IMG/VR virus record: IMGVR_UViG_3300021431_000080 | Span: 132,460-164,270 of that record | Source: a virus | Taxonomy: Duplodnaviria > Heunggongvirae > Uroviricota > Caudoviricetes | Direction: 5' to 3' (one strand) | Length of the DNA: 31,811 nt | Shown: one piece after another, positions 1 to 31,811 of the stretch | Layout: every line of letters starts with the position of its first letter | Position numbering within the stretch: position 1 is the first letter of the stretch | The notes under the pieces: model-generated | The model's database searches: none | What the model saw: the letters and a program-made list of their open reading frames with translations, nothing else | Told to the model about the DNA's origin: nothing | Position numbers and translations under genes: made by a program

Positions 1-13
1 AAAGAAAAAGAGG

Positions 14-751
14 ATGCAGAGAAAGTTGTCCAAAAAAGTTGGTTCGAAGAAAGGACAACACAAGTCTAACAATTACATGAAGCTTCAACGAAAGATTTCG
101 AAGATAGACCAAAAGATTTCCCGTCGTAGAGAACAATACCAATATGAAGTCGTGTCTGATATTATCGAAAGAAAATGTGACTATATCGGAATTGAGGATC
201 TTAATGTAAAAGGAATGTCTTCTACAGGAAGACGCAAGAAAAACGAAAAACTTAGCCAAGACGAATATAATGCTCTTTCTGACGAGGAAAAGAAAAAATA
301 CAACAGAAAGAAGAAAAGAGGATTCAACAGGAACGTTCTGAACAACGGCATGTATTCCTTCAAAATGAAACTTGAACAAAAAGCTGTTGAATCTGGAAAA
401 GAGGTTGTGACAGTAGGAAGATTCTACCCGTCGTCACAAACATGTTCGAATTGCGGAGAAAAGAACAAGGTAACAAAAAATCTGAACGTTAGGAAATGGA
501 CATGTGAAAAGTGTGGAACTGTCCATGACAGGGATGTCAATGCTGCCAAGAACATACGAAACGAAGCAATAAGAATAAAGAACGAATGTGAGCCAACACA
601 TAAAAACCTACCGAGGTGTAACCGGGATGTCAAGTCTGCGGAGATCCATAAGAATGAAAACCAACAAGTGGTTGAAGTTCATAGGGTCGTTGAACCAGAA
701 ATACAAACTGTTTTTGTGGATGAACCAATTGAAAATGCTGTGATTACATGA
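14..751 (+). CDS. tnpB: TnpB-like RNA-guided nuclease (C-terminal part; CRISPR-adjacent, candidate miniature type V effector)
   Basis: RuvC-II IGIEDLNVKGM, YPSSQTCSNCG...WTCEKCG zinc ribbon, RuvC-III HDRDVNAAKNI. The frame is open to the window edge, so the gene starts upstream and RuvC-I is not visible. Confidence 0.85.
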   Translation: MQRKLSKKVGSKKGQHKSNNYMKLQRKISKIDQKISRRREQYQYEVVSDIIERKCDYIGIEDLNVKGMSSTGRRKKNEKLSQDEYNALSDEEKKKYNRKKKRGFNRNVLNNGMYSFKMKLEQKAVESGKEVVTVGRFYPSSQTCSNCGEKNKVTKNLNVRKWTCEKCGTVHDRDVNAAKNIRNEAIRIKNECEPTHKNLPRCNRDVKSAEIHKNENQQVVEVHRVVEPEIQTVFVDEPIENAVIT

Positions 752-756
752 AGTCT
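608..756 (+). ncRNA. Putative omegaRNA/tracr-like scaffold overlapping the tnpB 3' end
   Basis: Hairpin CCG-AGGTGTAAC-CGG (611-625) whose loop TGTAAC is complementary to GTTACA at the repeat 3' end. 708-720 CTGTTTTTGTGGA can pair with repeat segment TCCATAAGAAACAG. TnpB omegaRNAs are known to overlap the ORF 3' end. Boundaries approximate. Confidence 0.55.
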
Positions 757-978
757 AATGGAACTCCATAAGAAACAGAAGGTAGTTACAACAGCGTGCC
801 GTCAATGCCGTGAGTCTATTTGAATGGAACTCCATAAGAAACAGAAGGTAGTTACAACCGATAAGCCTAATGCAGCCGTCAGCGGCGAATGGAACTCCAT
901 AAGAAACAGAATGTAGTTACAACATATAGAGCTAATATTTCATCTGGAACTCCATAAGAAACAGAATGCAGTTACAAC
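757..978 (+). CRISPR. CRISPR array: 4 repeats of 36 nt (AATGGAACTCCATAAGAAACAGAAGGTAGTTACAAC), 3 spacers
   Basis: Repeats at 757-792, 823-858, 888-923 (1 mismatch) and 943-978 (4 mismatches). Unique spacers of 30, 29 and 19 nt. Degeneration towards the right suggests + orientation. Confidence 0.92.
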
Positions 979-997
979 AAAGAAGAACAAAAATAAT

Positions 998-1723
998 ATG
1001 AAGCAACAACACTTGAGACACATTACCTTCACTGGTGTAGACGAGATGGCAGACTTGAAGGGTCTGCAGGAACTTCAAAGTGAATATCCGATTGTAGAGT
1101 TCGGTGTTCTGTTTTCAAAAAACTGGAAGAACAACGGAAATAGGTATATCAATCCTGAATACATGAAGATCCTCGGAAGAAAGGGATTGAACCTTTCTTG
1201 TCATGCTTGTGGGAGCATCGCGAGGGATGCACTTCGTGGAAACTGGATGTCTCTTGAGCAGGTGACTAACGGAATGTATCCGTTCAAACGGTGCCAGCTT
1301 AACATCGCGAGAGCCGACATAAAGGAAGATGCCCTCAACACCACGCTTCCCGTCGGACTCGAAGAGGTTATCATCCAGCAAAGGGACGCTGATCATCTGT
1401 CGATATGGGACAGAATCCAGAACCATTACGGAATGTCCATCCTGTTCGATGCATCAGGCGGGAACGGAATCGACACAGGATTCGAGCCGTTCGCTATGGA
1501 GAATATCAGAATCGGTTACGCTGGTGGTATCACTCCTGAGAATGTCGCCGACAAACTCACGTTCCTTCTCAACAACGAGAATGTGTACGACTTCTGGATC
1601 GACATGGAGTCTGGTGTCAGAACAGATGACTGGTTCGACTTGAACAAGGTGGCTAAAGTTCTTGAGGTTTGCAAGCCTATAATCGAGAACCATAAAAATC
1701 AATTTGCTGAGGAGAAACAATGA
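998..1723 (+). CDS. Phosphoribosylanthranilate isomerase (TrpF)-like TIM-barrel protein
   Basis: C-terminal ILFDASGGNG...GYAGGITPENV...WIDMESGVRTDDWFDLNKV resembles the TrpF LLD-SGG-G / LAGGL-PENV / DVSSGVE phosphate-binding motifs. Confidence 0.65.
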   Translation: MKQQHLRHITFTGVDEMADLKGLQELQSEYPIVEFGVLFSKNWKNNGNRYINPEYMKILGRKGLNLSCHACGSIARDALRGNWMSLEQVTNGMYPFKRCQLNIARADIKEDALNTTLPVGLEEVIIQQRDADHLSIWDRIQNHYGMSILFDASGGNGIDTGFEPFAMENIRIGYAGGITPENVADKLTFLLNNENVYDFWIDMESGVRTDDWFDLNKVAKVLEVCKPIIENHKNQFAEEKQ

Positions 1724-2187
1724 AAACAGAAATAAGAAAGACTGTAGTGTATCTTGCAGAGGACGGAAAGGAATTCCTGTCTGAGAACGAGTGCAAGAAG
1801 TATGAGAAGACTGTTCTTGAGGACAAAAAGAACATTCGGTACTTCTGTGTAAGATATTGCCCTGATCTGACAGAGACCGGTTTGTTTCAGAAACAGATGT
1901 TCGTCGCTGTTCTTTCTAGATATCATCACAGAGAGATTGTCGAGAACTGGTGTGTAAACGAAAAGAACCTTGAAATAATAGGTGAGTCTGTACAGGGATG
2001 TGGATTCCAACCACATTTCGAAATTGTGAAATGTACGGAGGATGAATATTTCGGGTCAAAAGTCGGTCGCATAATAGGAGAATCATTCAAAGTTTACGAC
2101 CAAGGTCAGTATTTTCTTTCTCCAAAAAGAGTGGAAGGTTTCCCTGAGGAAAACTTTAACTATATCGAAAAATGGGGATTGAAGTAA
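1720..2187 (+). CDS. Hypothetical phage protein
   Basis: 155 aa ORF, ATGA overlap with upstream gene. N-terminal YLAEDGKEFLSENECKKYE motif resembles that of 19302..19658. Confidence 0.8.
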   Translation: MKTEIRKTVVYLAEDGKEFLSENECKKYEKTVLEDKKNIRYFCVRYCPDLTETGLFQKQMFVAVLSRYHHREIVENWCVNEKNLEIIGESVQGCGFQPHFEIVKCTEDEYFGSKVGRIIGESFKVYDQGQYFLSPKRVEGFPEENFNYIEKWGLK

Positions 2188-2188
2188 A

Positions 2189-2623
2189 ATGAAAGCTATA
2201 ATTGAAAAAGAACTTTGTAATCCAGTAGACGGACAGATTGTTGGTCCAATGTATCATGTCTATGGAGTAAGCGAGAGTGGTTCCAAAGAACTTATTGAAA
2301 CAATCGATGGGGATATAAAGGAAGCAGCCAGACTCGCGGAAAGAACAATAGATCTCAGTGAGCTCGAGGTTGCTTACAAGAAGGATCCTGCAGCGTTTCA
2401 GTCAACCGTATATCCAACACCCTTAGACAATGTGCTTTCTCTTGAGTCCAAACACAAGAGCGAAGCTGATATGCTTTATAAGGATATTGATATGTGCATT
2501 CGCGATTTGATTGATGCAAGAATTACACACAATGAACATCTCGAGTCGGAATGTATAATGCGTATGGAAACGCTTATGGTACAGACTCAGCAGTATCTAT
2601 CATTTGAAAAACAGAATGTTTAA
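2189..2623 (+). CDS. Hypothetical protein
   Basis: 144 aa ORF in a tightly packed operon. Confidence 0.8.
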   Translation: MKAIIEKELCNPVDGQIVGPMYHVYGVSESGSKELIETIDGDIKEAARLAERTIDLSELEVAYKKDPAAFQSTVYPTPLDNVLSLESKHKSEADMLYKDIDMCIRDLIDARITHNEHLESECIMRMETLMVQTQQYLSFEKQNV

Positions 2624-2634
2624 TTAAGATAATT

Positions 2635-3114
2635 ATGCCATATAAGTACAGACAAATAAAATTCAACGGCGACATGCCGGATGCAATAAACAATTTGGGT
2701 GCCAACGGATGGAGAATCATTTCAGTCAACGATTCTGTCGGCGAGACACGTATTATAATGGAGAATATCTATCCGACTCCTGATCCTGCGGAAAATGATC
2801 CGATGCCAGTTGCGAGAACCATCGGCGATCCGAACGCTTTATATAGATGTATGGATGGGGTGAATAGGTATGAGTGGAGCAATTTGATGGAGCCTGCAGA
2901 ATTCATAACATTCGATGAATTATTCAATGATGATTTTTATTCGGATGACGGAGAGTATGAGATGTACATTTCAGACGGATTTTATTTTCTTGGAACCGAT
3001 ATCTCTTGTATGGCAAGAGATGAAGTCTTGGAATTAGTGTCGAAAAACAGGGACAAGTTTAGAGACGGTAATGATCTGAAGGTTTACTACATTGATTATC
3101 CTGAAGACAAATAA
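2635..3114 (+). CDS. Hypothetical acidic protein
   Basis: 159 aa ORF, operon packing. Confidence 0.75.
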   Translation: MPYKYRQIKFNGDMPDAINNLGANGWRIISVNDSVGETRIIMENIYPTPDPAENDPMPVARTIGDPNALYRCMDGVNRYEWSNLMEPAEFITFDELFNDDFYSDDGEYEMYISDGFYFLGTDISCMARDEVLELVSKNRDKFRDGNDLKVYYIDYPEDK

Positions 3115-3129
3115 AATAAACACGAAGAT

Positions 3130-3474
3130 ATGTTTCAATCAGAAAAAGATGAATTTGAAATAAAGTTCAAAGAAATGTTGAATCTTGTTCTTCCAAACGA
3201 CTTGGGAAAGACTGACAAGAAGACTTATATAGACGAAGCTTATATCACCTTCGGTCAAGAAATAAAGGAAGCCGTATGGAAAAGTATTCCTCCAGAGAAA
3301 AGCGATGCTGTAAGATGGCTTAGACATGAAACAGGATCTGGTTTGTTTGAATGCCAGTTGGCTCTTGACAATCTTGTTGATGTGTTGAGAAAGAAACCTT
3401 ATGTCATGGACAATCCTTATGTCCTTGAGATGAAATGGAAAAATAAACACGATAGCAATGGAAGCGAAACTTGA
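3130..3474 (+). CDS. Hypothetical protein with EF-Ts N-terminal (UBA-like) or L7/L12-like motif
   Basis: AVRWLRHETGSGLFECQLAL fits the LRxxTGxGxxxCxxAL pattern of the EF-Ts N-terminal domain. Confidence 0.6.
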   Translation: MFQSEKDEFEIKFKEMLNLVLPNDLGKTDKKTYIDEAYITFGQEIKEAVWKSIPPEKSDAVRWLRHETGSGLFECQLALDNLVDVLRKKPYVMDNPYVLEMKWKNKHDSNGSET

Positions 3475-3730
3475 AAACGGACACAATGTCTGGATATATT
3501 GGCCAGATCAATGCAGACTGTGTAAGGGATATTTCTTTAGATCGGAGAACAAACCCTGCATGAAGGAAAAAACTCAAGAATATATAAACTCACTGAAGGA
3601 ACTCGGACATAACTTCCATGGAGTTTATGGAACGACAGAGTTCAGATGCGACTACTTCTGCCTTGACGAAGAGAAGTTCCGTGAGGATCCAACTTATTCG
3701 CAGCAAGAATGTGGTTGCTGTGCAGGATGA
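3458..3730 (+). CDS. Small Cys-rich hypothetical protein
   Basis: 90 aa, CRLCKG...CDYFC...CGCC, overlaps upstream stop. Confidence 0.7.
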   Translation: MEAKLENGHNVWIYWPDQCRLCKGYFFRSENKPCMKEKTQEYINSLKELGHNFHGVYGTTEFRCDYFCLDEEKFREDPTYSQQECGCCAG

Positions 3731-3776
3731 AACGAATTACCGAAAAACAGAGTGAAATACCAAAAAAGAAAAACAT

Positions 3777-4358
3777 ATGAAAACAGGCGTAATTTTGGCA
3801 AGACTCCAGCCAATCCACAACGGACACCTTGAACTTATAATGAAAAGTGTTGTTGAGAATGACGAAACTTACGTGTTCATAGGAAGCGCGGACAAGTTCA
3901 ACCAAAGGAATCCCCTTCCAATTACACTCAGGATGCAGCTGGCTAACGAGGCGATAAAACACGAGCTCGGTGAGCAGGGGATAGCGATGTCCTCCGCGAA
4001 GATAAAGGTTATCCCTTTGGATGATTTGACAGACGAGAGCGACAATAGCCACGACTGGGGATTTTACCTGTACAGCAAGATAGTCACAGAAACGGGAAAT
4101 CCTTTCTTCACAATATATTACAGCGACGGGTTCGAGATTATAACAACATGGTTTCCAGGTTTCATTCTCAGAAACAACGTCTCCCTTTCGCTTTTGGCAA
4201 GAGGTGCGACATGCAAGGGAATTTCTGCTACAAAAGTCAGGGAAATGATTCTGTCTGACAATACAGAAGAGCTTGCTAATGTTGTTCCTCCGTGCGTGTT
4301 CGACAAAAGGGAGACGATAAAACAACATATCGAATTGTCAAAACTCATTAAAAACTGA
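3777..4358 (+). CDS. Nicotinamide-nucleotide adenylyltransferase (NadM-like, cytidylyltransferase superfamily)
   Basis: ARLQPIHNGH (HxGH motif), IGSA...RNP and ISATKVRE (SxT/S motif) are typical of NadM/NMNAT. Confidence 0.85.
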   Translation: MKTGVILARLQPIHNGHLELIMKSVVENDETYVFIGSADKFNQRNPLPITLRMQLANEAIKHELGEQGIAMSSAKIKVIPLDDLTDESDNSHDWGFYLYSKIVTETGNPFFTIYYSDGFEIITTWFPGFILRNNVSLSLLARGATCKGISATKVREMILSDNTEELANVVPPCVFDKRETIKQHIELSKLIKN

Positions 4359-4359
4359 A

Positions 4360-4647
4360 ATGAAAACATACAAGGAGGAACTCAATGAGTTCATTGAAAT
4401 CTACGATTACATAAACGAGATGCACAACGCATTGTTGTACAAATCAGGAATGGAAAGTTACGATGCGTACAAGATGCTTTATGATAAAGCTTTCTCAGAC
4501 AAAGTGAACGGAAGGCTTCAGGAGATATTTCCGTTCGACTGGTGTGATCCAGATTGTGGATATGACGATGACTACCTTGCTTGGAAAAATGAGTTGGATC
4601 GTGCCGTTGAAAAAGTAAAAAATATTGTTGGATATGAAAACGATTGA
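4360..4647 (+). CDS. Hypothetical acidic protein
   Basis: 95 aa ORF, 1 nt after the previous stop. Confidence 0.75.
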   Translation: MKTYKEELNEFIEIYDYINEMHNALLYKSGMESYDAYKMLYDKAFSDKVNGRLQEIFPFDWCDPDCGYDDDYLAWKNELDRAVEKVKNIVGYEND

Positions 4648-4945
4648 CGGAAAAGAATTTGTCTATTATTCGTATGTAGCCGAAGGAGAAGCAGTTGCCA
4701 ACAAATCCTTGAATGTCACTGAATCTGTCATAAGAGGATTGAAAGACATCGCTAAAGGATATGATAATGCTGGCACAAAATGGTACATCTATCGCAGGGT
4801 GATGGATTTGTTGTTCGAGTCGCGCGGAACACACCCAAATGTCGAGTTTATCCTGACTAACACAATAATGAAGGATCCTAGACATCCGCTTGGTAAATAT
4901 GAACTCTTTACGGAGTTCGACACAAACACTCCGAATCTGATATAA
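4634..4945 (+). CDS. Hypothetical protein
   Basis: ORF 4625..4945; ATG at 4634 chosen as the likely start. Confidence 0.7.
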   Translation: MKTIDGKEFVYYSYVAEGEAVANKSLNVTESVIRGLKDIAKGYDNAGTKWYIYRRVMDLLFESRGTHPNVEFILTNTIMKDPRHPLGKYELFTEFDTNTPNLI

Positions 4946-4982
4946 ATTTAAGGTTCGGTTTTCTTTTTTCAAAAATTATAAG

Positions 4983-4990
4983 TATCTTTG
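4983..4990 (+). promoter_or_regulatory. Bacteroidota-type -7 promoter element (TATCTTTG)
   Basis: TAnnTTTG in an AT-rich intergenic gap upstream of 5017; no clear -33 TTTG. Confidence 0.55.
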
Positions 4991-5016
4991 CAGTATAAAA
5001 CATATATCGTAATAAA

Positions 5017-5808
5017 ATGGCAGACAAAGAAAAACAGGAAATGACTCCGAGTCAATACTTTGATTTCATCAAGGATGCAAAAAAGACAATAACGACAGAT
5101 GCACTCAAGGATTCGTATGAAGTATTTGTGAAACTGGCTGAGAAGTACAAACGTCTTGGACAGGTCGAGTCTCTCAAAAAACTGAGTTTCCTTGCCGACA
5201 CCCTCATGAAAGAAGAGAAGCTTATCGACCTCGGAATCACGACATATGTCTACAAAGATGTTATCGAGGACTATATCGAGAACGTAGCTGACAAGACAGT
5301 CAAGATTATCGAACTCTCCCGTTATATGAGAGAAATTCCAGATGAGCTGATTGAGACTGTGGAGAAATCCAAGGATCTCTTCGACAAATTCTATGTCGTG
5401 TTCACAGACTACACCGGCAAGGAGGAGCGCAAGGTCGAGAAGGAGCGCAGGGACAAGGATCCAATTCTCTTCGGAGCGTTCATGACCAACACCACCGTCG
5501 CCGACCGATTCTATTTCCTTGGTGACTGGGTGGATGAATATTGCGATCTTACACTCGACAAGATGGTGGAGCAGTACAAGGAGAAGAAAGGTGTCTCCCC
5601 TACAGTGGAGACTGAGATTCCAAAGACCGCAGAGGATCTCGTCGAATTACTGAAATCTTACAAGATAGAGGATAAAGACAACAGAGTCGCATCGCTGAAC
5701 ACAGGAACTACAATCAGTATACCTTCATACAGATATGTAGAAGTTGAAGGTGATCTTCCAAAAAAGAAGGGGTTCTTCAACAAAGTAAGAAGCGTTTTCA
5801 AAAAGTAA
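5017..5808 (+). CDS. Hypothetical protein
   Basis: 263 aa ORF with its own candidate promoter. Confidence 0.85.
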   Translation: MADKEKQEMTPSQYFDFIKDAKKTITTDALKDSYEVFVKLAEKYKRLGQVESLKKLSFLADTLMKEEKLIDLGITTYVYKDVIEDYIENVADKTVKIIELSRYMREIPDELIETVEKSKDLFDKFYVVFTDYTGKEERKVEKERRDKDPILFGAFMTNTTVADRFYFLGDWVDEYCDLTLDKMVEQYKEKKGVSPTVETEIPKTAEDLVELLKSYKIEDKDNRVASLNTGTTISIPSYRYVEVEGDLPKKKGFFNKVRSVFKK

Positions 5809-5811
5809 ACC

Positions 5812-6237
5812 ATGCTTTCAAGTAAGGTAGATCTCACCGAACATAGCGACTTTGGACATTCGAGTGGGCAAGGAGACGGCTATGATATTCCGATTGAGTA
5901 TTGGGATGACGATTGTATGACATCTGAACAGTATGAGGCTATACTGAGATGGGAAAAGATATTCGGGAAAAGACAAAGGACCGAGAAGTATTATATTTTC
6001 GAACACATTACAACACAGTCTCCATACGAAACGGAATCACGTTGTTGCAAGTGTGGAAAGTCGTTGAGGCTGCCTTGGAACAAAGTCATGTACACTTCAA
6101 TAAAGAAATCAGTGTTCTGCCAAGAGTGTTACAAGAAGAACAACGAATCCGATATGGATAATAGAATTCCTTGGAGAAAGGGAAACAGAACAGGATCTCC
6201 CGACATGACGGCATATAATATATTCAATTTGAGATAA
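5812..6237 (+). CDS. Hypothetical protein with CxxC...CxxC zinc finger
   Basis: CCKCGKSL...FCQECYKK. Confidence 0.75.
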   Translation: MLSSKVDLTEHSDFGHSSGQGDGYDIPIEYWDDDCMTSEQYEAILRWEKIFGKRQRTEKYYIFEHITTQSPYETESRCCKCGKSLRLPWNKVMYTSIKKSVFCQECYKKNNESDMDNRIPWRKGNRTGSPDMTAYNIFNLR

Positions 6238-6248
6238 AACGAAACATT

Positions 6249-6530
6249 ATGAAAATACAAACCGAAACCCAATTCAATGTCGGTGATAAAGTCTGGCGTA
6301 AAAATCTCGTGACACATGAGGTAGGCGAATGTGTTGTCAGATCGATAATACTCACACATTGTGTTTATAAAAAGAACGATAGCGACGAGATTGTCGAGAC
6401 TGAACTTGTAATCTACCACACCGACGACGGTCCATTGACCAATATGCCGGGAAAACCAGACGCAAACTTCGCTTATGCAACGAAAGAGGAAGCGGAGGCT
6501 GCACCAAACTACGATCCATCGAAACGGTAA
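6249..6530 (+). CDS. Hypothetical SH3-like protein
   Basis: QFNVGDKVW N-terminus, 93 aa. Confidence 0.7.
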   Translation: MKIQTETQFNVGDKVWRKNLVTHEVGECVVRSIILTHCVYKKNDSDEIVETELVIYHTDDGPLTNMPGKPDANFAYATKEEAEAAPNYDPSKR

Positions 6531-6535
6531 TTGTA

Positions 6536-6829
6536 ATGGAAAAGGAACTGAAACTGAAGTTGCTTGAAGCAAAAAAGCTTCGTCATAAACTCGCTATCGA
6601 TAACATCGATAAGCAAATCGAGAAACTGACGAACGAAATCTACGGTGACAAATGTTACAGGAACCATGTTGAGAGTAAACATTGTATCGTGTGTGCCAAC
6701 CGTATCCCTGAACACGACTTCAAGATTCCAGACGGTATTGTATGCGGGCATCCGTCAAATCAGGAAGGTAAGGACAAGTTCCGTTGTTACAGCCACACCT
6801 GTAAATACTGGAAACAAGAAAAGAGATAA
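6536..6829 (+). CDS. Hypothetical Cys-rich protein
   Basis: HCIVCAN...CGHP...CYSHTCKYW. Confidence 0.7.
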   Translation: MEKELKLKLLEAKKLRHKLAIDNIDKQIEKLTNEIYGDKCYRNHVESKHCIVCANRIPEHDFKIPDGIVCGHPSNQEGKDKFRCYSHTCKYWKQEKR

Positions 6830-6830
6830 T

Positions 6831-7265
6831 ATGCTAATCGACAAGATAAGATACAGGAAGTTTGACAAGTCACAACGTAGTACATTTAGTTACTGGGTAT
6901 GGCATTGGTTGGCTTTCAATTGTATAGCAATCAAACTCCATCATTGGAGACCGAGATATCTGTTCCATGACATAGAGAAGCCGTGGCTGAAACTGATCCT
7001 CAGGGACTACAAGAAAGTCCAGACTTGGCACAGGACTCACAATGCACACCACCTTGAGTACAGGAAACCTGACAAGAGGAACTGGATCGACATGGCTATC
7101 GACTGGGAGTGCAGCGGGCTTACGAAGATTGCTTGTCCATATGACGCGATGGGGGAAGCAAACAACAAGTTCATGAACAATGAGATGAGTTTCCATGAAT
7201 ATTACAACTTTTATATGGCTTGTAAGCAATTAAAACTAACTAACATAAAGTATGGAACAGAATAA
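6831..7265 (+). CDS. HD-like His-rich protein (DUF5662-like putative metal-dependent hydrolase)
   Basis: LFHDIEK...HRTHNAHHLEY...MAIDWEC. ATG at 6831, 1 nt after the upstream stop, preferred over 6645. Confidence 0.55.
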   Translation: MLIDKIRYRKFDKSQRSTFSYWVWHWLAFNCIAIKLHHWRPRYLFHDIEKPWLKLILRDYKKVQTWHRTHNAHHLEYRKPDKRNWIDMAIDWECSGLTKIACPYDAMGEANNKFMNNEMSFHEYYNFYMACKQLKLTNIKYGTE

Positions 7266-7788
7266 GAAGCTTAAAGTAATAAACCTGTACGGTGGTCCTG
7301 GTACTGGCAAGTCTACGACAGCTGCAGCTTTGTTTGCAAAGATGAAACGTGCTGGATATAACGTGGAACTTGTGACAGAGTTTGCGAAGGATCTTGTGTG
7401 GACAGAGAGAAACAAGGAGCTTGGAGATCAGATTTATATCTTCGGGAAGATGTACCACAAGCTTTGGAGACTCCGCGACAAAGTCGACTATGTCATCACC
7501 GACAGCCCTCTTCCACTCTCTGTGTACTACGATAAAACAGGAATACCTTACTTCAAAGAGTTTGTAATATCCATGTACAACTCATTCACGAACTACAACT
7601 TCGAACTCACACGCCACTTCAAATACCAAGTGGAGGGAAGATATCAGACAGAGGCTGAAGCCGACTCAGACCACAAGGATATCATAAATCTTGTAAAGGA
7701 ATGCGGAGTGGAGTTGATCAAGATAGAAAACAATTCTCTTCCAGAGGATCAAATATTCAACTACATAACAAAAAATGAAAGCAGGTAG
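7252..7788 (+). CDS. NadR/Ttd14-like P-loop kinase (AAA_28-like)
   Basis: INLYGGPGTGKSTT Walker A, ELVTEFAKDLVW and VITDSPL. Confidence 0.75.
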   Translation: MEQNKKLKVINLYGGPGTGKSTTAAALFAKMKRAGYNVELVTEFAKDLVWTERNKELGDQIYIFGKMYHKLWRLRDKVDYVITDSPLPLSVYYDKTGIPYFKEFVISMYNSFTNYNFELTRHFKYQVEGRYQTEAEADSDHKDIINLVKECGVELIKIENNSLPEDQIFNYITKNESR

Positions 7789-7948
7789 ATTGATTGAATC
7801 ATTCGCTATTCTCCCGTCCATAACGATAGATTGGATGAATTGGGCAGGGGAGCGGCATTACAGTGTGCAGATAGCGTGGCTTTGGTGGTATATCAACACA
7901 TATAAATCACCTGACGAAATCATGAACGATTATATAAAAAGGATATGA
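7775..7948 (+). CDS. Small hypothetical protein (57 aa, below the ORF-track cutoff)
   Basis: MKAGRLIESFAILPSITIDWMNW...YIKRI fills the gap exactly and ends with a TGA/ATG overlap at 7945. Confidence 0.65.
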   Translation: MKAGRLIESFAILPSITIDWMNWAGERHYSVQIAWLWWYINTYKSPDEIMNDYIKRI

Positions 7949-8181
7949 TTACAAAAGAGGAGATAGAAAACGCCGCCTACGAATACTCAGGGAAGGTGTC
8001 ACATCCAATAAACGGTGCGTTCAGGGATGGGGCAAAGTGGTATGAGGAGCAGATTCTGAAGAGATCTGTTGAAGCCGAAGTTACTGTGCCTGCATCTTCT
8101 TCATTCAAGCAAATCAGGTACAAACTGCCGAAGGATACAGAATATAAGGTTGGAGACAAAGTAAAGATAGCTATATTATGA
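7945..8181 (+). CDS. Hypothetical protein
   Basis: 78 aa, ATGA overlaps at both ends. Confidence 0.75.
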   Translation: MITKEEIENAAYEYSGKVSHPINGAFRDGAKWYEEQILKRSVEAEVTVPASSSFKQIRYKLPKDTEYKVGDKVKIAIL

Positions 8182-8651
8182 AAGATGAGAAGATAGTTCG
8201 TGCCGTTGAGGAGGTGGAAAAGAACGGTATTCATCTCATGACCACAGAGGAAATCGAGAGCCAACTTAAATCGCTTGTTGTGGGGCAGAACGACGTGCTT
8301 CCTGTGAAAATGTTCTCGTTCATCGTCCCTAACCCAGAATACGATCCTGAGAATTTCTCTCAGGAGATAGAGGATTCCGAGGAAGAGATTGACACGCTTG
8401 AACTCATGAAGAAGGAGATGGCTAGACCTGATTTCGACTTCGTGTGGCATAATACGCTTTGCCAGATACCGAAGAACTCTGATACATGGATCAAAAACCA
8501 TACAAAGAACTGTCCTACAAAGTTTGTGCATAATGAGTTCATGGAGCAATGTACGAACCACAAAGATGTAAGAAACTACTATTCTGACAAAACAATGGAG
8601 AAGATACAATCTGTAATAGACAAATATGGGGGAATTGTAAAATTTTTATAG
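8178..8651 (+). CDS. Hypothetical acidic protein
   Basis: 157 aa ORF. Confidence 0.8.
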   Translation: MKDEKIVRAVEEVEKNGIHLMTTEEIESQLKSLVVGQNDVLPVKMFSFIVPNPEYDPENFSQEIEDSEEEIDTLELMKKEMARPDFDFVWHNTLCQIPKNSDTWIKNHTKNCPTKFVHNEFMEQCTNHKDVRNYYSDKTMEKIQSVIDKYGGIVKFL

Positions 8652-8661
8652 TCTGAGCAAG

Positions 8662-8895
8662 ATGGATGAAAGAAAAAATGACAGATTGAAGGAAGAGATT
8701 GAGCTTGCAATCCACAGGAGGCTCGACCTTATTTGCAACGACGAACTGACTGCATCTGAAATACTGGATGAAGCCAAAGGAGCGACAAATGAAATCATTG
8801 ATCTGATAGCTACAAGCATAACAAACGATGTTGTTGGAGAATTTCACGAATGCGATCATACAGACCATTGTATTGATTTTATACAATTTAATTGA
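8662..8895 (+). pseudogene. 5' fragment of a gene probably interrupted by the TnpB element
   Basis: Stops 3 nt after CAATTT (8884-8889). Its frame continues in phase at 10244..10411 after a second CAATTT (10238-10243). Confidence 0.5.
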
Positions 8896-10243
8896 TTCGA
8901 TAAACTATATAAAATCATTCAAAGGTTCAAATTGAACACTTTTGGCGAAACAACATCGCCTCTATCACGTAAGCACAACAACTGTGCATCCGAGATTACT
9001 TTTCCTTTCCTTAACATTCCTATGGCACCGTTTATGTCAGCATTGATGATTTTTCCTGTAGATGACTTGAAAATCCCTCTTTTTGTACGCTTTCCTTTAT
9101 AAGTGTCGTGGTGCTTCATTTCCTCAAGAGCAACATGATCAATCTTGCTGGTATAAGACTCCTCAACCACTTCCACTGCCAAATCGGTGTACTTCGATGA
9201 CTTGTACTTCAACTGTTCGATCAAAGTGTTGAACGGAATCTGGACAAAATTCTGGTTGTTCCTTCTTCCGATGTTCACTTCCTGCTTCCATCCATCGTTG
9301 TGCCCGACAACTATCTTCTCCACCCTGTTTTCCACACAGAAATCTATTATTTGTTTGGATGCACAGTGAATATAATGACTGATTTTGTTGTTCCTCTTCG
9401 TCGTAAGTCTTTGGATTCTCCCGCTTGACTTTCTCTTGTTACATTTTTCAACCTTAGACCTATACTCTGCGAGTTTCTTGTTGTAGTATTGGTTGATGGA
9501 CTTCAGTGGTCTACCGTTAACGACGTATGAAAAGGATTTGTCGTTTGAAGTTATAGCACACAGATTGTTCACACCAAGGTCAATACCGACGCACGAGTTC
9601 TCGTCATACATGTTTCTTATCACTTCCCTGTCTTCATATATGATGTTTATCTTTGTTTTGTCGAAATGTTTCTGTACAGTCACCTGTCTCACATCCCTAA
9701 GTTTTATCTGTTTTGGAATAAAGATTCTGTAATCCGAACAAGGTATACAGAACGAGTTCGATTCTGGATCCTTCTTCCTGAATCTGCTCGAATCTATATA
9801 GATTATGTTGTAATTCCTTGATTTGTATAGATACTTCGGCATCTTTGGTCTTCCGGTAAAATTTTTGGAAGATTCCTTGTACGACATTGTAGCCTTTATC
9901 CATGAAAGCCAGCTCTTCGTGACCTGCTTCACTATAAACTGCTTGATGTTAATGTCAAGTTTAGATTCCCTTATCTTCTCCTCGTTTTTGACCTTGTCCC
10001 AAAGCTGGTTGTAAGAATAAGTCTTTATCTTCCCTTGCTCCTTTGACTCAAAATACGACTGTCTCTGGAAATATAGAGCCTGATCGTATATTATCAGAGA
10101 GTCGGACATCATTTTAAGAAGCCTGGTGTCGTCCTTTGTTACTATGTTCCAAGATTTGAGCATAAGGAATAATTATTCTTACAATATATTTATTTCAGTT
10201 TTATTTTTGAAAATTATGTTTTTGATAAAAAACTATTCAATTT
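8890..10243 (-). mobile_element. Solo-TnpB (IS200/IS605-superfamily, IS1341-like) element, inferred limits
   Basis: Only - strand gene in the window, no tnpA, flanked by CAATTT on both sides. Limits inferred from reading-frame restoration. Confidence 0.5.
8919..10163 (-). CDS. tnpB: TnpB RNA-guided endonuclease (IS605 OrfB family)
   Basis: RuvC-I VGIDLGVNNL, VEESYTSK and RuvC-III INADINGA. No CxxC zinc ribbon. Hairpin GGCGA-N7-TCGCC near the 3' end is consistent with an overlapping omegaRNA. Confidence 0.92.
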   Translation of the reverse strand: MLKSWNIVTKDDTRLLKMMSDSLIIYDQALYFQRQSYFESKEQGKIKTYSYNQLWDKVKNEEKIRESKLDINIKQFIVKQVTKSWLSWIKATMSYKESSKNFTGRPKMPKYLYKSRNYNIIYIDSSRFRKKDPESNSFCIPCSDYRIFIPKQIKLRDVRQVTVQKHFDKTKINIIYEDREVIRNMYDENSCVGIDLGVNNLCAITSNDKSFSYVVNGRPLKSINQYYNKKLAEYRSKVEKCNKRKSSGRIQRLTTKRNNKISHYIHCASKQIIDFCVENRVEKIVVGHNDGWKQEVNIGRRNNQNFVQIPFNTLIEQLKYKSSKYTDLAVEVVEESYTSKIDHVALEEMKHHDTYKGKRTKRGIFKSSTGKIINADINGAIGMLRKGKVISDAQLLCLRDRGDVVSPKVFNLNL

Positions 10244-10411
10244 GTTACGTTAAGTATATTCATCGAGGACATCAACAATGTCATGGAGAAATTTATCGGA
10301 AGATCCAATACACCGACAACGAGGGAATTATTGAAGCAACATATTGATTGTCTGTTTGATAAGTTCATATTTAGTAATGAATATAACATTTGGGTCGAGG
10401 TGAACATCTAA
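10244..10411 (+). pseudogene. Probable 3' fragment of the gene starting at 8662
   Basis: Open frame VTLSIFIEDINNVMEKFIGRS...VEVNI*, with an in-frame TAA just upstream at 10226. Confidence 0.45.
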
Positions 10412-10427
10412 ATATTTTTTGAGTTTG

Positions 10428-10459
10428 TTTGTATCTTTTGAAAATAATCAGTATCTTTG
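10428..10459 (+). promoter_or_regulatory. Bacteroidota housekeeping-sigma promoter
   Basis: TTTG (10428) - 20 nt - TATCTTTG (10452). Confidence 0.75.
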
Positions 10460-10482
10460 CATTGGATATAAACAATTGAAAA

Positions 10483-11316
10483 ATGGAAAAGAATAACCAA
10501 GAACTCATTATCGGCGATCTCTTTATGAGATTGCCGTTTGGTGTTTTTGTTGAAGACACAAAAGTCTCCGACGATCCAGTTATATATACACGGGAATACC
10601 ATCCGAACGTCAGTACATGCAAGCCATATCTACGACCAATGTCAACTATGACAAAAGACGAAGCTGCGGATATGTATTTGAAGATATATCCAGAAGATAT
10701 TGTCGAAAGTGTAGAAATCGATTTGGAAGCAAAAAGAATAAGGTTTGGCAGGACACATTGTGACGTGTTTTGCCATGTTGTGATCTTATTGGATCAGATT
10801 TATTCGATCGATCAGTTGGATTGGTACAACATGAATGGATTCGACTATAGGGATCTTATCGGAAAAGGGTTGGCTTATGAGGCAACGGGAAAAATGTATA
10901 GCAATTCAACATCGAAAAAAGATATGCGCAAATTCAAGTATTTAAGCGAGTGCAACGAAGGCGACTGGGTATACCATGAAGCTGGTGAGCTTGCACAGGT
11001 TTGTAAAAGTGAAGGCGGATTCAATAAGTTTTGCCTGCGGACAGGATATATCGAAAGTTCCGTCAACAACGACACTTATAAAGTTTATCCGATAACACTT
11101 CACACAAAGGTGATAGCCGAAGGGATCCATTCGTACTATGTTAAGATGCACGAGAAGCGACTGATAAACGGAAGCAAATGGGTGAACTGGCTCGAGGAGA
11201 AGTTCCATAAGCTCATGGAACTCCCAGAAGACGCAGATCGTGAAGACTACATGAAAGTGTGGCGCGAGATTGAGGAAAAAATTCAGGAACTTGAGTATCA
11301 TAAATCATTCTTGTAA
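10483..11316 (+). CDS. PYLRPMS-family paralog 1 fused to an additional C-terminal domain
   Basis: CKPYLRPMSTMT...FDYRDLIGKGLAYEA, followed by about 130 extra aa. Confidence 0.85.
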   Translation: MEKNNQELIIGDLFMRLPFGVFVEDTKVSDDPVIYTREYHPNVSTCKPYLRPMSTMTKDEAADMYLKIYPEDIVESVEIDLEAKRIRFGRTHCDVFCHVVILLDQIYSIDQLDWYNMNGFDYRDLIGKGLAYEATGKMYSNSTSKKDMRKFKYLSECNEGDWVYHEAGELAQVCKSEGGFNKFCLRTGYIESSVNNDTYKVYPITLHTKVIAEGIHSYYVKMHEKRLINGSKWVNWLEEKFHKLMELPEDADREDYMKVWREIEEKIQELEYHKSFL

Positions 11317-11320
11317 TAAC

Positions 11321-11596
11321 ATGGAACAGATATCATTTGGTTTAATCGGAGCAATTATCGGTATTATAGGAGTAATGTGTGTCTTACTTCCAATAATGCT
11401 CCGTCAGGAAAAATGGCAGAGAAAGCACACCTACTACACAGAGGAAGTGATGAAGAATTATTTCGTTAAAGCGATAGAGGAAGCCCAGTCAAAAGCCGAA
11501 AAAGGATACAAGCTGACTCACACTGACAAGGAGTCTTGGTTCAAGGACTTCATGGTATGTGTTGATGACGAGATGAAGAATTACAAGGAGAAATAA
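11321..11596 (+). CDS. Membrane-anchored hypothetical protein
   Basis: N-terminal hydrophobic helix FGLIGAIIGIIGVMCVLLPIML; ATG 11321 preferred. Confidence 0.75.
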   Translation: MEQISFGLIGAIIGIIGVMCVLLPIMLRQEKWQRKHTYYTEEVMKNYFVKAIEEAQSKAEKGYKLTHTDKESWFKDFMVCVDDEMKNYKEK

Positions 11597-11604
11597 CAAA
11601 CACC

Positions 11605-11805
11605 ATGAAATCAAAGGAAGCGTCGGTAAGGGAGTATCTCGGAATAGTCTCCAGCTGTATCTCAAAGAAGAACTACATCATGGAGAACCTTAAGATGTAC
11701 GGTATGAACACCACCTTGCAGGAGATAGTTGACTCGCTTGATGAACAGAAGGAGAAATATGACAACCTTGTCAGTGACATATTTTTTCGTTCGGAATCAG
11801 ACTAA
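11605..11805 (+). CDS. Hypothetical protein
   Basis: 66 aa ORF, operon packing. Confidence 0.65.
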   Translation: MKSKEASVREYLGIVSSCISKKNYIMENLKMYGMNTTLQEIVDSLDEQKEKYDNLVSDIFFRSESD

Positions 11806-11851
11806 GCACCAAACAGCATCGATGGTGTGGAATCAAAATAAAGAAACATCT

Positions 11852-12136
11852 ATGATTGAATTTTATGAAAAAAGCGACGAGGAGCTCTATGATCTTTTGC
11901 TCTTGGAATACAAAGATCTTGCACATTCGAAATTTAAAGGTCGCATGAAACCATATGCTGAGATCGAAGGACGTATTTGTGGAGAAGTGATTGCTTTCAG
12001 GCATCCGCACTCTATCAGTTGGTGCAGGTTCAAAGGAACGTTTACAGAACTTCGAGACAAACTTGCGTTTGACTTTCCAATTTGGTTTCCAGATGTGAAA
12101 TTTTATATAGAAATATCGTCTCCTATTTGTTTTTAA
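11852..12136 (+). CDS. Hypothetical protein
   Basis: Likely start ATG 11852 within ORF 11729..12136. Confidence 0.7.
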   Translation: MIEFYEKSDEELYDLLLLEYKDLAHSKFKGRMKPYAEIEGRICGEVIAFRHPHSISWCRFKGTFTELRDKLAFDFPIWFPDVKFYIEISSPICF

Positions 12137-12155
12137 TTTTTAAATAATATATTTG
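12126..12155 (+). promoter_or_regulatory. Candidate Bacteroidota promoter
   Basis: TTTG (12126) - 18 nt - TATATTTG (12148). Confidence 0.45.
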
Positions 12156-12168
12156 TATCATAATCGCA

Positions 12169-12858
12169 ATGAACATTATCGAAACACTCATAGAAGCAAC
12201 AAAGAACGACGAGATTAAATGGATTGAAACGAGTTCCTATCTTTCTTATTCGACTCGTTTCAAAGATAAACATTATCTGATCTCTCAGTATTTTGATGAC
12301 ACGTCGATTTATGAAATGAACGAATGCTATGACTTCATTGGCATTGACGAGTTTCACAACACTGATGTCCTGAAAAAATTATATTCGATCATTATGGACA
12401 AATATCCACTGTTTAGGCAGAGGGTTTTGGATTGCCTTAGAAATATCAGAGAAAGAGAGGCTGAGGATGAACATTGTAAGAAAAAGATAAACATAACACC
12501 TGAACTTACAGACAGGATCGATGGAAGATGTTTCCTTGATCTAGACATGAACGATAGAATCGAGGCTTTCCGTTTCATCAAGACATCCACAGGAATCGAC
12601 ATGGTTTCCGTTGGATGCAACGATCATTGGGGGTATTCCCATCTATGGCATGATGACTACGGCGAATATGAAATCGGAGACACCTTCTGTGGTATATGGA
12701 TAGACATGGTCGAGACAAACTGTTATCTTGTCAGGGAAATCTCACAGGAGAAATTTGACAAAGCCAACATAATAGTCAACGATATCATGGAGAATGCTGA
12801 GAAGAGATTGTGTGAGTTCAAAAAGAGACAAAAAGAATTTGGTTTATTAAGAGAGTAA
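12169..12858 (+). CDS. Hypothetical protein
   Basis: 229 aa ORF. Confidence 0.8.
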   Translation: MNIIETLIEATKNDEIKWIETSSYLSYSTRFKDKHYLISQYFDDTSIYEMNECYDFIGIDEFHNTDVLKKLYSIIMDKYPLFRQRVLDCLRNIREREAEDEHCKKKINITPELTDRIDGRCFLDLDMNDRIEAFRFIKTSTGIDMVSVGCNDHWGYSHLWHDDYGEYEIGDTFCGIWIDMVETNCYLVREISQEKFDKANIIVNDIMENAEKRLCEFKKRQKEFGLLRE

Positions 12859-12864
12859 GATATT

Positions 12865-13137
12865 ATGAAGATAATTAGACTTTTACCAGTGGTTGTACTA
12901 ATGATATCATGCGGCAGTGACATTGCTACGATGCCAACAAGTGAAGCAAACATTGTCAGCAAAACAGAAAGTGAGCTGATTGTTGTTTCAAATCCATATA
13001 AGGTTGTCGGAGATAATGACATGTCTGTTTCAAAAATAGAAATAGAAGGGCATGAATATATTGCAATCTGGGGACGACTCGCTTCAGCTCCGTCCGTGAT
13101 ACACAGTGCAAGCTGTCCGTGCAGGGAACTAAAATGA
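12865..13137 (+). CDS. Putative lipoprotein
   Basis: Signal-like MKIIRLLPVVVLMIS-C lipobox; C-terminal HSASCPC. Confidence 0.7.
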   Translation: MKIIRLLPVVVLMISCGSDIATMPTSEANIVSKTESELIVVSNPYKVVGDNDMSVSKIEIEGHEYIAIWGRLASAPSVIHSASCPCRELK

Positions 13138-13535
13138 TTCACAAAATGACAGAACAGGAAAAACAACTTTTGCTTGTTGATCTCTGTGAGAGAATTCCGT
13201 ACAAGATAATGTTCATGTATAATGGAAAGTACGGTGAAGAGAGATGGCCAATTGTGCTGAACGAAATCAACAGAGTCAACGTAAACTCTATGTACGAGAT
13301 AGAGGGATGTAAACCATACCTCAGACCGATGTCGGACATGACAACAGAGGAAGACCACGAATTTGCCCTTCTACAGAACGATTTCTACTCAGATGGTCAG
13401 TTATACCCAATAGCGGCAGAAAACCTCTTAGAGTGGCTAAAACGTGGCAATTTTGACTATCGTGGACTCATACATAGAGGTCTCGCGTTGAAAGCGCCGA
13501 AATGGATGTACCATAAACTTAACAGAAACAGATAA
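13134..13535 (+). CDS. PYLRPMS-family paralog 2
   Basis: CKPYLRPMSDMT...FDYRGLIHRGLALKAPKWMY; start by ATGA overlap. Confidence 0.85.
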   Translation: MIHKMTEQEKQLLLVDLCERIPYKIMFMYNGKYGEERWPIVLNEINRVNVNSMYEIEGCKPYLRPMSDMTTEEDHEFALLQNDFYSDGQLYPIAAENLLEWLKRGNFDYRGLIHRGLALKAPKWMYHKLNRNR

Positions 13536-13540
13536 TCGGC

Positions 13541-13983
13541 ATGGAAAGAAACGAAGCTATAAAAATCGTGAAAAGCAACTGGCCAGAGGGAAGAGAACAG
13601 TTGAGTGAAGCACTGGAGACTCTAATTCCTGAATTCAGGAAAACAGAAGACGAGAAGGTTGCAGATGAAATCATAGACTTTATCCACTACAACGGAGGAG
13701 GATATCCATTCGGATCGAAGGAGAAGTGGAAGTCATGGATTAACGACAGGAGAAAATCGACGTGGACAGAGGAGGATGATCGGATAATGGCATCAATCAT
13801 CAGTGATACTGTGCAGGAAGTCCCTCTTGACGACGAACAGATAAACTGGATTAATCTTTTAAAGCAAGAAAATGTTGGAAACCTACAAACGAGCAACTTG
13901 GAAGTCTTGCTTCTGCATGTAACGGGCATATCCTTAATCTAGATTATCTGAACTCTCTATACAATGACCTGAAGAAACTCTGA
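13541..13983 (+). CDS. NWPEG/LIPE-family protein with a -1 frameshift near 13858-13875
   Basis: The 0-frame stops at 13942. The -1 frame (WKPTNEQL...SLYNDLKKL*) ends at 13983, 1 nt before the next ATG. N-terminus is paralogous to 15945..16664. Confidence 0.65.
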
Positions 13984-13984
13984 T

Positions 13985-14275
13985 ATGAAAGTTGAAACAA
14001 CAAAATATAAAGATGTTTTCGTTGAACACCCAGACGGAGGTCACTGTAACGTGGCAGGGATGACAACCGAGTGTTACGGATGCGTTTGTTACGGCTGCGG
14101 TTTGGTTGGCATGTGCAATGACAATGTCAAGAAATTAAGGGAATGGATTTGTAAGGTATACAAGATACCGCGTGAATTTTTATTCAACGACAACGGAAGC
14201 CTAACAGATATCAGGGTTGACGATGAGAAGTTCAACCAATTCATAGAAAAACTTAAATCTCACAGTAATGGATAA
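13985..14275 (+). CDS. Cys-rich hypothetical protein
   Basis: HCNV...ECYGCVCYGCG. Confidence 0.7.
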   Translation: MKVETTKYKDVFVEHPDGGHCNVAGMTTECYGCVCYGCGLVGMCNDNVKKLREWICKVYKIPREFLFNDNGSLTDIRVDDEKFNQFIEKLKSHSNG

Positions 14276-14597
14276 CCCAATTATAATATTCTGCCCGGGA
14301 GAGATAGCCGATGAAGTGAAATCAGTAATAATGGAGAAATTCCCGAAATCTGGGATCAGGATTTTCACCGACGAGGAACAGAGCGATGAAATTGCCCAGA
14401 AGATTGTTGACAAGATTTTCAAGAAACTTGATGAGACTGATTCTCCGATGCCAGTGAAACCGAGAGTCAACCCGTTCAATCCACATGAAAACCAGCTTCC
14501 GGCACTCATGTACGGCTGCATTCAGACTGATTTCCACAATATATCTCAGGTTGACGACATCATACTGAAATTGAACACAGAAACCAACAAAGATTAA
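14268..14597 (+). CDS. Hypothetical protein
   Basis: 109 aa ORF overlapping the upstream stop. Confidence 0.7.
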   Translation: MDNPIIIFCPGEIADEVKSVIMEKFPKSGIRIFTDEEQSDEIAQKIVDKIFKKLDETDSPMPVKPRVNPFNPHENQLPALMYGCIQTDFHNISQVDDIILKLNTETNKD

Positions 14598-14608
14598 AAC
14601 GACAAGCT

Positions 14609-15487
14609 ATGGATAAAAATCTAATTGAAAAGAAAACAAAGCAGTTCATTGAGAGATTCAGGGACTCGTATGCCGAGAACTCTGAACGGTACAACTATGA
14701 TCCTGAACTCAAGGAAATGTCAGATGATGATATAAAGGGAATAATCGAGGAATATTTCTCGTTTGGCAAACTCACTGAAGCCAACAAATATTTCTATCAT
14801 GCCTTCGATAAGTTTGTTCCTGACACATGGGATCAAATCGACCATTCGCTTGAACACGAAGTGATGGAACAGACCCAAGAATTCAAGCAGTGGCGACATC
14901 ACGCACATGCATCATCGGCTTGGTACAGCGCGTTCCAAGACACCCAGTTGGAAAAAGCGTTCTGTGATTTTCACGGAAAAGTCAGGACCGATGAGGAAGC
15001 CGCGAAGCTCGCCGCCGACAAATGGTGTGAGCTATTGTTCAATTGGCACCTGCAGGACAACGGTGCCCTGAATGAGGATCATCCAGGAGGGTTTGCCGCG
15101 TGTGCACTCGGAACAATTCTTGCCGACAAGTCACGCGAGCGAATAACCGAGGAGATGAAGAAGAAAGCCCACGAGCTGTTCTATCAATATTACCTCGGCA
15201 GCATACGTATACAGAACAGCCGTGACTATTCTGCGGTGAAATGGGCACAGGAGAACCTGAAGGATCCAGATACGGAGAAACCGTATACGTGGAATGCCAA
15301 CAGTTTCCTGTCGGACTTGATGTACTGTGACTACAGTCCGTACATGCCTCTGTATCTCATCCTTGTCAATGCAGGAATACCAGAACGTGATGCTACATCG
15401 ATATGCCCGTGGAAGACAGGTATATCTATACGGGCACTTGACAATACTGTTGAGTACAAAACATACCAGAAACGCGAAGAGTTATGA
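14609..15487 (+). CDS. Hypothetical protein
   Basis: 292 aa ORF. Confidence 0.85.
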   Translation: MDKNLIEKKTKQFIERFRDSYAENSERYNYDPELKEMSDDDIKGIIEEYFSFGKLTEANKYFYHAFDKFVPDTWDQIDHSLEHEVMEQTQEFKQWRHHAHASSAWYSAFQDTQLEKAFCDFHGKVRTDEEAAKLAADKWCELLFNWHLQDNGALNEDHPGGFAACALGTILADKSRERITEEMKKKAHELFYQYYLGSIRIQNSRDYSAVKWAQENLKDPDTEKPYTWNANSFLSDLMYCDYSPYMPLYLILVNAGIPERDATSICPWKTGISIRALDNTVEYKTYQKREEL

Positions 15488-15939
15488 CAAAGGAAGATTT
15501 CAATCTGCTGCTGACAGATATATATCCAAGATTACGATACGGTCTTGTTGTAAGATGTGATGCGGGAAACCTCACATTGTCGTACATTATTCATTCAAAA
15601 ACATTAGGCTACTTTGGTGCTATAGAGGAATACGATGGGTATGATTTCCCTATTGACGAATGTAAACCTTATCTTCGTCCGATGCCAAGTATCACCGATG
15701 AAGAGTTTTCTGAACTTCATGGTTTATGCCCTCACAGTACATTGAATAAGACAAACGCAACTGATTGGGTTATTGGAATCGACGGCAGTGATTATGGAAG
15801 GATCTCGCGTATAGATGAAATGACTGTTCTTTTTGATTGGCTAAATGCTCATCATTTCGATTACAGAGGATTGATCCAAAAAGAACTTGCTTTGGAAGCA
15901 CCGAAATGGATGTATAACAAATTAAGCAAAAACAAATAA
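15484..15939 (+). CDS. PYLRPMS-family paralog 3
   Basis: CKPYLRPMPSIT...HHFDYRGLIQKELALEAPKWMY. Confidence 0.85.
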   Translation: MTKEDFNLLLTDIYPRLRYGLVVRCDAGNLTLSYIIHSKTLGYFGAIEEYDGYDFPIDECKPYLRPMPSITDEEFSELHGLCPHSTLNKTNATDWVIGIDGSDYGRISRIDEMTVLFDWLNAHHFDYRGLIQKELALEAPKWMYNKLSKNK

Positions 15940-15944
15940 TCAAT

Positions 15945-16664
15945 ATGGATAGAAACGAAGCGATAAAAGTCATAAAGCATAATTGGCCAGAAGGCAGGCA
16001 TCGACTCAGCGAGGCATTAAAGACTCTTATTCCAGAATTGAATGAAAGTGATGATGAGAGAATAATACAGGCGATTGGTTACGCAATAACAAATAGTAAG
16101 CATGAAGATGGAACTATCTTGAATGGAGTAACAGAAAATGAAGCTCTTTCTTGGCTTGAAAAAGTGACTGAAGAAGTCCCACGTATGATTCAATGGAAAG
16201 GAGATAACCTAAAAGAGGTTGTTGAATTTACAGGCAAATCACATAAGTTTGGAGAATGGTTTAAGACTTGGGAGGAATATGAAAATTATGTACACTCCCA
16301 TGGTGATATTTTTAAACTCTTTGATGAAGCGGGAAATCATTATGAAGTTCCTGTTGGAGCTTGGATAGTGAAGACACCTGATGGATACAATGCACCATCA
16401 AAAGCAAAATATAAACATAATATTGAGCAGAAGCCTGCTGACAAGATTGAACCAAAGTTCAAAATCGGTGATACTATTGTAGAAAAAGACCTTGATGAAT
16501 GTGGTTGTGGGACTATTGTAAATATTAAAGATGGTAAGTACATTTTTGATGATGGATTCTTTATTCGTATAAAAGAACAAGATCTTTGGCAACTTGTTGA
16601 GCAGAAACCTACTTTGAGTGAAAAGGATGAAAGGAGAATAAGTTATGTGGATAGCAAGAAATAA
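15945..16664 (+). CDS. NWPEG/LIPE-family modular protein
   Basis: MDRNEAIKVIKHNWPEG...LIPELNESDDERI; internal PKFKIGD SH3-like module. Confidence 0.85.
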   Translation: MDRNEAIKVIKHNWPEGRHRLSEALKTLIPELNESDDERIIQAIGYAITNSKHEDGTILNGVTENEALSWLEKVTEEVPRMIQWKGDNLKEVVEFTGKSHKFGEWFKTWEEYENYVHSHGDIFKLFDEAGNHYEVPVGAWIVKTPDGYNAPSKAKYKHNIEQKPADKIEPKFKIGDTIVEKDLDECGCGTIVNIKDGKYIFDDGFFIRIKEQDLWQLVEQKPTLSEKDERRISYVDSKK

Positions 16665-16971
16665 AAATGGTGAACTAAGAATTTTTGAAGAACCACCAAG
16701 GAGATTCCATGAAGGTCCTATGTTAGATTCAAATCTAATAGGATTTAATGATGCTGTTTCTGTTGGTAATGACGAATATAGTTTCTGGGCAGTGCAGGAA
16801 TTTTACCAATCTAATAGAATTGATGATAGAAAGCACTGTGGAATTAGGATTAAGACAGAGAGAATAGAAAACGGAAAGAAAGTTTGGTATTCATATGTAC
16901 CTGAATGTGCTAAAGAACTTACTTGGGAAGATGAACCTATTGAAATAGAGATACAGCTGAAAAAAGAATAA
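16645..16971 (+). CDS. Hypothetical protein (MWIAR...LTWEDEP type)
   Basis: 108 aa ORF overlapping the upstream gene. Confidence 0.8.
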   Translation: MWIARNKNGELRIFEEPPRRFHEGPMLDSNLIGFNDAVSVGNDEYSFWAVQEFYQSNRIDDRKHCGIRIKTERIENGKKVWYSYVPECAKELTWEDEPIEIEIQLKKE

Positions 16972-17100
16972 AAGTAAAATAGTATGAAAGAAATTGATAG
17001 TTTGATAACATATTTAATGTTAAAACAGCAATAACATTATTTAGAACGAAGAAACAAAGTAGTTAGACTAACAAAAATTTATCTTGAAAAGAGAATAAAC

Positions 17101-17454
17101 ATGACACAGAGAAAACTACCTGAGAAATATAAGACTTGCGATTGGCTGTGGAACTATGGGTCTATCGGCTTGGCAAAAGAACATATCAAGAGATTGAATA
17201 ATGCAATCAACATTCTTGAGTCTGTTCATGAATACACAGACGCAAAGTATCTTAAAGAGATAAAGGATAAACTGCTTGAAGATACACCAGAACCAAAGAT
17301 TGAGAAATTTAATACTAATACCTTTATCGAAAAGGCTTGTGAATTTCTTAAAACAAATGCTGGCGAGCATATCTATTTTGATGAATGTAACCATGAATGG
17401 TACGACACTGAAGAACTTATTAATGACTTCAAAGATTATATGAAAGGGGAATAA
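17101..17454 (+). CDS. Hypothetical protein
   Basis: 117 aa ORF. Confidence 0.75.
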   Translation: MTQRKLPEKYKTCDWLWNYGSIGLAKEHIKRLNNAINILESVHEYTDAKYLKEIKDKLLEDTPEPKIEKFNTNTFIEKACEFLKTNAGEHIYFDECNHEWYDTEELINDFKDYMKGE

Positions 17455-17457
17455 TGT

Positions 17458-17925
17458 ATGAATACAGAAGTTAAAGAAGAAGTCCTCAAGAAAGTTTTAA
17501 AGATTCTCATTGATGACTATAGCGATACCGTATTTACATCGAAGCTTTACGAGATGTTCGGAAAGGACGTTGACGACGTAAAGTCCTACATAAAGGTCGG
17601 AAGGAAATTCTGGCACTTTGATCCTGACAAGCATCGTTTTCGCATGATAACCGTTACTTATATTCGTTCTGGTGTTATGTTTTTCACGTTCGATGATGAT
17701 CCAGATCAGAACGAGGAGGCTTGGTATCTTGGTAGTTTCAATACAATGATGCTGCATGCTGCACAGATATTTCCTTATGAAATAGGGAAACTGCTTTCAA
17801 AGCATTTCGAAAATATGGAGACAAGGTTCCTTGAAATTTGCAAGCAGTGCAAATGGGACAACCTTGACGGAAGGATAACGGTTGAGGTCGTGTGGGATAG
17901 GCAGGATGAAACAAATCCGATATGA
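17458..17925 (+). CDS. Hypothetical protein
   Basis: 155 aa ORF. Confidence 0.8.
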   Translation: MNTEVKEEVLKKVLKILIDDYSDTVFTSKLYEMFGKDVDDVKSYIKVGRKFWHFDPDKHRFRMITVTYIRSGVMFFTFDDDPDQNEEAWYLGSFNTMMLHAAQIFPYEIGKLLSKHFENMETRFLEICKQCKWDNLDGRITVEVVWDRQDETNPI

Positions 17926-18128
17926 TGAGTTTTTACGACAGACTGCAGCAGATTGAGAGACTCCGAATGATGGAGGTTTCCGGTCAGGATCTTCCAGTCA
18001 CAGGAATATCCACATCAGACTATTCTCTTGGATTAACCAAGGAAGGATGCACTATCGAGGATGAAATTCGCGATATGGAAGAAGAGATCCATTTATTGAA
18101 AACCGAAATTGAATATTTGAAATCATGA
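17922..18128 (+). CDS. Small coiled-coil hypothetical protein
   Basis: 68 aa, ATGA overlaps at both ends. Confidence 0.7.
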   Translation: MMSFYDRLQQIERLRMMEVSGQDLPVTGISTSDYSLGLTKEGCTIEDEIRDMEEEIHLLKTEIEYLKS

Positions 18129-18859
18129 ACAGAAACAATTTGATGATAAATGACTGGGTTGACTACAATGGCAAATGTGCAATTGTAAAGTCAATCGAAC
18201 CACGAACTCTTGATATACTCGTCTGTATAGACGGAAGGGATATGATCGTGACAGAGACATACGACAACATAGAACCCATTCTTATAACAAGGGAATTTCT
18301 TCTTAAAAATGGTTTCGAATTTGTAGTCAGCGGCGATGATTTTACGAAAGCATACAGGCTGCATGGAACGTTGTATAAATGGAAGGACATCAAAAAAGGG
18401 TACTACATAAATTTCATCTTCTTTTATGATGGATATTTAAACAAGACGCGATGTATGTTGCAGAATAATTATGATACTATGTCAAGAGTGGCACATATTA
18501 GCGACATGCTTTATATTCATGAGCTTCAGCATGCTATAATTATGTTTGGAATTGAAAAGAAGATAACTCTTTGTGTATACAACGTTTCCGATGAGATAAA
18601 GGAGATTGTCTCCGAGACGTTCAAAGGGAACAGCGACATCAATAAAGAAACCTTCACGTTTCATGCAATGCTTGGAGCTGAATGGAGACTATCTCACCCG
18701 AACGAATCGTATAAATCCGTCTATGATGAGACCGACTTAAGGTATCCATATAACACAGGTGAAGGCAGATCATATTCAGAAGCACTTAATGCGTCGGCAT
18801 TCCAGTACGGAGCGGAAGTTGCATACGACATAATGAGAAGAAAGGAGAAAACAGAATGA
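18125..18859 (+). CDS. Two-domain hypothetical protein
   Basis: LMINDWV...EPILITREFLLKNGF...IHELQH N-terminal module plus a separate C-terminal module. Confidence 0.8.
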   Translation: MNRNNLMINDWVDYNGKCAIVKSIEPRTLDILVCIDGRDMIVTETYDNIEPILITREFLLKNGFEFVVSGDDFTKAYRLHGTLYKWKDIKKGYYINFIFFYDGYLNKTRCMLQNNYDTMSRVAHISDMLYIHELQHAIIMFGIEKKITLCVYNVSDEIKEIVSETFKGNSDINKETFTFHAMLGAEWRLSHPNESYKSVYDETDLRYPYNTGEGRSYSEALNASAFQYGAEVAYDIMRRKEKTE

Positions 18860-19236
18860 TAGCTACAACTATAGAACAATCGAAACGTCTGGTTGAACTC
18901 GGGCTTGATCCAGCCACATCGGACATGTGCTATCCGAGAGATGCTTTTTCATCAACATATGATCTTGAGCCAGCGTGCCATGGAGCAGGAGGAACAGGAA
19001 TCGCGCTACCCGCGTGGTCTTTCGATGCTCTGGCGAAGATTATTTCTGATGCGTACATTTTAGAGTTACATATCCGCACAGACAAGACGTGGAACTTGTA
19101 TTGCAAGTATTCCGCCAAGGTCATCTTCCGTAGTTTTGACATCAACAACGGGGAAGGATATAAGTCACCGATAGACGCTATATATCATCTTCTTGTTTGG
19201 CTTCTTGAGAATGGAAAAATGAATCCTAAGAAATAA
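18856..19236 (+). CDS. TTIEQSKRL/PAWS-family protein
   Basis: TTIEQSKRLVELGL...PAWSFDAL; paralog of 23714..24289. Confidence 0.8.
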   Translation: MIATTIEQSKRLVELGLDPATSDMCYPRDAFSSTYDLEPACHGAGGTGIALPAWSFDALAKIISDAYILELHIRTDKTWNLYCKYSAKVIFRSFDINNGEGYKSPIDAIYHLLVWLLENGKMNPKK

Positions 19237-19273
19237 TTCTCCTTCAAATTTTAATTTTTTAGTTTTTTATCAG

Positions 19274-19281
19274 TATCTTTG
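19274..19281 (+). promoter_or_regulatory. Bacteroidota-type -7 promoter element
   Basis: CAGTATCTTTGCAGTATAAAA, nearly identical to the element at 4983. Confidence 0.6.
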
Positions 19282-19301
19282 CAGTATAAAAGTTTACGCA
19301 T

Positions 19302-19658
19302 ATGAAAACTGTAACAAAGTACATCGCCAACGACGGAGTCGAGTTTATGGACAGGGACAAATGCCTACTGCACGAGAGGAAAGTCGAACAGATCGTTTCA
19401 GAGGTATCGTCGCACAACGATCCAGCCATGGCGTTGATATCGTTCGTGGAAGCAATCAAACTTCTTCTAAACATAAGTGTTCCGAGCCACGAAGGGTACA
19501 TCGAGCTTTTTTCGTCCCACAAGCCGTGTTCATTCCACTGTACTCTGTGGAGATTTGTTGTCGACTACAGCAAAGACTACCCTACTGTGTACAAATTGTT
19601 CTCCGACACACTCGACAGATACATTGAACTGTACGGTGAACCTGCAAAATGTGATTGA
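19302..19658 (+). CDS. Hypothetical protein
   Basis: KYIANDGVEFMDRDKCLLHE N-terminus, similar to 1720..2187. Confidence 0.8.
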   Translation: MKTVTKYIANDGVEFMDRDKCLLHERKVEQIVSEVSSHNDPAMALISFVEAIKLLLNISVPSHEGYIELFSSHKPCSFHCTLWRFVVDYSKDYPTVYKLFSDTLDRYIELYGEPAKCD

Positions 19659-19667
19659 GAATACTAC

Positions 19668-19919
19668 ATGGACAGAGTTACATTATTGACACAAGTAAAC
19701 GAGGACAAATCAATCCACGTAACCTCTTTTGGTTTCATAGACCAGATGCCGTTCAACAGTATCAAGGATGCGTTTCACTATCTCTTCAAAACCAATCCGG
19801 ACGGATCCAAAATCTATGTAACAAAGTCCTCTGCAGATTTTGCGTGGATAACAGTAGAATCGTCTAACGAAAAGAAATTCTATGAACTACATTCAGAAAC
19901 TCCGCTTACATATGAATAA
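19668..19919 (+). CDS. Hypothetical protein
   Basis: 83 aa ORF. Confidence 0.65.
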   Translation: MDRVTLLTQVNEDKSIHVTSFGFIDQMPFNSIKDAFHYLFKTNPDGSKIYVTKSSADFAWITVESSNEKKFYELHSETPLTYE

Positions 19920-20406
19920 ACCGATTTCAAAAAGGATATCCAAGTGCAGGAACAAGAACGCCAAGAAGCGCAGAAGAGGTCACAAGAACCTTTTCTGGCT
20001 CGTACTGTCCACCGAAGGTGCTGGAATCGTCTCCCTGTTCGCCCGCAAGCCGAACAAAGAGAAAATTCCAAATGACGAGTACCGCAAGTACTACACGGAG
20101 GACTTCAGATGGGATAGCATCCATTCCGTGTACTACCCGAACGAATCAGTCAGGAACCGTCTTCCCGTAGGCAAGTTCGTTCCGACCAAGGTCAGGCTCG
20201 TCATATGCAACGACAACCCGGATCTATACACCCAGCGTTACAAGGACTGCTTATTCGTGAACAGCCGCCTTGTAACCTACTACATAGGGGGAAATCGCAA
20301 TCGCAAAGTCACCCAAGTCCCGCACTCTTTCCGATTGTCTAGCAAACTGTTCCCTGATGTCACTGAGGAGAGCGGCATCGTCGGACTTAAAATCGTAAAA
20401 TATTGA
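19912..20406 (+). CDS. Basic hypothetical protein
   Basis: Likely start ATG 19912; Lys/Arg-rich N-terminus. Confidence 0.75.
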   Translation: MNKPISKRISKCRNKNAKKRRRGHKNLFWLVLSTEGAGIVSLFARKPNKEKIPNDEYRKYYTEDFRWDSIHSVYYPNESVRNRLPVGKFVPTKVRLVICNDNPDLYTQRYKDCLFVNSRLVTYYIGGNRNRKVTQVPHSFRLSSKLFPDVTEESGIVGLKIVKY

Positions 20407-20409
20407 GTT

Positions 20410-20904
20410 ATGGCAAACAATAAAATGAATTGGTGGGCACGATTCTTCCGCAATTTTTTCTGCAAGCACCCCGATGTGTATATCAAGGAAACAGTCACAA
20501 CGGCACCAACTGGCACAGACAGGGAACTCCTTGTCACAGATCTATGCCAGAGGCTCCCATACAAGGTTATCTGTTACGCTCCTGACAATGAGTACGGCGA
20601 GACGGGCATCCTGTATTCCGTTGATCCGTTCGACGAGACAGACCCCAACATATACATACAGTACCCGAAGGGGAACATCCTCTCGTTCTTCCCGTCCGAA
20701 ATCAATCCCTACCTCAGACCCATGTCCGACGTGACACCAGAGGAGAGGGAGGAGCTCGACTCCATCATCATAACCATAATCAACGAGGACTACACACAAA
20801 GTGTGCGGTACACCGAATATCTCAACAGGCACCACCTCGACTGGAGAGGTCTCATACCGAAGGGACTCGCTCTGGCAGCTCCTGAATGGATGTATAATAA
20901 TTAA
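20410..20904 (+). CDS. PYLRPMS-family paralog 4
   Basis: NPYLRPMSDVT...HHLDWRGLIPKGLALAAPEWMY. Confidence 0.85.
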   Translation: MANNKMNWWARFFRNFFCKHPDVYIKETVTTAPTGTDRELLVTDLCQRLPYKVICYAPDNEYGETGILYSVDPFDETDPNIYIQYPKGNILSFFPSEINPYLRPMSDVTPEEREELDSIIITIINEDYTQSVRYTEYLNRHHLDWRGLIPKGLALAAPEWMYNN

Positions 20905-20909
20905 ATACT

Positions 20910-21017
20910 ATGACACAAGAAGAAAGAGAAATAATTGCCAATAATTGCCCACACTGGAATGAATGCACTTTTCCGTGTGAAAATTGTCCAACATTCAAGA
21001 AAATGTTTAAATTATGA
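20910..21017 (+). CDS. 35 aa Cys-rich peptide
   Basis: MTQEEREIIANNCPHWNECTFPCENCPTFKKMFKL fills the gap, with a TGA/ATG overlap at 21014. Confidence 0.5.
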   Translation: MTQEEREIIANNCPHWNECTFPCENCPTFKKMFKL

Positions 21018-21412
21018 CACAAGAAGAAAAAGAACTACTGCTGAAAGACCTTTGTGCAAGGTTACCATATGGGATTTTTGTTAAAGAAAATCGCGAGTCT
21101 CTTGACGATAGTCCTACTATCTATACATTCGATTACCATCCGTGTATAGATAATTGTAAACCGTATCTCCGTCCAATGTCGTCAATGACTGAGGAAGAGA
21201 AAGAAGAATGGCACAACACATTTGACTCTGTTCAGGATTATGTTCCTGAGGCTGATGATTATGATGATAATTGGCATGAAGAGCATGGGATTGAATCATA
21301 TGATTATCTTATTTCTCATTATTTTGATTACCGTGGCTTGATTCCCAAGGGTCTTGCATTGGAAGCCCATGAAGATATAAGAAAAATGATTGAAGTATGG
21401 CAAAGTTTATAG
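21014..21412 (+). CDS. PYLRPMS-family paralog 5
   Basis: CKPYLRPMSSMTEEE...FDYRGLIPKGLALEA. Confidence 0.85.
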   Translation: MTQEEKELLLKDLCARLPYGIFVKENRESLDDSPTIYTFDYHPCIDNCKPYLRPMSSMTEEEKEEWHNTFDSVQDYVPEADDYDDNWHEEHGIESYDYLISHYFDYRGLIPKGLALEAHEDIRKMIEVWQSL

Positions 21413-21630
21413 AAATATATTTCCATTTTCATGGACAAGGCACAGTAAGGCGTTTCATTATGAATACTGACGAGATTGCCAGAGTAGAGGAAAATAGACA
21501 GGCACAACTTGTGCCTGGTGGAGGAGTTAAGGATTATACTGAGTGTGTATTGGTAATGAAAGACGGAACTCGATGTATCCTGGAGGAAAATAAAAAGGAA
21601 AAAATAATAAAACAATTACTGGAGTTATGA
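21397..21630 (+). CDS. Hypothetical protein
   Basis: 77 aa ORF between two paralogs. Confidence 0.7.
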   Translation: MAKFIEIYFHFHGQGTVRRFIMNTDEIARVEENRQAQLVPGGGVKDYTECVLVMKDGTRCILEENKKEKIIKQLLEL

Positions 21631-22013
21631 CACAAGAAGAAAAAGACCTACTGCTGAAAGACCTTTGTGCAAGGTTACCTTACGGCGCATTTGTTCAATT
21701 TGAAGTAGACGGACAGAAGACGATAAAACCTCTTACCGTGGATTTCTTCAGTAGTACATGGTATCATACAGAATGGATAAAACCTTATCTCCGTCCGATG
21801 TCAAGTATGACAGAGGAAGAGAGGAATGACTATATCATATTTAGGTACGTAAAGCACCACGAATGGGACGGACATAGCACATATACCGAATATGTTGAGG
21901 TTGATGAAATAAACAATTATTTTGACTGGCTTAATGCTCATCACTTTGATTACCGTGGTTTGATTGAGAAAGGTCTTGCATTATCGGCACCAAAAGATAT
22001 GTATACATTATGA
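21627..22013 (+). CDS. PYLRPMS-family paralog 6
   Basis: IKPYLRPMSSMTEEE...HHFDYRGLIEKGLALSAPKDMY. Confidence 0.85.
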   Translation: MTQEEKDLLLKDLCARLPYGAFVQFEVDGQKTIKPLTVDFFSSTWYHTEWIKPYLRPMSSMTEEERNDYIIFRYVKHHEWDGHSTYTEYVEVDEINNYFDWLNAHHFDYRGLIEKGLALSAPKDMYTL

Positions 22014-22324
22014 AAAAATTCATTAAAAAACTTATAGACAAGTACAGCAAGCGGGTCGAGAAAGACATCATCGGCTGCGGACTTTGTTGGAGCGACAACG
22101 AAGAATTGGACAAGGAAGTTGAAATGTATGTCAACGATTTGTTCAGTGAACTGATCGGAGAAAGACCAACGACGGATTGCTCCTCTCCCGAGTATGAACA
22201 ATGGTACAGGAGATTCCTTGTCTTCTGTGAGATAATGGAAAAGTTCGGAAAAAAGTACGGCGGAAAATATGCATATTTCCAGACACCGAAAAATCTCGCA
22301 AACAGACACGGACCCCGCGATTGA
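22010..22324 (+). CDS. Hypothetical protein
   Basis: 104 aa ORF, ATGA overlap. Confidence 0.75.
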   Translation: MKKFIKKLIDKYSKRVEKDIIGCGLCWSDNEELDKEVEMYVNDLFSELIGERPTTDCSSPEYEQWYRRFLVFCEIMEKFGKKYGGKYAYFQTPKNLANRHGPRD

Positions 22325-22365
22325 CATCCGCTCCGGAATTTTTTTCAAAAATATTTTGCAATTTA

Positions 22366-22397
22366 TTTGGACAGTTCAAAAACATTCCGTATCTTTG
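22366..22397 (+). promoter_or_regulatory. Bacteroidota promoter, same class as the cassette promoters
   Basis: TTTGGACAGTTCAAAAACATTCCG-TATCTTTG: TTTG - 20 nt - TAnnTTTG. Confidence 0.8.
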
Positions 22398-22447
22398 CAC
22401 CGTCAAACAGAGAAAAGCATATCGATTAACATCTAATATCCAATACT

Positions 22448-23116
22448 ATGTACAAGTTTGTCAAAATACAGAGAAAAGGTTCGAAAGACGGTCACTGGTT
22501 TTTCAAACCCGAGACCGAAGAGCAAGTGGTCGAACATTTCAAGAAGATCTTCGGAGGCGAGATCCGCGACGGTGTCCACGACCATATCGAACACAGCCAT
22601 CTCGTTCCTGACAAGTCAAACCCTGAAGGGAACTGGCTGTACACCGAGCATGCCGTCACACCGTGGGCTAAAGCCGTGGATGTCTACAAGGAAGTGTGGT
22701 GCTGCTCATGGATTGAGGCTGCGGTGAGGTTGGAGAACGAGACCCTCAACCACAGAGTCTGCGATTTCCGTAAAGGTCGCGAAATGTATCTCGACAACGG
22801 AGTGGTCGAGACCATGATGGTCGACGACGACGAGATCGTCGACGAGATCTCCAAGGACACTCTCGAGTTCCCAATAGAGGAGCAGTACCGTCTCGAGGAG
22901 GTGCGGTATATGCAGTGGGGGAAGATGGACTACCTGGCGCTGGGACTTCCCGAGAGCTGCAAGCACTACGGCGGGAACCACTGGTATGCCAAGATAGGCA
23001 AGCTCGACATCAAGGACAAGGACGGCAACATGAAATGGAACACCAAGGAAGAGGCCGAGGCTGCCGCCAAATGGTTCATCGAGAACAAAGTCAGTTGGAA
23101 ACGCTATAACGAATAG
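22448..23116 (+). CDS. Hypothetical protein
   Basis: 222 aa ORF downstream of the promoter. Confidence 0.85.
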   Translation: MYKFVKIQRKGSKDGHWFFKPETEEQVVEHFKKIFGGEIRDGVHDHIEHSHLVPDKSNPEGNWLYTEHAVTPWAKAVDVYKEVWCCSWIEAAVRLENETLNHRVCDFRKGREMYLDNGVVETMMVDDDEIVDEISKDTLEFPIEEQYRLEEVRYMQWGKMDYLALGLPESCKHYGGNHWYAKIGKLDIKDKDGNMKWNTKEEAEAAAKWFIENKVSWKRYNE

Positions 23117-23150
23117 TAACAGGAAACACAAAACAAAAAATGAAAGAAAC

Positions 23151-23672
23151 ATGCTGATTACAGGTTTATCGATTCTTATCATGTTCATCATGGCTTCGGT
23201 CATAAAGAAGCACGATGAAAGTCTCAAATGGGGAGGTGTCGTCGGAATCGGGTTGGGCTTGGGAGTGGTCGTCTCGCTCTGTGTGCATCTTTTCACATTC
23301 CCCTTTGTCATAGAGCATAAGTACAGAACGTTCGAGAAGGAGATTGTCGCCTCCAAGTCCGATTCCAGGATAGAAGGCTCCGTAGGAGGTGGTCTCTTCT
23401 ATGTGAAGGGCAGGATTGACGAGATCGACTACTACTTCGTCCTCACGAAGACAAACGGGATATACAGGCAGGAGAAAGTACCTGTCGAAAGCACCGTCAT
23501 CATAGAGACGGAAGGAAAGCCGAAAGTCGTAATGAACAAGCACTACAGCGGAGGATCCGCGCTTCCGAACTGGATAAGGTTCCACAACGAACCTGAATAC
23601 CGCAACGAAAAGGACACCATATATGTTCCCGTAGGGACTGTGGAGAACAGTGCCAGATTCGAAGTGTTCTGA
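23151..23672 (+). CDS. Membrane protein (two N-terminal TM helices)
   Basis: LITGLSILIMFIMASVI and WGGVVGIGLGLGVVVSLCVHLF hydrophobic segments. Confidence 0.8.
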   Translation: MLITGLSILIMFIMASVIKKHDESLKWGGVVGIGLGLGVVVSLCVHLFTFPFVIEHKYRTFEKEIVASKSDSRIEGSVGGGLFYVKGRIDEIDYYFVLTKTNGIYRQEKVPVESTVIIETEGKPKVVMNKHYSGGSALPNWIRFHNEPEYRNEKDTIYVPVGTVENSARFEVF

Positions 23673-23713
23673 TCTTTCCGCCAATCTGAACAAAGACTGC
23701 AACAAAAACACAA

Positions 23714-24289
23714 ATGGACACCATAGGACAAACCGACGCATTCGAGAAGCACCGCACATCGCTTGAGCAGGGGAAGAACCTTATGAGACTTGGACTTTCC
23801 CCATACACGGCAGACTTCATATGGAACCACTGGTACGAAAAGGAAGATCCGGATTATGATACTTTTCATTCCCACCTGTTCCAGGAACCGAAGCACGGAT
23901 GGGAGATCGTTCCGTTGAAGGAACCAGTCGACATAACCGTAGCCAACCGATACCACTCCTTCAAGGACGGATTCAACGTCCCCTCGTGGTCGCTCGGATC
24001 GCTTCTTTCCGTTATCCCGAAACCGGGGATAAAGGGTGAATTCAACGGTGTCCCATACGGATGGAACCTCAACCCTTCAAGGCTGAGGTATACGGCAGCC
24101 AACTGCATACACGACTACTCCTGCTCCCGTGGATATGTAAACGCAGCATACATGCTTGTGTGCGATCTCCTGAAGAAAGGAATCGTTCCAAGATATGAGT
24201 ATCCAAAGCTGTATGACTTCAACACAAAGAAGGAATACCTGATATGGGATTTCCCAAAAAACCAAACCCCCGATCCAGATGACAAATGA
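23714..24289 (+). CDS. TTIEQSKRL/PAWS-family paralog
   Basis: TSLEQGKNLMRLGL...PSWSLGSLL. Confidence 0.8.
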   Translation: MDTIGQTDAFEKHRTSLEQGKNLMRLGLSPYTADFIWNHWYEKEDPDYDTFHSHLFQEPKHGWEIVPLKEPVDITVANRYHSFKDGFNVPSWSLGSLLSVIPKPGIKGEFNGVPYGWNLNPSRLRYTAANCIHDYSCSRGYVNAAYMLVCDLLKKGIVPRYEYPKLYDFNTKKEYLIWDFPKNQTPDPDDK

Positions 24290-24704
24290 AGACACCGAAC
24301 TTCTGCTGAAGGACATACACCCAAGGATTCGCCACGGTCTCATGTGCCTTGGAGACGGGCTGCTCACCGTCGGTTACATACAGGGCGAGTATGTCCATGC
24401 AGAGGAACATCCAAAAGAGAGATACCATATATCCTATATAAAGCCTTGCTTGCGTCCGCTCTCCTCGATGACAGAGGAAGAACGGAATGAACTTTCCGAC
24501 TTCCTGCAGGAACATGTCATGCCCGACAGGACAGGGATAACGTTCCCTCCTGATCCGATCCACGGAAAGGGAATCCCGTTTGAATGGATGTCGGAATGCA
24601 TCGACTGGCTCAACAGGCACATGTTCGACTACCGTGGACTTATCCAGAAGGGACTTGCTGCCGAGGCTCCAGAATGGATGTACCGGAAGGTAAAGGGAAC
24701 CTAG
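24279..24704 (+). CDS. PYLRPMS-family paralog 7
   Basis: IKPCLRPLSSMTEEE...FDYRGLIQKGLAAEAPEWMY. Confidence 0.85.
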   Translation: MTNEDTELLLKDIHPRIRHGLMCLGDGLLTVGYIQGEYVHAEEHPKERYHISYIKPCLRPLSSMTEEERNELSDFLQEHVMPDRTGITFPPDPIHGKGIPFEWMSECIDWLNRHMFDYRGLIQKGLAAEAPEWMYRKVKGT

Positions 24705-24849
24705 GGAAACGAATCCGACTGTTCGCAGCTTTGTGGATGTTTTTGATCCGTCTGTGCAATTTTTGGAACAAAATCGCGGCATTTCCTGGCAGAAAATGTA
24801 ATTTTTTGGAATTTTTTGTCAGTTTTTTGAATAAAAATAGGATTGGCGG

Positions 24850-24889
24850 TGATATCAAAACGATATCGCTTTGATATCATATTGATAGC
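24850..24889. repeat. 30-bp near-perfect palindrome with GATATC repeated every 11 bp
   Basis: TGATATCAAAACGATATCGCTTTGATATCA (24850-24879). GATATC at 24851, 24862 and 24873; GATAGC at 24884. Confidence 0.85.
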
Positions 24890-24915
24890 ATTGAAGCAAC
24901 GGATTTCTTTTCCTG

Positions 24916-24942
24916 TTATATTATTACATAGTAATAATATAA
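24916..24942. repeat. AT-rich perfect inverted repeat (12-bp arms, 3-nt loop)
   Basis: TTATATTATTAC-ATA-GTAATAATATAA. Confidence 0.85.
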
Positions 24943-25134
24943 TGGGTTGTTTTGTAATGCTATAATAACGAGTGGGTTTCATCTTAATCCATACGATCAT
25001 TTAATCCCCGTCTTTCAAGGTGTCCCAAAATACCCCCTCTGGACCCCCTCTCCAGACCCCTCAATTTCAAGGTACTTCCGACTTGTAAATTTTATTTTCC
25101 TTCCGACTTCCTTCCGACCTTCTTCCCGCGAGAC

Positions 25135-26089
25135 AATTCCATTGAGATTATTTTCTGCGCAGCGAACTCAAGTTCCATTTAAGTTTTGTCGTCATCTTCC
25201 TCACACCCATTCGCCGCAACTTCCGAATACTCTTCCGTCTTCTCTTCCGTCTTCTCTTCCGTCGATGCTGCCGAAAACAATTCCATTGCAATTTTATTTT
25301 TTCCATCCCGCCGACTCCTCTCGTATTTTTATTTTTATTTTTCACCCACCCCGCCTTTATTTTTACTGAACACCACCTATGTCCAGAAGCCCATTCCCAG
25401 TCCTCCAGAACCCCTAATTCCATTGGAATTGCGTCCTGTTTTCCAGCTCAGGTCTCCCTTTTCACTTCCCTTACCGCAACACATCTCCGTTCCGAACTCA
25501 AGACCTCCGTACCCCACTTCATCTCCTTCCTCCGTCCTTTCAATTCCAATGCAATTATGCGCTGTCCCGCGATCTGTATGAAGTCCTCTTTCATCTTCGT
25601 GCGAAGTAGCCTTCCCCGATCCGGTCTGTTTGCCGTCAGTCACAATTCCAATGCAATTTGAAACAGCCGAGTCTTCCTGCAAGTAGTCTTTGTCATCTCG
25701 TTCCACAGCAATGCCCCCGTACTCCGGATACTTCGCCAGATTCAATAATTCCAATGGAATTGAAAAGCTCGGCATCCAGAAAGGTTCGGGTGAACTTTGT
25801 GTTCCCCTGCCTTGCGATGTCCTCATGCACCGACACTCCTGACCAAGGTCTCCTGAAGACCGTCAATATAATTCCAATGGAATTGCCCCAGCTAAGGTTG
25901 AGCCGGGGTTTGGCTCAAGTTCCATATCACGCCTGCCGCCAAAGGCAAGCAATCCTGATGCAGGAAGGTCTCCGTCCTTTCCATTCCAATGGAATTGTTC
26001 CAGTGGGACCGCCGTCCATCAAGGGTTCGTCGTGATTTCACACCGAAGCCCTCGGATTTGACGGAAGTCTTCGTAATTCCAATGGAATT
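25135..26089. repeat. Block 1 of 15-bp palindrome AATTCCAWTGGAATT (9 copies)
   Basis: Starts at 25135, 25279, 25416, 25542, 25644, 25747, 25870, 25982 and 26075 (0-2 mismatches). Confidence 0.92.
25231..25263 (+). repeat. 12-bp tandem repeat x2.75
   Basis: TCTTCCGTCTTC repeated. An 11-bp tandem TTCCTTCCGAC x2 lies at 25097-25118. Confidence 0.8.
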
Positions 26090-26162
26090 GTCTGACACAG
26101 AGGAGGCTGTGTGGACATTGGTGGGGTGTGCGAAAAAAAATTTCAACTTTTTTGTTAAAAAA

Positions 26163-26194
26163 TTTGGCCAGTTCAAAAAAAGTTCGTATCTTTG
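26163..26194 (+). promoter_or_regulatory. Cassette promoter 1
   Basis: TTTG - 20 nt - TATCTTTG. Confidence 0.85.
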
Positions 26195-26256
26195 CATTAT
26201 CAAAAAAGGAAGAAAGAATACACAAACAATAACAACACATTAAAACGCAACAAGTT

Positions 26257-26481
26257 ATGAAAGCACAAGCAAAAAAGAACTTCAACAAATGGTTCAGCAG
26301 ACCGATAGCCTATCTGATGATGTTCATATCGCTCACCGCGATGTGCGGAGCGGACAGCCTTATGGAGAACGGAAAGATGTACATTCTCCTGCTCGGTATG
26401 TTCATACCTATGTGGGTGATGTACATTCTGCACAAGTTCGGACTGATGGAGTGGTTGGACAAGAAACCTGACATCGACTGA
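26257..26481 (+). CDS. Small two-TM membrane protein
   Basis: 74 aa, two hydrophobic segments, lies between promoter and terminator. Confidence 0.8.
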   Translation: MKAQAKKNFNKWFSRPIAYLMMFISLTAMCGADSLMENGKMYILLLGMFIPMWVMYILHKFGLMEWLDKKPDID

Positions 26482-26511
26482 AAAACTTATTACAATCCAC
26501 CTTTCTAAGAG

Positions 26512-26553
26512 GGACATCGCCCCGACACCCAATAAGTGTCGGGGTTGTCCTTT
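26512..26553 (+). terminator. Intrinsic terminator-like hairpin
   Basis: CCCCGACAC-N7-GTGTCGGGG, extended by GGACA/TGTCC, then TTT. Confidence 0.7.
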
Positions 26554-26600
26554 ATATGTGGGAAGACGCGCCCGTGGTACGCCGATGGGGACAGTGGGAG

Positions 26601-26941
26601 CATTCCAATGGAATTGGAGTTCGCCGGTGAAGAAGACTGAAGTGGGGTTCGGTGTGGTGATGAAATCCTTGAGTCGCCTGCGGGGACAGGGATCCATTCC
26701 AATGGAATTGCCGAAGCTCGCGGAAGACATGGTCTTGGAGGAAGAAAAGGAACCCTTGTTGTTGGGGACAGCAGGCAATTCCATTGCAATTGAAACTGGG
26801 GGCATCTGACTCAAGTCAAGGAAAAAATCAGCCAATATTGGCTTTGCAAAGTATTGTAAATCAATGAAATAGAAAATGGTGAAATTTTGACTTTTTTGCC
26901 TCAAAAATCGATTTTTTGCAAAAGGGAATTTCAATGGAATT
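26601..26941. repeat. Palindrome block 2 (4 copies)
   Basis: Starts at 26601, 26695, 26777 and 26927. Confidence 0.9.
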
Positions 26942-27137
26942 GTCGGGACGGAGACCGCAGGCACTGCTGTGGTGAAATGTTAAAATCGTGGGAAATGTTA
27001 AAATTTTGGTTGAAAAATTAAAAGATTGAAAATCAATCAGTTGATAATTTTTTCCCTGAGGGGGCAAATCAATAAAAATTGATTTTGAAATGTTAAAATT
27101 TAACATTTGACGTTTAACAAAAAAAGTTTGCAAAAAA

Positions 27138-27169
27138 TTTGGCCAGTTCAAAAATTATTCGTATCTTTG
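27138..27169 (+). promoter_or_regulatory. Cassette promoter 2
   Basis: TTTGGCCAGTTCAAAAATTATTCG-TATCTTTG. Confidence 0.85.
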
Positions 27170-27223
27170 CAATATGAAAAAGAGATAAAGAAACACACAC
27201 AAAACAATAAAACACAATAAGTT

Positions 27224-27505
27224 ATGCAGTTAATTACAATCACATACAACAATAACGAGAGAATTTGCTACAAAAGCAAGTCGAATGTAACACGCGACAC
27301 AATATATTCATTGCCGTGGGTTATGTTTTTGGAATATCCAAAGTTGCTTGACAAAGACGATTGGGCGAAGTGCCACGACAGGATACACGAAAGAATGTTA
27401 CCTTTCGTAAAGTGCATGACATTCGGTCACGTTGACGGAAGAATCAAGGAAGCCAAGTGTGTGGAATGGTTTTCATGGAGAAAGGTGTTTGATAAAATTA
27501 AATGA
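27224..27505 (+). CDS. Hypothetical protein
   Basis: 93 aa, after an AAGTT-ATG leader. Confidence 0.8.
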   Translation: MQLITITYNNNERICYKSKSNVTRDTIYSLPWVMFLEYPKLLDKDDWAKCHDRIHERMLPFVKCMTFGHVDGRIKEAKCVEWFSWRKVFDKIK

Positions 27506-27506
27506 T

Positions 27507-27836
27507 ATGGCACAGAAAGAGGAAAAATACCGCAGGGCTGTAAAGGTAGGCGATGTGTTCAACCTCGTTGAGCAAAAGAACGCTGAAGTTATCGGAATTG
27601 TGGAACACAAAGACGTTAAGAGCGACATATTTGTGTACGGCGACAACAACGAAAACACAAAAGTCGTGGTGTTCGGTTATCCTGACTGCAACAATAGGCA
27701 GAGATACGCTGCAATGCCGCTTGGAAGTTTCCTTTATTCGGCTGTGTTGAAATGGGAAGTCGAGCATGACAAGGTGTTCAGTCCAAATATGCGAGAGAAG
27801 TTTTTCGCTGCAAACGGAATAACTTACAAATTTTAA
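27507..27836 (+). CDS. Hypothetical protein
   Basis: ATG 27507, 1 nt after the previous stop, preferred over 27432. Confidence 0.8.
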   Translation: MAQKEEKYRRAVKVGDVFNLVEQKNAEVIGIVEHKDVKSDIFVYGDNNENTKVVVFGYPDCNNRQRYAAMPLGSFLYSAVLKWEVEHDKVFSPNMREKFFAANGITYKF

Positions 27837-27860
27837 AACACAAACGCCATGAAAATCAAT

Positions 27861-27892
27861 GTCCGATGCCTTTTAAGGTGTCGGACTTTTTT
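27861..27892 (+). terminator. Intrinsic terminator
   Basis: GTCCGATGCC-TTTTAA-GGTGTCGGAC-TTTTTT. Confidence 0.85.
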
Positions 27893-27943
27893 GTTATTGC
27901 GGAGAGAAGTGAACTCCAGAGGAGTCCTGACGGAGGCGGGAGC

Positions 27944-28169
27944 CATTCCAATGGAATTGTCCGACTTCCCGCGATCGGGACTCATCTGAACGAACTCTTG
28001 GTTCAGGAACCAAGGTTCCTCTTTCTTCAGGATCACCATTCCAATGGAATTGTCCATCGACACCGAACAGTTTGTACTTGGAGAACTCTCGACTGCCTTT
28101 TCCGAAATTTTCCAGAAAAATTCCCCAGAAATCCTACAGAAACTTTCTGGGGGAAATTCCATTGGAATT
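27944..28169. repeat. Palindrome block 3 (3 copies)
   Basis: Starts at 27944, 28037 and 28155. Confidence 0.9.
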
Positions 28170-28228
28170 GTTCGGACGCGGTTCACGGGACTCTGCTGGT
28201 AAAAAGTTGAAAAAAAGTTCGCTGAAAA

Positions 28229-28260
28229 TTTGGTCAGTTCAAAAATTATTCGTATCTTTG
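28229..28260 (+). promoter_or_regulatory. Cassette promoter 3
   Basis: TTTG - 20 nt - TATCTTTG. Confidence 0.85.
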
Positions 28261-28322
28261 CATTATCAAAAAAGGAAGAAACAACACACAAACAAAATAA
28301 TAACACATTAAATCAATAAGTT

Positions 28323-28523
28323 ATGGCACTCTTTAAGAATTGGAAAAAAGAAAAACCAGAACCGTTCAAAAGAATTGTCGTTCGTGATGCTAATGGCAAC
28401 AGCGAGGGACACCTTTCAACGCCGCTCATGTTTGACGGAAAGAACGTATGCACGAACTTGGCACACACTATCCATGTGGATAGAAACAACATTGCGGAGT
28501 GGTGCTATCTTCAGGAACTATAA
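28323..28523 (+). CDS. Hypothetical protein
   Basis: 66 aa, after an AAGTT-ATG leader. Confidence 0.75.
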   Translation: MALFKNWKKEKPEPFKRIVVRDANGNSEGHLSTPLMFDGKNVCTNLAHTIHVDRNNIAEWCYLQEL

Positions 28524-28535
28524 AACCAAAACAAT

Positions 28536-28736
28536 ATGGAAACGAAAGTAACATTCAAAGTCGGTGACAAAATAAAGATTGTCAAAATGGACGACAACAA
28601 CGGCAGTGATGTTGAGGCGCGTTTGTACAACGGTCGCGAGGGAACTGTAGAGTACATTGACGACAAAGGTCAACTGCATGGAACTTGGGGAGGGTTGGCA
28701 GTCATCCCCGAAATAGACAAAGTGGAAAAGGTATAA
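28536..28736 (+). CDS. DUF4314-like SH3-fold protein
   Basis: KVGDKIKIVKMDD...GREGTVEYIDDKGQLHGTWGGLAVIPEID resembles the DUF4314 pattern as recalled; not verified. Confidence 0.65.
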   Translation: METKVTFKVGDKIKIVKMDDNNGSDVEARLYNGREGTVEYIDDKGQLHGTWGGLAVIPEIDKVEKV

Positions 28737-28763
28737 AGCCATAATTTTTGTGTTTAGTGTGTG

Positions 28764-28798
28764 GAGCCGCCCCATCAGTTTGAGGCGGTTTCTTTTTT
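28764..28798 (+). terminator. Intrinsic terminator
   Basis: GAGCCGCC...GGCGGTTTC followed by TTTTTT. Confidence 0.8.
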
Positions 28799-28850
28799 GG
28801 TGTGCGGAGAGGAACTCGCCAAGACATCTGCAGGATGCTGCGGCGGGAAC

Positions 28851-29071
28851 AATTCCATTGGAATTTACGTCTCGAACCGCGATGGAGATTTCGGGGTATG
28901 CAAGTTCGGTCACGACACTCGTGAACGAGATGTTCCCAGTAGGGACAGGAAGCAATTCCATTGGAATTTTAGTCTCCTCCTTCCACCGGCGGAGTTGCTC
29001 ACCGAGGTCGGCTACACGAAGTGCAGAGCGAGCAGCATCGATGGAAGAGCTGCGGCAATTCCATTGGAATT
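28851..29071. repeat. Palindrome block 4 (3 copies, 103-bp period)
   Basis: Starts at 28851, 28954 and 29057. Confidence 0.92.
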
Positions 29072-29143
29072 GAAAAGCTTGGCATCTGTGGATTTCTGGG
29101 GGGATTTTTCTGGAAAAATTTTTTGAAATTTTTTTGCAAAAAA

Positions 29144-29175
29144 TTTGGCCAGTTCAAAAAATATTCGTATCTTTG
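29144..29175 (+). promoter_or_regulatory. Cassette promoter 4
   Basis: TTTG - 20 nt - TATCTTTG. Confidence 0.85.
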
Positions 29176-29240
29176 CATTGTAAACAAAAAGGGAGAGATA
29201 CCAGATAACACAAACATTAACAATTAAAAATCAAGCAATT

Positions 29241-29636
29241 ATGGCAAAAGTAATGATTGTCGAAAAGACACAAAAAGGAATTAAGGTCGTTGAAACCAGT
29301 GTACCTTTCGAGGACATTGAGAAATTCATTGACAAGTACATCGCCGAGCATAACGGCGAGGGCGAGAAAAAAGATTGTGGCTGCAAGTTCCACAACGAGT
29401 TCGAGTGCATTATGGCACAAAAGCACACCGAGTTCTACGAACACGGCAAAGCCGATGGTGTCTATGACGACGAGTTCTTTGACGCTCTCGCTGACATGGC
29501 GGAGGAAATGGGCTTTGGTCCAGAGGAAATGGTGGACGGCCTTGTACATATGGCTACCAGCAGCCCGATGAACGCCGCACTCATGGCTACCGCCCTCGTA
29601 ATGGCGAAAGCGAAACATGCCGCCAAAAAAGAGTAA
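29241..29636 (+). CDS. Acidic hypothetical protein
   Basis: 131 aa, between promoter and terminator. Confidence 0.85.
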   Translation: MAKVMIVEKTQKGIKVVETSVPFEDIEKFIDKYIAEHNGEGEKKDCGCKFHNEFECIMAQKHTEFYEHGKADGVYDDEFFDALADMAEEMGFGPEEMVDGLVHMATSSPMNAALMATALVMAKAKHAAKKE

Positions 29637-29660
29637 CAAGTTCCAATTTTGCTCATAGGC

Positions 29661-29698
29661 GAAACCGACACTCAACATTGGGTGTCGGTTTTCGTTTT
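29661..29698 (+). terminator. Intrinsic terminator
   Basis: GAAACCGACACTCAA-CA-TTGGGTGTCGGTTTTC then GTTTT. Confidence 0.8.
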
Positions 29699-29754
29699 CG
29701 TATGCGGACATCACCCAAAGTGAACGAGGAACTCGTCCTGTGGTACAGTCGGAC

Positions 29755-29965
29755 AATTCCATTGGAATGGTCTGGACGGCGAGAACATCCGGATACAGTT
29801 GGTCAGGTTGCTCGACGGACTCATCTGCAGGTTCAGCGGGATGCGTCAATTCCATTGGAATTTGAGTCTCGAACCAAGAAGACTCGGGCTTCCTGCCGCA
29901 ATGTGTTCATCACGAAATCCATAATGGTCATGGAACGCGGCCGCTGTAACAATTCCAATGGAATT
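29755..29965. repeat. Palindrome block 5 (3 copies)
   Basis: Starts at 29755, 29848 and 29951. Confidence 0.92.
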
Positions 29966-30027
29966 GTTCAGACCCGCGAAGGAGATGATGTCGTCAATCT
30001 TCTTGGAAAAATAATTCAAAAAAAATA

Positions 30028-30059
30028 TTTGGATAATTCCTGGAAATTTTGTATCTTTG
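30028..30059 (+). promoter_or_regulatory. Cassette promoter 5
   Basis: TTTG - 20 nt - TATCTTTG. Confidence 0.8.
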
Positions 30060-30134
30060 TATTTAAGAAAAAAGTTAGAGAATAATTTAAGAAATTAAAT
30101 AACAATAAGTTATACAAATAAAACACACAAGGTT

Positions 30135-30383
30135 ATGGTAAAATTCAATAAAGAACTGAACGACTGCGTTTCTTCGGGAGAGGGAATGAAACTCTACCCG
30201 ATAGCAAATGACCCGTACAACGTGGCGGTTGCCTACCATGTTCAGTTGAACAATGCAGGTAAGACCGACACACAGGAACACAAGGAACTCCTAACGCTGT
30301 TGCGGCAGTACTGCTATGGCAGATGTGTACAAAAAGAGATGGCGGACTTCCTTGAAACACAACCGATTGTGATAGCAGGATAA
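30135..30383 (+). CDS. Hypothetical protein
   Basis: 82 aa, after an AAGGTT-ATG leader. Confidence 0.8.
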   Translation: MVKFNKELNDCVSSGEGMKLYPIANDPYNVAVAYHVQLNNAGKTDTQEHKELLTLLRQYCYGRCVQKEMADFLETQPIVIAG

Positions 30384-30405
30384 CCGCCGCGAAACCAAAG
30401 GCATT

Positions 30406-30434
30406 AAAGGTCGGACTTACGTCTGACCTTTTTT
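30406..30434 (+). terminator. Intrinsic terminator
   Basis: AAAGGTCGGAC-TTAC-GTCTGACCTTT-TTT. Confidence 0.85.
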
Positions 30435-30483
30435 CATTCCACCGAATGTGGTGAACAGAGGAACCTGCACTGGCCACTGTAAC

Positions 30484-30702
30484 AATTTCATTGGAATTGT
30501 ATCGATGGTCCCCACCAGGTGATGTCGAGTTCGGTTAGTCTTGTTCTTGGTGAACTATACGACGAAGAGATGAGGAGCCTTTCTTCGAGCTTTCCAATTC
30601 CATTGGAATTTCCGCACGCCGTCTTCTGACCATTTCATCTCGACGGCAGTTGGTGTCCACGAGAGTATCTCGTGATGGAAGTAATTGAATTCCAATGGAA
30701 TT
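30484..30702. repeat. Palindrome block 6 (3 copies)
   Basis: Starts at 30484, 30596 and 30688. Confidence 0.92.
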
Positions 30703-30761
30703 GTTTTGGACGGTTCACGTGACTCATCGAGTTGTCCTGCTGTAAAAAAGTTCGCGGAAAA

Positions 30762-30793
30762 TTTGGACAATTCAAAAATTATTCGTATCTTTG
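30762..30793 (+). promoter_or_regulatory. Cassette promoter 6
   Basis: TTTG - 20 nt - TATCTTTG. Confidence 0.85.
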
Positions 30794-30844
30794 CATTGTC
30801 AAAAGATAAAGGAACAAACACAAACAATTAAACAATAACAAGTT

Positions 30845-31297
30845 ATGGAAACAAAGAAATTAAACGAAACTGAAAAGCAGATTAAAGACCGCATCGTGTC
30901 TTTTATCAACTACTCGTTGGGACAGGACGAAAGCGACGGAACGTATCACGCTTTCTACGGCTTCTATGTCAGCAACTTCAACAAGGTGTGCGACAAGTCC
31001 GACTTGGCTGACAGACTGGCCGAGGAACTGATGCAGGCTTCCAAAGATGTCAAGAACGACTTCATGGACGAGTTCGATGTCTATTCGATTGACGGCACGG
31101 TGCGTGTCTGCGACCATTGTGGAAAGTTCATGTTCGAGGGTTACTACCTCGCAGGCGAGTACGCTTGCAGCGAGGAATGTGCCGTGGAACTCTACCCAGA
31201 CACAATGAGCAGGAAGGAGAGGGAGCAGCAGTTCAAAGACGATTTGCAGTTTGACGAGGACAACTGCACAGGCGAGTGCTACTGGACCGAGTGGTAA
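30845..31297 (+). CDS. Acidic protein with C-terminal zinc finger
   Basis: RVCDHCGK...EYACSEECA...CYWTEW. Confidence 0.85.
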   Translation: METKKLNETEKQIKDRIVSFINYSLGQDESDGTYHAFYGFYVSNFNKVCDKSDLADRLAEELMQASKDVKNDFMDEFDVYSIDGTVRVCDHCGKFMFEGYYLAGEYACSEECAVELYPDTMSRKEREQQFKDDLQFDEDNCTGECYWTEW

Positions 31298-31323
31298 ACT
31301 TTACTTTCATGTCATAATGTGCG

Positions 31324-31361
31324 GAGAGTCCGTCACCTTTCGGTGGCGGGCTTTCTTTTTT
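31324..31361 (+). terminator. Intrinsic terminator
   Basis: GAGAGTCCGTCACC-TTTC-GGTGGCGGGCTTTC-TTTTTT. Confidence 0.85.
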
Positions 31362-31413
31362 GGTTAAAGACCAAGCCTACGACGACTTCGTCGCACAGTC
31401 CCGCGAGCTTCCC

Positions 31414-31735
31414 CATTCCAATGGAATTGTTTGAATCCGCTGAAGAGATGAACCACGGGTTCTTGTGATAAGGCTACCTGATGCGGGACAGCAGTCCCTG
31501 CCTCGTCTGATTCGTAAATTCCATTGGAATGGTTTTCTGGCAAGAAGACCCAAGATTTCCGGTAATCTTTCTCGGAATTTTTCTGGAAAAGTTTCGGTAA
31601 AAAATTAGTAAAAGTTTCTTCGGGATTTTCCGTAAATATATAATAGGTCGGTTTTCGTAAAACAAATCCATGAAATTCAAACGGTTAAGTTCGTAAAAAA
31701 TTCGTAGGGGAGGATTCTGCAATTTCATTGAAATT
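31414..31735. repeat. Palindrome block 7 (3 copies)
   Basis: Starts at 31414, 31517 and 31721 (variant AATTTCATTGAAATT, still a perfect palindrome). Confidence 0.88.
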
Positions 31736-31796
31736 GTTTTCCCCGGAAAACCGGTGGATTACCCGGAAAATTTCCGGAAGATTTTCTTCAAAAATA

Positions 31797-31811
31797 TTTG
31801 GACAGTTCAAA
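31797..31811 (+). promoter_or_regulatory. Start of cassette promoter 7 (cut by window edge)
   Basis: TTTGGACAGTTCAAA is identical to the -33 part of the other cassette promoters. Confidence 0.7.

What the first reader, a model, noticed from the sequence alone, without database searches (positions are those of the whole stretch)
14..978. CRISPR-associated TnpB: minimal type V-like system without cas1/cas2 in view
Seen: a protein with TnpB RuvC-II/III and zinc-ribbon motifs stops at 751. A 36-nt-repeat array starts 6 nt later, with no AT-rich leader and no adaptation genes downstream. Known: Cas12 lineages arose repeatedly from TnpB by acquiring arrays, and phages carry compact type V effectors. 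Inferred: this is a phage-encoded, array-programmed TnpB/Cas12f-like nuclease that still looks like plain TnpB, and so may be a recent, independent TnpB-to-Cas12 transition.
Basis: partly seen in the sequence, partly recalled or inferred. Interest (0 to 1): 0.9.

Follow-up and report, generated by a model that had tools for sequence, protein, structure and literature searches.

The report
Phage TnpB with guide-RNA mini-array
A giant gut/rumen phage carries an intact transposon-type RNA-guided nuclease (TnpB) whose guide-RNA tail has multiplied into a tiny CRISPR-like array. It is a natural intermediate between transposon and CRISPR, of a kind recently described as "TranC".

Summary
The ORF ending at 751 is the last 249 codons of a 465-aa TnpB that starts 646 nt upstream of the window. 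It has an intact D190/E281/D394 triad and a CxxC…CxxC zinc ribbon. Four 36-nt repeats (757-978) follow 6 nt after the stop, separated by spacers of 30, 29 and 19 nt.

The array belongs to the TnpB:
- A 31-member phage-borne protein clade shows the same layout, with 1-4 repeats and different, mostly 29-31-nt spacers.
- Two repeat segments base-pair with single-copy segments inside the gene's 3' end, with compensatory changes across relatives.
- That 3' end is conserved at third codon positions and encodes a disordered tail.
- Two metatranscriptomes give RNA contigs covering 601-852 but not the tnpB coding part upstream (1-600).

No cas1, cas2 or adjacent tnpA was found in the 164-kb record.

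The protein is closest to ISDra2 TnpB, well ahead of LaTranC and Cas12f. This matches published TranC systems, and the scan has met phage TnpB mini-arrays on other DNA, so it is a new member of a known kind.

No target was found for the window's spacers. In one relative, a spacer matches the un-inserted allele of a sister phage, which hints at homing or phage competition.

The parts
1..751 (+). 3' two-thirds of tnpB. The full gene starts 646 nt before the window and encodes 465 aa. RuvC-II E281, the zinc ribbon C364/C367/C384/C387 and RuvC-III D394 lie in the window. RuvC-I D190 lies upstream of it.
   Evidence: The catalytic and zinc residues are invariant in 28 clade proteins. The AF2 core is confident and matches ISDra2 TnpB best.
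601..756 (+). omegaRNA/tracrRNA-like scaffold encoded inside the last 50 codons of tnpB plus the 5 nt after the stop. It contains hairpin 611-613:623-625 with loop TGTAAC (617-622), central stem 635-647:684-699, anti-repeat CTGTTT (708-713) and a degenerate repeat-like copy 'R0' (about 714-750).
   Evidence: Across 11 loci the structure is 96.5% paired, 10 pairs show compensatory changes, and 0 of 500 shuffles reach this. Third codon positions are as conserved as first and second (0.86/0.81/0.86, against 0.83/0.87/0.54 upstream). The encoded tail 415-465 has pLDDT about 25. RNA contigs start at 601 in two metatranscriptomes.
757..792 (+). Repeat 1 (36 nt). It consists of 5' hairpin ATGGA-AC-TCCAT, AAACAG (773-778, pairs with the anti-repeat) and tail GTTACA (785-790, pairs with loop 617-622), then AC next to the guide.
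793..822 (+). Spacer 1 (30 nt, 53% GC against 41.5% for the genome). This is the guide of the cis unit scaffold-R1-S1.
   Evidence: It is covered by an RNA contig with 0 differences. No target was found.
823..858 (+). Repeat 2, identical to R1.
   Evidence: RNA contig 757-852 covers most of it.
859..887 (+). Spacer 2 (29 nt, 62% GC).
   Evidence: No target was found.
888..923 (+). Repeat 3 (1 mismatch; the pairing segments are intact).
924..942 (+). Spacer 3, short (19 nt, or 21 if R4 is counted from TGGAAC) and AT-rich. It is probably a decayed distal unit.
943..978 (+). Repeat 4 (4 mismatches; AAACAG and GTTACAAC are kept).
979..1008 (+). Flank after the last repeat, covering the ribosome-binding region and start of the next gene. 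It is the position of the classical TnpB guide, which would match a cassette-free allele. This role is inferred only.
   Evidence: The layout. The array-less relative L169 ends scaffold-tail-flank in the same way.

Best explanation
This is a phage-domesticated, nuclease-competent IS605-type TnpB whose guide RNA has become modular. The 3' end of the gene (window about 601-756) encodes the single-copy RNA scaffold. The 36-nt repeat is the last part of that guide RNA and has been multiplied together with about 30-nt guides. Each repeat can dock onto the scaffold through two helices: anti-repeat 708-713 with AAACAG, and loop TGTAAC 617-622 with tail GTTACA. Repeat 1 docks in cis, giving an omegaRNA-like single guide carrying spacer 1. 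Later repeats dock in trans, like crRNA on tracrRNA. The loaded TnpB then cuts DNA that matches the spacer next to a still unknown TAM. Shown here: the anatomy, conservation across a clade, covariation, RNA-level constraint and presence of the RNA. Inferred: RNP formation, processing, cleavage, and the biological use. The most likely use is attack on competing related phages, or homing of the cassette into them.
For: (1) The protein is intact, and the D/E/D triad and zinc ribbon are invariant in the clade. Its fold is closest to ISDra2 TnpB.
(2) Of 13 distinct clade loci with DNA, 11 carry 2-4 repeats directly after or overlapping the stop codon. They sit in different phage contexts and have lineage-specific spacers, 13 of 16 of which are 29-31 nt.
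(3) RNAalifold found both scaffold-repeat helices on its own. On the named structure, cells are 96.5% paired, 10 pairs show compensatory changes, 0 of 500 shuffles reach this, and slid controls reach at most 43%. L204, at 45% protein identity, keeps both helices with different letters (AATTCAATT:AATTGAATT and TGTAT:ATACA).
(4) The scaffold region shows no third-codon-position relaxation, and the peptide it encodes is predicted to be disordered.
(5) Two metatranscriptome runs give identical contigs 601-786 and 757-852 with 0 differences and no cover of 1-600.
(6) L171 and L172 encode the same protein but differ by exactly one repeat-spacer unit at the gene-proximal end.
(7) Spacer 2 of L007 matches 24/30 (21/24 at the repeat-proximal end) the 5' end of the methyltransferase gene of sister phage L004. 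This is the site the cassette interrupts in L007, and L007's own copy has diverged there. About 0.02 such matches are expected by chance over the whole search.
(8) tnpB sits 30 nt behind the phage's own recurrent promoter-like motif, which occurs 30 times on the + strand against 0.06 expected.
Against: - No target was found for any of the window's three spacers.
- The RNA evidence comes from assembled contigs. They show neither strand nor true ends, and the break at 601 could partly be an assembly-graph break where related phages share sequence. Spacers 2 and 3 were not covered.
- The covariation rests on few independent lineages. L170 breaks 2 of the 6 tail pairs, which is hidden by a misalignment in A2.
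- Trans docking rests on only two 6-bp helices, and a naive duplex prediction did not recover them.
- The homing reading rests on one spacer in one relative.
- No adaptation genes were found, so how spacers of fixed length are acquired is unexplained.
Confidence: 0.7

Rival explanations
1. The array is a virus-borne mini-CRISPR array or repeat mimic meant for the host's own Cas proteins, for example type VI Cas13 of Bacteroidota. It would either borrow them against rival phages or jam them as an RNA anti-CRISPR. TnpB would merely sit next to it.
For: Genomes sampled from the family of a Bacteroidaceae MAG (a candidate host family, inferred only from a promoter-like motif) hold arrays with the same geometry: 36-nt repeats ending in TACAAC and 30-nt spacers, next to Cas13b and Cas13a. 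Phage repeats are 15-23/36 identical to them, with the best p about 0.001 before correction for 28 tests. Virus-borne mini-arrays used in interviral conflict are known (PMC6858448, title and abstract). RNA anti-CRISPRs are recalled from memory only.
Against: The similarity to the host repeats found is low, at 64% or less. The tail next to the guide is already present in array-less relatives as the end of the TnpB guide RNA. Two repeat segments covary with the single-copy TnpB scaffold. One RNA contig joins the scaffold to R1. An IMG/VR scan for the repeat tail found true arrays only next to TnpB-like genes.
Confidence: 0.1
2. The repeats are a non-functional by-product, such as slippage or duplication of the transposon right end. 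Only one guide, the first spacer or the terminal flank, is ever used, so this is functionally an ordinary TnpB.
For: The arrays are tiny, with 1-4 repeats. The distal units decay (R3, R4 and the 19-nt spacer 3). RNA cover was seen only through R2. Relatives with one repeat or none exist (L192, L169).
Against: The pairing segments are kept in all four repeats. Spacer length is held at 29-31 nt in 13 of 16 spacers across lineages that have different repeat sequences. Array content turns over between close relatives: L002 has 2 repeats and the window has 4. For P0002 only a longer gap to the next gene is known (no DNA held), and L171 and L172 differ by one unit. An internal spacer of L007 has a meaningful target.
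Confidence: 0.12
3. The cassette is still a mobile IS200/IS605-type element moved in trans by a TnpA, and the repeats are multiple right ends used for transposition rather than for guiding.
For: The same phage carries a separate IS200/IS605 with a Y1 TnpA at G000 71763-72124. L007 has a strong GC-rich hairpin upstream of tnpB that looks like a left-end hairpin. The cassette sits at different sites in L004 and L007.
Against: No TnpA is adjacent in any clade locus. The other TnpB in the genome is only 34% identical and has no array. The window and L002 share both flanking genes, which fits vertical inheritance. Multiple right ends do not explain 30-nt unique spacers.
Confidence: 0.05

Closest known systems
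TranC (transposon-CRISPR intermediate) systems, Jin et al. Cell 2025. The paper is not held, so this entry rests on bioRxiv 10.64898/2026.03.27.714800, PMC13565253 and PMC13639567. It includes LaTranC (clade 11; PDB 9jfo/9jfq), clade 3 (OsTranC3) and the phage-borne CauTranC9.
   Same: Both are TnpB-like effectors next to a short CRISPR array without cas1 or cas2. In both, the guide RNA is understood as a transposon right-end RNA split into a tracr-like part and a repeat-spacer part. Repeats are 32-38 bp and arrays are small. Clade 3 is described as ISDra2-like with only an enlargement inside RuvC; this protein has a 45-residue insertion after RuvC-II (residues 285-331). CauTranC9 is also phage-borne.
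   Different: The protein is much closer to ISDra2 TnpB than to LaTranC (181 against 117 bits; TM 0.83 against 0.62), so it is not clade 11. Membership of any numbered clade could not be tested because no sequences are held. Here the scaffold lies inside the ORF's last 50 codons and the first repeat stays fused to it. Relatives with 0, 1 and 2 repeats exist within one clade. The arrays are smaller (1-4 repeats) than reported medians (4.5-5).
ISDra2 / ISFba1 TnpB with omegaRNA (reRNA) of IS200/IS605 (PDB 8h1j, 8bf8, 8exa, 8iaz)
   Same: The domain order, catalytic triad and zinc ribbon are the same. The guide RNA overlaps the 3' end of the gene, and the guide follows the scaffold's 3' end. A long-range helix joins the scaffold's last bases to an upstream loop.
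   Different: There are several guides instead of one. No adjacent TnpA or recognisable transposon ends were found. The gene is driven by the phage's own promoter-like motif. It has a 45-residue insertion after RuvC-II and a longer tail.
Miniature type V effectors Cas12f / Cas12n
   Same: They descend from TnpB, have a RuvC domain with a zinc ribbon, use tracrRNA plus crRNA, and place the guide 3' of the repeat.
   Different: Sequence similarity is weak (E 1e-6 to Cas12f; 4e-26 to PDB 9j09, which the preprint cites as Cas12n). There is no REC or WED expansion. NCBIfam V_cas_c2c8 scores 104 bits against a cut-off of 350.
Virus-borne mini-CRISPR arrays in interviral conflict (PMC6858448) and phage homing endonucleases / TnpB-assisted homing (reviewed in PMC13565253)
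   Same: All are tiny arrays or nucleases carried by viruses. In the relative L007, a spacer aims at the cassette-free allele of a sister phage, while L007's own copy has diverged. This is the logic of intronless homing and competitor exclusion.
   Different: Here the effector is encoded with the array rather than borrowed from the host. The target specificity is RNA-encoded and multiplexed rather than protein-encoded.

Membership tests
TnpB (IS200/IS605 RNA-guided endonuclease) | HTH/WED-REC, RuvC and zinc-ribbon (TNB) architecture and family-model score | tested here: met
   Pfam PF12323, PF01385 and PF07282 are all above cut-off. NCBIfam guided_TnpB scores 273 bits against 100. Foldseek finds 8h1j at E 8e-29 and TM 0.83.
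TnpB (IS200/IS605 RNA-guided endonuclease) | Intact RuvC D-E-D triad | tested here: met
   D190, E281 and D394 are invariant in 28 clade proteins.
TnpB (IS200/IS605 RNA-guided endonuclease) | Structured guide RNA overlapping the gene's 3' end, with the guide directly after it | tested here: met
   Covariation, the codon-position test and RNA contigs 601-852. Array-less relative L169 ends scaffold-tail-flank.
TnpB (IS200/IS605 RNA-guided endonuclease) | Residence in a transposon with TnpA and/or defined left and right ends | tested here: not met
   No Y1 TnpA is adjacent here or in any clade locus. The only TnpA in the record is 60 kb away in a different IS. No ends were identified.
TranC (transposon-CRISPR intermediate) | TnpB-like effector, closer to TnpB than to Cas12 families, encoded next to a CRISPR array | tested here: met
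   The layout recurs in 11 of 13 clade loci.
TranC (transposon-CRISPR intermediate) | Guide RNA functionally split into a tracr-like scaffold and repeat-spacer crRNA | tested here: inconclusive
   Repeat:anti-repeat and tail:loop helices are supported by covariation. No RNA ends, processing or trans pairing were shown, and the first repeat is still fused to the scaffold.
TranC (transposon-CRISPR intermediate) | Placement in one of the published numbered clades (for example 3, 9 or 11) | not testable with these tools
   Only LaTranC (clade 11) is available through the PDB, and this protein is not close to it. The source paper and its sequences are not held.
Canonical type V CRISPR-Cas (Cas12) | Adaptation module (cas1/cas2, with or without cas4) and an expanded Cas12 REC lobe | tested here: not met
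   No Cas1 or Cas2 was found in the 164-kb record, which is 57% complete. The fold has no REC or WED expansion.
Virus-borne mini-array / repeat mimic serving host Cas | Repeat near-identical to a CRISPR repeat of the host | tested here: inconclusive
   The host is unknown. In 301 genomes sampled from the family of a Bacteroidaceae MAG, the nearest repeats (type VI arrays) are at most 64% identical.

The most novel reading that the evidence does not exclude
The mini-array may be a multiplexed homing and competition device. Phage-borne TnpB keeps its ancestral job of cutting the cassette-free allele, but stores several such targets, sister-phage alleles around its own insertion site and elsewhere, as 30-nt spacers. 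The 36-nt/30-nt geometry, and a repeat end shared with type VI arrays in genomes of a candidate host family, would let the host's adaptation machinery add spacers in trans. If so, CRISPR-like arrays would arise in phages first as tools of selfish spread and inter-phage warfare, not of host defence.
Probability: 0.25. Interest if true: 0.8.

Novelty: new member of a known kind. Interest (0 to 1): 0.55.

Why it matters
The step from a one-guide transposon nuclease to a many-guide CRISPR effector has recently been explained by splitting of the guide RNA (TranC).

This clade shows that step with unusual clarity:
- The protein is still a plain TnpB.
- The scaffold still lies inside the gene, and the first repeat is still fused to it.
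- Close relatives carry 0, 1, 2 or 4 repeats.

The system is small (465 aa plus about 190 nt of RNA) and probably active, so it is also a candidate compact editor.

The single informative spacer target points to inter-phage homing or exclusion as the selective force. That bears on why such arrays keep appearing in phages.

Tried and rejected
- **Spacer targets for the window:** none found in the phage's own 164 kb or in any fetched locus. Exact 20-mers of spacers 1 and 2 gave nothing in IMG/VR. GenBank phages gave only chance-level hits, E 0.6 or higher. Two phage records gave nothing. About 400 genomes sampled from the family of a Bacteroidaceae MAG gave nothing at 3 mismatches or fewer in 24 nt.
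- **Rfam:** no family matches the scaffold or repeats at E 1 or lower.
- **Searches for relatives:** IMG/VR with the single protein found nothing. With the clade profile, IMG/VR and GTDB genomes returned only ordinary TnpBs at 40% identity or less. The clade was reached only through metagenome protein and contig look-ups.
- **Contigs without DNA:** P0002 and P0056 contigs had no DNA available, so only gap lengths are known.
- **Neighbour gene:** the only IMG/VR relative of the downstream gene (L201, 45% identity) has no TnpB and no spacer match.
- **RNAduplex of scaffold against repeat:** it chose another pairing and was uninformative.
- **Cas13b repeat recalled from memory:** it could not be found in the paper library. 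I replaced it with real arrays from genomes.
the match of 640-654 to the repeat at 13/15 does not hold in relatives with other repeat sequences (alignment), so I treat it as lineage-specific or chance.
- **Order of events:** the tree does not settle whether array-less members are ancestral or secondary losses.
- **RNA cover gaps:** RNA contigs do not cover 853-999, which is not evidence of absence.
- **Not done:** no complex-prediction job was run.

Full report
**Observation.** The window is the last 31.8 kb of a 164,270-bp IMG/VR virus record, estimated 57% complete. The frame ending at 751 is open from the window's first bases. The full gene lies at L001:854-2251 and encodes 465 aa, so the ATG at 14 is internal. 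Pfam finds HTH_OrfB_IS605, OrfB_IS605 and the Cas12f1-like TNB zinc ribbon. NCBIfam's guided_TnpB model scores 273 bits against a cut-off of 100.

Six bases after the stop come four 36-nt repeats: 757-792, 823-858, 888-923 and 943-978. The first two are identical, the third has 1 mismatch and the fourth has 4. The spacers are 30, 29 and 19 nt. The repeat occurs nowhere else in the record.

**The protein.** It is a plain TnpB.
- By sequence, the nearest natural solved relative is ISDra2 TnpB (E 3e-52). LaTranC follows at 1e-32, PDB 9j09 (cited as Cas12n in the preprint) at 4e-26 and Cas12f at about 1e-6.
- An AlphaFold model built on 28 clade sequences has pLDDT 76.9. It matches ISDra2 TnpB (TM 0.83) and ISFba1 TnpB (0.79) ahead of LaTranC (0.62) and AsCas12f (0.57).
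- D190, E281, D394 and the four zinc cysteines are invariant in the clade.
- Two parts are poorly modelled. One is a lysine-rich insertion after RuvC-II (285-331), which is absent from ISDra2. The other is the last 50 residues (415-465, pLDDT about 25).

**Relatives.** A protein search found about 60 proteins at 45-90% identity and 436-510 aa. After them, identity drops to ordinary 360-410-aa TnpBs at 40% or less. In a maximum-likelihood tree the group is monophyletic with 100/100 support. All members come from metagenome assemblies, and their neighbours are phage genes such as portal, RecT, MazG and methyltransferases. None was found among the best IMG/VR or GTDB hits.

Thirteen distinct loci have DNA downstream of the gene:
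- Eleven carry 2-4 repeats starting within a few bases of the stop codon, or overlapping it.
- One (L192) has a single repeat.
- One (L169) has none. There the RNA ends in the same tail, followed by flanking DNA, which is the classical TnpB arrangement.

Spacers differ between lineages. They are identical where the same phage was assembled from different samples. Thirteen of 16 are 29-31 nt. Array length varies among close relatives: 2 repeats in L002 (86% identity) and 4 here. For P0002 (90% identity) no DNA was available, but its gap to the next gene is 320 nt against 246 nt here. L171 and L172 encode the same protein, yet L172 lacks exactly the gene-proximal repeat-spacer unit.

**The repeat is the end of the TnpB guide RNA.** I aligned the stretch from window 602 to the end of repeat 1 across 11 loci. 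RNAalifold predicted, unprompted, two helices between the repeat and single-copy sequence inside the gene.
- The repeat tail GTTACA (785-790) pairs with TGTAAC (617-622), which is the loop of hairpin 611-613:623-625.
- AAACAG (773-778) pairs with CTGTTT (708-713). In the other sub-lineage this helix is TCATTC:GAATGA, so 4 of its 6 pairs are compensatory.
- L169 has TGTACT:AGTACA in the tail helix.

On the named structure, 96.5% of cells pair and 10 pairs show double changes. No shuffle out of 500 reaches this, and slid controls reach at most 43%. L204, at only 45% protein identity and with an unrelated repeat sequence, keeps both helices. Tested here, those two points hold, while its third point does not generalise.

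Two caveats apply. The independent lineages are few, and L170 breaks two tail pairs.

Two further tests agree with an RNA gene inside the ORF. Third codon positions are relaxed in the 240 nt upstream of the scaffold (identity 0.83/0.87/0.54) but not in the scaffold (0.86/0.81/0.86). The peptide the scaffold encodes is the disordered tail.

**Expression.** Two metatranscriptome runs from the samples that probably yielded this phage each contain the same two contigs, 601-786 and 757-852, with no differences. They contain nothing over tnpB codons 1-600. The breaks at 757, 786 and 852 are what identical repeats do to an assembly graph. DNA carry-over would also have covered 1-600. So an RNA spanning scaffold, repeat 1, spacer 1 and repeat 2 is present and is more abundant than the mRNA.

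Contigs show neither strand nor true ends. The edge at 601 may partly reflect sequence shared with related phages. This is supporting evidence, not proof.

**Context.**
- No Cas1 or Cas2 was found in the record.
- No tnpA is adjacent. A separate, ordinary IS200/IS605 (TnpA plus a 387-aa TnpB at 34% identity, with no array) lies 60 kb away.
- tnpB sits 30 nt behind GTATCTTTGCA. This motif occurs 30 times on the + strand against 0.06 expected. It contains the TAnnTTTG promoter element that I recall as typical of Bacteroidota, so the gene looks wired into the phage's own programme.
- Relatives of the stretch occur in gut and bovine gut runs from 10 studies.

**Targets.** None was found for the window's spacers. 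Spacers 1 and 2 are more GC-rich (53% and 62%) than the phage (41.5%), which suggests a foreign origin.

One relative is informative. In L007 the cassette interrupts the 5' end of a methyltransferase gene. L007's spacer 2 matches the intact 5' end of that gene in sister phage L004, on the opposite strand. The match is 24/30 overall and 21/24 at the repeat-proximal end. The protospacer spans the insertion point, and L007's own downstream copy has diverged to 12/21. About 0.02 such matches were expected by chance in everything searched. This is the logic of a homing endonuclease or of competitor exclusion, but it is a single case.

**Comparison with what is known.** TnpB-like effectors next to short arrays, working through a guide RNA split into tracrRNA and crRNA, were described as TranC (Jin et al. 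Cell 2025). I know that paper through bioRxiv 10.64898/2026.03.27.714800, PMC13565253 and PMC13639567, because it is not held. The preprint reports arrays of 32-38-bp repeats without adaptation genes and a phage-borne member (CauTranC9). It also reports a clade 3 that resembles ISDra2 TnpB with only an enlargement inside RuvC. The present clade fits the definition and may even be clade 3, but no sequences were available to test that. It is not clade 11 (LaTranC). The scan has already reported phage TnpB mini-arrays in at least 16 other genomes, though not this clade.

**Two side observations.**
- Genomes sampled from the family of a Bacteroidaceae MAG carry type VI arrays, next to Cas13b and Cas13a, with the same 36/30-nt geometry and repeats ending in TACAAC. 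Identity to the phage repeats is only 15-23/36. This is a weak resemblance that could matter for spacer acquisition in trans, or could be chance.
- Three IMG/VR arrays (L223, L229, L230) share the 11-13-nt tail (A)TGTAGTTACAAC. In L223 and L230 the array lies directly behind a very distant TnpB-like ORF, 525 aa in L230; for L229 the gene context was not examined. In that scan no true array with this tail was found away from a TnpB-like gene.

**Verdict.** The most likely mechanism (0.7) is a TnpB that uses a gene-embedded scaffold with a fused first repeat and further repeat-spacer units docking through two short helices. The most likely use is inter-phage conflict or homing. The rivals are a mini-array for host Cas proteins, a functionless duplication, and multiple transposon ends. 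They are less likely for the reasons given under each. Because TranC systems, including phage-borne ones, are published, this is a new member of a known kind. It is an unusually clear one, with 0-, 1-, 2- and 4-repeat relatives in one clade, although the tree does not show which state came first.

Noticed in passing
L007:2800-3000 and 4425-4660; L004:6900-6950: In relative L007 the TnpB-array cassette splits the 5' end of an N6 methyltransferase gene. The old start codon and about 14 codons remain upstream, and a new start follows the array. Array spacer 2 matches the intact allele of sister phage L004 across the insertion point.
   Followed up: partly
G000:C1:71763-73436 (60 kb upstream of the window): This is a separate, ordinary IS200/IS605 element in the same phage. 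It has a Y1 TnpA on the minus strand, matched in two pieces that may indicate a frameshift, and a 387-aa TnpB that is 34% identical to the array-linked one. It has no array.
   Followed up: partly
G000 + strand, 30 sites, including 131783 (30 nt before tnpB), 142908 and 151730 inside the window (window 10449 and 19271): The recurrent motif GTATCTTTGCA (17 sites share the longer CAGTATCTTTGCA) occurs only on the + strand, 30 times against 0.06 expected. It is probably the phage's own promoter. It contains the Bacteroidota-type TAnnTTTG element, which hints at the host phylum.
   Followed up: partly
L223:852-1192, L229, L230:5436-5775: These IMG/VR contigs hold 3-7-repeat arrays. Their 36-nt repeats end in the same (A)TGTAGTTACAAC tail as the window's repeat, with 30-nt spacers. 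In L223 and L230 the array lies directly behind a very distant TnpB-like ORF (525 aa in L230, with no clear RuvC-I motif in the aligned part). Here the partner of the tail (TGTAA) lies in the repeat's own 5' end.
   Followed up: partly
G164:C1:1991490-1992416; G038:C1:224039-225429 and 3132670-3133200: These genomes, from the family of a Bacteroidaceae MAG, hold type VI arrays next to Cas13b and Cas13a, with 36-nt repeats ending in TACAAC and 30-nt spacers. A third array lies next to an 1154-aa ORF that matches no NCBIfam model.
   Followed up: partly
window 998-1723: The gene right after the array encodes a 241-aa protein with a weak PRAI (phosphoribosylanthranilate isomerase) family hit. It is conserved next to the cassette in L002, L005 and P0002's contig. 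It is present without a TnpB in a 63-kb IMG/VR phage (L201, 45% identity).
   Followed up: no
L171:2395-2994: In the 48%-identity relative, the gene immediately upstream of tnpB carries a GmrSD_N (type IV restriction-like) domain. The cassette there sits among defence or counter-defence-type genes.
   Followed up: no

Follow-up and report, generated by a model that had tools for sequence, protein, structure and literature searches.

The tail of a phage tnpB gene probably encodes a guide-RNA scaffold whose 3' module is reiterated as a repeat-spacer array

The 3' part of a tnpB gene carried by a rumen phage and the repeat that follows it (about 585 or 601 to 792) probably form the scaffold of the guide RNA that serves a domesticated TnpB of the phage, an intermediate of the TranC or type V-U* kind. 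The window, that is the whole stretch of 31,811 nucleotides under analysis, belongs to a phage genome of roughly 290 kb, of which 164 kb (57%) were analysed. The view that this locus adds one more example to the transposon-to-CRISPR intermediates described recently, and is not a new kind of system, is well supported; since the concept was published in 2023-2025, the value of the locus lies in detail and material rather than in principle.

The TnpB-family nuclease gene and its neighbourhood

The window opens inside the gene, which starts 647 nt ahead of it (G000:C1:131813; whole ORF, L001:854-2251) and ends with a stop codon at 749-751.

2 to 751, plus strand: tnpB-like gene, C-terminal 249 aa (465 aa in full; RuvC triad intact)

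The protein contains the TnpB domain set, with scores of 71 bits for PF12323, 62 bits for PF01385 and 84 bits for PF07282, all above the cut-offs (Pfam names HTH_OrfB_IS605, OrfB_IS605 and Cas12f1-like_TNB), and it scores 273 bits with the NCBIfam model NF040570 (guided_TnpB), whose cut-off is 100. The RuvC residues D190, E281 and D394 are invariant in an alignment of 30 sequences (A1), and the nearest solved structure is that of ISDra2 TnpB (E 3e-52). Because the RuvC triad is intact, RNA-guided DNA cutting would be expected, purely from homology. The protein also has the long tail that the preliminary description had reported, an ORF running about 55 aa past the RuvC-III motif: 71 aa follow D394, and about 55 aa lie past the end of the NIRNEAIRIKN block.

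Relatives of the gene were collected from Logan and ENA assemblies and from the IMG/VR record of the window itself. In protein searches of IMG/VR, of JGI metagenomes and of GTDB genomes, all matches were ordinary TnpBs with at most 41% identity, and a DNA scan of IMG/VR with the conserved motif gave unrelated matches only. Adaptive loci are marked by cas1/cas2; no match to Cas1 (PF01867) was found in the 164 kb searched, which make up 57% of the genome.

A TnpB-family protein followed by repeats that include the omegaRNA terminus, i.e. the right end of such elements, could also be an active IS200/IS605 element, its repeats being right ends reiterated by tandem or nested insertions. We consider this very improbable, given that the 164 kb hold no second copy of the scaffold or of a repeat, that no tnpA-sized ORF adjoining tnpB was seen in the ORF lists (judged by size), that the neighbouring genes are the same in the 86%-identical relative and also between the 69% and 60% relatives, and that the unit period of the array is fixed at 65-67 nt. 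Mobile IS200/IS605 elements are recognized by association with TnpA, by defined left and right ends and by several copies or empty sites; on the observations just given, the locus does not qualify as one.

Probable guide-RNA scaffold within the tnpB tail

The putative scaffold overlaps the last 50 codons of tnpB and the guide follows it directly, an arrangement characteristic of TnpB. Its parts are as follows.

585 to 600, plus strand: small hairpin in predicted folds, stem 586-589/596-599 (UGUG/CACA), just 5' of the RNA contig start
601 to 756, plus strand: putative omegaRNA scaffold, tracrRNA-like part, based on RNA contigs and third-codon conservation
611 to 625, plus strand: hairpin 1, stem 611-613/623-625 (CCG/CGG), loop 617-622 as 5' strand of the pseudoknot
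635 to 699, plus strand: predicted basal long-range helices 635-644/687-699 and 645-647/684-686 around an inner hairpin, from the RNAalifold consensus and pair counts
640 to 654, plus strand: repeat-like segment, 13 of 15 positions identical to repeat positions 760-774
702 to 704, plus strand: UAC pairing with GUA 782-784, closing the base of the terminal stem
708 to 720, plus strand: anti-repeat; makes up the 5' side of the terminal stem with 765-778 (in cis) or with the equivalent segment of repeats 2-4

From about position 585 onwards, third-codon identity in the tnpB tail is 79-100%, as against 29-44% in the upstream catalytic block. Counted as identical codons per identical residue, the tail gives 7/8 to 13/13 and the upstream block 8/33 to 14/33, the upstream value being higher (32/43) in the 86%-identical relative L146. 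Judging from these codons, the tail is under nucleotide-level (RNA) selection. Compensatory changes occur in all three pairs of the hairpin 1 stem, with 100% of cells paired. The UAC:GUA helix belongs to the minimum-energy fold in L228, L230 and L233 and to the centroid of the window, and L248 has a C:G pair in place of U:A. In the case of the small hairpin, homologs have GGUG/CACC, and the corresponding protein positions read C..H, G..P or R..R; this covarying hairpin may signal processing or belong to the 5' part of the precursor. A search of Rfam with positions 1-1100 returned only a chance-level match to RNase P (E 0.59).

The resemblance of 640-654 to the repeat, one of the points of the preliminary description, survives as an identity of 13 of 15 positions (P ~0.008 in 2000 dinucleotide shuffles of the scaffold) but is not kept in homologs, an equivalent being absent at the same place in L147, L230, L234 and L236. 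The segment appears, from these alignments, specific to the lineage of the window and L146.

Pairing of the scaffold with the repeat

Two long-range pairings between the gene tail and the repeat had been proposed beforehand, with covariation among homologs as the check, and both agree with it: the anti-repeat and the pseudoknot show compensatory changes in 10 homologous phage loci. Comparative evidence is used here because the single-sequence minimum-energy fold of the window lacks the anti-repeat:repeat stem, which is present in the window's centroid and in the homologs.

The anti-repeat 708-720 (CTGTTTTTGTGGA) and repeat positions 765-778 (TCCATAAGAAACAG) form 13 bp with a bulged G772 and one G-U pair (716:769), as predicted. 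With RNAduplex, the region 3' of the conserved CCAGAAATACAA binds a downstream repeat at -16.0 kcal/mol, whereas shuffled repeats average -7.9 kcal/mol and only 3 of 1000 equal the real value; over five loci, the real duplex is equalled in 0-7 of 1000 trials. When five repeat types were compared in a cross-matrix, the best partner of an anti-repeat was the repeat of its own type, from its own locus or a close relative, with the exception of L236.

The second pairing joins TGTAAC (617-622), exposed in the loop of hairpin 1, to its exact complement GTTACA (785-790), located two bases before the spacer. Its sequence varies among loci as UGUAAC:GUUACA (window), UGUACU:AGUACA (L231), UGUAU:AUACA (L236) and CACAC:GUGCG (L248), with compensatory changes in 4 of 6 pairs and 92% of cells paired. 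For the pseudoknot and the scaffold helices together, 93% of cells are paired and 11 pairs show double changes, a result that none of 500 shuffles equalled; when partner columns were slid as a control, pairing fell to 29-40%. In L249 (45% identity, at a contig end), the unit end and the pseudoknot could not be fitted. To our knowledge, a pseudoknot beside the guide is a feature of ISDra2 TnpB and of all Cas12 guides.

That these complementarities reflect coding constraint or chance, and that the repeats are an unrelated orphan array, is extremely improbable. Although the region does encode protein, and chance could account for the 6-nt pseudoknot match taken alone, synonymous sites are nearly frozen in the tail and free upstream, the compensatory changes exceed every shuffle and every slid control, anti-repeats fit own-type repeats better than other-type repeats, and RNA contigs lie on the tail and not on the gene body.

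The repeat-spacer array

The module that pairs with the scaffold is present four times downstream of tnpB, as 36-nt repeats.

757 to 792, plus strand: repeat 1, putative omegaRNA 3' end, with 765-778, GUA 782-784, GUUACA 785-790 and terminal AC
793 to 822, plus strand: spacer 1, putative guide in the fused single-guide RNA, with the end of one RNA contig at 812
823 to 858, plus strand: repeat 2
859 to 887, plus strand: spacer 2
888 to 923, plus strand: repeat 3
924 to 942, plus strand: spacer 3, short
943 to 978, plus strand: repeat 4, terminal, degenerate

Repeat 2 is identical to repeat 1. The 14-nt and the 6-nt pairing segments are retained in all four repeats, each of which pairs with the anti-repeat at -16.0 to -16.2 kcal/mol. 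The repeats vary at positions 1, 2 and 25, outside the segments that pair, and at position 27, a base of the small GUA helix; the anti-repeat-binding and pseudoknot segments are free of changes. In the downstream repeats of L146 and L147, a change in the bulge and wobble-preserving changes leave both pairings intact. Spacer 3 is only 19-22 nt long. The next gene 3' of the array begins at 998.

Arrays are also present in L147, L228, L230, L234 and L236, and in six lineages the spacers measure 29-31 nt, at a period of 65-67 nt, while being wholly different from one another; even the 86%-identical L146 has the same repeats with a different spacer. L234 and L235, whose coding sequences are identical, differ in one unit on the scaffold-proximal side. 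No protospacer of the window's array was found in cultured phages and plasmids, none was found in IMG/VR with exact 20-mers taken from spacers 1 and 2 of the window and from the L230 and L147 spacers, and a comparison of all spacers with the 164 kb of the phage and with every collected locus gave self matches only. Since no spacer has a protospacer in these searches, neither a target nor a TAM can be assigned.

Expression of the scaffold and the first unit

Metatranscriptome contigs cover 601-786 (two runs), 601-812 (a run of another study, the contig ending 20 nt into spacer 1) and 757-852 (repeat 1 and spacer 1, reaching repeat 2). The common start at 601 thus recurs in three runs from two studies, although assembled contigs cannot prove RNA ends. 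The guide RNA or its precursor begins at 601 or earlier, which corrects the preliminary description in one respect: it had delimited a single omegaRNA at 608-792, and the repeat as 3' module with its partners in the gene tail stands, but the start at 608 does not. The contigs fit an abundant natural single-guide RNA in which the scaffold is followed by repeat 1 and by the first 20 nt or so of spacer 1. None was found on the gene body (1-600) or on spacers 2-3, an absence that alone carries no conclusion. DNA carry-over is formally possible as a source of such contigs; their patchy cover argues against it. A phage promoter motif of the Bacteroidota type occurs upstream of tnpB and none within 1-1000, and a scan for sigma-70 promoters and terminators was not informative.

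The longest RNA contigs end in repeat 2 or in spacer 1, repeat 4 is degenerate, spacer 3 is short, and neither adaptation genes (164 kb) nor spacer targets were found; this would suit a locus in which unit 1 alone is functional, as an ordinary omegaRNA, and tandem duplication has left repeats 2-4 behind as inert remnants. We regard such a locus as rather unlikely, because both pairing segments are kept in all four repeats, the first two of which are identical, because arrays with spacers of 29-31 nt and wholly different content exist in six lineages, and because changes in downstream repeats keep the pairing through wobble.

Proposed mechanism

On the favoured reading, that of a domesticated TnpB with its own guide array, the scaffold would probably be co-transcribed with tnpB from the upstream phage promoter and then excised from the mRNA. 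The loop UGUAAC of hairpin 1 would pair with GUUACA-AC, the last bases before the guide, and the anti-repeat 708-720 with repeat positions 765-778 would make the terminal stem, both steps being supported by covariation. The covalent link between the scaffold and repeat 1 would make unit 1 a natural single-guide RNA with spacer 1 as guide. This part of the preliminary description is upheld by covariation, by nucleotide conservation, by the RNA contigs from 601 and by the match to the ISDra2 layout given below.

Each of repeats 2-4 could take the place of repeat 1 within the same transcript, the earlier units being looped out. Alternatively, repeats 2-4 might act in trans after cleavage, with the scaffold as tracrRNA and the later spacers as guides. 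From their full pairing potential, and with RNA contigs reaching repeat 2, these repeats could serve as crRNA. By analogy, the targets are likely to be competing mobile elements.

A further proposal, which we consider quite unlikely, is that the scaffold doubles as the leader of the array: units would enter on the scaffold-proximal side, and the repeats would mimic those of host type VI-B or II-C arrays for borrowed adaptation. If new units enter there, the newest spacer would be the fused and most abundant single guide, older spacers would be demoted to use in trans, and a phage without cas1/cas2 would borrow the host adaptation machinery through its VI-B- or II-C-like repeats.

Comparison with known systems

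In the ISDra2 omegaRNA, the loop of stem 1 forms a pseudoknot with bases -5 to -3 (Nakagawa et al. 2023, PMC10097598), and a terminal stem links the crRNA-like and tracrRNA-like halves (PMC10097598; PDB 8bf8, 8h1j). As far as its predicted structure goes, the layout of the phage scaffold maps one-to-one onto this omegaRNA: both overlap the 3' end of the gene, both have a 5' hairpin loop that pseudoknots with the bases before the terminal AC and the guide, and in both the tracrRNA-like half is held to the crRNA-like half by a terminal stem. Unlike ISDra2, the phage locus has a longer pseudoknot (6 bp), a terminal stem with a 44-nt loop instead of a tetraloop, about 30 aa inserted behind RuvC-II in the protein, no adjacent tnpA-sized ORF and no sign of mobility, and a 3' module reiterated four times with different spacers.

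TranC systems (Jin et al., Cell 2025, 188:6283, as described in PMC13565253 and bioRxiv 10.64898/2026.03.27.714800) are reported to have an omegaRNA functionally split into tracrRNA and crRNA and a short downstream array with repeats of 32-38 nt, median number 4-5, without cas1/cas2; a phage-borne example, CauTranC9, is reported as well. The phage locus likewise combines a short array with a TnpB-sized effector nested among TnpBs, and differs in that scaffold and first repeat are still fused and that the scaffold lies inside the ORF, not between gene and array. The protein is much nearer to ISDra2 TnpB (E 3e-52) than to LaTranC (PDB 9jfo; E 1e-32). The candidate subtypes of type V-U* are branches of TnpB descent in which the sole linked feature is a downstream array (Altae-Tran et al. 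2023, PMC10691335), as in the phage locus; serial duplication of an omegaRNA segment and insertion beside an existing array have been proposed as origins (PMC10691335). The traits by which TranC and V-U* are recognized, an adjacent array with relative-specific spacers and a scaffold anti-repeat that pairs with the repeats, were both found here.

The Cas12f repeat pairs with its tracrRNA twice, in the 3' pseudoknot (repeat:anti-repeat 1) and in the 5' last stem (repeat:anti-repeat 2) (PMC10097598). The phage repeat likewise pairs twice with its scaffold, as in type V-F, and the locus differs in lacking a separate tracrRNA gene. Membership of the protein in Cas12f was rejected, the match being limited to the C-terminal zinc ribbon and RuvC (E 1e-6 to 6e-5, against 3e-52 for ISDra2 TnpB).

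One transcript would hold both guide formats, the fused transposon type and the CRISPR repeat-spacer type. Engineered splits were previously needed for the step from omegaRNA to tracrRNA and crRNA; because the clade includes single-guide, short-repeat and full-array members, this step becomes testable with natural variants. An effector as compact as this one (465 aa) is also of practical value.

Origin of the array

According to the preliminary description, the last 36 nt of the omegaRNA were multiplied into the array; this may be so, but a host array is a candidate source as well. Type VI-B repeats are 36 nt long with 5'-GUUG and CAAC-3' ends and alternate with 30-nt spacers (10.1101/092577). 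The CAAC-ending 36-nt repeats of the clade, which are separated by spacers of about 30 nt, resemble them, whereas the phage effector is a TnpB-family DNA nuclease and its guide lies 3' of the repeat. With the same working architecture, the array could have been captured from a Bacteroidota host whose repeats are of the 36-nt GUUG...CAAC kind (VI-B, possibly II-C), or could mimic such a host array; the scaffold anti-repeat would then have evolved to fit, and the single-guide relatives would descend from arrays that were reduced secondarily. We hold this origin to be possible but doubtful. It is made a live rival by deep-branching relatives, whose repeats are 25/36 identical to those of VI-B, and it gains from the occurrence of arrays on both deep branches of the clade and from the Bacteroidota-type phage promoters. 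Among 401 sampled Bacteroidota genomes, 2 have arrays with repeats ending in GGTAnnnACAAC, one of which adjoins a Cas13b gene (NF038190, 746 bits); these arrays were found through a pattern taken from the clade's own motif, so that their ascertainment is biased, which counts against capture. The L234 repeat is identical to both VI-B repeats at 25 of 36 positions, these being identical to each other at 27 of 36, and outside the search motif the counts are 14/24 for L234 (P 0.001-0.006), 13-14/24 for L236 and 12/24 for L230. Such Cas13b-like repeats in some relatives raise the question of how phage arrays without adaptation genes gain spacers.

Against capture, the repeat of the window itself is not VI-B-like (7/24, not significant), and its last 12 nt are clearly homologous to the end of the ordinary TnpB omegaRNA, GGTAGTTCAC, in array-less relatives. 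The ordinary relatives of the clade retain the GAA:UUC pseudoknot of the ISDra2 type and the end GTAGTTCAC; array-less mobile TnpBs ending in GGTAnnTACAAC, if found, would favour duplication over capture. Repeat 1 is placed exactly at the omegaRNA end, and in L232 the array has two units with repeats of only 17-20 nt and looks locally duplicated.

Gene, array and relatives

The record is 164 kb long (57% complete), with the window forming its final 31.8 kb, and the metagenome runs containing the locus come from the guts of bovines, goats and other animals. The tnpB gene enters the window with its C-terminal half, and the complete 465-aa protein is read from L001, the locus extended upstream of the window. 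All three TnpB Pfam domains are present, the NCBIfam guided_TnpB threshold is passed and the RuvC triad D190/E281/D394 is intact; among solved structures, ISDra2 TnpB is closest (E 3e-52), LaTranC gives 1e-32 and the Cas12f match is weak.

Features of the locus (window coordinates unless prefixed)
L001:854-2251, full tnpB ORF
757-792, 823-858, 888-923 and 943-978, four 36-nt repeats 3′ of the tnpB stop codon
998-1723, gene directly after the array, 241-aa product with a weak PRA-isomerase (PF00697) match, conserved at the equivalent position both in L146 and on the contig of the relative P0003

The clade of the window protein comprises members of 436-510 aa with 45-90% identity, the next proteins being ordinary 370-aa TnpBs at 36-41%; besides the window's own IMG/VR record, its members come only from Logan and ENA assemblies. 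The 12 loci fetched for comparison all lie in phage-like contexts: six carry 36-nt arrays (L146, L147, L228, L230, L234, L236), L232 has two short units of 17-20 nt, and L231, L233 and L248 have a single guide and no more. At 86% identity and with the neighbouring genes unchanged, L146 carries the repeats of the window and a different spacer. The protein tree joins the window to L146, L228, L147 and L230 (support 99/99), leaves the single-guide loci outside this group, and has a deeper branch, L234 and L236, whose members also carry arrays.

Pairing within the guide RNA

The scaffold, the tracrRNA-like part of the omegaRNA (601-756), overlaps the tnpB 3′ end. The preliminary description had placed an anti-repeat and a pseudoknot partner here, and both are borne out by compensatory changes across homologs. 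The anti-repeat at 708-720 pairs with repeat positions 765-778 (13 bp, one bulge, one G-U), and its duplex with a downstream repeat has an energy of -16.0 kcal/mol, against a shuffle mean of -7.9 (3/1000 shuffles equal it); it always lies immediately 3′ of the conserved CCAGAAAUACAA and covaries with the repeat's 5′ half. When each anti-repeat region was scored against each second-unit repeat, the best partner was the repeat of its own type, from its own locus or a close relative, with the exception of L236; shuffled repeats equalled the cognate energy in 0-7/1000 cases for five loci and 31-57/1000 for the two most distant.

Within the loop of hairpin 611-625, positions 617-622 read TGTAAC, complementary to GTTACA at 785-790, and 4/6 pairs of this pseudoknot show compensatory change.

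Pseudoknot strands
Window: loop UGUAAC, 3′ strand GUUACA
L231: loop UGUACU, 3′ strand AGUACA
L236: loop UGUAU, 3′ strand AUACA
L248: loop CACAC, 3′ strand GUGCG (two U:A to C:G swaps)

A hand-set structure (hairpin 1, the pseudoknot and three long-range helices) was evaluated on an 11-sequence alignment, in which 93% of cells are paired and 11/21 pairs change on both sides; 0/500 shuffles match it on any measure, and sliding the partner columns lowers pairing to 29-40%. The terminal stem is closed by a small helix in which UAC 702-704 pairs with GUA 782-784, and a further hairpin at 585-600 covaries between UGUG/CACA and GGUG/CACC, read in the proteins as C..H and G..P. The repeat-like segment previously noted at 640-654 does match the repeat at 13/15, a non-random similarity (P ~0.008 by shuffling), but homologs lack it at the corresponding position; it may record how the terminal stem was rebuilt in the window lineage.

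At identical residues, identical codons number 7/8 to 13/13 in the tail (window 602-643) versus 8/33 to 14/33 in the upstream catalytic block (32/43 for the 86%-identical L146), and third-position identity is 79-100% versus 29-44% (L146 73%), so selection acts on nucleotides. The conserved peptide KNLPRCNR.VKSAE is largely a translation of the RNA.

Comparison with known guide systems

In the ISDra2 omegaRNA, a 5′ hairpin loop forms a pseudoknot with bases -5 to -3, and its tracrRNA-like and crRNA-like halves come together in a terminal stem, linked by a tetraloop (PMC10097598). The window layout maps onto it one-to-one, differing in that its pseudoknot has 6 bp and a 44-nt loop holding the stop codon takes the place of the tetraloop; ordinary relatives of the clade retain the ISDra2-type hairpin CCGUAG-GAA-CUACGG and the end GUAGUUCAC. 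With repeat 1 joined to the scaffold in this way, unit 1 (repeat plus spacer) is a natural single guide. The segments that bind the anti-repeat and the pseudoknot loop are unchanged in all later repeats: three of the positions that vary (1, 2 and 25) are outside paired segments, position 27 falls only in the small GUA helix, and the changes in the L146 and L147 repeats either hit the bulge or keep pairing by wobble. Repeat 1 could therefore be replaced by any of the others, either in cis, with the earlier units looped out, or in trans.

Effectors derived from TnpB that have an array downstream but lack adaptation genes have been described as V-U* (PMC10691335) and as TranC. For TranC, a functional split of the omegaRNA into tracrRNA and crRNA has been demonstrated (Jin et al. 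2025, as cited in PMC13565253 and a 2026 preprint), and phage-borne members are reported. The locus is thus a well-documented member of this known kind of system. Of particular value are its first unit, which is unsplit, the several intermediate forms found in its family, and a possible link to host VI-B-type repeats.

Expression

Metatranscriptome contigs were compared with window 1-2000. Two source-sample runs yielded contigs covering 601-786 and 757-852, and a run of another study one covering 601-812, all 100% identical to the window; none fell on 1-600, the tnpB body. The breaks at 786 and 852 coincide with 31-mers becoming common to repeats, and the end at 812 lies 20 nt inside spacer 1. 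Shared ends of assembled contigs are only a weak hint of RNA ends, yet the pattern fits a stable ~210-nt RNA excised from mRNA, with some molecules extending into repeat 2.

The motif CAGTATCTTTGCA occurs in nine copies in the window, on the + strand only.

Copies of the motif (C)AGTATCTTTGCA (nine versus 0.9 expected)
Window 4980, 10449, 19271, 22387, 26184, 27159, 28250, 29165, 30783, + strand

This motif, which includes the Bacteroidota -7 element TAnnTTTG, is probably the phage's promoter and points to a Bacteroidota host. It is absent from window 1-1000 and present upstream of tnpB (L001, about 822-834), which favours co-transcription of tnpB and scaffold, followed by processing.

Origin and possible turnover of the array

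The preliminary description derived the array from multiplication of the last 36 nt of the omegaRNA. Three features count for multiplication: homology of the last 12 nt of the repeat (GGTAGTTACAAC) to the end of ordinary omegaRNAs, the position of repeat 1 at the point where an omegaRNA terminates, and a short local duplication in L232. Set against it as the only reading, type VI-B arrays have 36-nt repeats ending CAAC and spacers of ~30 nt (10.1101/092577), a geometry shared by the clade's arrays, and among 401 Bacteroidota genomes a pattern search turned up two arrays of this style.

VI-B-style arrays, 36-nt repeats ending GGTAnnnACAAC
G324:C1:383638-385300, adjoining a Cas13b gene
G128:C8:300-443

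The L234 repeat is identical to each of these at 25/36 positions, the two matching one another at 27/36; counted without the searched motif, the agreement is 12-14/24 for L234, L236 and L230 (P 0.0008-0.014), whereas the window's own repeat reaches 7/24, no such match. Given the geometry and the relatives' repeats, capture from, or mimicry of, a host array stays a serious rival to multiplication; it concerns the origin of the array, not its working architecture.

L234 and L235, from two samples, have 100% identical coding sequence and arrays that differ by one repeat-spacer unit next to the scaffold (L234:3927-4130 versus L235:2110-2250), a difference that polarised gain or loss of spacers could explain, as could repeat collapse in assembly. 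No protospacers, and hence no target or TAM, were found in the sequences searched, and no cas1 in the 164-kb record (57% of the genome).

Other observations

Four relatives carry a ~110-nt conserved leader with a GC-rich hairpin (GGCGGGGTTGGG...CCCGACCCC) upstream of tnpB (L147:2885-3000; L230, L232 and L233 at 2385-2500). They differ in gene order (in L233, tnpB lies on the other side of a lactamase-like gene), and the window lineage lacks the leader, which may represent either a left-end relic or a regulatory 5′ UTR.

The same phage has a second TnpB gene outside the window (G000:C1:72249-73328; loci L253/L254), a 403-aa frame, 37% identical, that lacks an array and has an ordinary omegaRNA end, GGGTAGTTCAC; two promoter motif copies lie downstream, 65 nt apart. 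Three IMG/VR contigs (L238, L239 and L242, one labelled GVMAG) have an identical stretch ending GTTGAACCAGAAATGCAATGGTAAGTAAAC that resembles the 3′ part of the clade's scaffold and may be the omegaRNA of another TnpB/Fanzor-like element.

Follow-up and report, generated by a model that had tools for sequence, protein, structure and literature searches.

What could 28 copies of one short palindrome be doing in non-coding blocks at the end of a giant phage contig? The window, i.e., the whole stretch of 31,811 nucleotides that was analysed, comes from an uncultured giant phage of the cattle rumen and carries the palindrome (C)AATTCCAWTGGAATT(G) 28 times (0–2 mismatches) within the final 6.7 kb of a contig of 164 kb. 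The original prediction of blocks of 9, 4, 3, 3, 3, 3 and 3 copies spanning 25135–31735 was matched exactly, against 0.2 expected matches; 100 shuffles yielded 0.22 on average and never more than 2. As it had also stated, all 28 sites are intergenic, none lies in a cassette gene, and the rest of the window, including everything left of 25.1 kb, contains no match with 0–2 mismatches. Nor is the motif spread uniformly over the whole contig; the other 157 kb hold three degenerate matches with 1–2 mismatches, which is about chance level. The conserved palindrome measures 17 bp: position −1 is C in 19/28 sites, and position +15 is G in 20/28. It is symmetric around a free central base, the conservation of its flanks is symmetric too, and GC-rich shoulders (55–62% GC) stand on either side of an AT-rich core, both in the window phage and in its sister phage G002. 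The coding share of the array is 41%, a cost that argues for function. The features are given below; promoters were assigned by sequence only, and the terminators of the six cassettes by scan (five) or by eye (one).

22366–22399, + strand: class-A promoter without upstream palindrome, an internal contrast
25135–26089, no strand: block 1, nine palindromes at 25135, 25279, 25416, 25542, 25644, 25747, 25870, 25982 and 26075; the block is pyrimidine-rich on the + strand, has no internal promoter and lies upstream of promoter 1
26163–26196, + strand: class-A promoter 1, TTTGGCCAGTTCA...TTCGTATCTTTGCA, with −33 TTTG, a 20-nt spacer and −7 TAnnTTTG
26257–26481, + strand: cassette 1 gene, a hydrophobic ORFan of 74 aa with no family match
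26519–26545, + strand: cassette 1 intrinsic terminator, by scan
26601–26941, no strand: block 2, four palindromes at 26601, 26695, 26777 and 26927; an AT-rich insert lies between the last of them and promoter 2
27138–27171, + strand: class-A promoter 2
27224–27836, + strand: cassette 2 genes, ORFans of 93 aa and 109 aa
27861–27886, + strand: cassette 2 terminator, by scan
27944–28169, no strand: block 3, three palindromes at 27944, 28037 and 28155
28229–28262, + strand: class-A promoter 3
28323–28736, + strand: cassette 3 genes, a 66-aa ORFan and a 66-aa DUF4314/SH3-like protein
28765–28799, + strand: cassette 3 terminator-like GC hairpin with T-run, by eye and absent from the terminator scan list
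28851–29071, no strand: block 4, three perfect palindromes at intervals of 103 and 103 bp
29144–29177, + strand: class-A promoter 4
29241–29636, + strand: cassette 4 gene, a 131-aa ORFan
29661–29692, + strand: cassette 4 terminator, by scan
29755–29965, no strand: block 5, three palindromes at 29755, 29848 and 29951
30027–30061, + strand: class-A promoter 5, a variant with AATTCCTGGAAAT between −33 and −7
30135–30383, + strand: cassette 5 gene, an 82-aa ORFan
30406–30431, + strand: cassette 5 terminator, by scan
30484–30702, no strand: block 6, three palindromes at 30484, 30596 and 30688
30762–30795, + strand: class-A promoter 6
30845–31297, + strand: cassette 6 gene, encoding 150 aa; its Cys-rich (zinc-ribbon-like) C-terminal domain is common to many unrelated phage contigs without the palindrome
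31323–31356, + strand: cassette 6 terminator, by scan
31414–31735, no strand: block 7, three palindromes at 31414, 31517 and 31721
31797–31811, + strand: class-A promoter 7, first 15 nt, cut by the contig end

The cassettes follow a common order, in which a terminator is followed by two to three palindromes 92–118 bp apart, a conserved promoter of the Bacteroidetes type and one to two ORFan genes. The first palindrome lies 53–63 bp after the terminator and the last one 91–105 bp before the −7 box. The seven window promoters match TTTG-N20-TAnnTTTG, in agreement with the TTTG/TAnnTTTG promoter consensus and its 20-nt spacer (PMC7366714). The number of palindromes per promoter varies from 0 to 10; all lie upstream of promoters, none over or after them, and the promoters and leaders contain no site with ≤2 mismatches. 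A free-standing structure for ejection, segregation or recombination, as first envisaged, does not agree with this context: because the blocks lie between a terminator and a promoter, and in register with that promoter, transcriptional control of a cassette regulon is favored over these functions. The array also does not mark a genome terminus, since the contig stops at an assembly break within a repeated promoter, past which the array is continued by L043 (100% identical) and the relative L032, and since the array of G002 is internal to its contig.

Several lines of evidence show that the spacing of the sites is helically phased. First, the 21 within-block intervals reported originally (144, 137, 126, 102, 103, 123, 112, 93, 94, 82, 150, 93, 118, 103, 103, 93, 103, 112, 92, 103 and 204 bp) were confirmed, and 17 of them lie ≤2.0 bp from a multiple of 10.3, as claimed. 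In a Rayleigh test of these intervals, maximised over periods of 9.5–11.5 bp, R was 0.64, with p ~0.0004–0.0008 against uniform or ±5-bp jitter nulls and p = 0.07 when each value was counted once; the 93/103-bp pattern could partly be inherited from unit duplication. In the window alone, periods from 10.0 to 11.15 fit about equally well (R ~0.6). Second, the site-to-site intervals of G002 gave R = 0.65 and a best zero-phase period of 10.4–10.5 (p ~0.0003). Third, site-to-promoter distances cluster at 91–95, 101–105, 112–117, 124–125 and 132–134 bp (p ~0.013 in each lineage). Distances between sites and from site to promoter are thus quantised at ~10.4 bp in either lineage, and neighbouring palindromes of the window array stand about nine or ten helical turns apart. 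The DNA between the sites is unique and GC-rich, as originally described: the mean mutual identity of the spacers is 0.489 compared to 0.480 in shuffled controls, i.e., there is no excess likeness, and their mean GC content is 51% compared to 41.5% for the genome. The 93- and 103-bp spacer length classes are kept without residual sequence similarity.

Palindromes of 17–19 bp whose central base is free are classic operators of helix-turn-helix dimers, e.g., lambda, TetR and LacI. The two-fold symmetry, the free centre and the helical register fit a putative dimeric protein that would bind double-stranded DNA on one face, in line with the original proposal. It is highly improbable that the sites instead act as extruded hairpins or cruciforms, either as promoters of the N4 hairpin type, read by a virion RNA polymerase, or as single-strand priming or nicking signals. 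Single strands form 6–9-bp stems with 3-nt loops, a geometry shared by the early promoters of phage N4, and this geometry alone fits; however, the hairpins are weak (−2.9 to −6.5 kcal/mol), neither the conservation nor the GC shoulders favour one side, and sites can be in helical register with each other only on double-stranded DNA. Moreover, the giant ORFs contain no RNA polymerase catalytic motif or family, while the phage carries sigma factors and, therefore, uses the host core enzyme.

Close relatives distinguish the sites from the DNA around them. Compared to three relatives, substitutions amount to 1.3–2.2% in the palindromes (half of them at the central W), 3–5% in the promoters and 7–10.7% in the spacers; palindromes change 4–8 times slower than spacers. 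These rates show that the palindromes are under purifying selection and, with the kept 93/103-bp lengths, support the idea that the spacing is conserved while the intervening sequence is not. The spacers carry ±1-bp indels and are, therefore, non-coding. The metagenome contigs agree in the portion listed. A 93%-identical metagenome contig has 38 palindromes over 12 cassettes, and in L032, 12/12 promoters follow the cassette geometry and match TTTG-N20-TAnnTTTG.

The same relatives raise the question of whether the palindromes are recombination sites that shuffle cassettes in an integron- or invertase-like manner, or hot spots of homologous exchange. Cassette content varies among 93%-identical relatives, there are many alternative joints in metagenome contigs, and L027, with 10 sites in block 1, has gained or lost one 103-bp site-plus-spacer unit relative to the window. 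Nevertheless, we consider recombination sites very unlikely. In cassette 2 of L032, an unrelated 141-aa gene takes the place of the window genes exactly from start codon to terminator (window positions 27226 to 27861; joint 27226/27888 with 486 other letters), and metagenome joints and loose ends (four runs) fall at the promoter/leader, i.e., at 26196, 27171, 29177 and 30795, and not at palindromes. The palindromes are not cassette-swap junctions. In addition, the 1-bp centre of the palindrome is at odds with the core sites of tyrosine or serine recombinases, and no integrase or cas gene was found among the scanned array and array-flanking proteins.

Conservation in related phages, which the original prediction had put forward as a check, holds for the close relatives and ends at the sister phage. 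G002, the portal of which is 75% identical, has 0 copies of the window palindrome and carries a different one, GTAATGTCA-N-TGACATTAC, in 62 copies that all lie inside 50 kb of DNA with promoters of the same class, after terminators (45–60 bp) and 89–134 bp before −7 boxes. The two palindromes differ at 2/7 half-site positions, in every one of the 28–62 sites. This comparison shows that the palindrome sequence was switched between lineages, with a near-identical promoter architecture. Because site specificity is lineage-specific, the regulator is most likely phage-encoded. That the binder is a global regulator or nucleoid protein of the host, exploited by the phage, and that the two phages differ by infecting different hosts, is decidedly unlikely. 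There is a precedent for phage arrays of host-factor sites in the Spo0A boxes of phi29/Nf (PMC2731898), and no phage-encoded binder was found in contigs that are 38–60% complete. However, among the matches listed, the 17-mer occurs in unrelated bacterial genomes only as scattered single copies across unrelated phyla, without a Prevotella or Bacteroidales regulon, and the consistent difference between two phages with 75%-identical portals looks like co-evolution with a factor of their own.

Lineage-specific intergenic sites in many copies are also the pattern of stoperators. An architectural, insulating or roadblock function, in which the sites would be topological barriers or elongation roadblocks behind terminators, as in cluster A mycobacteriophages, and would keep strong neighbouring cassettes from read-through or supercoiling coupling, could account for a first site that always follows the terminator by 53–63 bp (45–60 bp in G002). 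We regard this as unlikely, given that strong intrinsic terminators are already present and that a roadblock requires neither phasing with the promoter behind it nor a triplet of copies at 100-bp distances. Stoperators, moreover, are asymmetric, orientation-dependent and fixed in orientation, whereas the window site is perfectly palindromic and its flanks are symmetric. The array nevertheless resembles stoperators (for the multiple operators of mycobacteriophage L1, see PMC1934351), the conserved inverted repeats of the Streptomyces phage phiC31 and the KorB OB sites of plasmid RK2 in having tens of near-identical intergenic sites and, presumably, a single regulator for many transcription units. 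As among heteroimmune stoperators, the site sequence differs among related elements, and OB sites likewise act ≥80 bp from promoters. By contrast, a repressor is known for the temperate phages phiC31 and L5, KorB belongs to the ParB family, of which no member was found in the incomplete genomes G000, G001 and G002, and none of these systems has 2–10 sites spaced by 100 bp and phased at ~10.4 bp.

In G002, about half of the promoters of this class have no site, and neither has the one at 22366 in the window. Promoter function does not, therefore, depend on the sites. This bears on an activating, enhancer-like role, in which a virion-delivered or very early phage protein, or dimers of it, would bind the phased sites and recruit or stabilise host RNA polymerase, expression would grow stronger or start earlier with the number of sites, and the block of 9–10 sites would be a landing pad at the array head. 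Such a role would agree with sites that lie exclusively upstream, that are in helical register with the promoter and that number 0 to 10 per promoter, a layout resembling rrnB P1, a very strong promoter with three phased Fis activator sites upstream. However, same-class promoters with an equal consensus match exist without sites, a direct contact with polymerase would have to span a long distance from centres at −100 or further upstream, and the promoters, with TTTG/TAnnTTTG and a 20-nt spacer, conform to the host consensus as they are, making activation a doubtful though reasonable alternative. A sigma-54 enhancer (UAS) module was rejected because the promoter GG and TTGCA are 27 nt apart and not 10, as −24 GG/−12 GC requires.

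We suggest, with a rough probability of 0.5, that a dimeric, lineage-specific and probably phage-encoded regulator uses the palindromes as operators and acts by cooperative looping at a distance, most likely for shut-off of an early array. In this operator model, one sequence-specific, two-fold symmetric regulator would bind the palindromes and control a regulon of at least 12–14 self-contained small-gene cassettes, each with a promoter that looks to be of the strong host sigma-A type. Two to three putative high-affinity sites ~100, 200 and 300 bp upstream of the promoter, and 9–10 before the first cassette, would share one helical face with each other and with the promoter. Dimers at neighbouring sites would join into a tetramer or larger oligomer, which would loop or wrap the ~100-bp spacers and in that way modulate the adjacent promoter. 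The likeliest outcome would be that the array, presumed to be early and to serve host takeover or anti-defence, is shut off once the regulator accumulates. The palindrome is thus most likely a docking site that all cassette promoters share and through which the regulator would switch the whole array.

Apart from the promoters that lack sites, the following observations argue against operators. Classical loop repression usually needs an operator overlapping or following the promoter, and here no full operator does so. Also, the sites are near-perfect over 15–19 bp in dozens of copies, whereas site conservation is looser in most transcription-factor regulons. Inside promoters, there are only half-site-like elements, i.e., ATGTCA, which G002 promoters often hold between −33 and −7, and AATTCCTGGAAAT in promoter 5; ATGTCA could be a weak promoter-proximal partner of the loop. 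As for the regulator itself, ParB_N (PF02195) and HTH_3 domains are absent from G000, G001 and G002 (controls for the PF02195 search were detected), none of ~50 small proteins, neighbouring or conserved, matched a DNA-binding family, and no oligomerising cognate repressor was recognised; because the contigs are 38–60% complete, this absence is weak evidence.

In known looping systems, operators are similarly spaced, with 92 bp for lac O1/O3 and ~113 bp for gal OE/OI, and ara O2/I1 is a further example. Like these systems and TP901-1, in which a CI hexamer binds three operators (PMC4941734), the window has symmetric sites whole helical turns and ~90–115 bp apart, and, as in TP901-1, groups of two or three would imply cooperative oligomers. 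By contrast, those systems have one operator overlapping or after the promoter and one locus per regulator, whereas in the window no full site touches a promoter and the same module precedes dozens of promoters. Two other repeat systems were rejected: a CRISPR array, as the repeat is 15–17 bp rather than ≥23 nt, the spacers of 67–135 bp lie between genes and cas genes, which would go with it, are absent from the scanned array and array-flanking proteins, and integron attC sites, which measure 57–141 nt and come with an integrase, likewise absent from these proteins. A search of Rfam gave no match.

The original statement that no named system has this layout stands for the combination of phased palindromes and cassette promoters, of which we found no description in the literature searched, but not for its parts: multi-operator looping is textbook, and the promoter-plus-terminator cassette frame is known from the PeSL cassettes of the T4-type phages phi1/RB49, which consist of a promoter plus a stem-loop terminator (Arbiol et al. 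2010, PMC2839356). Unlike PeSL, the window units add 2–10 phased 17-bp palindromes ~100 bp apart and have Bacteroidetes −33/−7 promoters, and the host differs. As in PeSL, a hyperplastic ORFan region supplies each gene or pair with its own strong host-type early promoter and stem-loop terminator, and relatives swap genes by recombination in the repeated regulatory pieces.

The best-supported reading of the palindromes is that they are operators of a putative dimeric regulator. The sequence AATTCCAWTGGAATT, with at most two mismatches, occurs 28 times at 25135-31735 in blocks of 9, 4, 3, 3, 3, 3 and 3 copies, compared to 0.22 matches in shuffled sequence, reproducing the coordinates and block sizes of the original prediction. 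In a scan of the whole contig, the remaining 157 kb gave three matches, each with one or two mismatches and together about the number expected by chance; thus, the sites are confined to the array. Conservation extends over 17 bp, C-AATTCCAWTGGAATT-G, and all 28 copies are intergenic. In the lineage of the window and in that of its sister phage G002, GC-rich shoulders of 20 to 30 bp flank the AT-rich core on both sides.

The blocks belong to gene cassettes. In these cassettes, an intrinsic terminator is followed after 53 to 63 bp by a distal site, after 92 to 118 bp by a middle site, and after another 92 to 118 bp by a proximal site, the center of which lies 91 to 105 bp from the -7 box of a conserved promoter. 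An A/C-rich leader of ~60 nt and one or two small ORFs follow. It is improbable that the sites, placed in this way between terminator and promoter, are insulators or roadblocks. Block 1, with nine sites, lies upstream of the first cassette. Cassette 2 is exceptional: because of an AT-rich insert, 228 bp separate its last site from the -7 box. The insert (26800-27140, between the site at 26927 and promoter 2) contains three copies of GAAATGTTAAAAT and several short inverted repeats, indicating that cassette 2 has additional regulatory DNA. Coding sequence makes up only 41% of the array, and the eight cassette proteins match no family except for one DUF4314.

Features of the array, its surroundings and related contigs
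Downstream of the proximal site: conserved cassette promoter, ATTTGGCCAGTTCA...TTCGTATCTTTGCA
Window 24912-24946: 16-bp AT-rich hairpin with a T-run, directly after the last gene before block 1; scores terminator-like, and was first viewed as origin- or terminus-like
Window 10483-24704; G002 214963-217445 and 197589-198071: previously noted multi-copy paralogue family, adjacent to the array in each phage; members from the two lineages are 30-40% identical
Window 4979, 10448 and 19270: locations noted for the two promoter classes
IMGVR_UViG_3300012983_000031 (G002), 164-215 kb: array loci L052-L062
L201, L208, L210, L235 and L265 (IMG/VR contigs of 13-412 kb): carriers of the parS-like palindrome GTTTCACGTGAAAC

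The window is the final 31.8 kb of a single contig of 164,270 bp with 41.5% GC. CheckV estimates the contig to be 57% complete, and the phage would thus have a genome of roughly 290 kb. The contig ends 15 nt into promoter 7, and a stretch 100% identical to the window (L043) extends 1 kb beyond this end. A relative with 92 to 94% identity (L032) has 38 sites and 12 cassettes, of which the last five have two sites each, 94 to 104 bp apart, and the gene map of a 26.7-kb ENA contig from sample ERZ27257207 indicates ~14 rightward cassettes followed by a leftward block of small genes. Because the array continues in all three, the contig end is an assembly break within the repeat and not a genome terminus.

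Per-site substitution rates between the window and the close relatives L027, L031 and L032 support the earlier proposal that the spacing is under selection but the spacer sequence is not. Palindromes change most slowly (0.013-0.022 substitutions/site, half of them A/T flips at the central base), followed by promoters (0.033-0.053), other intergenic DNA (0.044-0.064) and spacers (0.070-0.107), in which additional 1-bp indels indicate that they are non-coding. In four further metagenome runs, 1 of ~38 listed variants at 25073-25699 falls in a palindrome, at the central base. Spacers average 51% GC, resemble one another no more than shuffled sequences do, and contain no second conserved motif in the G000 lineage, i.e., that of the window. 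The 144-bp interval of the window reflects a private 12-bp tandem duplication, cttctcttccgt, at 25218-25241; the same interval is 132 bp in L032, L027 and contigs of four bovine-gut runs. Cassette gene 5 is perfectly conserved compared to L032 but not compared to L031 and, therefore, has no special status.

Several lines of evidence uphold the helical register of the sites. First, the intervals in the window are phased with R=0.64 and p ~0.0004-0.0008, maximized over 9.5-11.5 bp without resolving the period; with each interval value counted once, p weakens to 0.07 because 103 and 93 recur. Second, in L032, including its extra cassettes, p<0.00025. Third, in G002, which has unrelated spacers, R=0.65 and p ~0.0003 with a zero-phase optimum of 10.4-10.5 bp, and the intervals form a ladder of 73-74, 83-84, 92-96, 102-109 and 126 bp. 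Fourth, proximal sites and -7 boxes are separated by quantized distances of 91-95, 101-105, 112-117, 124-125 and 132-134 bp (p ~0.013 per lineage). The register holds within ~2 bp, and more loosely for the distal sites of block 1.

A portal protein search identified G002 (220 kb, 75% identity) and a second contig, G001 (151 kb), and the palindrome of the window is absent from both. In G002, 62 copies of GTAATGTCA-N-TGACATTAC take its place. They are confined to 164.4-214.4 kb, where ~45 promoters built like those of the window occupy both strands. Again, the sites come after terminators, at 89-134 bp ahead of -7 boxes, and number 0-4 per promoter. The two arrays have hardly any genes in common, and the half-sites, AATTCCA in the window and AATGTCA in G002, differ at two of seven positions in every copy. 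Such a complete change of site points to a factor co-evolving with the phage. That the sites bind a host factor is improbable, given the switch and given that the 17-mer occurs in 185,579 species genomes only as scattered single copies among the matches listed. In G002, three palindromes, 28 and 71 bp apart, lie between divergent promoters (L060:4472-5999; G002 164472-165999) and directly precede an operon in which the second gene encodes an extra sigma-70-family factor with regions 2 and 4, tying the G002 sites to the transcription program. G002 also has a second enriched 9-mer, GAACTCCAG, in 48 copies, 33 of them within the array, with a usual distance of 35-57 bp to a palindrome center; it has only four copies in G000 and none in L032, and may be the site of a second protein in the G002 lineage.

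The genome encodes a portal, helicase, ligase, Hsp70, family-B polymerase and Ro60, and bovine-gut and rumen metagenomes from many studies contain near-identical DNA. The only sigma gene on the G000 contig, of the sigma-70 family, lies in the late region (37.6-38.4 kb). Since the giant ORFs contain no RNA polymerase motif and the genome no recognizable RNA polymerase, the phage presumably uses the host core enzyme. By sequence match, the phage promoters have the Bacteroidetes form, -33 TTTG and -7 TAnnTTTG (consensus as quoted in PMC7366714), and fall into two classes in G000. Class A comprises the array promoters and that at position 22366 of the window. Class B (TTTTCA..ATCAGTATCTTTGCAG) precedes replication, structural and tRNA-region genes in ~25 copies, and each class probably serves its own temporal program or sigma factor. 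A symmetric two-mismatch variant of the palindrome, AATTTCAATGAAATT, close to the site at 31721, lies at G000 121220-121234 (L198:721-735), 82 bp (8 turns) upstream of a class-B -7 box; it may be a true operator outside the array or have arisen by chance.

We suggest that the regulator would bind operators on one face of the DNA, in steps of 9-10 turns upstream of each promoter, that bound dimers would assemble cooperatively via looping or wrapping, and that the outcome would be shut-off of the presumed early array. Shut-off is favored because the promoters already match the host consensus and because, in other phages, small accessory genes have very strong early promoters that are known to require damping. 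Moreover, promoters of the same class lack sites at window 22366 and in about half of the cases in G002; thus, the sites are modulators rather than requirements, which also counts for shut-off, and activation of the cassette promoters by the sites is unlikely. The lack of a full operator overlapping any promoter weakens the shut-off reading. Many G002 promoters have the half-site ATGTCA between -33 and -7, and promoter 5 of the window has AATTCCTGGAAAT there; this is only a hint that such half-sites act as a weak promoter-proximal loop partner.

Other functions were considered and rejected. The palindromes are not cassette junctions: cassette 2 was replaced between its start codon and its terminator, and the joints and loose ends seen in metagenome contigs accumulate in the promoter/leader, which shows that cassettes swap at this repeated element and not at the palindrome. 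Unequal exchange between sites does occur, as block 1 of L027 has gained or lost one site-plus-spacer unit. RNA elements were rejected, with no Rfam family in 24.5-31.8 kb, as were sigma-54 enhancers because the promoter spacing is wrong. The palindromes form poor hairpins (-2.9 to -6.5 kcal/mol). Neither ParB_N nor HTH_3 was found by six-frame search, and parS/OB sites of a ParB encoded on these contigs were accordingly rejected. Among ~50 proteins, including all cassette proteins, cassettes 7-12 of L032, those of the first G002 operon, 10 small proteins with conserved counterparts in G000 and G002, and 10 ORFs to the left of the array, Pfam and PHROGs revealed no DNA-binding family. For two candidates for the palindrome-binding protein, PDB sequence searches and ESM Atlas look-ups gave no match. 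This protein may fall outside all known families, or its gene may lie in the 40% of the genome that is missing.

The region had no match by megablast in INPHARED, a two-site DNA scan of IMG/VR found nothing, and no relatives of cassette protein 4 were found; those of cassette protein 6 have only the C-terminal Cys-rich domain in common and no palindrome arrays. Metagenome match L035 was rejected as a coding repeat (VIPMEYD), and L026, L029, L030, L033, L038, L041 and L042 were set aside as probably unrelated because each has a single short cluster, mostly at lower GC, and lacks a class-A promoter. When IMG/VR was scanned more widely with the common promoter pattern, 105 stretches in many large phages matched, and none outside G002 had comparable palindrome arrays.

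The cassettes resemble the PeSL cassettes of T4-type phages (PMC2839356) in their promoter-plus-terminator frame, ORFans and modular swapping. In the literature searched, we did not find a layout in which each promoter has several short, perfect palindromes that are spaced at 9-10 turns and keep register with it, recurring across dozens of cassettes and changed in specificity from one sister phage to the other. Looping between multiple operators and global operators in many copies are each known. As a tentative possibility, the sites would mark an undescribed type of phage locus control, in which a lineage-specific protein of no recognizable DNA-binding family would, on these palindromes, fold the whole hyperplastic array into one switched scaffold, i.e., a phased nucleoprotein over 12 to ~60 early-gene cassettes (12-50 kb) switched as a unit, with the repeated regulatory frame letting cassettes exchange freely. 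Large uncultured phages carry tens of kilobases of tiny unknown genes that probably function in host takeover and anti-defense; to our knowledge, the timing of such arrays and the self-protection of the phage from them are known only for a few model phages. A 17-bp site under strong selection, together with a sister phage with a re-specified site, provides a testable handle, and the ~10.4-bp register at 100-bp steps with GC shoulders makes sharp predictions for binding and looping. The binding protein, if found, would probably define a new regulator family and provide a portable, orthogonal operator/regulator pair for Bacteroidetes.

Two other repeats were seen during the searches. L037 (Ga0247611_10016202), rejected as an unrelated iteron locus on a Bacteroidetes-like contig with no protein in common with G000, has 22-bp iterons with a ATTCCAATGGAAT core at 4066-4190 and 6308-6395; a TAnnTTTG promoter and a gene for a UvrD-like helicase follow shortly after one set. 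Eight copies of the parS-like palindrome GTTTCACGTGAAAC lie in other, mostly very large phage contigs with the promoter pattern.
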